Source of the DNA: Bacilli bacterium
Lineage (GTDB): Bacteria; Bacillota_I; Bacilli_A; RFN20; CAG-826
DNA length: 51,983 nt
Assembly: GCA_045615545.1 (NCBI GenBank)
Contig: JAZLFA010000041.1
Coordinates: 1 to 51,983, forward strand
Direction of reading: 5' to 3'
Shown here: positions 1 through 51,983 of the stretch, in pieces
Numbering within the stretch: position 1 is the first letter of the stretch
How the letters are laid out: each line of letters begins with the position of its first letter
Position numbers and translations under genes: made by a program
Notes under the pieces: generated by a model
The model's input: the letters and a program-made list of their open reading frames with translations, nothing else
The model's database searches: none
What the model was told of the DNA's origin: nothing

Positions 1-254
1 ACTCAAGAAACAAGTGATAATTTTAAAAATATGTTGACTAGATTATTATGAAAAACCCTATCTACAGATAGGAATTCATAAAAAATATAAATTTTCTCTA
101 TTTATCTTAAAAAGTTTCGAGAGTAATCTTCAAAAAACGGGCAAAGAAAGCCAAGAATAGTAAATATTTCTAAAATAATAATTAGCACTTTTGATGCTTT
201 TTATTATAGTTTTATAAAAACGAATTTTATGTTAACATTAGAAAAGGTGATTTT

Positions 255-854
255 ATGACACAAGAAGAAGCTTTTAAACCTATATTAGATAGTGATGAAA
301 CAATTATTGAATCGTTTAGACCAAATAAAAAACGTTTTATTGCTTTTGGTTTTATTGGTGGCTTATTTAAAGTATCATTTTTCTTAGTCTTTGGTTTTGT
401 AATCTTTGGCCTATCTTTTATGACCGGTTGGGTTGATCAAGATGGTAATCCTGTAACATTAAACATTCCAAGAATTATTGGTTTAGTGGTGGTTGGCGCT
501 GCGGTTTTATTTCTTATCATCGCGATTATTTGGCGAATCACTATTTATAAAAAGATATGGTTTTGTTATACAAATAAAAGAATAATTGTTCGTTCTGGCT
601 TTGTTGGTGTTGATTTTCAAACACTTGATTTTGATATGATTGGTGCGATGAATGTGCGTGTTGATTTACTAGATAAATTAGTAAAACCAAATACGGGGTC
701 ATTACTTTTTGCTTCTGCTGCTTCTCCAATGATTTCCGATGGGAAACATAATGCAAGTGGTTATATGTTTATAAATATTATTGAGCCATATGAAGTATAT
801 AAAAGAGTAAAAGAATATTCTTCAAAAAATAGAGATGGCTCATTTAATAGTTAA
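255..854 (+). CDS. PH-domain (bPH_2-like) membrane protein
   Basis: Two N-terminal TM segments followed by YTNKRIIVRSG...DF motif typical of bacterial PH domains; SD-like AAAGGTGA upstream. Confidence 0.7.
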   Translation: MTQEEAFKPILDSDETIIESFRPNKKRFIAFGFIGGLFKVSFFLVFGFVIFGLSFMTGWVDQDGNPVTLNIPRIIGLVVVGAAVLFLIIAIIWRITIYKKIWFCYTNKRIIVRSGFVGVDFQTLDFDMIGAMNVRVDLLDKLVKPNTGSLLFASAASPMISDGKHNASGYMFINIIEPYEVYKRVKEYSSKNRDGSFNS

Positions 855-867
855 AAAAGGAGAAAAT

Positions 868-1455
868 ATGGACAACAAATTAGTCAAACGTTGTTTAAAT
901 CTAATTATTGTTAGCTTTATCTTAATTGCGTTAACTTTTGTGTTAGCAATTGTTATTGGATTCATCGACGCTAGCAATGAAGGGACAATTATTACAATTA
1001 CTAGAATCGCTTCAATTATTGCTTTACTTGCTGGTATTCCTAGTTTTATTGGTTATTACTATGGTAAGAAAGGTGGCAACAAATGTTTTGGTATTGCCTT
1101 CTGGATTCAAGTTGGCGTTATCGCTATGAATATAGTGATGATTGTATTTGATTTTTGTAACGTTACAAATAGTGCTTTATTAATAACATTTAATGTTATT
1201 TCAACTCTTTGTTCTATTAGCGTTTCTTTCTTCTCTTGCTTTGGTTGTAAGGAAGCGGTACCAGAAATGAACAAACTTGCTATTTGGACATTCGTGTTTT
1301 ATGGTGTGGCGTTACTATTATCACTTATTAGTAGAGTGATAACTCCTGCTAACGTAGCGGAAGCATTTACAATACTCGGTGGTCTAGTTGCTCTAGTTGG
1401 CATTATCCTATATGTCACACTAATTGTGAAAACAAGAAATAGAATTCCAAAATAA
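868..1455 (+). CDS. Hypothetical polytopic membrane protein (about 6 TM)
   Basis: Hydrophobic ORF; ATG 868 follows AAGGAG SD, preferred over the ORF-track start at 835. Confidence 0.7.
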   Translation: MDNKLVKRCLNLIIVSFILIALTFVLAIVIGFIDASNEGTIITITRIASIIALLAGIPSFIGYYYGKKGGNKCFGIAFWIQVGVIAMNIVMIVFDFCNVTNSALLITFNVISTLCSISVSFFSCFGCKEAVPEMNKLAIWTFVFYGVALLLSLISRVITPANVAEAFTILGGLVALVGIILYVTLIVKTRNRIPK

Positions 1456-1468
1456 ATAATTAACAAAG

Positions 1469-1493
1469 AACAAGCTTAAATGCTTGTTTTTTT
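1469..1493 (+). terminator. Rho-independent terminator
   Basis: AACAAGC-ttaaat-GCTTGTT followed by T run. Confidence 0.75.
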
Positions 1494-1529
1494 GTACCAT
1501 TAAATATGCTAAACTAGTGTAAAAGATTT

Positions 1530-2399
1530 ATGGCTAGTTTATTAGAGATTACTAACTTAAATAAAAAATACCCATCTTTCTCATTAAAGAATGTTTCTTT
1601 TTCAGTGAAGCCAGGACAAATTATGGGCTTTATTGGAAGAAATGGAGCGGGCAAAACTACAACCTTAAAAAGCATTATGAATCTAGTTCATTATGATAGT
1701 GGATTAATTACTGCTTTTGATAAAGATATGAATCAATACGAACTAGAAAATAAACAACGTATTGGCTTTTCGCTCAGTGAGCTTAATTATTATCCGAATA
1801 AAACTATTCGAACATTATTTAATGTTACTAAGAGATTTTACACTAATTTTAGTGAAGAAAAGTTTTTTGAAATGTGTCGAATATTTAATTTAGATATTGA
1901 TAAAAAAATAGAAGAACTTTCCAGTGGCATGAAAGTTAAGTTCTCGGTGGCAATTGCGTTATCTCATAATGCGGAATTATTAATACTTGATGAACCAACT
2001 AGTGGACTAGATCCGGTAAGTAGAGACGAAGTCTTAGATATTTTTAAAAATATTGTTAAAGATGGAAAAAGGGCAATATTATTTTCTACCCATATTACTA
2101 GCGACTTAGATAAATGCGCGAGCGATGTTACTTATATACATAACGGAGAGATTTTATTTACTGAAAGTAAAGAAAAGTTTGTTAATTCGTATTTTTATGT
2201 AAAAGATAAAAGTAAAAATCAAACACTATTAAATGAATATATTTCATATAAAGAAGACACCAATTACATTGAAGGATTAATATTAGCGGATAAAAAAGAT
2301 TTGTTTAAAGGAAAAGATATAACTTTATCAAGGCCTGATTTAGAACAAATAATGATTTTCTTAGAAAGGAGCAAGAATAATGAAAGCTTTAATTTTTAA
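1530..2399 (+). CDS. ABC transporter ATP-binding protein (DrrA/YtrB-like)
   Basis: Walker A GRNGAGKTT, LSSGM signature, LILDEPTSGLD, STH switch. Confidence 0.95.
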   Translation: MASLLEITNLNKKYPSFSLKNVSFSVKPGQIMGFIGRNGAGKTTTLKSIMNLVHYDSGLITAFDKDMNQYELENKQRIGFSLSELNYYPNKTIRTLFNVTKRFYTNFSEEKFFEMCRIFNLDIDKKIEELSSGMKVKFSVAIALSHNAELLILDEPTSGLDPVSRDEVLDIFKNIVKDGKRAILFSTHITSDLDKCASDVTYIHNGEILFTESKEKFVNSYFYVKDKSKNQTLLNEYISYKEDTNYIEGLILADKKDLFKGKDITLSRPDLEQIMIFLERSKNNESFNF

Positions 2400-3069
2400 A
2401 GAATTTAAACTTGCAATGCATCCACTTATTTATGTATTCGTTCTTCTTTTTCCTTTTATGATTCTTATCCCAAATTATCCTGTGTGTATCAACTTTATTT
2501 ATATATTAGCTGGCTATCCAATATTGTTTCTAGGGGCGAATAAAGGTCAACAAAGTAATGATTTACTTTATTCCACCCTTTTACCGGTAAGGAAAAAAGA
2601 TATTGTTTTAGCTAGATTAATTACCGTTACTATTATTCAAGTAGTATCAATTACCTTATGTTCTTGCTTAGTTCCTTTATCCCAATTAATTAAGTCAAAC
2701 ATAGTGTCTCAAGACGGAACTGGTGCTGTTGCACCTGGATTAACACTTGATGGTTATTTGTCAATAATTGGTATTATCTTAACTGGTTTTGCTTTATCAG
2801 ATTTAATTTTCTTTCCGATTTATTATAAAAAGGGAAAATCAATTGTATTTTCGAGCACAATGGCAATCCTATTTTTCTCTATTTATATTGTTATTTTTAC
2901 TGTCTTGCCTGCTGTGATTAGTGGTTTTGAGTGGTATGTAAATTTTATGTGCTTTAGTGGAATTGGAAATCAAATTATTGTTTTTAGTGCTGGTTTACTT
3001 TTATACATTGGTATTCATTATCTTGTTTATAGAATTTCTTCAAAAAGACTAGAGAAAGTTGATTTCTAA
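2380..3069 (+). CDS. ABC-2 transporter permease
   Basis: About 6 TM, LPVRKKDIVLAR motif, overlaps the ATPase gene. Confidence 0.85.
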   Translation: MKALIFKEFKLAMHPLIYVFVLLFPFMILIPNYPVCINFIYILAGYPILFLGANKGQQSNDLLYSTLLPVRKKDIVLARLITVTIIQVVSITLCSCLVPLSQLIKSNIVSQDGTGAVAPGLTLDGYLSIIGIILTGFALSDLIFFPIYYKKGKSIVFSSTMAILFFSIYIVIFTVLPAVISGFEWYVNFMCFSGIGNQIIVFSAGLLLYIGIHYLVYRISSKRLEKVDF

Positions 3070-3074
3070 TTTTT

Positions 3075-3710
3075 ATGATTGAATTAAGCGAAATTAAAAA
3101 ACGTATAGATAATTTACCACCTAACAGTAAAACAAAAGATTTAGACGAAATAATAAAATCATATTATAGGTTAAAAGAACCAGTTAATTTTGACCCCTTA
3201 TTATTAAAAGAAAACGTTTGGCTTGCTAAAGCTTTCTTTTTTATTAACGCTCATTATATTAAAGACCCAAATAAGATGCTTGATTTCATTGATACATATA
3301 AAAGTGTTTTCTATTATTGGTATTCAACAGATTCGATTATCAAACTTGTTTCTAAAGCTGATCCAAACTTAATTTTTAAATATGCAACAAGTTATGTTAA
3401 ATCAAAAGAAACATACACCAGACGTTGGGGATACGTGATGTTTATGTTTCATAATGAGAGAAAAAATGGAGAATTTGTAAATAAATTTCTTACTTTATTT
3501 AAAGAAGATGAAGAAGAGACTATACAAAATGCAGAAGCTTGGTTACTTTGTGAGTTTGCCGTTTTTAATCCTTTAGTTATCTATAATTTTCTTATTAAAA
3601 AAACACTTGGATATAAAATTACTTCTCGCGCAATTTCTAAAATTCATGATTCATTTAGAATTAGTGATGAGTGGAAAAATAAGTTCAAACAAATTCGCGA
3701 AACGTTTTAA
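3075..3710 (+). CDS. DNA alkylation repair protein (AlkD/HEAT-like family)
   Basis: WYSTD, YTRRWGYV, IQNAEAWLL and AISKIHDSFRISDEWK motifs of the AlkD-like family. Confidence 0.75.
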   Translation: MIELSEIKKRIDNLPPNSKTKDLDEIIKSYYRLKEPVNFDPLLLKENVWLAKAFFFINAHYIKDPNKMLDFIDTYKSVFYYWYSTDSIIKLVSKADPNLIFKYATSYVKSKETYTRRWGYVMFMFHNERKNGEFVNKFLTLFKEDEEETIQNAEAWLLCEFAVFNPLVIYNFLIKKTLGYKITSRAISKIHDSFRISDEWKNKFKQIRETF

Positions 3711-3712
3711 TT

Positions 3713-4678
3713 ATGGGATATGTATTTTTAATTGTATCAACACTAAGTTGGGGGATTGCTGAAATCTTTTATAAGAAGGGTAATTTATCTAACGAAAAAT
3801 ATTCACATTTAAAAACAACAATGTTTGTGGGTTTATTCATGGGTATATACGCTACAATCATTTTGTTTACCCAAGGAATTGATCTAAAATCTTTCCCTTT
3901 AAATTTTGTTTATTATTTGCCAGTTGCGTTATGTTACATCTTATCGATGGTGTGTTCTTATTTTGGTGTACGTTACGTTGAAGAATCGATTTCTGATCCA
4001 ATTGAAAATAGTTCGATTGCCATTGTCCCAATTTTATGCGCAATAATATTAAAAGAAAAATTTTCTCTTCCTGCTGGAATTGGGATTGCCATTGTAGTTG
4101 TGGGTGTTATTTGTTTAGGTATCTTTGATAAAAAAGGAAACGAAGATCGAATATCTAAATATGGTAAAAAGTTGGCAATTATTGCAATTGCAATGCCTTT
4201 TTGTTACATGCTACTTGATAGTGTTGGAACATTTTTAGATATCTACTATGTTGATAATGTTAATACAACTGTTTTAGTTAATGTCACCGAGACCAATATT
4301 GAACACACCGCTAACTGCGCTTACGAATTTACGTTCTTATTAGTCGCGATTGGTATATTTGTTTTCTTAAAAATCAATAAAGTAAAAATATTTTCAATAG
4401 AGTCTAATGATTATTCCTCATTAAAATGGTATCAAAAAATATTAACTCAGAAATGGAAACTATTAGCCGCTTTATTTGAAACGGTTGGACAAGCAACATA
4501 TTTATTCGCACTTTCAAGTGGGCAAGGAGTAGCCGCTGTTATTTTAGGAGCCGGAACAGTTATTGTTTCTTTAGTTCTTTCACGTATTTTCTTAAAAGAA
4601 AAATTATCGATTGTTCAATATCTATTTATTGCTATTATTTTAGCGGGAATTATTACTATTTCTGTTTCAGGAGTATAG
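3713..4678 (+). CDS. EamA/DMT family transporter
   Basis: About 10 TM in two repeats, each ending in (F/I)LKEK. Confidence 0.8.
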   Translation: MGYVFLIVSTLSWGIAEIFYKKGNLSNEKYSHLKTTMFVGLFMGIYATIILFTQGIDLKSFPLNFVYYLPVALCYILSMVCSYFGVRYVEESISDPIENSSIAIVPILCAIILKEKFSLPAGIGIAIVVVGVICLGIFDKKGNEDRISKYGKKLAIIAIAMPFCYMLLDSVGTFLDIYYVDNVNTTVLVNVTETNIEHTANCAYEFTFLLVAIGIFVFLKINKVKIFSIESNDYSSLKWYQKILTQKWKLLAALFETVGQATYLFALSSGQGVAAVILGAGTVIVSLVLSRIFLKEKLSIVQYLFIAIILAGIITISVSGV

Positions 4679-4757
4679 ATTAATTAATTTATCATTTTAA
4701 TAAATAGCAAAGTTTATTATAATAAAAAGGCAATATTTAAGAAAAGAGGTATTATTT

Positions 4758-5315
4758 ATGGCAATTGAAGCAGGCGATTTTAAAACAGGTTTAACCGTCA
4801 TGGTCGATGGTGATCCATGGGTTGTTCTTGATTTTATGCACGTAAAACCAGGTAAAGGTGCTGCTATTTTAAAAACAAAAATGAAGAACCTTAAAACTGG
4901 TTCAACACAAGAAAGAAATTTCAACGCTTCTACAAAATTTGAAGCCGCTGAAATCATTAAAAAGAATGTTCAATATTCTTATAGCGCTGGTGATACATAT
5001 TACTTCATGGATATGGAAACATTTGAACAATATGAATTAGATGAAGAACATATTGGCTTTAATAAGTATTTCCTTGTTGAAGGAAATGAAGCCACTGTTA
5101 TCTTCTTTAAAGGTGAAGTTCTTGATATTTCAGTTCCTGAAAAAGTTGAACTGGAAATTGTTGAAACAACTCCAGCTGTTAAAGGCGCTAGCAATACTGC
5201 AACTAAAGATGCAGTTACTAACACTGGTTTAAAACTTCGTGTTCCAATGTTTATCGAAGAAGGCGAAAAGATTATTGTCTTTACTGCTGATGGTAAATAT
5301 TCTTCTAGAGCTTAA
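4758..5315 (+). CDS. efp: Elongation factor P (Lys-type, KPGKG loop)
   Basis: HVKPGKG loop, KNLKTG, YFMDMETFEQ, VPMFIEEGE, C-terminal YSSRA. Confidence 0.97.
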   Translation: MAIEAGDFKTGLTVMVDGDPWVVLDFMHVKPGKGAAILKTKMKNLKTGSTQERNFNASTKFEAAEIIKKNVQYSYSAGDTYYFMDMETFEQYELDEEHIGFNKYFLVEGNEATVIFFKGEVLDISVPEKVELEIVETTPAVKGASNTATKDAVTNTGLKLRVPMFIEEGEKIIVFTADGKYSSRA

Positions 5316-5326
5316 TTAGGAGTTTA

Positions 5327-6070
5327 ATGAATAAACTTGCTCTTATAACAGGTGGCGCCAAAGGTATTGGTGCTGCTATAGCTAACGAACTTGCTGCTAA
5401 TCATTACGATATTGCGATTAATTATCTAACATCTGAAAAATTAGCTAATGAGTTAAAACAAACATTAACATCAAGATATGGTGTTAATGTTTTCACTTAT
5501 AAGTGCGATGTTAGTGATCCTAAACAAGTTGATGAAATGATTACATATTTAGAAAATAATCATGGTGGTGTTGATATATTGATTAATAACGCCGCTGTTG
5601 ATTTATCAAATATGTGGCATGAAAAAGATATTGAAGCTTTTAAAAGAACATTAGATGTTAATGTTATTGGCGCGTATAACGTCTCTCGTAGAGTATATAA
5701 ATATATGTTAGAGAAAAGGTGGGGAAGAATTGTTAATATCAGTTCTACCAATGGAATTAATACATATTATCCAATGTCTCTTGAATATGACGCATCTAAA
5801 GCAGCATTAATTTCATTAACGCATAATCTCGCTATTGAATTTGCACCTTACATTAATGTTAACGCAATTGCCCCAGGTTTTATTGGGACGGAATCAGAGT
5901 TAGATGGTTATAATGAAGAATTCTTAAAGAGTGAACAAGAAAAAATTCTTCTGGGACGATATGGGAAACCAGAAGAAGTTGCTAAACTAGTGAAATTCCT
6001 AGTTAGTGATGAAGCGAGTTATGTTAATAACTCAGTAATAAGAATTGATGGAGGCCAATACGGAAGTTAG
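5327..6070 (+). CDS. SDR family NAD(P)-dependent oxidoreductase, FabG/YmfI-like
   Basis: TGGAKGIG, NNA, SS, YxxxK (YDASK), VNAIAPG, IDGG; starts 11 nt after the efp stop, with AGGAG SD. Confidence 0.9.
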   Translation: MNKLALITGGAKGIGAAIANELAANHYDIAINYLTSEKLANELKQTLTSRYGVNVFTYKCDVSDPKQVDEMITYLENNHGGVDILINNAAVDLSNMWHEKDIEAFKRTLDVNVIGAYNVSRRVYKYMLEKRWGRIVNISSTNGINTYYPMSLEYDASKAALISLTHNLAIEFAPYINVNAIAPGFIGTESELDGYNEEFLKSEQEKILLGRYGKPEEVAKLVKFLVSDEASYVNNSVIRIDGGQYGS

Positions 6071-7323
6071 GCTTCCTTTTTTAATTTTGATAAGGCCAAT
6101 AAGATTCCTAATTTACCATATTCCTTACTTAGTCCACCTTGCATGTATAAAGTGTATGGTTCAATTACAGGTGCATCAGCACTTAATTCTATTGTGGATC
6201 CTTGTGTAAATGCTCCTGCTGCCATTACTTCGTCAAATGGATATCCTGGCATTGGTGCAGGTAAAACAGTTACATATGAATCTATTGGAGAAGATTCTTG
6301 AATTCCTTGTGCGAATTTCACAAGGTTTTCTTTTGTTTTTAAGTTTACGGTTTGAATAATATCAGTTCTAAATTCATTATATTTAGGGCTAACACCATCA
6401 TAGCCTAATTTTTCTAAACAGTACGCAGCAAAAACTGCTGTTTTAAGCGCATTACTAACAGCGGAAGGTGCCATAAATATTCCTTTATAAAAGGAATTAA
6501 GTTGATTAAAGTTTGCTCCTTGCTCTTTTCCGATTCCAGGAGCGGTGAGTCTTTCCGCTACCATATGGACAAGATTTTTATCTCCTGCAATATATCCGCC
6601 TGTAGAAGCAATACCCCCACCAAGATTTTTCATTAATGATCCAACTACTATGTTAGCGCCTACATGTCCCGGTTCTTTAGTTTCAACTAATTCTCCGTAA
6701 CAGTTATCGACCATAATAATGACATCTTGATTTACTTTTCTAATCTCTTTAATGACATTTTCAATTTGATTTATAGTAAGTGATTTACGTGATGAGTATC
6801 CTCTTGAACGTTGAATTTCAACCAATTTAACATCATTTCTACTTAATCTATCTCTGATAGTGGATATATCAAAGTCATTATTTAATAAATCGATTTGTTC
6901 ATATTTAATACCTAAACATTTTAATGATTGTGATGAACTACCAGATAAACCAATCATTTCTTGCAAAGAATCATATGGTTTTCCTGTAATAGATATCATC
7001 GTATCCCCGTGTTTAAGTAAAGCGGTAAAAGCGATATATAAAGCATTCGTGCCACTCATAATTTGAGGTCTAACTAATGCGTCCTCAGTTCCTAATGTAT
7101 AAGCAAAAATTGCTTCAAGCTTATCTCTACCTGAATCATAGTTACCATAACCATTAATATCCGCAAAATCGGTATATGATACCTTATTTAAAATAAATGC
7201 ACTTAAAATACGATTAGAATTAATTAAAGCCACTTCATCAATACTTTTATATATTGAATCAAGTTCTTTATCTGATTCTTTTAATAAATCTAGTAATTTT
7301 TTATCAATTTGTTCTAATACCAT
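6067..7323 (-). CDS. ynbB: YnbB / methionine gamma-lyase-like (aluminium resistance family) PLP enzyme
   Basis: GYGNYDSGRD, LVRPQIMSGT, IQRSRGY, VDNCYGE, GSLMKNLGGG, AAGAFTQGSTIELSADAP, YMQGGL. Confidence 0.9.
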   Translation of the reverse strand: MVLEQIDKKLLDLLKESDKELDSIYKSIDEVALINSNRILSAFILNKVSYTDFADINGYGNYDSGRDKLEAIFAYTLGTEDALVRPQIMSGTNALYIAFTALLKHGDTMISITGKPYDSLQEMIGLSGSSSQSLKCLGIKYEQIDLLNNDFDISTIRDRLSRNDVKLVEIQRSRGYSSRKSLTINQIENVIKEIRKVNQDVIIMVDNCYGELVETKEPGHVGANIVVGSLMKNLGGGIASTGGYIAGDKNLVHMVAERLTAPGIGKEQGANFNQLNSFYKGIFMAPSAVSNALKTAVFAAYCLEKLGYDGVSPKYNEFRTDIIQTVNLKTKENLVKFAQGIQESSPIDSYVTVLPAPMPGYPFDEVMAAGAFTQGSTIELSADAPVIEPYTLYMQGGLSKEYGKLGILLALSKLKKEA

Positions 7324-7412
7324 ATTTATTCGCTATATAGAATAACATTAATAAGAATTGTTTCAAACAATTTATAAATAATGTATGATTATCCTTAGGA
7401 GAAAAAATTTTT

Positions 7413-9302
7413 ATGAAAAAAGTTAGAATACAAGACGATTTATTCACATATGTAAATGGTGAATGGATTGAACAGGCTACTATTCCAAGCGATCGTCCAT
7501 CTGCTGGTGGATTTGCAGATTTAGAAAAGGAAGTAGAAGAATTGATGCTTAATGAATTTAAAGTAATGGCTAAAACAGGCGAATGCCCTAACGAACATTT
7601 AGCAAGAGCAATAACTTTATTTAAATTAGGCGCCAATATCAAAAGTAGAAATAAACAAGGTATTAAACCTGTACTTAAAAATTTAAGCAGAATTGAAAAA
7701 CTAAATGATATTAAATCATTTAATAGAGTACTTAAAGACTTTGTCTTAGATGGAATTGCATTACCTTTTGATTTATCAGTTAATCCTGATATGAAAGATA
7801 CAAAGCATTATTTAATTTACATTGGTGGACCAAGAACGATTCTTCCTGATGTTACTTATTATAAAAACGAACAACAAAAACAAGCGATACTTGGATTATG
7901 GAAGAATATGGCTACGATGGTAATGGCTTATTCTCCACTTACTAAAGAAGAACAAGCTAAATATATCGAAGATACGATTAAATTTGATGCAATTATCGCT
8001 ACATTAGTCAAATCAAGTCAAGAGTGGAGCGAATATACAAAACTGTATAACCCTACTTCAACTAGAAGAGTTGCTTCATTAGTTAAGCCAATTAAATTTA
8101 GAAGATTACTATCAAAATTAGTTGATGAAGTTCCTGAAACAATTTCTGTAGCGGATGTTAGATTCTTAAAGGGATTCAAAACATTATTTAATGAAGAAAA
8201 CTTCTTATTGTATAAGCATTGGGCTTATGTAAATGAAATTATTTCTGCCACTCAATACTTAAGTGAAGAACTTAGAAATATTGGTGGTATTTATTCCCGT
8301 GCGTTAACGGGTGTAGCTGAAATGAGCAAACCTGATTTATTTGCTTATAATTTAGCAAGTAATTTCTATAGTGAACCAATTGGTATATATTATGGTAAAA
8401 AATATTTTGGTGAAGAAGCCAAAAAAGACGTCGTTGATATGGTTAAAGGAATTATTGAGACATACAAAAAACGTATGAATGAAAATGATTTCTTGCTTCC
8501 TGAAACGAAAGAAAAAGCCATTTTAAAATTATCTAAAATGGAAATAAAAATGGGCTATCCAGATGCATGTGACAAATTCTATGATAAATTAGTATTTAAA
8601 GGTAATAACCTTTATAGTGCAGTTTGCGAACTAGTTAGAATTAAGAAAATGGAAGAATTTTCGCTTTTAAGTAAGGATGTTGATCATAAGAAGTGGGCGA
8701 TGCCTGGACATATGGTTAATGCTTGTTATAATCCAATGAGTAACGATATCACTTTCCCAGCTGCAATCTTACAAGCTCCATTTTATTCAATCAAACAAAG
8801 TAGAAGCCAAAATTTAGGTGGTATTGGTGCAGTTATTGGTCATGAAATTTCTCATGCTTTTGATAATAACGGCGCAAACTGTGATGAGAATGGTAATTTA
8901 CACAATTGGTGGGGTAAACAAGATAATAAAGCCTTTAAAACGAAAACCAAATTAATGATTAAAGAATTTGAAGGTATTACTTTGCCATTTGGACAAGTGA
9001 ATGCTGAATTAATTGTTAGTGAAAATATCGCAGATAATGGCGGTATGGCTGTTACTCTTGATATGATGTCTAACTTAAAAGATGCCAATTATGAAGAATA
9101 TTTCATCAATTGGGCAAAAGTTTGGAGAATGAAAGCTAAACCAGAATATCAACAATTATTGCTTCAAGTTGATGTTCACGCTCCTAATATTTTAAGAGCA
9201 AATATGGGGCCAAGAAACTTTGTTGAATGGTACGATACTTATAAAGTAACCAGTAAAGATAAAATGTATATTGCTCCAAATAAACGAGTAGTGATTTGGT
9301 AA
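7413..9302 (+). CDS. pepO: M13 family (neprilysin-like) endopeptidase
   Basis: RIQDDLFTYVNGEW, VNACY, FPAAILQAPF, HEISH zinc motif, ENIADNGG, DVHAP..LRAN. Confidence 0.93.
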   Translation: MKKVRIQDDLFTYVNGEWIEQATIPSDRPSAGGFADLEKEVEELMLNEFKVMAKTGECPNEHLARAITLFKLGANIKSRNKQGIKPVLKNLSRIEKLNDIKSFNRVLKDFVLDGIALPFDLSVNPDMKDTKHYLIYIGGPRTILPDVTYYKNEQQKQAILGLWKNMATMVMAYSPLTKEEQAKYIEDTIKFDAIIATLVKSSQEWSEYTKLYNPTSTRRVASLVKPIKFRRLLSKLVDEVPETISVADVRFLKGFKTLFNEENFLLYKHWAYVNEIISATQYLSEELRNIGGIYSRALTGVAEMSKPDLFAYNLASNFYSEPIGIYYGKKYFGEEAKKDVVDMVKGIIETYKKRMNENDFLLPETKEKAILKLSKMEIKMGYPDACDKFYDKLVFKGNNLYSAVCELVRIKKMEEFSLLSKDVDHKKWAMPGHMVNACYNPMSNDITFPAAILQAPFYSIKQSRSQNLGGIGAVIGHEISHAFDNNGANCDENGNLHNWWGKQDNKAFKTKTKLMIKEFEGITLPFGQVNAELIVSENIADNGGMAVTLDMMSNLKDANYEEYFINWAKVWRMKAKPEYQQLLLQVDVHAPNILRANMGPRNFVEWYDTYKVTSKDKMYIAPNKRVVIW

Positions 9303-9308
9303 ATAATT

Positions 9309-9335
9309 AACGTGGCACTCTGTGTCACGTTTTTT
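9309..9335 (+). terminator. Rho-independent terminator
   Basis: AACGTGGCAC-tct-GTGTCACGTT plus T run. Confidence 0.8.
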
Positions 9336-9395
9336 ATATTGCGCAAGAAAATATCAATTTTTATTTTATGTAAAAAATGATATAATCAACCAGGT

Positions 9396-10250
9396 ATGGA
9401 AAATATAGGTTGGGTAATTTTAGTTACATTTATTGCTGGCGTTATTGGCACTGGTATAGGTGGCCTTATTGGTGTCTTATTTAAGAAAAATAGTGCTAAA
9501 TGTGTTTCACTTTTACTTAGTTTTGCTGCCGGTATTATGCTTGCAGTAGTGTGCTTTGATTTACTAACAGAATCCATTAAACCTTATCAACAAGATAAAG
9601 GCAACTGGTATTACATATTGATAGTGGTAGCGTGTGTTATTGCTGGCTTTATTATTGTATATTTTGTTAATCATTTGATTGATAAAAGGTTATCAAAAGA
9701 AGTTCCTCATACTTCAAAAGATCATATAAAACTACACGATGACTTAGATGAAATGATTCACCTTGATCACGTTGAAGTTCATAAAATAAATAAAACAAAA
9801 CTATTTGCAGCAGGACTTGTTACCGCGACTGTTATTGCATTACACAATCTTCCTGAAGGAATGGTCATAGGTTCAACTTACGCAATCAATCCAAGTCAAA
9901 TTATTGGTGGTAGTGGTTTTGTTATTGCTATTGTTATTGCCTTACATAATATACCTGAAGGTATGGCTGTTAGTGTCCCTTTAGTAAGCGGCGGCACAAA
10001 AAGATGGAAGGCGGTATTAATTACTGCCGCTACTGGCATTCCAACTGTTATTGGCGCAATTATTGGTTTTAGTATTGGATATGTCGGCCCAATGGGTCTT
10101 GCAATAAGTTTAGCTTTTGCTAGTGGTGCGATGCTTTATGTTGTGTTTGCGGAATTACTCCCGGAAGCTTTCTTAATGTGGAAGAGTAAATTACCTGCAT
10201 TAGTTTTATTAGCAGGAATGTTATTGGGCTTTGTGATTGTTTTAATATAA
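9396..10250 (+). CDS. ZIP (ZupT/GufA) family metal transporter
   Basis: FAAGIML, His-rich loop, HNLPEG and HNIPEG motifs, ASGAMLYVV..ELLPE. Confidence 0.92.
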   Translation: MENIGWVILVTFIAGVIGTGIGGLIGVLFKKNSAKCVSLLLSFAAGIMLAVVCFDLLTESIKPYQQDKGNWYYILIVVACVIAGFIIVYFVNHLIDKRLSKEVPHTSKDHIKLHDDLDEMIHLDHVEVHKINKTKLFAAGLVTATVIALHNLPEGMVIGSTYAINPSQIIGGSGFVIAIVIALHNIPEGMAVSVPLVSGGTKRWKAVLITAATGIPTVIGAIIGFSIGYVGPMGLAISLAFASGAMLYVVFAELLPEAFLMWKSKLPALVLLAGMLLGFVIVLI

Positions 10251-10287
10251 TTGGGTATTAATTACCAGTATATTAGGCGGTGATAAT

Positions 10288-11271
10288 ATGATAGAAATTA
10301 AAAACTTAACTAAAGAATTTAAAAAACCAATCCGAGGAGAAGGTTTTTTTGGGATGTTTAAGTCCTTATTTTCACGTAAATATGAAGTTACTACTGCAGT
10401 TAATCATATCAATTTAACAATTCCTGATGGACAAATTGTTGGATATATCGGTTCTAACGGAGCAGGAAAATCAACAACAATCAAAATGATGTGTGGAATA
10501 TTAACTCCTAGCGAAGGCGATGTAATAATTAATGGTTTAAGCCCCGTTAAAAAAAGAAAATCAATCGCTAATGAGATTGGTGTAGTTTTTGGGCAAAAAA
10601 CACAATTGTGGTGGGACATACCATTAATTGAAACATTTAAAGTTTTAAAAGAAATTTATCAAGTTAGTGATGAAGATTATAAAAATCGAATGGAATTTTT
10701 AACTGATTTATTAGATCTAAAACCATTTATGCATCAACCAGTTAGAACTCTTTCTTTGGGACAACGTATGCGTGGAGATTTAGCTGCAGCTATGTTACAT
10801 AATCCAAAAATTTTATTTTTGGATGAGCCAACAATAGGGCTTGATATTTTAGTTAAAACTAAAATGCGTGATGCAATCAAGACGATGAATAAAAAATATG
10901 GAACAACTGTTATATTAACCACTCACGATATGGAAGATATTTCTGACTTATGTTCAAGAATTGTAATGATTGAAAAAGGAAACATTATTTACGATGGTTC
11001 AATTAAAGATATCAAGAAAAAGTTTGGTGATTTAAGAACGATCACAATCCCATACACAGGTGAAATAGAAAATATTGTCTTAGATACGTTTGATTTTAGA
11101 GTCAGCTATGAACATGTTGATGAAAATTTACTTATTAAATTTGATGGTGAACAAATTGAACTTGAAAAAGTAGTGGATTATACCTTTCACACCTTAAAAG
11201 CAAAAGAAATGAATATTAAAGAGATATCTCTTGAAGATGTTGTTAAACAAATAATGGAAACCGATGATTAA
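10288..11271 (+). CDS. ABC transporter ATP-binding protein
   Basis: GSNGAGKST, VFGQKTQLWWD, LSLGQRMR, LFLDEPTIGLD, TTHD. Confidence 0.95.
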   Translation: MIEIKNLTKEFKKPIRGEGFFGMFKSLFSRKYEVTTAVNHINLTIPDGQIVGYIGSNGAGKSTTIKMMCGILTPSEGDVIINGLSPVKKRKSIANEIGVVFGQKTQLWWDIPLIETFKVLKEIYQVSDEDYKNRMEFLTDLLDLKPFMHQPVRTLSLGQRMRGDLAAAMLHNPKILFLDEPTIGLDILVKTKMRDAIKTMNKKYGTTVILTTHDMEDISDLCSRIVMIEKGNIIYDGSIKDIKKKFGDLRTITIPYTGEIENIVLDTFDFRVSYEHVDENLLIKFDGEQIELEKVVDYTFHTLKAKEMNIKEISLEDVVKQIMETDD

Positions 11272-12136
11272 AAGTCTTAAAAAGTACATACCATTTTTTA
11301 AAGGTGGAATGATGAATTCGCTTGCCTATCGGGCAGCTATTTTAACTTGGCTAATTATTACTTTTTTAGAAGTTGTATGCGTAGTCTTTTTATGGAAAGC
11401 TGTTTATGATTGCGCGATTCCTGCTCCTGGACAAAGTGAGGCAATAATTAATGGTTTTACCTTTAAACAGATAATTGTTTATTTTGTATTTGTTAACATT
11501 ATTACCTTTGTTTCTTTTCCCGGAGAAACCCTTTGGAATATTAATGAAGAGATTAAAAAAGGCACGATTTGCATGGCTTTTACTAAACCAATTAGTTATC
11601 GAGGTAGATATTTATTTACCACATTTGGTTTAGTTGCTGTCTCATTTTTAATTTTTGGATTACCAATGTTTGCTATCTCTTACATTATTTTCGCTTGCAT
11701 TGGTTTTATTAAAATAACTTCAGTTGGTTCGGTATTCTTTTCTATATTTGCTTTTATAGTGTTAGAAATTCTTGCCGTAATGATTAATGACGCGATTGAT
11801 TATTTCTTTGGTATATGTTGCTTTTATAGTGCGAGTGGTTGGGGCATCAATTTATTCAAAACAGTTGTTGCAAACTTTTTAGGTGGCACACTTTTACCAT
11901 TAAGTTTTTTTAAATTTGGCAATGTAGATATTTCCAAAGCAGTGAATTATCTTCCTTTTGCAGGAATGGTGCAAAATCCTGTTATGGCGTTGATGAGCGA
12001 ATATTCTACTCTTGAGACTTATTTACACGTTATTCATACAATAGGCTTATCGCTTGTCTGGGTAATTATATTAGAAATAATTAACGCAATTTTCTTTGCT
12101 CATGCAAGTAAGAAAGTAACGGTGCAAGGAGGATAA
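11264..12136 (+). CDS. ABC-2 family permease (DUF990-type)
   Basis: AYR N-terminal motif, EIKKG..FTKP, GTLLPLSFF, C-terminal VQGG. Confidence 0.85.
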   Translation: MIKSLKKYIPFFKGGMMNSLAYRAAILTWLIITFLEVVCVVFLWKAVYDCAIPAPGQSEAIINGFTFKQIIVYFVFVNIITFVSFPGETLWNINEEIKKGTICMAFTKPISYRGRYLFTTFGLVAVSFLIFGLPMFAISYIIFACIGFIKITSVGSVFFSIFAFIVLEILAVMINDAIDYFFGICCFYSASGWGINLFKTVVANFLGGTLLPLSFFKFGNVDISKAVNYLPFAGMVQNPVMALMSEYSTLETYLHVIHTIGLSLVWVIILEIINAIFFAHASKKVTVQGG

Positions 12137-12137
12137 T

Positions 12138-12956
12138 ATGGGACATTATATAAAACTATATTTCACTTGTATCAAACGCTCGATAATGGGAAGAATGGAA
12201 TATCGTAGTAATTTATTTATTGGTATTTTTGCTTTTATTGTCTCTAATGTTGCTTCGATTCTTTCAATTTATTTTATCGTTAATTCCGTTCCTGAAATGC
12301 GTGTTGCTGGTCAAGGTGTATGGAATATTTGGGAAATAGGTTTTATTTATGGTTTTACCATGTTACCTGTGGGAGTTGACCATTTATTTACTGATGAACT
12401 CTGGTTGGTGGCGTATAGAAGAGTCAAAGATGGATCTTTAGATCAACATTTCTTAAGACCCGCTCCAACATTATTTATGGTTATTAGTGAAAACTTCCAA
12501 TTAGAAGGACTGGGCGAACTTATTGTAGGTACTGCGATGCTTCTTGTTTGCGGGCTTAATCCTAGTGTTCATGTTCTTATAAATGTTGGAAATGTATTCT
12601 TGTTTATTTTCGCTACAATATTCGGAGCGTTAATTATTACTTCTTTTAAAATTATGATTGCTGGATTAGCGTTTATTATTAAATCCAGTGGTCCAATTTT
12701 ACAAATTATTTATAACTGTAATACATATGTAAAATATCCCCGTGGAATATATCCTGCTGCTATTAAAATTATCTTAACTTTTATTTTCCCATTCATGGTA
12801 TTTGTATCTTTTCCAGTGGAAATATTTTTAGGTTTTTCGACTCTTAATCCATGGATGATTTCTGGAATTATTATTGGAGTAGCGGTGGGTTTATTTATTT
12901 TGTCTTTATTTGTTTGGTCGCTGTGCGCTAAACATTACGAAAGTACTGGTAGTTAA
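12138..12956 (+). CDS. ABC-2 family permease (DUF990-type)
   Basis: MEYR, VKDGSLD..LRP, YP..IYP, C-terminal YESTGS. Confidence 0.85.
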   Translation: MGHYIKLYFTCIKRSIMGRMEYRSNLFIGIFAFIVSNVASILSIYFIVNSVPEMRVAGQGVWNIWEIGFIYGFTMLPVGVDHLFTDELWLVAYRRVKDGSLDQHFLRPAPTLFMVISENFQLEGLGELIVGTAMLLVCGLNPSVHVLINVGNVFLFIFATIFGALIITSFKIMIAGLAFIIKSSGPILQIIYNCNTYVKYPRGIYPAAIKIILTFIFPFMVFVSFPVEIFLGFSTLNPWMISGIIIGVAVGLFILSLFVWSLCAKHYESTGS

Positions 12957-12983
12957 AAAAAGAAGAAATTAATCTTCTTTTTT
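12955..12983. terminator. Bidirectional terminator-like hairpin between convergent genes
   Basis: AAAAAAGAAGA-aattaa-TCTTCTTTTTT inverted repeat at the convergent stops. Confidence 0.6.
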
Positions 12984-13769
12984 AATATATTTTATATATT
13001 CTTGCTGTGAGGTATTTGCTAACTCTCGCATTTGGCTAATACATTTTTCGTGTAAATATTCTTTATTAGCACTTATACTTTCTCCTGGAAGTGGATAGAT
13101 AGGTTTACCTATTCTAATAACTTGTCGAGGAGTTTTTCTAAATTTACGTTTTTTCCATACTGTTACCATCGGAATAACAGGTGCGTACATCATGCTTGGG
13201 TATATAAAACTATTATTTGGGAAAGGTCTAATTTTTGTATAATATGGCCATATATGAGCTTCAGGATATATTAAAATTGCTTGATGTTTCTTTTTTACAT
13301 ACCACTCAATGGCGTCCATCATATTATGGAAATTATCGCGATCTTCTTTTTCTGGTAAAGGAATGTATCCTAACGCGCGGCATATGTTACGAACGATCGG
13401 CATTGATAAAGTATCGCTATAACCAATGATGTTAATACGCTTTCCAAAACTAATAAGCGATTGATATTTTAATACATCGGATATGGCAACGTGGTTAGCG
13501 TAAATAAAGCCACCTTCCTTTTTAATTTTCTTGTAGTGGCGGCGATTTTCTACTCTTATTCCATGTAAATAGCAATAAGTTGCTAAAATTGGGATAGCAA
13601 TTACGTGATATAAAATTCCGGAAAAGAAATTATTTATGGGATTAGTTCTTTTGTATTTATAGTTTTTAGGAACGCCTGGACGTTTTAATCCGAGTTCATC
13701 AAAATCATCATGGAGTTCGTCTTTCCAATAAATAGTTTTGCTTTTTTTCCATTCGTTATGCTTTGCCAT
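12969..13769 (-). CDS. Lysophospholipid/PlsC-family acyltransferase
   Basis: NHxxxxD (NHVAISD), IYPEAH, PVIP, IGKPIYP motifs. Confidence 0.85.
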   Translation of the reverse strand: MAKHNEWKKSKTIYWKDELHDDFDELGLKRPGVPKNYKYKRTNPINNFFSGILYHVIAIPILATYCYLHGIRVENRRHYKKIKKEGGFIYANHVAISDVLKYQSLISFGKRINIIGYSDTLSMPIVRNICRALGYIPLPEKEDRDNFHNMMDAIEWYVKKKHQAILIYPEAHIWPYYTKIRPFPNNSFIYPSMMYAPVIPMVTVWKKRKFRKTPRQVIRIGKPIYPLPGESISANKEYLHEKCISQMRELANTSQQEYIKYIKKED

Positions 13770-13771
13770 GA

Positions 13772-15067
13772 TTATTTAATGTTTTCGTGAGTAATGTTTC
13801 CGCTATGATCGACTGGTTGCCATGTTCTTCTTTTGCTAGGTTTAAATAAACCAACAAGAAATGCGTAAAGAATAAAAACGAAAAATAGCCAGTAGTTAGT
13901 GCATGTCCATACCGCAGTAGGGAAGTTAAACTTCAATTTTTTATTATCTTTAATAATAACTGCTAAAGCAATAAGGAAGAATGTCACGTATAAGATTGCG
14001 AATGAAATGAATGCTTGTCCAACAAAGTTTCCCGTAAATTCACTTTTATCAATGAGTGATAATAGTGATAACACAAATGATATTAAGAATAATAAGAAGT
14101 TAGATATCGTATAAAAAACAAAAGGATAAATTCCTAAATTAAATTCAAATTTAGCCCAGAATCTTTGCCTATCTGTCGTGCTATGATAGTCAATTTCAGG
14201 GTGAGTTTTAAATTCTTTTCTTTTTTCAAAATAACCCCAAATCCATCTTATCATTTGACGATGACTGCTTTTCCATGTTCCACCTTGTTCATCATAAAAC
14301 TCAATAAGTGGGTAATAACGCATATTAACATCGTGATAATAACACCATGTAGTAAGCTGAATATCTTCAGTCATCCCTGTAAATATCCATCCTCCTGCAT
14401 CATCAATAATTTCTCTATTAACAAAAAAACCAGTTCCGCATATCGTTGATTTCTTAAATAAATTTGTTCTCATTCTCGCGGTAAATGTATACATGTACGA
14501 GAAAAATATTGCGCTTATACAGGTAAGTGTATTCTCGCTCGCATTCGTATAATTCCTATATCCCATTCCAACTTGGACACCAGTTTGCCTTAAGTTGTTC
14601 ATTGTTTCGATATATTTAGGTGAAGCAACATTATCTGCATCAAAAATCATATACGCATCATAAACAAGATTATTTTCCTTAAAGTGATTAATAAGTTCTT
14701 GAATTGCAAAACCTTTTGTTCTTCTATTTTCTAAATTTTTTCTTACAAAATAGTGATAACCAAAACTGCGACAAATGATAGTAGTTGGATCATCTTCGCT
14801 TTCTACGATAACCCAAACATCAAAATAATTTGGATCGTATGTTTGTTTTTTCATACTAGATAATGAATTTTTAATTACTCTAGCTTCATTTCTAGCGGGA
14901 ATGATTATGGCAAACTTTGTTTTATTATCACTATGTGGTATCGGTTTTACTTTCTTCCCTGAAATTATTAATCCTGCAACATAGTACCAACCAACAATTA
15001 ACATAACAAAAAAGATTATGGCGACTGTGGTATTAATAACATTAAGCATTAATTGGTAATCAATCAT
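13772..15067 (-). CDS. Family 2 glycosyltransferase (processive type, membrane bound)
   Basis: IPARNE, KG, FDAD, TED and QxxRW (QMIRW) motifs; N- and C-terminal TM segments. Confidence 0.9.
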   Translation of the reverse strand: MIDYQLMLNVINTTVAIIFFVMLIVGWYYVAGLIISGKKVKPIPHSDNKTKFAIIIPARNEARVIKNSLSSMKKQTYDPNYFDVWVIVESEDDPTTIICRSFGYHYFVRKNLENRRTKGFAIQELINHFKENNLVYDAYMIFDADNVASPKYIETMNNLRQTGVQVGMGYRNYTNASENTLTCISAIFFSYMYTFTARMRTNLFKKSTICGTGFFVNREIIDDAGGWIFTGMTEDIQLTTWCYYHDVNMRYYPLIEFYDEQGGTWKSSHRQMIRWIWGYFEKRKEFKTHPEIDYHSTTDRQRFWAKFEFNLGIYPFVFYTISNFLLFLISFVLSLLSLIDKSEFTGNFVGQAFISFAILYVTFFLIALAVIIKDNKKLKFNFPTAVWTCTNYWLFFVFILYAFLVGLFKPSKRRTWQPVDHSGNITHENIK

Positions 15068-15140
15068 CTTTTATATTTTGCTTAATCTTACTTGTTTTAT
15101 CAAGATAAAAAAAGAATAATAATATTAGGAGGACTACAAA

Positions 15141-15680
15141 ATGAATTTAAAAGGTAGTAAAACAGAACAAAATTTATTAACCGCTTTTGCAGGTGAATCT
15201 CAAGCTAGAAATAAATACACTTATTTTGCAAGCAAAGCTAAAAAAGAAGGGTATGAGCAAATTGCCGCTATCTTCTTAGAAACAGCAGATAATGAAAAAG
15301 AACACGCTAAATTATGGTTTAAATATTTAAACGGTGGCGAAGTTCCTTCAACTATTGAAAATCTTAAAGCAGCTGCAAGTGGTGAAAACTATGAATGGAC
15401 TGAAATGTATAAAGAATTTGCTGAAGTTGCTAAAGAAGAAGGTTTTTTAGAAATTGCGGCTAAATTTGAATTAGTAGCTAAGATCGAAGCTGAACATGAA
15501 AAGCGTTATCTAAAATTATTAGATAATGTTCAAGGTGGAAAGGTTTTTATTGCTCCAGATGTTCAAGTTTGGAAATGCCGTAACTGTGGACATATTGTTG
15601 TTGGTAAGTGCGCTCCTGAAGTGTGCCCAACATGCAACCATCCAAAAGCATATTTTGAATTAAGAGCACAAAATTATTAA
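15141..15680 (+). CDS. rbr: Rubrerythrin
   Basis: [20 protein letters not shown] diiron motifs; C-terminal CRNCGH...CPTC rubredoxin site. Confidence 0.96.
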
Positions 15681-15690
15681 TCTAAAAATT

Positions 15691-15726
15691 AAGCCATTAC
15701 TAAAAAAATAGTGGTGGCTTTTTTTT
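15691..15726 (+). terminator. Rho-independent terminator
   Basis: AAGCCATTACTA...TAGTGGTGGCTT plus T run. Confidence 0.8.
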
Positions 15727-15772
15727 ATTTTCTTGATTTTTTAACTCGTATTATGGATAATATATAAGCACT

Positions 15773-15848
15773 GGACCATTGGTGTAGCGGTTAACATGTC
15801 TCCCTGTCACGGAGAAGACCACGGGTTCGATTCCCGTATGGTCCGCCA
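15773..15848 (+). tRNA. tRNA-Asp (GTC)
   Basis: Acceptor GGACCAT/ATGGTCC, anticodon arm TCTCC-CTGTCAC-GGAGA, T loop TTCGATT, G73, encoded CCA. Confidence 0.97.
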
Positions 15849-15891
15849 TTTCTATATCTAGCAAAATAAAAACTAGGTATATGTGTTATTT

Positions 15892-15967
15892 GGCCCGGTA
15901 GCTCAGCTGGTAGAGCAATGGACTGAAAATCCATGTGTCGCCGGATCGTCCCCGGCCTGGGCCACCA
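15892..15967 (+). tRNA. tRNA-Phe (GAA), atypical T loop
   Basis: Acceptor GGCCCGG/CTGGGCC, anticodon arm ATGGA-CTGAAAA-TCCAT, T arm GCCGG-ATCGTCC-CCGGC, encoded CCA. Confidence 0.95.
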
Positions 15968-15974
15968 TTAATAT

Positions 15975-16002
15975 AAAGCTTGATTGAGGTCAGGCCTTTT
16001 TT
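15975..16002 (+). terminator. Terminator of tRNA pair
   Basis: GCTTGA...TCAGGC hairpin followed by T6. Confidence 0.65.
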
Positions 16003-16090
16003 ATATAAAATTTAGGAAACGAGTGGGAATCCTGGGTAATTCAATTGCCGAGTAGTTCACTATAATGAATAAGTTAGGAGATAAAAACTT

Positions 16091-17041
16091 ATGGTAAAAA
16101 TTCGACATTATTTTATTACATTAGGCATTTTACTTGCTCTTCTTGTTGTTGGTGCTTGTTTAGATCTAAATTGTAGTGAAGTATTATTTAACGCTAATTC
16201 AAATTTTACCAGCGCGATATGTGCTAGTAATTATATGTTAATTATTTATTTCTTCCTATGTTTCTTGGGGTTAACGTTATTTCTAATAACGATTCCTAAA
16301 AATCGTGGGTGGTTAACATGGGGTCCATTTGTTATTGGAATACTTTTATTAGGCCTTTCTATTTATGAATACTTTAAAGATTTAATGGAATTTGGTGGAT
16401 CTAAATACTTTAATGGCACTTTTGAAAATAATATTTATGGCGAAGTGGGTATGTGGATTCATAACTTAGTTATCTTTGTTGCATTGGCTGTTTGTGTATA
16501 TTTGGCCTATCATTTCGTTTTCAAAAAATGCGATCAACAAAAAGTATTTACCGCCACTAAAATTATGGTTGTTATGTTTGTGTTAGAACTTGGCTTGTCC
16601 GTTGTCATTAAATATATTTGGTCTAGACCAAGACCATGGTATGTTTTTAGTGGACTTGATGGTTTAAAACCAGAAGAAATCTTTAGATATGTCTACCAAC
16701 CTCAACCATTTGCGTGCTTAAAGACTACTGGAGTTGTGCAATCTTCTTGGGTCAAATCTTTCCCTAGTGGACATACTGGTAGAGCTACAACTACATTTGC
16801 TAGCTTAATTGTTTTGGCTACTGTCTTCCCTAAATTTGATAATCGTTTTACTAGAACTTTGTTACTATATTTTGCAACGTTCTTCGCAATTTTTGTTGGA
16901 TTCTTAAGAGTGTTAGGTGGCGCTCATTTTTTAAGCGATGTTATGTTTGGGGCAATAATATCAATTACTGTTTGTTATTTTGTTCCTAAATTCTTAGAAA
17001 GCAAAAAGAAAATAGTATTTACAGATTCTAACAAAGAATAA
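16091..17041 (+). CDS. PAP2 family membrane phosphatase
   Basis: KxxxxRPRP, SFPSGH and RVLGGAHFLSD motifs; multiple TM segments. Confidence 0.9.
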   Translation: MVKIRHYFITLGILLALLVVGACLDLNCSEVLFNANSNFTSAICASNYMLIIYFFLCFLGLTLFLITIPKNRGWLTWGPFVIGILLLGLSIYEYFKDLMEFGGSKYFNGTFENNIYGEVGMWIHNLVIFVALAVCVYLAYHFVFKKCDQQKVFTATKIMVVMFVLELGLSVVIKYIWSRPRPWYVFSGLDGLKPEEIFRYVYQPQPFACLKTTGVVQSSWVKSFPSGHTGRATTTFASLIVLATVFPKFDNRFTRTLLLYFATFFAIFVGFLRVLGGAHFLSDVMFGAIISITVCYFVPKFLESKKKIVFTDSNKE

Positions 17042-17119
17042 CTATATTAATTGATTAATAAAAAGTACGGAATTATTATCAAAACGTGCCTTTAATTTTA
17101 AAAATTTTTAATTTTTCTC

Positions 17120-17147
17120 TTGCAATAATATTTTATGGTGGTATAAC
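17120..17147 (+). promoter_or_regulatory. sigma-A-type promoter with extended -10
   Basis: TTGCAA-N16-TATAAC with TG at the extended -10 position. Confidence 0.7.
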
Positions 17148-17217
17148 TATTAGCAATTAAAGAGTAAATCACCTCTTCGTTTCGTCCGAAATGACGTAAA
17201 ACTAGAGGAGGATTAAT

Positions 17218-17463
17218 ATGATTAACTCAATTGAAATGCCAGTAAGATTAGTAAATAACACCTATTACTCCTTGAGCATCGTAGGTGCTGGTAAAAAAAG
17301 TGACACCGATGGAATCTACAATTCCCGTCAACAAGCGGAAAAAGTAATGTACAAAATGGTGAAAAAACTTGGTACCAAAATCGTTACTACTTACGAAGAT
17401 CATCACGATAAAACATACATCTGTGATAATAATGTCAGCTTCTATATTCAAAGATATTGCTAG
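17218..17463 (+). CDS. Small hypothetical protein (81 aa)
   Basis: GAGGAGG SD, own promoter and terminator, many C-ending TAC/AAC/ATC codons. Confidence 0.8.
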   Translation: MINSIEMPVRLVNNTYYSLSIVGAGKKSDTDGIYNSRQQAEKVMYKMVKKLGTKIVTTYEDHHDKTYICDNNVSFYIQRYC

Positions 17464-17486
17464 TTGGCATTAGCAAAACCAAAACT

Positions 17487-17511
17487 AAAAGACGAGAAAT
17501 CGTCTTTTTTT
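17487..17511 (+). terminator. Rho-independent terminator
   Basis: AAAAGACG-agaaat-CGTCTTTT plus T run. Confidence 0.8.
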
Positions 17512-17550
17512 GTTTAACTAATATTTAAATAATATTATTATTATATTTGT

Positions 17551-19344
17551 ATGTTGTTCGGAAAATATGTAAACAAATTTTATAAAAAATATGCCTTCTT
17601 TTTTATTGCGGGCATACTTTTACTTATCGCTGTTGACTGGATTCAACTATATATTCCTGAATTTACTGGAAATATTGTTACTTTATTAACAGGTACCATT
17701 ACTCCTGAAGCAAAAACTCAAATTGGACTTTATATTTTATATATATTATTAGTCGCCGTCGGAATGTTTTTTGGGCGTTTGGGTTGGCGTGCTTGTATTT
17801 TATTTACTGCCTTAAAAATTGAACGAGATATACGTAGAGATATGTTTATGAAAGCGGAACGCCTTTCTTTATCATATTTTCACGAGAATAGTGTTGGCAC
17901 TGTTATGGCTTGGTTTACTAATGATCTTGATACTATTCAAGAATCATTTGGCTGGGGCATAAACATGATGGTGGATGGAATATTCCTTCTTATTTTAACA
18001 GTAGTTAAAATGTTTGTTAATGTTGACTGGTTCCTTTCCGTTATTGCTCTAGCCCCTGTTATTTTAATTGTTATTTGGGGAATGCTTGTTGAAAAAGCAA
18101 TGAGTGAACATTGGGACGCTAGACAAAAAAGCTTTGATAAACTATATGATTTTACCCAAGAAAACTTTACTGGCATTAGAGTAATTAAAGCCTTTGTAAA
18201 AGAAAACCAAGAGATTTTTGCTTTCTCCAAAGTTGCAAAAAATAATTACAATTCGCAATTCTCTTTTGTCAAAGTAAGCATTAGGTTTGATGTTGCAATT
18301 GAAGTGATTATTTCGCTTATTGTTGCTGTTATTCTTGGTTTTGGTGGATGGTTTGTTTATGCCGCTGCTTCGGGTAATCCGATTGTTATTGGCGGTTATG
18401 TGGTAAATCTTGAAACCGGTAAATTAGTTGAATTCTTAGGCTATTTTGATACATTAATTTGGCCATTAATTGCTCTTGGACAAATGATTACAATGCGCGC
18501 AAAAGCAAAAGCATCTTTAAGTCGTATTGTTAAATTTATTGACGCTCCCGAAGATATATCAGATCGTCCTGATAGTGTTGATTTAGAGGTAAAAGGTAAA
18601 ATAACATTTAGCCATTTCTTCTTTAAATATCCTGATAATGTTGATGAAGAATACCTTCATGATATTAATCTTATGATTAATCCAGGAGAAACAATTGGTG
18701 TAGTTGGAAAAATTGGCTGTGGTAAATCTACATTAATGAATTCTTTATTACGTCTATATAATGTTACTCCAAGAAGTGTGTTTATTGACGATGTTGATAT
18801 TATGGATATTAAACTTGAAACATTAAGGAAAAGTATCGCTGTTGTGCCGCAGGAAAATTTCTTATTCTCCGATACGATAGAAAGTAATATTAATTTCGCT
18901 AATAACGCGATGAGCCTTGATTTTGCTAAAAAAGCTGCTGCTTTTGCCGGCGTAAATGAAGATATTATGGGCTTTTCTAAACAATATAGCACTGTAAGTG
19001 GTGAAAGAGGAGTTACTCTTTCTGGTGGACAAAAACAACGTATCTCATTAGCAAGAGCGTTTGCTAAGGATGCACCAATTATGATTTTAGATGACTCTGT
19101 TAGTGCTGTTGATTTAAAAACTGAAGAATTAATTTTAAAAAATATTAAAGAACAACGTAAAGGCAAGACCACAATTGTAGTTGCCTCTAGAGTTTCTACC
19201 GTTTCACATTTTGATCGCATTATTGTCTTAAATGATGGTAAATTAGAAGCTTTTGATACACCGATAAATTTAATGAAGAATTCACCTACATATCAAAAGA
19301 TGGTCTTCTTACAAAAACTCGAAAAAGAAGTAGAAGGGAGGTAA
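17551..19344 (+). CDS. ABC exporter, TMD-NBD half transporter (YheI/MdlA-like)
   Basis: TMD with GIRVIKAF; GKIGCGKST, LSGGQKQR; degenerate Walker B ILDD and switch region lacking His (VASR). Confidence 0.92.
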   Translation: MLFGKYVNKFYKKYAFFFIAGILLLIAVDWIQLYIPEFTGNIVTLLTGTITPEAKTQIGLYILYILLVAVGMFFGRLGWRACILFTALKIERDIRRDMFMKAERLSLSYFHENSVGTVMAWFTNDLDTIQESFGWGINMMVDGIFLLILTVVKMFVNVDWFLSVIALAPVILIVIWGMLVEKAMSEHWDARQKSFDKLYDFTQENFTGIRVIKAFVKENQEIFAFSKVAKNNYNSQFSFVKVSIRFDVAIEVIISLIVAVILGFGGWFVYAAASGNPIVIGGYVVNLETGKLVEFLGYFDTLIWPLIALGQMITMRAKAKASLSRIVKFIDAPEDISDRPDSVDLEVKGKITFSHFFFKYPDNVDEEYLHDINLMINPGETIGVVGKIGCGKSTLMNSLLRLYNVTPRSVFIDDVDIMDIKLETLRKSIAVVPQENFLFSDTIESNINFANNAMSLDFAKKAAAFAGVNEDIMGFSKQYSTVSGERGVTLSGGQKQRISLARAFAKDAPIMILDDSVSAVDLKTEELILKNIKEQRKGKTTIVVASRVSTVSHFDRIIVLNDGKLEAFDTPINLMKNSPTYQKMVFLQKLEKEVEGR

Positions 19345-19346
19345 AA

Positions 19347-27754: not shown

Positions 27755-29929
27755 ATGGCAGTTGGAATTAATAAAAAGTTATATGAAAGAAGAATGGAAT
27801 TAGATTATTCCGTTACTGAAGCGTGTATTCGACTTGATATTAGAAAAAGACACTTATATTTAATTGAAAATGGATATATTGATGTTGATGAAAAATTACA
27901 ACAAAAATTCATTCGTAAATATAAACTCGATCCTGATTTCTTTAATAATGATGAAAATTTAGGTTATCCAACTCCATTAGATGCAGTAGAAGCACCTACT
28001 AGCCCTAAAGTAATAAAGATTTTATCTTCCCTTTGGATTAAGATTATTTCTTTAGCCTTTGCGGTTGGCTTAATAATTATGGGCTCTTATGGCCTATATT
28101 ATTCTCCTCGTATTCAGGAATTAACACCAACACATTTTAATAACGATATTAATAATCTTGATAGTTACGCTAAAAGTAGTGGTGTACATTATAATTATAT
28201 ATTCAGTATCATGGCAACCCTTAGGTTGGATGATTATTATGCCATTGAAAACGAAGACACTGTTAAAGACGAAACTGGATCATCATATAACTTTTATTCT
28301 GCCGCGAACTTTTTTGAAAAAAAGGAAAATATTTCTTATACATTTACTTCTTCCAGAGGATTGTTATTTACTAAAGAATTAGTTTATCTTCCTTTTGAAG
28401 TTGGTAACTTATTTTACGAAACAGAAACAAAATACGAAGAACAATATTCTAGGACACACTTATATTTATATGAAAGCAATGATTCTTTAATGCTTAATTG
28501 CTTATATCATTTGTCCGTAGATAAATCTATTGATGGAAAAAATTATGAATTTAATCTTGTAGAATGTTTTGATGATTATGGTAGCTATACGTTAAATGAA
28601 CATGATTTTGAATATCATATTTGCACATCATTATTTTATGAAGCGGATTGTTTAACTGAAGCAGGATTAGATAATTTATTTAATAAAAAGATATCAGAAA
28701 CCGGTGTAAAATATGCCTCTTTTAAAGAAGGAATGTTTTTAGGAAATAAGGATAATGACGGATTTATGAAAACCATGGGTAGATTTTTAGTCTATGGTTT
28801 TGTGTGTGGATTTATTTGCTTAGCAATATTTATTCTTTCTTTGATTACAACTTATTCTCTTGATGATAAGTTATTAATTCCTGTTAGTGAAGATGTTGAT
28901 TTTTCATCTACTGGAGATGGTAAAGTAAAAGAAGTTAAGCAGATTAAACGTAACTGGAAGATTGTTCCATTTATTCCTGAATGCGTTGTTAGAGTAGCGA
29001 TATTACTTGTTCTTCTTGTTTCTAGTTTAGCTTTATATCGTTTGTTCCAATCCTTAACTGCAGTTGATATCGAAGCGACATTTAATAATCTTTCTCTTAA
29101 GAAAGAAACTGCGGCATTTTCTTCGCTCGCTATTATATTAGCCTTCTTTATTAAATTAGATAATAGAGCGAAACAAAAGAATACTTTCTTATCTAACTTT
29201 ATCCTCTTCTTTGTCGGGCTCATATATTACATAATAATGATCGCAATTGCACAAAATCTTGGGAGTAATACTGGTTTATTCGAAAACATTACGGGTGCAA
29301 TGTTATTGATTCTACCTGGAAATATTGTCTGGTCAATTTTAGCATTCAATTTGTTAGTTGGTGCTTTATTTTCTACGCCTTTATTCAAAGAACCAACTAA
29401 AAAGAAATATATTTTATATCGATTAACTGCTTTAATCCCAATTTCATATATGGCAGCAAGTGTAATTATTCAAATTGGCACAAACACTTGTGGTTGGGTT
29501 ATTCCTTTTGAAATAACATCTTTATTCTTTACTAAAGCTATTTCTATTACCGGCTTTGCTATTCTTTATTGTTTTGCTATATATTTCTACCGCAAATTTG
29601 TCTATAAAAAATATGGCAAGGAAAACGCTGAAATTTATCAAAATGGTCGTAGATATATCTTTATTAAAAACTTAATCGTCGCCTCAATAGTGGCAGTTAT
29701 TGGTATTGTTGATATTGTTATATTTAAAGTTTGGCCTGATAATCCACTCAAGTGTGGTGGTAACTACATCCTTCTCATTGGTATTCCACTTATGCTTTTC
29801 TATCATCCACATATGGGAAAAAGAAATGGAACCTGGGACTTAGTATTTACTATTTTATATGTTTTATGTTTGCTTCTCGGTGTTCTTCTTATTGCTGGAA
29901 GCATGTCAAATTATTTAGCAAGTATTTAA
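27755..29929 (+). CDS. XRE-like HTH domain fused to a polytopic membrane protein
   Basis: N-terminal LYERRMELDYSVTEAC.RLDI...LYLIENG HTH pattern, TM, about 230 aa soluble domain, then about 9-10 TMs. Confidence 0.7.
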   Translation: MAVGINKKLYERRMELDYSVTEACIRLDIRKRHLYLIENGYIDVDEKLQQKFIRKYKLDPDFFNNDENLGYPTPLDAVEAPTSPKVIKILSSLWIKIISLAFAVGLIIMGSYGLYYSPRIQELTPTHFNNDINNLDSYAKSSGVHYNYIFSIMATLRLDDYYAIENEDTVKDETGSSYNFYSAANFFEKKENISYTFTSSRGLLFTKELVYLPFEVGNLFYETETKYEEQYSRTHLYLYESNDSLMLNCLYHLSVDKSIDGKNYEFNLVECFDDYGSYTLNEHDFEYHICTSLFYEADCLTEAGLDNLFNKKISETGVKYASFKEGMFLGNKDNDGFMKTMGRFLVYGFVCGFICLAIFILSLITTYSLDDKLLIPVSEDVDFSSTGDGKVKEVKQIKRNWKIVPFIPECVVRVAILLVLLVSSLALYRLFQSLTAVDIEATFNNLSLKKETAAFSSLAIILAFFIKLDNRAKQKNTFLSNFILFFVGLIYYIIMIAIAQNLGSNTGLFENITGAMLLILPGNIVWSILAFNLLVGALFSTPLFKEPTKKKYILYRLTALIPISYMAASVIIQIGTNTCGWVIPFEITSLFFTKAISITGFAILYCFAIYFYRKFVYKKYGKENAEIYQNGRRYIFIKNLIVASIVAVIGIVDIVIFKVWPDNPLKCGGNYILLIGIPLMLFYHPHMGKRNGTWDLVFTILYVLCLLLGVLLIAGSMSNYLASI

Positions 29930-29939
29930 TATTTATATT

Positions 29940-29968
29940 AAAAATAGGCGTTACACACGCCTATTTTT
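29940..29968. terminator. Bidirectional terminator
   Basis: AAAAATAGGCG-ttacaca-CGCCTATTTTT between convergent genes. Confidence 0.75.
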
Positions 29969-30535
29969 GTATATCTTAATTATTTTGTATGTTGCCGGAG
30001 ATAATGCACCAGTTGTTAATATTTCAAATAAGAAGTTCCAACCAATAAATCCGATGGTAAAGAAGGCAAACGGATCAGCGTAACCTTGCCCCATGCTATT
30101 ATAAATTCCTCTAAAAAATAAGAAGCAAAAACCAATGAATGTGCCAGTATTAATTAAAGGCACTAATAATGAACAAATGATTACTCCAGGAAAAATTAAT
30201 TTTTCCTTTTTATTAAACAACATAAATAGTAGTGCTGGAATAAGTCCAGATAACATACCTTTAACTAAACATGTAATCACAGTTCCATAAATACTTTGAT
30301 CGTAAAATAGAGCAGTGGAAGGCGATAACAAAACAAAAGTGCCAGAAATTAAGCCCAAAATTAAGGCGCTTACTGGGCCATATATTATTCCTGCCAAAGC
30401 AATAGGAATAGCAGAAAAATTAAGAGAAACAGGCCCAATAGCACAAATATTTGCTATTGCTTGAAGAACCATTTCGATAGCGAGTAATATTCCCGTTCCG
30501 GTTATTTTTTTTGTTAAATTATTTCTTCTTTCCAT
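29951..30535 (-). CDS. ECF transporter S component
   Basis: 194 aa, about 6 TM, GILLAIE, IPIALAGIIYGP..LILG pattern. Confidence 0.8.
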   Translation of the reverse strand: MERRNNLTKKITGTGILLAIEMVLQAIANICAIGPVSLNFSAIPIALAGIIYGPVSALILGLISGTFVLLSPSTALFYDQSIYGTVITCLVKGMLSGLIPALLFMLFNKKEKLIFPGVIICSLLVPLINTGTFIGFCFLFFRGIYNSMGQGYADPFAFFTIGFIGWNFLFEILTTGALSPATYKIIKIYKNRRV

Positions 30536-30633
30536 TGTTAAATATTATACATACCTATTTTCATTATTCAAAAATAATGTTTTGTATTTTATCGTGCGAG
30601 GGTATATATTATACGCATAAGGAGAAATTTTCT

Positions 30634-33600
30634 ATGAAGAAATTAAAAATTCTTTCGTTGGCTGTTTTTCCGTTGCTTTTAGGCGTTATGGTAGGATGTG
30701 GTGGTAACAATGACCCTTCATCTTCCAGTGAAAAGAGCTCTGAAAGTAGCAGTAGAACAAGTACTGGTACAACAACCCCAGCACCTTCATCTACAACTAC
30801 CCCAGCTCCAAGCCCAAGTTCTACAACGGCACCAACACCAAGCTCATCAAGTGAAATTCCAACTGATACAGCGTACGTTTCAATTGATGGACTTAGCCAC
30901 GAGATGATTCCTGTTGATGAAGCGGCTGAAGGCTTAGTTGCTTCATTTGGTCTTACTGGAATTGACTTATTAGGTGGCGAATCTGTTGAATTCATGTATA
31001 ATTCAACTCCAATTACATCTAGCATTGGTACTGATTTAATTGAAGCTTCGATTTATGGTGAAAACAACGCAATTATCACTGAGGGTGAAACCGTTACTAT
31101 TGAAGTTAAGAATGCTGCAACAAGTGCTGCTGTTAAATTCAAAGTATGGGAAGATGGTGGTTATTCATTCTTTATTACAGGTTATGAAGAACCAGAAGTC
31201 GGTTTTGACCTATTAGTTGATGATACCCATATTAAAATGGAACCAACTGATCCATTTGAAGAGTATGATCAATATAGCGTATTAGAAGTTGAAGTTGAAT
31301 CTGGTTCAACTATTGCTATCTTTGATAGATCTACTTCTGTTACATTTACTCCAGCCTTAGATGAAGCAAGCTGTGATTCATTTACTTATAGTAGTGGAGT
31401 TATTTCCTGTGTTACTAGTGGTAAATTTGACTTCTATGCTAAATTCAAATTTGAAGACGATAAATTATATATCGATAAATCAGTTGAACCAACCCCAACT
31501 TTTGTTGGTTATGAAATGACTCTTGGAGAAGAAACCATTCCATTAACTAAAACAGAAGTTATTCCAGATGATGCGTTATGGATTGAACAATACACTCATG
31601 CATTTGAAAGTATTGCTAAGGGTTCACGCATCGATTTCTATGGTGTTCCTGAAACAGGCGAACATGTTAAATTAGTGGAAGGGTTAGGTCCAAATCCAGA
31701 TGATTTAACTAATAAAATTCAAAACAACTTAAAACCAGCAACTGTTGGTGGTGTTGACTGGACAGTATTAGCTGATGCTACTACTGTTAGCCTTTACTTC
31801 GAAGTCTATGCTTATGGTATTGGTTTCTGGCTACAAGGTGGTCCTGCTATTGAAGAAGGATTCAAACTTGTTGTTGGTACAAAGCAAATCTTAATGGAAG
31901 AAGCTGAACCATACGAAGAATACACACAATACAAAGCATTAGGTGTTGATGTTGCTGTTGGAGAAGAAGTCTCCATCCTCGACTTAAAAACTGGTGTAGC
32001 ATTTACTCCAGCATTAGATGAAGCAAGCTGCGATTCATTCAAATATGAAGAAAGCAAGATTAGCTGTACAAAAGAAGGCAAATTTGACTTCTATGCTAAA
32101 TTCAAATTCGAAGATGATAAATTATACATCGGGGAATCTGAAGTTACATTCGATGGCTATTCATTCTTATTTGATGGTGAATACTATGAATTAGAAAAGC
32201 AAGAAATTAAACCAGGTGACACCTGTCTTGCTAAATATAAACGTAATTTTGAACACGTTTCAGCTGGTAAACGTATTGACTTTTATGGTGACGTTAGTGA
32301 TGATCATATTCTTTTAGATAAGAATATCTGTCCAAGCGCTGATGATGAAACAAATAAAGTTCAAAACAACTTAAAACCTGCAACTAAAGATGGAGTTGAC
32401 TGGACAGTTCTTCAAACTGCCGATAATGCAGCTTTATACTTAGAAGTTTATAAAGATGGTTATAGTTTCTGGCTACAAGGTGGTCCAGAACTCAGAACTG
32501 GCTTTTATATTAAAGTTAATGGCACAGAATTTATTGAACTAGTTGATAGCAAAGAAACTCCAGAAGGTTTTGAAAAACAAGTTCAAGCAACTGAAGTTGC
32601 TCTTGCAGCAAATGATACATTTGTCATTTATGATGCTGCTAACGACACTGATTGGGTACCAACTTTAGATGAATATTCATCTGAAAACATTACTGTTGTT
32701 GATGAACATTATCTCGTTAGCGCTGAAGGAAGTTATGACTTCTATTTAAAACTTGCTTTTGGTAAAGATATGCTTTACGTTGGTGAACACACATCACCTG
32801 TTCCTGTTAGCGCACCTCGCGTTATGGGTAGTTTCGATGAATGGTCAACTGGTATTGAAATGCTTCCTGTTACCGAAGGATCTACTGAATATACTGCTAA
32901 AGTTGATGTACATGCTTTAGATGAAATTAAGATTTTAAATGGTGATGGTAAAACATACGCTGAAAACTGGAAAATCGAAGGTGGCGATACAAACGCTTTC
33001 GTTAGAGGTTTAGCTTCAGTTGATGGTTCAACCAAAAATGCAGTCCTTAATTTTGAAGGTACATATACACTTTATTATGAAACCGGTGATACAAATCCTG
33101 GAATCTATCTTGAAGGCACAAATTTACCTTCTGACTATAAAGCAGTTGCGTATCTTGGCGCTGAAGCCGGAGGCTCATTACCACTCAAAGTAAATAAAGT
33201 TGAAGGCGATATTATTGAATATTCACGTTTAGATGTTCCAACATCAGCAGGACCAGGAATGGGCTTTACTGCTTTTGAAATTGCGGATGCAAACGGTGCA
33301 ATTGATGTCACATTAGAAGGTGGTTCTGCCGCTGGTTCATTTACAAAGAATGGAACAAAGTTTGATTATAGTGGTAGTGAAACTGGTTTGAATTTGTATT
33401 TAAAATATGATACAAAAGCAAAAACATATTCAATCTGGGTTGATGATGCACATCCAGTTGCTGCTACTACAGTTTACTTAAAACCATCAATATGGGATGT
33501 TGATGGCGCTGTTTTCTATGCTTATTTCTTTGAAAGCGGCAAAGATCCTGTTTGGGTAAAAGGTGTTTCTAGTGGAGATAATTATACGTTTGATGTACCA

Positions 33601-33792
33601 GAAGGTTACACAAATGTTGTTTTTACTAGAGTAAATCCAGAAAAAAATCCATCAGTTGATGGTTGGGATGCTTCTGTCTGGAATCAAAGTGAAGATCTTA
33701 AAGTTCCAACAAACAAACTAGTTAAATACACCATTACTGCATGGGGTACAGACGGTTCTAAAGTTTGTAAAGGTGAATGGTCAGCTTTATAA
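30634..33792 (+). CDS. Large modular lipoprotein with repeated beta-rich domains and a putative starch-binding C-terminal module
   Basis: ATG 30634 after AAGGAG (ORF-track start 30511 is too far upstream); MKKLK..LLGVMVGC lipobox; S/T/P linker; internal repeats; aromatic-rich C-terminus. Confidence 0.8.
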   Translation: MKKLKILSLAVFPLLLGVMVGCGGNNDPSSSSEKSSESSSRTSTGTTTPAPSSTTTPAPSPSSTTAPTPSSSSEIPTDTAYVSIDGLSHEMIPVDEAAEGLVASFGLTGIDLLGGESVEFMYNSTPITSSIGTDLIEASIYGENNAIITEGETVTIEVKNAATSAAVKFKVWEDGGYSFFITGYEEPEVGFDLLVDDTHIKMEPTDPFEEYDQYSVLEVEVESGSTIAIFDRSTSVTFTPALDEASCDSFTYSSGVISCVTSGKFDFYAKFKFEDDKLYIDKSVEPTPTFVGYEMTLGEETIPLTKTEVIPDDALWIEQYTHAFESIAKGSRIDFYGVPETGEHVKLVEGLGPNPDDLTNKIQNNLKPATVGGVDWTVLADATTVSLYFEVYAYGIGFWLQGGPAIEEGFKLVVGTKQILMEEAEPYEEYTQYKALGVDVAVGEEVSILDLKTGVAFTPALDEASCDSFKYEESKISCTKEGKFDFYAKFKFEDDKLYIGESEVTFDGYSFLFDGEYYELEKQEIKPGDTCLAKYKRNFEHVSAGKRIDFYGDVSDDHILLDKNICPSADDETNKVQNNLKPATKDGVDWTVLQTADNAALYLEVYKDGYSFWLQGGPELRTGFYIKVNGTEFIELVDSKETPEGFEKQVQATEVALAANDTFVIYDAANDTDWVPTLDEYSSENITVVDEHYLVSAEGSYDFYLKLAFGKDMLYVGEHTSPVPVSAPRVMGSFDEWSTGIEMLPVTEGSTEYTAKVDVHALDEIKILNGDGKTYAENWKIEGGDTNAFVRGLASVDGSTKNAVLNFEGTYTLYYETGDTNPGIYLEGTNLPSDYKAVAYLGAEAGGSLPLKVNKVEGDIIEYSRLDVPTSAGPGMGFTAFEIADANGAIDVTLEGGSAAGSFTKNGTKFDYSGSETGLNLYLKYDTKAKTYSIWVDDAHPVAATTVYLKPSIWDVDGAVFYAYFFESGKDPVWVKGVSSGDNYTFDVPEGYTNVVFTRVNPEKNPSVDGWDASVWNQSEDLKVPTNKLVKYTITAWGTDGSKVCKGEWSAL
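31345..32490 (+). repeat. Intragenic duplication with about 640-660 bp period
   Basis: TTTACTCCAGC.TTAGATGAAGCAAGCTG.GATTCATT at 31345 and 32002; AATAAA.TTCAAAACAACTTAAAACC at 31711 and 32353; TTCTGGCTACAAGGTGGTCC occurs twice. Confidence 0.85.
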
Positions 33793-33824
33793 TCTGACAT
33801 TAAATACTTTTATCAATAATAATT

Positions 33825-33848
33825 GGACTTGGTTATCCAAGTCCTTTT
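33825..33848 (+). terminator. Rho-independent terminator
   Basis: GGACTTGG-ttat-CCAAGTCC plus TTTT. Confidence 0.8.
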
Positions 33849-33905
33849 ATATTGGATTAATAAATATTAATAGAGAAAAATAACTATTTGTGTTAACTTT
33901 ATTTT

Positions 33906-35210
33906 ATGAATATCGCGGTTATTCTTATTAGTGGCAATGGTAAGCGTTTTGGAGGAGAAACCCCTAAACAATTTATTGAAGTAAATAATCGTCCAGTGTA
34001 TCTATACACTGTTGATAGGTTTTATCATTCAAATAAGATTGATAAAATTGTTTTAGTTACTTCACCTAACTACATCGATTCAGTTAAAAAAGATTTAGAT
34101 AAATATACTTTTAAAAATATCGATGTGATTTTAGGTGGTAGCGAACGTTATATAAGTGTAATAAATGCTATTTCATATATCTCTAGTTTCGCTAATGAAA
34201 AAGATAAAGTTTTTATACACGATGGTGTGCGCGCATGCGTTAGTGAATCTATTATAGAAGATAATATTAAAGGACTAGATACTTATAATGCCACCTTAAC
34301 CGCAATTGAAGGGGACTTTATTGATTTACAAAAAGTTAGAATTGATACCGTCCATAAAAAAGATGGACTAATTTATCTAGCTCAGACACCTCAATCATTT
34401 CGATTTGGTTATATTAAACAACTAATTGAATTATATAAAAATGAGCCTGTAACTGATGAAATTAGGTATGTAGAAGCTAATAATGATGACTATTTAATTG
34501 TTAGTGGAGATAAAACTAATTTTAAAATCACTAACCCATCTGACTTAATTGCATTTAAGCAAATAATTAAGCCAGTTAAAAAATATAAAGCTTACTTATT
34601 TGATTTTGATGGGACCTTAATTGATTCTAGAGACTCGTTATTTTTAGTCTATCAAAAAGCATTTGAAGCAGTGGGAGTAAAGATTAGTAAAGAAGAAGTT
34701 ATGATCTTTATGAAAGAAGCAATAGAAAAGACATTTAAAAGAAAAATTGCTAATCCTAAAGAAGGACAATTGGAGCTTTATTGTGACATCATAAATAGTT
34801 ATATTAACGAAGAAAAAGTAACAAAAGAAAATAAGTTATTTTACGATACAATTGATATTGTAAATTATATCAAAGATAATAATTTATTATGCGGATTAAT
34901 TTCTGGAAATGATTCTTTACATATGAAAGAAGTTTTGACATTTTTAGGTATCGATACTTCATTATTTAAATGTTATATTGGTCACGCAGAAGTAGAACAT
35001 TTTAAGCCTCACCCAGAAGGCATATTCAAAGCTATTAAATGTTTAGGGGAACATATTTCTTTCGATGATGTTTGCTATGTTGGAGATTCGCTTGGTGATA
35101 TGATGGCAGCGTTCAACGCTGGTATAACGGGTTATCTCATTGATCGAAATAATGAATATCCGTTATCAAATACTTATATAAAGTTACGTTCATTAAAAGA
35201 TTTAATATAA
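33906..35210 (+). CDS. IspD/TarI-type cytidylyltransferase fused to a HAD-family phosphatase
   Basis: N-terminal G.G.RFG..PKQF, IHDGVR, QTPQSF, NFKIT..DL; C-terminal FDFDGTLIDS, KPHPEG, YVGDS..DM. Confidence 0.88.
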   Translation: MNIAVILISGNGKRFGGETPKQFIEVNNRPVYLYTVDRFYHSNKIDKIVLVTSPNYIDSVKKDLDKYTFKNIDVILGGSERYISVINAISYISSFANEKDKVFIHDGVRACVSESIIEDNIKGLDTYNATLTAIEGDFIDLQKVRIDTVHKKDGLIYLAQTPQSFRFGYIKQLIELYKNEPVTDEIRYVEANNDDYLIVSGDKTNFKITNPSDLIAFKQIIKPVKKYKAYLFDFDGTLIDSRDSLFLVYQKAFEAVGVKISKEEVMIFMKEAIEKTFKRKIANPKEGQLELYCDIINSYINEEKVTKENKLFYDTIDIVNYIKDNNLLCGLISGNDSLHMKEVLTFLGIDTSLFKCYIGHAEVEHFKPHPEGIFKAIKCLGEHISFDDVCYVGDSLGDMMAAFNAGITGYLIDRNNEYPLSNTYIKLRSLKDLI

Positions 35211-35229
35211 AGTTGAATTTTTGATAAAT

Positions 35230-35260
35230 GACAAGTAATTTACACTTATTTGTCTTTTTT
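35230..35260 (+). terminator. Rho-independent terminator
   Basis: GACAAGTAA-tttacac-TTATTTGTC plus T6. Confidence 0.7.
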
Positions 35261-35316
35261 ATTTATTTATAAATTATATTAATATATAATTATTATGGAT
35301 TTTTTGGAGATGTGTT

Positions 35317-36732
35317 ATGAGAAATAATGTTGGAATCTTATTGCCGGTTGCCTCTTTGCCAGGTAATCATGGTATTGGTGATTTTGGCGACAATGCTTAT
35401 AAATTTATCGATTGGCTCAGCAAAAATCATTATCGTTATTGGCAAATTTTACCTTTAAACCCAATGGGTTTTGGTGATTCACCTTATATGTCTACATATT
35501 CAATTGCGATTGATTTTAGATATATTTCATTAGACAAAGTAAAAGAAATGGGACTCCTTGATGAAGTTCCTGATTATCGTAAAAATTCTCCTTACGTTAA
35601 TTTCTGGAAAGTGCATCACTTCAAGATGAAGTACTTATATAAAGCTTACTTAAAATATCGCACAACAAAGATGGAAGGATTAAAGAAATTTAAAACCAGA
35701 CATCCTTGGGTGATGAAATACGCAACATATGAAGTATTCAAATCTCACCATGGTTTAGCACCTTGGACTTATTGGGATCAAGAAGAAATTTATTATTTTG
35801 ATCATCATAACAAACCACCTAAACGTTATTTAAAGGAAGTTGACTTTATTATCTTCCTTCAATTCTTAGCTCATAATCAATGGCATAGACTTCTTAGCTA
35901 TGCTAGAGAAAAGAATGTTGGTATTATCGCTGATATGCCTTTCTATGTCGGATTTGACTCCGTTGAATGTTGGTTAAATAAAGATCAATTTGCTTTTGAT
36001 GAAAATAATCGTCAAACCGAAGTTGGTGGCGTACCACCAGATGCTTTCTCTGATTTAGGACAATTATGGGGATCGCCAATTTATAAGTTTGATTTAATGA
36101 GAGAAAGAAATTACGACTTATTAGTCGATCGTACAGGTTATTTAGGTAATATGTGTGATTATTTACGTATTGATCATTTCCGTGCATTTGATACATATTA
36201 CGTTATCCCTGGAGGCGCGACTGATGCGCGTATTGGTGAATGGAGAGTTGGTCCTAGAGATGAATTCTTCCATATCTTAAAAGAAAAATATCCTAATATT
36301 AATATTATCGCTGAAGATTTGGGTGATTTATTCCCAAGTGTTCTTGAATTAAGAGATAGATTAGGTTTACCTGGAATGTACATTGTTGAATTTACAATGT
36401 TTGATCCAAATGCTCGTAATAGTGATGGAATGATTGTTTATACTGGTACTCACGATAACGAAACATTATATGGCTGGATTAAAGGTTTAAGTGACTTTGA
36501 AAAAGCGGAACTTAGAAATAGATTCCATTGCCAAGATCGTTATTTATATGACCGTATTATTCAATATACTTTAAATTTACCAAGTAAGATCACAATCTTC
36601 CCACTTCAAGATGTCCTTAAACTTGATAATAAAGCTCGTATGAATGTTCCTGGAACATGTGGCTTCCCTAATTTCTGCTGGAGAATGAAAGATTTCTCCA
36701 TCTTAAAGAAAGCTAAATTTAAAATTAAATAG
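35317..36732 (+). CDS. malQ: 4-alpha-glucanotransferase (GH77)
   Basis: GIGDFG, WQILPLNP, GVPPDAFS..GQLWG, RIDHFR, IAEDLG, YTGTHDN, RMNVPG. Confidence 0.95.
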   Translation: MRNNVGILLPVASLPGNHGIGDFGDNAYKFIDWLSKNHYRYWQILPLNPMGFGDSPYMSTYSIAIDFRYISLDKVKEMGLLDEVPDYRKNSPYVNFWKVHHFKMKYLYKAYLKYRTTKMEGLKKFKTRHPWVMKYATYEVFKSHHGLAPWTYWDQEEIYYFDHHNKPPKRYLKEVDFIIFLQFLAHNQWHRLLSYAREKNVGIIADMPFYVGFDSVECWLNKDQFAFDENNRQTEVGGVPPDAFSDLGQLWGSPIYKFDLMRERNYDLLVDRTGYLGNMCDYLRIDHFRAFDTYYVIPGGATDARIGEWRVGPRDEFFHILKEKYPNINIIAEDLGDLFPSVLELRDRLGLPGMYIVEFTMFDPNARNSDGMIVYTGTHDNETLYGWIKGLSDFEKAELRNRFHCQDRYLYDRIIQYTLNLPSKITIFPLQDVLKLDNKARMNVPGTCGFPNFCWRMKDFSILKKAKFKIK

Positions 36733-36743
36733 GAGGGTTTGTA

Positions 36744-37994
36744 ATGATTAATAGAATTAAAAAAGTCTATAATGTTAAATTACTATATCGTTGGAGAGCT
36801 CCTCAATGGTTCACGATGATATTCTGTTTGCTTGCGATTGCAGTTCCTGTAGTGGCGTTCTTTATGCCATATTTCCAATATGTTAGACCTGGAATTGAAG
36901 CACCTGACATTATTAGTGGTAAAGACATAGTCTTTTACTTATTCCAACAACCTAGCGCTAATATTAACTATTTGGTTAATGATATCTTTGTTAAAACATT
37001 AAAACCAGAAGCAATTGGACAAATGATGCCTTATGCTATGTATATTTTTGGTGCATTATTTATCCTTGTTGCAGTTTTTGCAATTTTCTTATTAGTATGT
37101 TTCTTTAGATTACTAATTACCGGCGCTTTAAAAATGTGGAACGCACCAAAAGGATTGGGTATTGCTTCCTTTGTTGGTAACTTAATGTTATTTGCATTCC
37201 CATTAGCTATTTCGTTATTTTATAACATGAGTAGCACAGGGGTAGCTGATATTCCTACATTTAATTTTATGTGGCCAATTATTTTCATTGGTGTTTCCTT
37301 TGTTTGTATGCTTTCATTAGTGATTATTTATGCTGCTGGATTCAAGGGCAAAGAATTTATTCCAAATGAAATGTATTTAGATAATTACATCGCTATGATG
37401 ACTGGTGAAGAAAGAAAACAATATTATCCAAACGGTATTGTTACTATTCCGCCACAAGAAGAACCTAGCACAACAGAAAAACAACCTGGTTACTTAAAGA
37501 AAAAAGATGAAAAGAAACCTGAAGTTGCAACTAAAGGAGTTGTGGTAGATAAACAGCCACAAGCTGCTGCTCCTGTTCCAGTAGTGGTTAATGTTACTGC
37601 TCCTGAAACTAAAGAAAATGTCGTTACTAAAACAATTACAACTTATAAAGTTGATTCATTAAAAGTTTTACCTGTCGGCATTAAAGATATCGGTGGACAC
37701 GCTTATGCACAAAACACCACTTTAGAAATTGCTGCTATTCCAAATAATATTACCTCAATTGGTAATAGTGCGTTTGCAAACTGTGTTGCTCTTAAGATTG
37801 TTGAATTACCTATTTCTGTAACTAAAATCGGATACAATGCTTTCTTCCATTGTCCTAAACTTACACGCATTAATTATGCAGGTACAATGAAAGATTGGAA
37901 AAAGGTAAAACGTGGAAGTAACTGGCTTGCCAGTTCTGGAACAACAATTGTTGTTTGTAATGATGGCGCTTTAAGCGTTAATCCATATAAATAA
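36744..37994 (+). CDS. Membrane protein with C-terminal BspA-type leucine-rich repeats
   Basis: Four TMs, low-complexity linker, IP.NITSIG.SAF.NC..L..V.LP.SVTKIG.NAF..C..L repeats. Confidence 0.8.
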   Translation: MINRIKKVYNVKLLYRWRAPQWFTMIFCLLAIAVPVVAFFMPYFQYVRPGIEAPDIISGKDIVFYLFQQPSANINYLVNDIFVKTLKPEAIGQMMPYAMYIFGALFILVAVFAIFLLVCFFRLLITGALKMWNAPKGLGIASFVGNLMLFAFPLAISLFYNMSSTGVADIPTFNFMWPIIFIGVSFVCMLSLVIIYAAGFKGKEFIPNEMYLDNYIAMMTGEERKQYYPNGIVTIPPQEEPSTTEKQPGYLKKKDEKKPEVATKGVVVDKQPQAAAPVPVVVNVTAPETKENVVTKTITTYKVDSLKVLPVGIKDIGGHAYAQNTTLEIAAIPNNITSIGNSAFANCVALKIVELPISVTKIGYNAFFHCPKLTRINYAGTMKDWKKVKRGSNWLASSGTTIVVCNDGALSVNPYK

Positions 37995-38016
37995 TTTAAT
38001 TATCGGAGGTTTATTC

Positions 38017-40863
38017 ATGAGACATAAAGGCCTATTATTTTTATTACTTACTTCATTAGTCATCTCTGGATGCGCTGTTAGCAAAAGTACTACAAGTGAA
38101 AATTCATCAACTTCTAGTCAAAGCGAAACCGAACAAAGAATTAGAGAAATATATCAAGCATATGTAAAAAATGTCACCGATGCTGGTGGCACACCTCTAT
38201 CTTATGAAGAATGGCTAGCTTCTATTAAAGGTGAAAAAGGTGATCCTGGAATACCAGGAAAAGATGGTACATCTTTAATTACTGGTAATGGTGTACCAAA
38301 TAACTCTATCGGTAAAGATGGAGATAGTTATATCGATTCTTTAACATGGGATTTTTATGTTAAGAATAATGGTGTTTGGCAAATTGTCGGTAATATATCT
38401 CCATTATCTGAAGTTTATATCGTGAGTTTTGATACTGCTGGAGGAAGCGCTGTATCTTCTCAACGTGTTCAATATGCGGGAAAAATTAATGAACCAAATG
38501 AGCCTTATAAAGATGGCTACATATTTTATGAATGGTTATTAAATGGAAGACATTTTGAATACGCAAAAGCATATCAATCAAATAATGTTTTAAACTGGGA
38601 TTTATACGCAGTTACTAGTGATGTAACCTTTACTGCTAATTATATTAGCAAATCAGGTAGTTCGTCAGCTGAACCAATTAGTAGCTCAAGCGAACCAATT
38701 AGTTCTACTAGCACACCTATTAGCTCTAGTGAAACACCTGAACCAATTAGTTCTACTAGTGCACCTATTAGCTCTAGTGAAAAACCTGAACCAATAAGCT
38801 CAAGTGTAACTCCTGAACCTATAAGTTCAACTACCTTACCTCCAGTCCCTTATAGTTCAAGTGTAACTCCAGAACCAAGTAGTTCAAGCTTGACTCCTAC
38901 ACCAAGTAGTTCAAGTATCATTCCAACTCCTGTTGAAGAAGAAACAATTAATTACACGTTCACTGACAAAGATTGGTCTGCGCTACCTGAAAGTTGGACT
39001 TCTACAGGTGAAGGTTTAAAGTATGATGGTGACAAAATGGGTGTACAAATAAATGCAAACCCAGGCGCTGGAGGATGTGTTTCACCAAGAAGTTATAACA
39101 ACATTTCCAAAATTGATGTTACTTATTTTTGTAATAGAGGCAATGTAACAAAAGGCACTATCTCAATTAGTGTTGATGGTAAAACAACAACAAAGGATGT
39201 TGATAATTCTTACAACGATCAAAATGTTGGACATATGATATTTAATTATCCAAGTTATGTTAGTGGTGAAGTTACCCTTGAAGTTGAAGTCTCTTATAAA
39301 AGTGTTTATATTCGTTCAATCGCTATTACATATACGAATGGACCTATTGTTCCTATTTATCCAACATCAATTTCTGTTCCTAATTCATTAGATATGATGG
39401 TTGGTAGAACAACCTCGTTAGATGTTACATTTACTCCAAGTAACTGTAATCAAAAGAATGTTACTTTATCTAGTGATAATACAAGTGTTGTAACTATTGA
39501 AAGTGGTAAATTAAAAGCTCTTTCAGTTGGCACCGCTAATGTAACTGTAAAGGCAAAAAGTGAAAGTGGTGCAGATTTATCTGCAACTTGTAAAGTTACC
39601 GTTACACAAGCTATAAATGATGATTATACAATCTTAGTTTATATGTGTGGTTCAACTCTTGAATATGATTCTAGCGAAGATGATGGTGTATATTGTGCTA
39701 CAGCTGACATTGCTGAAATGTTAACAAACTCATGTCCTACTGGAGTTAATGTTGTTGTTGAAACTGGTGGAGCTCAAAAGTGGAGTAGTCAATTTGGAAT
39801 TAAAGCTGACAAAATTGGTAGATGGCATATTGAAGGCAAAACTTTGGTGAATGATGTGCAATTATCTAATGCTGATATGTCTAAAAAGGCTACACTTCAA
39901 AGCTTTGTTGAATATGGTATAAATGAATATCCAGCTGACAAAATGGCGCTATTAATGTGGGACCATGGTAATGGTATATCAGGAACTTGTTTTGATGATA
40001 ATTATAACTATGGTTATGAAGGTTTAACTGCTGGAGAAGTCAGTACTGCAATGGAAGATGCATTTATTGCAACAGGATTTAATAATAAATTTGAATGGAT
40101 TGGCTATGATGCTTGTTTAATGTCTTATTTAGATTCAGCTAGTCTTAATGCCGATTATTTTAATTATATGCTTGCTTCGCAAGAATTAGAAAATGGCGAA
40201 GGTTGGGATTATAATAAATCATTCAAAAGAATTTATGACAATCCGAAAGCGGATAGCAAAACTTTATTAAGCAATATTGCTAAGGATTATGTTGATTATT
40301 ATTCAACAAGCACTTCTTATGAATATAATGATCAAACAATGTCACTTCTTGATTTAAGTAAAATGCCTACATTAACAACTGCTTTTGAATCATACGCTGC
40401 TAATTTTGATAGTGATGATTTATCAAATATCTATGAAGCATATGCTTGCTGTGATTTATTATATGGCTATGGCGTACAATATGATTATTTTGAAGATACT
40501 TACTATCTTGTGTATGATTCTGGATTAGGTGACTTGGCTGAATTCCTTAGTTATATGGAAATTGTATTTCCAGAATATTCAACTTCTGCTATCTTAGAAG
40601 CATTAGATGATGTTGTTATTATTTCTTGTTATGGAGATTATTATGAAGAAGAATTTGACTATCGACCTTGTGGTTTAAGTGTATTTGTTGCTTATGGATT
40701 TGGATTCGAACTTGAAGTAGATAGTCAAGGAAATATTACTGATATGGGTGAACTAGAAGAATTTTATATTTACCCATATAAAGATGAATATAGCGAAAAT
40801 GACACAAAATTATCCACTTGGCGTCTTCTTATGATGGAAAGTGACTTCTGGTACGAAGATTAG
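38017..40863 (+). CDS. Modular lipoprotein with C-terminal clostripain-family (C11) cysteine peptidase
   Basis: Lipobox LVISGC; short GXY stretch (GEKGDPGIPGKDG); InlB B-repeat-like VSFDTAGGS..P.KDGYIF.W; S/P/T linker; Ig-like domain; YTILVYMCGSTLE, VETGG, WDHG, GYDACLM, ASQE.E.G.GW.Y. Confidence 0.85.
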   Translation: MRHKGLLFLLLTSLVISGCAVSKSTTSENSSTSSQSETEQRIREIYQAYVKNVTDAGGTPLSYEEWLASIKGEKGDPGIPGKDGTSLITGNGVPNNSIGKDGDSYIDSLTWDFYVKNNGVWQIVGNISPLSEVYIVSFDTAGGSAVSSQRVQYAGKINEPNEPYKDGYIFYEWLLNGRHFEYAKAYQSNNVLNWDLYAVTSDVTFTANYISKSGSSSAEPISSSSEPISSTSTPISSSETPEPISSTSAPISSSEKPEPISSSVTPEPISSTTLPPVPYSSSVTPEPSSSSLTPTPSSSSIIPTPVEEETINYTFTDKDWSALPESWTSTGEGLKYDGDKMGVQINANPGAGGCVSPRSYNNISKIDVTYFCNRGNVTKGTISISVDGKTTTKDVDNSYNDQNVGHMIFNYPSYVSGEVTLEVEVSYKSVYIRSIAITYTNGPIVPIYPTSISVPNSLDMMVGRTTSLDVTFTPSNCNQKNVTLSSDNTSVVTIESGKLKALSVGTANVTVKAKSESGADLSATCKVTVTQAINDDYTILVYMCGSTLEYDSSEDDGVYCATADIAEMLTNSCPTGVNVVVETGGAQKWSSQFGIKADKIGRWHIEGKTLVNDVQLSNADMSKKATLQSFVEYGINEYPADKMALLMWDHGNGISGTCFDDNYNYGYEGLTAGEVSTAMEDAFIATGFNNKFEWIGYDACLMSYLDSASLNADYFNYMLASQELENGEGWDYNKSFKRIYDNPKADSKTLLSNIAKDYVDYYSTSTSYEYNDQTMSLLDLSKMPTLTTAFESYAANFDSDDLSNIYEAYACCDLLYGYGVQYDYFEDTYYLVYDSGLGDLAEFLSYMEIVFPEYSTSAILEALDDVVIISCYGDYYEEEFDYRPCGLSVFVAYGFGFELEVDSQGNITDMGELEEFYIYPYKDEYSENDTKLSTWRLLMMESDFWYED
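38671..38915 (+). repeat. Ser/Pro-rich tandem repeats, including a 48-bp near-perfect duplication
   Basis: GAACCAATTAGTTCTACTAG..CACCTATTAGCTCTAGTGAAA.ACCT at 38692 and 38740; degenerate EPISSS units flank it. Confidence 0.85.
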
Positions 40864-40910
40864 CAAAAAAAGTCTTGAATTATTTATCTAAATAATATTT
40901 AATAATGTTG

Positions 40911-40970
40911 CGTTAAGAAATTAACGTTTACTCTAAATTCTTAGAGTGGCCATGTGCCACTCTTTGTTTT
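40911..40970 (+). promoter_or_regulatory. rimP leader with terminator-like hairpin and competing stem
   Basis: AGAGTGGC-catgt-GCCACTCT-TTGTTTT upstream of rimP; alternative stem ACTCTAA-attc-TTAGAGT; upstream CGTTAA-gaaa-TTAACG hairpin. Confidence 0.7.
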
Positions 40971-40982
40971 GATAGGGGGGTT

Positions 40983-41441
40983 ATGGAACTAGAAAAACTT
41001 AAAGAATTACTAACTTCTAAACTAACTAGTTTAGGATATGAACTTGTTTCACTTAATTTATCTAAAAATAGAGGTGAAAATGTTCTTTCTTTAGTGGTTG
41101 ATAGAATTGAACCAATTGATATGGATGCTATTACTAAAATCAGTGAAGAAATTAGTGCTTATTTAGATGAACTAGATCCATTAAATTTTAATTACACATT
41201 AGATATTTCTTCTTTAGGAGCGGAAAAGCCTATTAAAGTAGAAGCAATTAAGGACTATGTTAATAGCTATGTCCATGTGCACTTAATTAACCCAATTGAC
41301 GGAGAAAATATTTATGAAGGCACGATTAAAAGTGTCTCTAATGATAGTTTCGTTCTTACTATCAGAATTAAGACTAGAGTAAAAGATTTGGTTATATTAT
41401 TTAATAATATATACGTAATTAGATTAGCTATTAAATTTTAA
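40983..41441 (+). CDS. rimP: Ribosome maturation factor RimP
   Basis: LGYELV, IS..LDELDP, YTLDISSLGAEKP; first gene of the nusA operon. Confidence 0.9.
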   Translation: MELEKLKELLTSKLTSLGYELVSLNLSKNRGENVLSLVVDRIEPIDMDAITKISEEISAYLDELDPLNFNYTLDISSLGAEKPIKVEAIKDYVNSYVHVHLINPIDGENIYEGTIKSVSNDSFVLTIRIKTRVKDLVILFNNIYVIRLAIKF

Positions 41442-41455
41442 GGAGTAATTGAGCT

Positions 41456-43099
41456 ATGAAAATTGATGCTAAACAACTTATCGAAGCTTTAGAAGCAATC
41501 GAAGTTAGCAAAGGAATCAGCCGTGAAACCGTACTTGCGGCTTTAGAAGATGCGATGTGTCGTGCTTATCGTAAAGAATTAGGTGGCGACGATGCTGATG
41601 TACGTGTAAACATTGATTTAGAACAGGGAAGTATTGATATGTTCCATGTTTTAAATGTTGTTAAAGAAGTCGAAGATGATTTCTTAGAGATTAGTGAAGA
41701 AGACGCTAATAAACAAGATGGAAGTAAAAAATATCTCGCCGGAGATGAATTCTTTATTCCAGCTCCAGTAGCAACTTTAAAAAATGCTACATTAATGTCT
41801 ATTAAGTCGATCATGAAACAAAAATTTGCTGAAGTTGAAAGAGGAATTCTTTATGAAGCCTTTAAAGACAAGATTGGAACAATGATCACTGGTAGAGTGG
41901 AAACAATGGATGAAAAAGGTGCCTCCGTTAATATTGGTAGAACAAGTGTTTTCCTTCCAAGAAAAGAAATGATTGGCGATGAGAAGTTTGTTAATGGCGA
42001 TAATATTAAATTATTTGTTAATGACGTTGCTAGTGGCACCAAAGGTGCCCATATCCAAGTTTCTCGTGCTAACGAAGGATTCTTGAAAGCATTATTCTTT
42101 GAAGAAATTGGTGATATATATAACGGCAATATTGAAATTATTCGTATTACTCGTCAAGCAAATGAAAGAAGTAAAGTTGCTGTTTTTGCAAACGATCCAA
42201 ATATCGATCCTGCTGGAGCATGCATTGGTCCAAATGGTAGTCGTATTCAAAAGATTGTTGGCCAATTAGGTAATGGTGTAACAAAAGAAAAGGTTGATGT
42301 TATTTGTTATTATGAAAATCCAATCTTATTTATTGTTGAAGCTTTAAAACCTGCTCGTATTGCTGGATTAGTGGTTAATGAAGAAGATAAATCATCTATT
42401 GTCGTTGTTAAAGATGACTCCTTATCTTTAGCAATTGGTAAAAAAGGTGTTAACGTTCGTTTAGCTGCTAAATTAACTGGCTATAAGATTGATATTAAAA
42501 CTGAAACAGATGCTTTAAATGAAGGATTTGAATTCACATCAATTGATGATGTTAATTCTATGTTGGTTGCTTATAAAGCAACTCGTATCAGCGAAGCTCA
42601 AAAAGCAAGTATCGTTTCTTCTAATGAAATCTTGCCTGGACTTCCAGAAGGATATGTTGCTCCACAAGCTCGTGTTTATGAAGAAGAAAAATCCGATATG
42701 GATGAAGTTTTACTTGAACAAAGCGAAAGCGAAGATATTGAAATTAGTGTTGAACCAGTTAAAGAAGAAACTGTTAAAGAAAATGAACCAACAGTGGAAG
42801 TTACAACTGTTAAGACAACAACCTCGTTAAGCGATCTTGAAAGAAGCTTAGAAGCTGAATCAAGTAAGGCTAATAGAAAAGAATCTAAGAAGTCTTATAA
42901 AAAACCTAAAGTTGAAGAGACTAAAGAAGAAAAGAAAGTCACAACAACCGTTGATCCAAAGAATCAAATGTCTATTTACACTGAAGAAGAACTCAAACAA
43001 CAAGCTCTCGAAGATGCAGAACTTGCAAATGAAGATGCTTATGAAGAAGATGACATCGATTACGATGAATACGACGATTATTACGATGACGAAAAATAA
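41456..43099 (+). CDS. nusA: Transcription factor NusA with long acidic C-terminal extension
   Basis: S1/KH domains, RSKVAV, DPAGACIG, LSLAIGKKGVNVRLAAKLTGYKIDI. Confidence 0.95.
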   Translation: MKIDAKQLIEALEAIEVSKGISRETVLAALEDAMCRAYRKELGGDDADVRVNIDLEQGSIDMFHVLNVVKEVEDDFLEISEEDANKQDGSKKYLAGDEFFIPAPVATLKNATLMSIKSIMKQKFAEVERGILYEAFKDKIGTMITGRVETMDEKGASVNIGRTSVFLPRKEMIGDEKFVNGDNIKLFVNDVASGTKGAHIQVSRANEGFLKALFFEEIGDIYNGNIEIIRITRQANERSKVAVFANDPNIDPAGACIGPNGSRIQKIVGQLGNGVTKEKVDVICYYENPILFIVEALKPARIAGLVVNEEDKSSIVVVKDDSLSLAIGKKGVNVRLAAKLTGYKIDIKTETDALNEGFEFTSIDDVNSMLVAYKATRISEAQKASIVSSNEILPGLPEGYVAPQARVYEEEKSDMDEVLLEQSESEDIEISVEPVKEETVKENEPTVEVTTVKTTTSLSDLERSLEAESSKANRKESKKSYKKPKVEETKEEKKVTTTVDPKNQMSIYTEEELKQQALEDAELANEDAYEEDDIDYDEYDDYYDDEK

Positions 43100-43104
43100 T
43101 TAAT

Positions 43105-43350
43105 ATGATTTCTTTACGTACCTGCGCTTATTCTTATAAAAAAGATATAAAAACAAATTTCCTTCGAGTTGTAAAACTTCCTGATGGAACAATAAAAGTC
43201 GATAAATATCAAAATATAAAAGGACGTGGCGCTTACTTGTGTAAGGATAAAAATATTATTGAGTTAGCTGAAGCTAAAAATAGCTTAGCTCGCGTATTAA
43301 GAAGTAGTGTTGATAAGCAAATATATGATGAATTATTAACACTTCTATAG
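43105..43350 (+). CDS. ylxR: YlxR (RnpM) family RNA-binding protein
   Basis: RTC, LRVV, GRGAYLC motif; located between nusA and infB. Confidence 0.88.
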   Translation: MISLRTCAYSYKKDIKTNFLRVVKLPDGTIKVDKYQNIKGRGAYLCKDKNIIELAEAKNSLARVLRSSVDKQIYDELLTLL

Positions 43351-43361
43351 GAGGGAAAGTT

Positions 43362-45197
43362 ATGGGAAAAAATAAGTTTAATGGACCAGATCGTGAGACA
43401 AACGTCTCCACTAAAGTTAGTGCTGATAAGGTAAAAACTAAAGTTAATGGTGGTGTGTTTGTTTATACTGGTAATATCTCTACTAGCGCTCTTGCTAGTG
43501 CAATTAATGTTCCAGTTGCCGACATCATTAAATTCTTATTTATGCAAGGCAAAATGATTACCATCAATACAATTCTTGATGATGAACTAATTGGCTTAAT
43601 TTGTTTGGAATTTGGTTATGATTTCCAAAAGAAAACCATTGTTGAAGCTGAAAATTTTGAAGAATTAGTAATTAATGATGACCCTTCTAAATTAAAAGAA
43701 AGACCAGCTGTTGTTACTATTATGGGACATGTTGACCATGGTAAAACAACATTAATTGATGCGATTAGAAATTCTAATCTTGTCGCTGGCGAAGTTGGTG
43801 GCATCTCGCAAGAAATAGGTGCTTATCAAAAAGAAATCAATGGTAAAAAAATTACCTTTATTGATACTCCTGGACACGAAGCATTTACCGCAATGCGTAG
43901 CCGCGGCGCTAGTGTCACTGATATTGTTGTTTTGGTTGTTGCTGCTGATGATGGAGTTATGCCTCAAACGATTGAAGCTATAGATCATGCTAAAGCAGCA
44001 CAAGTCCCTATTATTGTCGCAATCAATAAAATGGATAAACCAGGTGCAGATCCAGATAGAGTTAAAACTGAATTAATGCAGCATGATGTTATTGCCGAAG
44101 AATATGGCGGTGATGTTATTTGCGTTGAAATTTCTGCTAAGCAGAAAAAAGGTATTTCTGATTTATTAGAAAATATCATTTTAGTGGCCGAAATGAAAGA
44201 ACTCAAAGCTAATCCTGATCGATACGCAATGGGAACTGTATTAGAGGCCAAACTTGATAAAAATGAAGGTCCAAAAGCTACATTATTAATCCAAAATGGA
44301 ACCTTAAGAGAAGGTGACTATCTTGTTGTTGGTTCTTCTTATGGAAAAGCTAGAAGATTAACTAACGAATTTAATAAAGTTTTAAAAGAATGTTTACCAA
44401 GTACACCAGTAGCGGTTATTGGCTTAAGTGAAGTGCCTGAAGCTGGTGATCGTTTTATGGCCTTCTCACTTGAAAGTGAAGCAAGAGAAATTGCGGAAAA
44501 ACGTCGTTTAATTAAAGAAAGCAAAACTAGAAACGCAACAAGCGCTGCTAGCTTAGATGATTTGATTAATCTTGCAAAAGAAGGTACTATTAAAAACTTT
44601 AATATTATTATTAAAGCTGATTCAACAGGTAGTGCGGAAGCAGTTAAAGCTAGCTTAGAGAAATTATCTAATGATGAAATTAAAATTAATATTGTTCGTG
44701 CAAGTAGTGGCGCAATCACTCAATCTGATGTTCTTTTAGCAAGTGCATCTCACGCGATTATTTATGGTTTTAATGTAAGACCTGATTCATTAACAAGAGC
44801 GAAAGCGGAAGAAGAAAAAGTTGAGATTCGTTTACATCGTATTATTTATGCGTTAATTGAAGAAATTCAAGCTGCGATGAAAGGTATGGAAACTCGCGAA
44901 TTAACAGAAAAAGTAACTGGACAAGCTGAAATTAGAAAATTATTTAAAGTATCTAAAGTTGGTACCATCGCGGGTTGTATGATTACTGATGGTGTTATTA
45001 AGAATGAATCAAGTATTCGCTTGATTAGAGAAGGCGTTATTGTTTACGAAGGTAAACTAGCATCCTTACAAAGAGGTAAAGATATCGCAAAAGAAGTCAA
45101 AGCAGGCTTTGAATGTGGTATGTTAATTGAAAATTATAATGATATTAAGGAAAATGATATCATTGAAGGCTATGAAATGGTGGAGGAAGCTGAGTAA
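43362..45197 (+). CDS. infB: Translation initiation factor IF-2 (short N-terminus)
   Basis: [34 protein letters not shown]. Confidence 0.98.
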
Positions 45198-45535
45198 TGG
45201 CTTCTAGACAAGAAAGACTTGAAACAGTAATTAAGAAAGATATCATAGATATCATTACTTTTAAGTTACAAAATCCAAAACTCGGATTTTTAACTATTAC
45301 AGATGTTATTGTTTCTAAAGATTTTTCTCACGCGAAAGTATTAGTGAGTTTTTATTTTGAAAAAGATAAAAAAACTGGTATTGATATTTTAAATAAAGCA
45401 AAAGGCTTTATTCGTAGTGAATTGGCCCATAAACTTGATACTCGTAGATGTCCTGATATTACTTTTGAACTAGATGAAGGATATGAAGAAGTGGCTCGTA
45501 TTGAAGCTGCATTAGAAAGAGGGAAGCATAAATAA
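45197..45535 (+). CDS. rbfA: Ribosome-binding factor A
   Basis: TITDV.VSKD.SHAKV, AKGFIRSEL, RRCPDITF.LD. Confidence 0.93.
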   Translation: MASRQERLETVIKKDIIDIITFKLQNPKLGFLTITDVIVSKDFSHAKVLVSFYFEKDKKTGIDILNKAKGFIRSELAHKLDTRRCPDITFELDEGYEEVARIEAALERGKHK

Positions 45536-46050
45536 TGAAAGCCGTTATTGTTACTGATATGTTATATGATTTTATTTACGGCGCTCTTAAATGTGAACGT
45601 GCAGTTAAAATCATTAAACCTATACAAAAACTTTTAGAAAAAGCCCATAAAGAAAAGTGGGTCATTTGTTATGTTAATGATACACATGATAAAACAGATC
45701 GTGAATTAGCGATATGGGGAGAGCACGCCATGCGTGGTTCTAGTGGCAATAGAGTTATTGATGAACTAAAACCAATTAATGGTGATAAAGTGTTTGAAAA
45801 GCATTATTATAGTGCATTTGTTAATACTGGATTAGATGAATATCTTAAGGCTAATAATGTTGATGAAATTATTATTGTTGGGGTTCAAGCTCATATATGT
45901 GTTTTGAATACATCAGCAAGCGCTTATAATTTGGGGTACAAAATAAAAGCTCCAAGTAACTGTATTGAAGCTTTTGATCAAGCTAGTTATGATATGGCAA
46001 TGAAATACATTAGCGATTTTTACGCTGTTGATATTTCTCCAATAAAATAA
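45535..46050 (+). CDS. Isochorismatase-family cysteine hydrolase (nicotinamidase-like)
   Basis: DMLYDF, D-T-H and WGEH metal ligands, K..YSAF, G.QAHICV catalytic Cys. Confidence 0.85.
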   Translation: MKAVIVTDMLYDFIYGALKCERAVKIIKPIQKLLEKAHKEKWVICYVNDTHDKTDRELAIWGEHAMRGSSGNRVIDELKPINGDKVFEKHYYSAFVNTGLDEYLKANNVDEIIIVGVQAHICVLNTSASAYNLGYKIKAPSNCIEAFDQASYDMAMKYISDFYAVDISPIK

Positions 46051-46056
46051 CCTATA

Positions 46057-47262
46057 TTAATAAAATTTTTCCATTTCAATATGTTTGATATTGGCTTCCA
46101 TAAATGGGGAGCCTTTTTCTTTAAAACCTAATGAAGTATAGAAATCTTTTAAATGATACATCGCGTGTAAATATACTCTTACAGGATTATATCTAGCACC
46201 AATAAGATCGCTTAGATATTTAATTACTTGGCTAGCGTATTTCTTGTCACGATATTCTTTTTTAACCGCAACTCTTTCAATTTTTATTCCATTTTCAAAT
46301 ATTCTATACCTAATTGTGCCTATAGGTATTTCGTTTAAATATATTAAAAAGCTTTTTGCTTGATATTCTTCTTTTAAGATAAATTCATCTTCACTTGATA
46401 TAGCCATTTCTTTAACGAACACTTCGTTTCTAATTTCGTGCATAATACTAGCATCTATAGAAGATAATACTGGTTTTATTGTTAACCCACAATTATTGAC
46501 TTGATAGTAGATTTCTTTATCCCAAATATCTTCTTTTTCATAATTATCTAACATCGTTAAAAAGTTTTCTTTTGCGAAAGGATATTTTTTATATATATCA
46601 TTTAATAATTCTTTTATTTCTTCTCTAGAAGTATGTTTATCAGCAGGACAAATAGAGTCCATCACTGGAAGATTTTCTTCTTTACATAAACGTTTGATAT
46701 CGTTTTCTCTTACTAGGGATAATGGTCTAATAAATTCAATGTCTGCTTTTTCTAAGTGCATCTTTGGAGAGAATGTCGCTATTCTTCCGCCAAATATCTC
46801 ATTCATAAATAATGTTTCAACTGCATCGTCTGCGTGATGTGCGAACGCCACTTTGTTATAACCTAATTGGTTTGCCACTTTATTAATCGCGGCCTTTTTC
46901 ATTTTTGAACAAATAGAACAAGGTAAATGTTTATCATCATCCTTGTTGGCTTTTAGAATTGGATAAACTTCTTTTGCATCAGCAACTATTAATGATAAAC
47001 CAAGTGATTCGCACCATTTTGTTAGTGGAGTTGCATCAAACCCATCAAATCCTAAATCTAAAATTACAGGTTGGATTACAAAATCTGTATGTGAAAATTT
47101 TTGATATAAACATAACGCATATGTGAGGGCTAATGAATCTTTCCCACCCGAAAGACCAACAACAATCTTATCGCCATGATTAATTAAATTATATTTTTGA
47201 TCTGCTTTTCTTATGCAGGCTAAAACTGTTCTAATAGCTTTCATGCCTATATTATCTAACAA
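46057..47262 (-). CDS. TtcA-family tRNA thiolation ATPase fused to an ElaA-like GNAT acetyltransferase (start may be ATG 47244)
   Basis: SGGKDS PP-loop, CSIC, HHADD, IRPL, CPAD; C-terminal IRNEVFVKE, IGTIR, KIERVAV..EYR, HA, FY..LGF, FMEANIKH..M. Confidence 0.88.
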   Translation of the reverse strand: MLDNIGMKAIRTVLACIRKADQKYNLINHGDKIVVGLSGGKDSLALTYALCLYQKFSHTDFVIQPVILDLGFDGFDATPLTKWCESLGLSLIVADAKEVYPILKANKDDDKHLPCSICSKMKKAAINKVANQLGYNKVAFAHHADDAVETLFMNEIFGGRIATFSPKMHLEKADIEFIRPLSLVRENDIKRLCKEENLPVMDSICPADKHTSREEIKELLNDIYKKYPFAKENFLTMLDNYEKEDIWDKEIYYQVNNCGLTIKPVLSSIDASIMHEIRNEVFVKEMAISSEDEFILKEEYQAKSFLIYLNEIPIGTIRYRIFENGIKIERVAVKKEYRDKKYASQVIKYLSDLIGARYNPVRVYLHAMYHLKDFYTSLGFKEKGSPFMEANIKHIEMEKFY

Positions 47263-47311
47263 TAATATATAACTTTCATTAATTTTTCTTATGAATTATT
47301 ATAATTAAGTA

Positions 47312-48163
47312 ATGGATGGATTTATTTATATAAATAAAGAAGTAGGATGGACAAGCCGTGATGTATGTAACAAAATACAAAGTATTTTTCATACACGTAA
47401 GGTTGGTCATATTGGCACACTTGATCCATTCGCGACTGGTTTACTTGTTGTAACTATTGGTAAAGGGACAAAAGCTGGTAGATTTTTAGAAGATGCTTAT
47501 AAAGAATATGAAGCAGAACTTGTTTTAGGAAAGAAAACATCAACCGGAGATTTAACCGGCGAAATTATTGAATCCAAAAAAATCCCAGCTTTATCCAAAG
47601 AACAAATTATTGAAGTATTAAAAAGTTTTGTTGGTGAATATAAACAAATTCCTCCTATGACAAGCGCTTTAAAAATTAATGGTCAAACATTGTATAAATT
47701 AGCTCACGAAGGAAAGAATATTGAACGTCAAGCAAGAAGTGTCTTTGTTAACTCTATTGAATTAACTTCGTTTGATGGAAATGTAATTAAATTTAAATGT
47801 AATGTTTCCAAAGGAACGTACATAAGAACATTAGGCGAAGATATTGCTGAAAAATTAGGTAGTGTGGGTTATTTGCGATTATTAAATAGAACCGCTATTG
47901 CTAACATAAAAGTGAGCGAATCAAAATACATTTCTGAGATTGGCCATAAAGATATTATTTCAATTAGTAAAGGACTTTCTCATATGCTGAAAGTGGTTGT
48001 TTCAGGATCGGAAATTGAGAAAGTTAAAAATGGTGTATCTTTATACTTTGATAAAATCAAAAATTGTGATATAATATTGATTACTACAGATGATGATCTT
48101 CCTTTAGCTGTATATGCTAGAAAAGAGAATGATCTATTCAGCTGTGTACGTGGTTTGTGGTAA
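47312..48163 (+). CDS. truB: tRNA pseudouridine(55) synthase
   Basis: KVGHIGTLDPFATGLL, K.Y, QIPPMTSALKING..LYKLA, SKGTYIRTL, L.RT. Confidence 0.96.
   Translation: MDGFIYINKEVGWTSRDVCNKIQSIFHTRKVGHIGTLDPFATGLLVVTIGKGTKAGRFLEDAYKEYEAELVLGKKTSTGDLTGEIIESKKIPALSKEQIIEVLKSFVGEYKQIPPMTSALKINGQTLYKLAHEGKNIERQARSVFVNSIELTSFDGNVIKFKCNVSKGTYIRTLGEDIAEKLGSVGYLRLLNRTAIANIKVSESKYISEIGHKDIISISKGLSHMLKVVVSGSEIEKVKNGVSLYFDKIKNCDIILITTDDDLPLAVYARKENDLFSCVRGLW

Positions 48164-51983: not shown

What the first reader, a model, noticed from the sequence alone, without database searches (positions are those of the whole stretch)
4758..7323. efp clustered with YmfI-like SDR and YnbB: candidate self-contained EF-P lysine-modification locus
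Seen: a Lys-type efp (KPGKG) is followed after 11 nt by an SDR gene, which converges on a YnbB-family PLP enzyme with a 4-nt stop overlap. Established: in Bacillus subtilis EF-P Lys32 carries 5-aminopentanol. The FabG paralog YmfI performs the final reduction and ynbB was genetically implicated, but those genes are not adjacent to efp there and the chemistry is unresolved. Inference: finding both families next to efp is gene-neighbourhood support for the pathway in a reduced genome. The SDR substrate loop (SSTNGINTYYPMSLEYDASK) differs from what I recall for FabG and YmfI, so the modification could be a variant.
Basis: partly seen in the sequence, partly recalled or inferred. Interest (0 to 1): 0.8.

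Follow-up and report, generated by a model that had tools for sequence, protein, structure and literature searches.

The report
Portable EF-P gene with modification enzymes
This small gut bacterium carries an extra, horizontally acquired copy of translation factor EF-P packaged with two enzymes that most likely decorate its key lysine, giving a compact natural system for working out a still-unsolved protein modification.

Summary

The linkage is not chance. SDR sits beside ynbB in 31 of 32 genomes of one family. efp-SDR-ynbB clusters occur in all 20 two-efp genomes examined and in 10 of 80 named loci.

The module is a second efp. The genome's native efp, on another contig, has a non-canonical NKTAMRK loop without the tip lysine. 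All 40 sampled family relatives have only that copy and no YnbB. In trees the window's efp and SDR fall among Erysipelotrichaceae-type modules, so the cassette arrived by horizontal transfer.

The SDR is neither YmfI nor FabG. It belongs to its own clade of 78 ynbB-adjacent SDRs with a distinctive substrate loop.

No GsaB was found in 53 module genomes. This genome also lacks FabF, FabH and a stand-alone ACP. The B. subtilis pathway therefore cannot run here as drawn.

Best reading (0.7): YnbB and the SDR modify Lys33 of the co-encoded EF-P, and the product is unknown. This is a new variant of a known kind. No expression or modification data exist for this module.

The parts
3713..4678 (+). 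EamA-family membrane transporter, 79 nt upstream of efp on the same strand. It is a candidate accessory part of the transferred block. Its role is unknown.
   Evidence: Pfam EamA 79.9 bits. The block EamA-efp-SDR-ynbB is shared with named locus L148 at 72/85/76/79% protein identity, while the flanks differ. EamA-like genes also adjoin the module in L051 and L156. In most relatives a PnuC-like transporter holds this position.
4758..5315 (+). Module efp: a canonical Lys-type elongation factor P and the second efp of this genome.
   Evidence: TIGR00038 222.8 bits, cut-off 185.8. In the efp tree it lies in a clade of 19 module efps with SH-aLRT 100, nearest to family f11 modules. A ribosome-binding site AAGAGG lies upstream.
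4845..4859 (+). Codons for the loop K30-P31-G32-K33-G34. K33 (4854-4856) is the presumed modification site, equivalent to B. subtilis K32.
   Evidence: H28, V29, K30, P31, G32, K33 and G34 are invariant in 50 module and f14 EF-Ps. Equivalence to K32 is an inference from alignment and from the literature.
5327..6070 (+). YnbB-associated SDR, a classical short-chain dehydrogenase/reductase and the presumed carbonyl reductase of the pathway.
   Evidence: adh_short_C2 187 bits. It is below every NCBIfam cut-off: FabG TIGR01830 204 of 297.75, YmfI 164 of 238. It belongs to a clade of 78 ynbB-adjacent SDRs with SH-aLRT 98. The motifs TGGAKGIG, NNAA and S...YDASK are present, and the clade loop consensus is STNgi.tYYP.s.DYDASK.
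6062..6076 (+). Small hairpin followed by a T-run, placed over the convergent stop codons. It may terminate the efp-SDR transcript.
   Evidence: a 6-bp stem with 3 G-C pairs. The region holds 7 terminator-like sites against 2.6 expected. This is a weak consensus match only.
6067..7323 (-). YnbB-family PLP-dependent enzyme (PF06838), the presumed first enzyme acting on EF-P K33.
   Evidence: PF06838 515.7 bits. The best solved relative is 3hvy, 'YNBB B.subtilis ortholog', at 405 bits. D206, C208, Y209, S229 and K232 are invariant in 60 sequences. Reading K232 (codon 6628-6630) as the PLP-binding lysine is an inference from the fold-type-I S-x-x-K motif.

Best explanation
The window holds a compact, horizontally acquired EF-P cassette. 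It comprises a canonical Lys-type EF-P, a dedicated SDR co-transcribed with it, and a convergent YnbB-family PLP enzyme, probably together with the upstream EamA transporter.

Proposed mechanism:
- YnbB uses PLP chemistry to build or attach a carbonyl-bearing side chain on the epsilon-amine of K33 at the tip of the EF-P KOW loop.
- The SDR then reduces that carbonyl to a hydroxyl with NAD(P)H. This is the step YmfI performs in B. subtilis, done here by a non-orthologous SDR.
- The modified EF-P works beside the genome's native EF-P, whose loop (NKTAMRK) lacks the tip lysine and could not be a substrate.

Shown here: gene identities, conserved linkage, two efp copies, horizontal origin, failure to find GsaB or YmfI across the module genomes, and failure to find FASII genes in this genome.

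Inferred: that YnbB and the SDR act on EF-P, the order of the steps, the cofactor, and the nature of the product.
For: (1) Linkage.
- efp-SDR tandem with ynbB within 6 kb occurs in 20 of 20 two-efp genomes. One further genome (G343) has efp-SDR adjacent with ynbB on another contig.
- SDR lies within 600 nt of ynbB in 31 of 32 YnbB-bearing f14 genomes.
- efp+SDR+ynbB occurs in 10 of 80 named loci and SDR+ynbB in about 27 of 80.
- Linkage survives changes of gene order and orientation: convergent in f11 and f29, co-directional with overlapping ORFs in f2 and f14.

(2) All 78 ynbB-adjacent SDRs form one clade (SH-aLRT 98), apart from 15 FabGs and 2 YmfIs.

(3) Phyletic dependence.
- All 51 genomes with a full-length YnbB (over 500 bits) carry an HVKPGKG-coding efp.
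- None of the 182 motif-negative genomes scored has YnbB.
- In f11 the 10 of 38 motif-positive genomes are exactly the 10 YnbB-positive ones, and in f29 the 3 of 10 likewise.

(4) The module efp is always the KPGKG copy. The other copy in f1, f2, f11 and f29 has Met or Arg at the tip position.

(5) In B. subtilis, ynbB is required for Lys32 modification and an SDR (YmfI) performs the final carbonyl reduction (Witzky 2018, passages read).

(6) Complementary distribution. YmfI is over its cut-off in 0 of 53 module genomes. In 2 of 2 Staphylococcus genomes YmfI is present and ynbB stands alone.

(7) The catalytic motifs of both enzymes are intact.
Against: - No experiment or expression datum exists for this module. 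No RNA run holds it.
- The SDR fails the YmfI and FabG membership cut-offs, so its substrate is inferred from context only.
- GsaB, required in B. subtilis, was not found, so the known pathway cannot be transferred as it stands.
- YnbB often occurs without an adjacent efp: 24 of 32 f14 genomes, and the Clostridia and Staphylococcus loci. The SDR-YnbB pair is therefore the tighter unit and could in principle have another substrate.
- 166 of 217 genomes with KPGKG efp lack YnbB.
- Related genomes are not independent samples, and physical linkage by itself produces co-occurrence in the families with patchy distribution.
- Only two YmfI references, both Staphylococcus, were available for the tree.
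Confidence: 0.7

Rival explanations
1. The pathway is the same as in B. subtilis and ends in 5-aminopentanol. The SDR is a functional YmfI substitute. The amination attributed to GsaB is done by YnbB itself or by an unrelated aminotransferase, and the precursor is imported rather than made by fatty-acid synthesis. This is a sub-case of the best explanation that fixes the product.
For: YnbB here is a close family member: PF06838 515.7 bits, and 405 bits to the PDB entry named as the B. subtilis YnbB ortholog. An SDR is present for the reduction step. In B. subtilis, changing fabF, fabG or accB did not alter the EF-P modification state (Witzky 2018 passage), so FASII may not be needed there either.
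Against: hemL/gsaB is over its cut-off in 0 of 53 module genomes, and only 5 of 53 have any class-III aminotransferase match at E<=1e-10. YaaO-family (PF01276) and DUF436 were not found in this genome. That DUF436 is the YwlG family is recalled, not tested. The SDR substrate loop differs from YmfI.
Confidence: 0.3
2. SDR and YnbB form a small-molecule metabolic pair unrelated to EF-P, for example gamma-lyase chemistry on a sulfur amino acid followed by reduction of the 2-oxoacid. Their position next to efp reflects hitch-hiking on one mobile block.
For: The Pfam family is named Met_gamma_lyase, and weak matches to Cys/Met-metabolism PLP enzymes exist. SDR-ynbB pairs usually lie away from efp in f14 (24 of 32). 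ynbB stands alone in Clostridia and Staphylococcus loci.
Against: ynbB is genetically required for EF-P Lys32 modification in B. subtilis. YnbB was found only in genomes with a KPGKG efp: 51 of 51, against 0 of 182 without it. efp linkage recurs in several arrangements and lineages. In every two-efp genome the module holds the Lys-type copy.
Confidence: 0.12
3. The SDR is the genome's FabG (3-oxoacyl-ACP reductase) serving lipid synthesis, as some databases name its homologues.
For: The best NCBIfam matches are FabG models (207 and 204 bits). JGI names two homologues 3-oxoacyl-ACP reductase.
Against: It is below all FabG cut-offs (222 and 297.75), whereas true FabGs score 340-359 bits. It is outside the FabG clade. 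No fabF or fabH was found, and no stand-alone ACP over its cut-off, in a 95%-complete genome.
Confidence: 0.02
4. The second efp is an artefact: contig C41 is mis-binned from another organism, such as an Erysipelotrichaceae relative, into this assembly.
For: The genome is a 70-contig assembly with 1.46% estimated contamination. The module is most similar to modules of other families.
Against: The same contig carries genes collinear with same-genus relatives at 66-73% nucleotide identity, at window positions 1550-2850, 10274-11015 and about 13000-27700. G+C is uniform at 0.28-0.36. Two-efp genomes with the same layout include single-contig genomes such as G148, G262 and G408.
Confidence: 0.03

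Closest known systems
B. subtilis EF-P 5-aminopentanolylation pathway (YnbB, GsaB, YmfI; Witzky et al. 2018, Hummels et al. 2017)
   Same: The EF-P is Lys-type with a KPGKG loop. A bona fide YnbB-family PLP enzyme is present. An SDR is available for a carbonyl-to-hydroxyl reduction.
   Different: Here the genes are clustered with efp, whereas in B. subtilis they are described as dispersed (the ynbAB operon). The SDR is not a YmfI orthologue. GsaB was not found, nor the YaaO family or DUF436 (its identity with YwlG is recalled). This genome shows no FASII. The module is a second, mobile efp copy.
Horizontally transferred efp operons with their modifiers (efp-earP, efp-epmAB; Lassak 2015; Brewer & Wagner 2024)
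   Same: A modified EF-P subtype travels together with its cognate modification enzymes as one gene block (passages read).
   Different: The enzymes here are a PLP enzyme plus an SDR, not EarP or EpmAB. Brewer & Wagner state that transferred efp seldom coexists with the native copy. Here it coexists in all 20 two-efp genomes. No paper found by my searches describes such an operon for the YnbB type.
FabG (3-oxoacyl-ACP reductase) and YmfI (EF-P 5-aminopentanone reductase)
   Same: All are classical SDRs of about 245 aa with the Gly-rich motif, NNAx and the Ser/Tyr/Lys catalytic residues.
   Different: The module SDR forms a separate clade. It is below both families' curated cut-offs. Its substrate loop has a one-residue insertion and an aromatic-rich signature STNGINTYYP.
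PDB 3hvy / 3gwp / 3ht4 / 3fd0 / 3jzl: structural-genomics 'aluminum resistance / cystathionine beta-lyase family, YnbB orthologue' proteins
   Same: Full-length similarity at 368-405 bits.
   Different: None of these entries carries a biochemical function in its name. They give the fold, not the reaction.

Membership tests
Elongation factor P (TIGR00038) | Score over the curated equivalog cut-off, with three domains (KOW, OB, C-terminal) | tested here: met
   222.8 bits against 185.8. EFP_N, EFP and Elong-fact-P_C are all matched.
Lys-type modifiable EF-P | Lysine at the tip of the beta3-beta4 loop (KPGKG) | tested here: met
   The loop is HVKPGKGAA with K33. It is invariant in 50 related EF-Ps.
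YnbB family (PF06838) | Full-length profile match and conserved PLP-enzyme motifs | tested here: met
   515.7 bits over positions 3-404 of 405. 405 bits to 3hvy, 'YNBB B.subtilis ortholog'. D206, S229 and K232 are invariant in 60 sequences.
YnbB family (PF06838) | Required for EF-P lysine modification | not testable with these tools
   Known only for B. subtilis. It needs genetics or mass spectrometry in a module-bearing system.
YmfI (NF047420, EF-P 5-aminopentanone reductase) | Score over the equivalog cut-off of 238 bits | tested here: not met
   164 bits. 0 of 53 module genomes exceed the cut-off. Staphylococcus YmfI scores 281 bits.
YmfI (NF047420, EF-P 5-aminopentanone reductase) | Groups with YmfI in an SDR tree | tested here: not met
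   The module SDRs form their own clade (SH-aLRT 98). The two YmfI sequences lie on a separate long branch. Only two Staphylococcus references were used and no B. subtilis sequence was available.
FabG (TIGR01830) | Score over the cut-off of 297.75 bits, in a genome with FASII genes | tested here: not met
   204 bits. fabF and fabH were not found, and ACP is below its cut-off. True FabGs score 340-359 bits.
Classical SDR superfamily | TGxxxGxG cofactor motif, NNAx, and catalytic Ser...YxxxK | tested here: met
   TGGAKGIG, NNAA and SS...YDASK are present in the sequence. PF00106 scores 171.5 bits.
B. subtilis-type 5-aminopentanolylation system | Presence of YnbB, GsaB and YmfI together | tested here: not met
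   YnbB is present. hemL/gsaB has no match in this genome and is over its cut-off in 0 of 53 module genomes. YmfI is not met.
Co-transferred efp-plus-modifier operon | efp phylogeny discordant with the host, a native copy elsewhere, and modifier genes adjacent | tested here: met
   efp tree. The native copy is on C3 among ispG and plsY. None of 40 family relatives has YnbB or the KPGKG motif. The rest of the contig is collinear with genus relatives.

The most novel reading that the evidence does not exclude
The cassette is a complete, portable, two-enzyme EF-P modification system. Its product is not 5-aminopentanol, because no GsaB is available to install the terminal amine and no FASII is available to supply the chain. 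The precursor or a cofactor would be brought in by the co-encoded transporter: EamA here, a PnuC-like protein in 19 of 30 related loci. The cassette would supply a modifiable Lys-type EF-P to lineages whose native EF-P has lost the tip lysine. That would make it a fourth chemically distinct bacterial EF-P modification and the first one shown to need only a PLP enzyme and an SDR.
Probability: 0.3. Interest if true: 0.82.

Novelty: new variant of a known kind. Interest (0 to 1): 0.68.

Why it matters
The chemistry of the Firmicute EF-P lysine modification is still unresolved. Reviews from 2026 still list only the genes YnbB, GsaB and YmfI. In B. subtilis those genes are dispersed, and their paralogy with FabG and HemL blurs homology-based prediction.

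This cassette is independent genomic evidence that YnbB and an SDR work on EF-P. It shows that the conserved core is two enzymes rather than three. It also shows that neither GsaB nor fatty-acid synthesis is needed in these organisms.

It offers a three-gene or four-gene unit that can be expressed heterologously and read out by mass spectrometry, which makes the open question directly testable.

It also documents stable coexistence of a transferred, modifiable EF-P with a native EF-P of non-canonical loop type in gut Erysipelotrichaceae-like and small-genome Bacilli. This bears on how translation factors and their modifiers move between genomes.

Tried and rejected
- Complex prediction. The job was a YnbB dimer with 2 PLP plus EF-P residues 1-66, using my own alignments A2 and A3. 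Verdict: no answer (score 0.30, mark 0.32), and the controls were not folded. I do not use it either way.
- The look-up of sequencing runs. No RNA holder was listed. Three DNA runs from gut metagenomes held small shares (0.10-0.14). I did not lay them and draw no conclusion on expression or habitat.
- The search of earlier findings.
- Hummels et al. 2017 (PMC5630506) is not held. What I say about YmfI rests on passages of Witzky 2018 and two 2026 reviews.
Witzky's Tables S3-S5 and Fig. 6 (phyletic distribution), and the supplements of Brewer & Wagner, could hold neighbourhood data I could not see. The statement that the cluster is not in print rests only on two searches and on passages read.
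- The phylum-wide search for true YmfI gave none. One match reached 238.9 bits, but it is a FabG (TIGR01830 347 bits). I took YmfI references from two Staphylococcus genomes reached through the search for related loci. B. subtilis YmfI itself could not be included.
- I tried to define insertion boundaries by nucleotide comparison with three same-genus genomes. Collinearity is lost over window positions of about 3070-10270, so no exact boundary or integration site could be named. No repeats or mobility genes were sought at the edges.
- G+C profile: no compositional signal of transfer.
- Promoter scan: fewer sites than in shuffles, so it is uninformative.
- FabG reading of the SDR: rejected (see rivals). 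Mis-binning of the contig: rejected.
- Counts rest on samples. The class sample was 401 genomes, of which 399 were scored (G184 and G398 were not scored). I defined 'true YnbB' as the 51 full-length matches of 502-600 bits. The other 44 genomes with matches of 43 bits or less were treated as other PLP enzymes.
- In the SDR tree I used every second one of the 25 FabG-like loci (13 of 25), and only SDRs lying within 300 nt of an efp or ynbB ORF.
Full report
WHAT IS THERE

- efp lies at 4758-5315 (+) and encodes 185 aa.
- An SDR lies at 5327-6070 (+) and encodes 247 aa.
- A convergent gene lies at 6067-7323 (-) and encodes 418 aa.

The 11-nt efp-SDR spacer carries a GGAG ribosome-binding site. 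The two convergent stop codons share the 4 nt TTAG. A small hairpin with a T-run (6062-6076) sits on that junction.

Pfam and NCBIfam identify the first gene as a bona fide EF-P: TIGR00038 scores 222.8 bits against a cut-off of 185.8. Its loop is HVKPGKGAA, so the tip lysine is K33.

The third gene is a full-length PF06838 (YnbB family) protein at 515.7 bits. Its best solved relative is PDB 3hvy, deposited as 'YNBB B.subtilis ortholog', at 405 bits. The motif residues D206, S229 and K232 are invariant in 60 family members.

The middle gene is a classical SDR with intact TGGAKGIG, NNAA and S...YDASK motifs. It reaches no curated NCBIfam cut-off:
- FabG subfamily model: 207 bits against 222.
- TIGR01830: 204 bits against 297.75.
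- YmfI equivalog: 164 bits against 238.

THE GENOME HAS TWO efp GENES

The assembly (G000) is 1.226 Mb in 70 contigs and is estimated 95% complete. It holds a second efp on contig C3.

That copy scores 205.5 bits on TIGR00038 and is not EfpL. It lies between housekeeping genes, including ispG and plsY. Its loop reads IMLNKTAMRKMVAKVK. Aligned to KPGKG, the tip lysine is replaced by Met, followed by Arg.

The three same-genus genomes each have a single efp with the same NKTAMRKMVAKVK loop core. One of two other f1 genomes checked (G019) has a near-identical loop, NKTAMRKMVVKLK, and the other (G020) reads NKTAMAKMKVKVK. In the efp tree the C3 copy sits with these family relatives (SH-aLRT 99). 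The window's copy sits in a clade of 19 'module' efps (SH-aLRT 100), nearest to modules of family f11.

All 40 sampled genomes of the window's own family have one efp. None has a full-length YnbB, and none has an HVKPGKG-coding motif. No SDR orthologue was found in the 24 same-family genomes of the 40 relatives searched. The only two orthologues in that search were in another family of the same order.

The contig is not mis-binned. Outside about 3070-10270 it is collinear with same-genus genomes at 66-73% nucleotide identity. The cassette is therefore an acquired second efp.

THE LINKAGE IS CONSERVED AND WIDE

In a class-level sample, 399 genomes were scored. Of these, 51 have a full-length YnbB of 502-600 bits, and the next best match is 43 bits.

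I searched these 51 plus two same-order genomes for efp and for SDRs and fetched most of the loci.
- Twenty genomes have two efp genes. In all 20 one copy is followed directly by the SDR, and ynbB lies within 0.8-6 kb. The most common layout is the convergent one seen in the window.
- A further genome (G343) has efp-SDR adjacent and ynbB on another contig.
- In family f14, which has a single KPGKG-type efp, the SDR lies within 600 nt of ynbB in 31 of 32 YnbB-bearing genomes. efp lies within 3 kb in 8 of 32.

Among 80 named public loci retrieved with a YnbB alignment:
- 10 carry efp+SDR+ynbB. They are labelled Bacilli, Erysipelotrichaceae, Bulleidia, Catenibacterium, Anaeroplasmataceae and Christensenella.
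- About 27 carry SDR+ynbB. They are labelled Bacilli, Tenericutes or Mollicutes.
- About 42 carry ynbB alone. These are mostly Clostridia-labelled MAGs, two Staphylococcus and Huintestinicola.

Some of these loci are the same genomes as my G handles, so the two sets are not additive.

The window's proteins compare with other modules as follows.

| Compared with | efp identity | SDR identity | YnbB identity |
|---|---|---|---|
| Family f11 and f29 modules | 69-80% | 59-70% | 70-77% |
| Same-order family f2 modules | 56-58% | 50-55% | 48% |
| Locus L148 (MAG labelled Bacilli bacterium) | 85% | 76% | 79% |

L148 also shares the upstream EamA gene at 72%, while its flanks differ from the window's.

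THE SDR IS ITS OWN FAMILY

Reference sequences were classified with NCBIfam.
- Two Staphylococcus YmfI sequences score 281 bits on the YmfI model.
- Two Staphylococcus FabG sequences and three FabGs from this phylum score 340-359 bits on TIGR01830.
- Module SDRs score 192-224 bits on TIGR01830 and 160-177 bits on the YmfI model.

In a 98-sequence tree, all 78 SDRs that adjoin ynbB or efp form one clade (SH-aLRT 98). They are separate from 15 FabGs, from two YmfIs on a long branch, and from three other staphylococcal SDRs.

The clade has a signature substrate loop, STNgi.tYYP.s.DYDASK. It is one residue longer than the FabG loop (SV.G..GN.GQ.NY.A.K) and unlike the YmfI loop (SIWGETGASME.IYSAMK).

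Public databases name its close homologues 'SDR family oxidoreductase' or '3-oxoacyl-ACP reductase'. More than 120 homologues at 74-81% identity were listed.

YmfI is over its cut-off in 0 of 53 module genomes. Where YmfI exists (Staphylococcus), ynbB stands alone. The distribution is complementary, as expected for non-orthologous enzymes doing the same job.

WHAT IS MISSING

- hemL/gsaB has no match in this genome. It is over its cut-off in 0 of 53 module genomes, and only 5 of 53 have any match at E<=1e-10. Both Staphylococcus genomes have two copies.
- fabF and fabH were not found.
- The only ACP-like match is 43.6 bits, below the cut-off of 70.45, and lies inside a 676-aa frame.
- The YaaO family (PF01276) and DUF436 were not found. 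That DUF436 is the YwlG family is recalled.
- The assembly is 95% complete, so absence is not proven for this one genome. The GsaB result, however, holds across 53 genomes.

The B. subtilis scheme has YnbB taking a fatty-acid-synthesis intermediate from ACP, GsaB adding the amine and YmfI reducing the ketone (Witzky 2018 passage). That scheme cannot operate here as drawn. The same paper reports that changing fabF, fabG or accB had no effect on the EF-P modification state, which agrees with FASII independence.

PHYLETIC TEST

I searched the same class sample for DNA encoding HVKPGKG.
- 217 of 401 genomes have the motif, and the reversed control pattern gave no hits.
- All 51 YnbB genomes have it.
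- None of the 182 motif-negative genomes that were scored has YnbB.
- In f11 the 10 of 38 motif-positive genomes are exactly the 10 YnbB-positive ones. The same holds in f29 (3 of 10).
- The converse does not hold: 166 motif-positive genomes lack YnbB.

YnbB thus depends on a Lys-type EF-P, but not the other way round. Two caveats apply. Relatives are not independent samples. In the families with patchy distribution, the co-occurrence follows from physical linkage.

A TRANSPORTER TRAVELS WITH THE MODULE

In 19 of 30 module loci, a membrane protein of about 407 aa with a PnuC/NMN-transporter domain (PF04973, 87.6 bits) adjoins the module. In 17 of those it lies 54-122 nt upstream of efp on the same strand.

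In the window and in L148, an EamA-family transporter takes that place. EamA-like genes also adjoin the module in L051 and L156.

Whether the transporter supplies a precursor or a vitamin (B6 for YnbB, or a nicotinamide compound for the SDR) is speculation.

HOW IT MOST LIKELY WORKS (inference)

- YnbB, with PLP, assembles a carbonyl-bearing chain on the epsilon-amine of K33 of the co-encoded EF-P.
- The SDR reduces the carbonyl to a hydroxyl. It is probably NADPH-dependent, judging from the Lys in TGGAKGIG, which is inferred from SDR classification rules that I recall.
- The product extends the loop tip toward the peptidyl-transferase centre, as other EF-P modifications do.
- The native NKTAMRK-loop EF-P cannot be a substrate, which explains why the enzymes travel with their own efp.
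- The product may be 5-aminopentanol made by a shorter route, or a different compound that lacks the terminal amine. I cannot decide this from sequence.

COMPARISON WITH WHAT IS KNOWN, AND NOVELTY

Co-transfer of efp with EarP or EpmAB as one operon is established (passages). Brewer & Wagner also report that a transferred efp seldom coexists with the native copy.

For the YnbB type, the ten papers that mention both ynbB and efp and the 24 that mention 5-aminopentanol and EF-P are listed by title. In the passages I read none describes an efp-SDR-ynbB cluster, a GsaB-free version, or a YnbB-specific SDR clade.

I therefore rate this a new variant of a known kind. But the SDR is not YmfI-like by descent, the locus is an acquired second efp, and the known pathway is incomplete here.

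LIMITS

- There are no expression data. No RNA holder was listed.
- There is no experimental test of this module.
- The complex prediction gave no verdict.
- Only two YmfI references were used, and SDR trees are hard to root.
- Both trees used the quick method, with SH-aLRT support only.
- Insertion boundaries are undefined.

Noticed in passing
G000 contig C3, L240:4864-5421 (+); also L057-L064, L067-L070, L072, L074-L075 and L118-L122: The native EF-P of this family, and of families f2, f11 and f29, has a non-canonical loop (NKTAMRKM, NKTAMRQM, NKTARAAA or NKSARGQM). It lacks the Pro-Gly of KPGKG and has Met or Arg where the modifiable Lys should be. It still scores as EF-P (TIGR00038 205-239 bits) and not as EfpL. 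It may be an undescribed EF-P loop type.
   Followed up: partly
L037:1239-2462 and 18 other module loci: A membrane protein of about 407 aa with a C-terminal PnuC/NMN-transporter domain (PF04973) and an unassigned N-terminal half of about 200 aa. In 17 loci it lies 54-122 nt upstream of the module efp on the same strand. tblastn did not find it in G000.
   Followed up: partly
L158-L174 and other Clostridia-labelled loci, e.g. L182:7432-8697: In Clostridia-labelled MAGs, ynbB has no adjacent SDR or efp. In 20 loci it is next to an HI0933-like FAD-dependent oxidoreductase (PF03486, 292 bits), often with spo0A and a UPF0029 gene nearby. This could be a different redox partner or plain conserved synteny.
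   Followed up: no
G000 contig C57:554-763 (-), L117: The only acyl-carrier-like match in the genome is 43.6 bits, below its cut-off, and lies inside a 676-aa open frame. It is probably a carrier domain of a larger protein rather than AcpP.
   Followed up: no
window 3070-10270: This stretch holds a DNA-alkylation-repair-like gene, EamA, the efp module, a PepO-like M13 endopeptidase (7413-9302) and a ZIP transporter (9396-10250). It has no nucleotide-level counterpart in three same-genus genomes, although both sides of it do. It is a variable island larger than the four-gene block shared with L148.
   Followed up: partly
L152 (record labelled Bacteroidaceae bacterium) versus L151 (Bacillota bacterium): The two loci carry nearly identical modules and flanks. 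The Bacteroidaceae label on L152 is probably a binning or labelling error rather than transfer to Bacteroidota.
   Followed up: no
G142, G258 (f16) and G302, G393 (f31): L065, L066, L071, L073: In these genomes both efp copies have a Lys-type loop (three read KPGKG; G258 reads MKPGKGN). Module acquisition is therefore not restricted to hosts whose native EF-P lacks the tip lysine.
   Followed up: no
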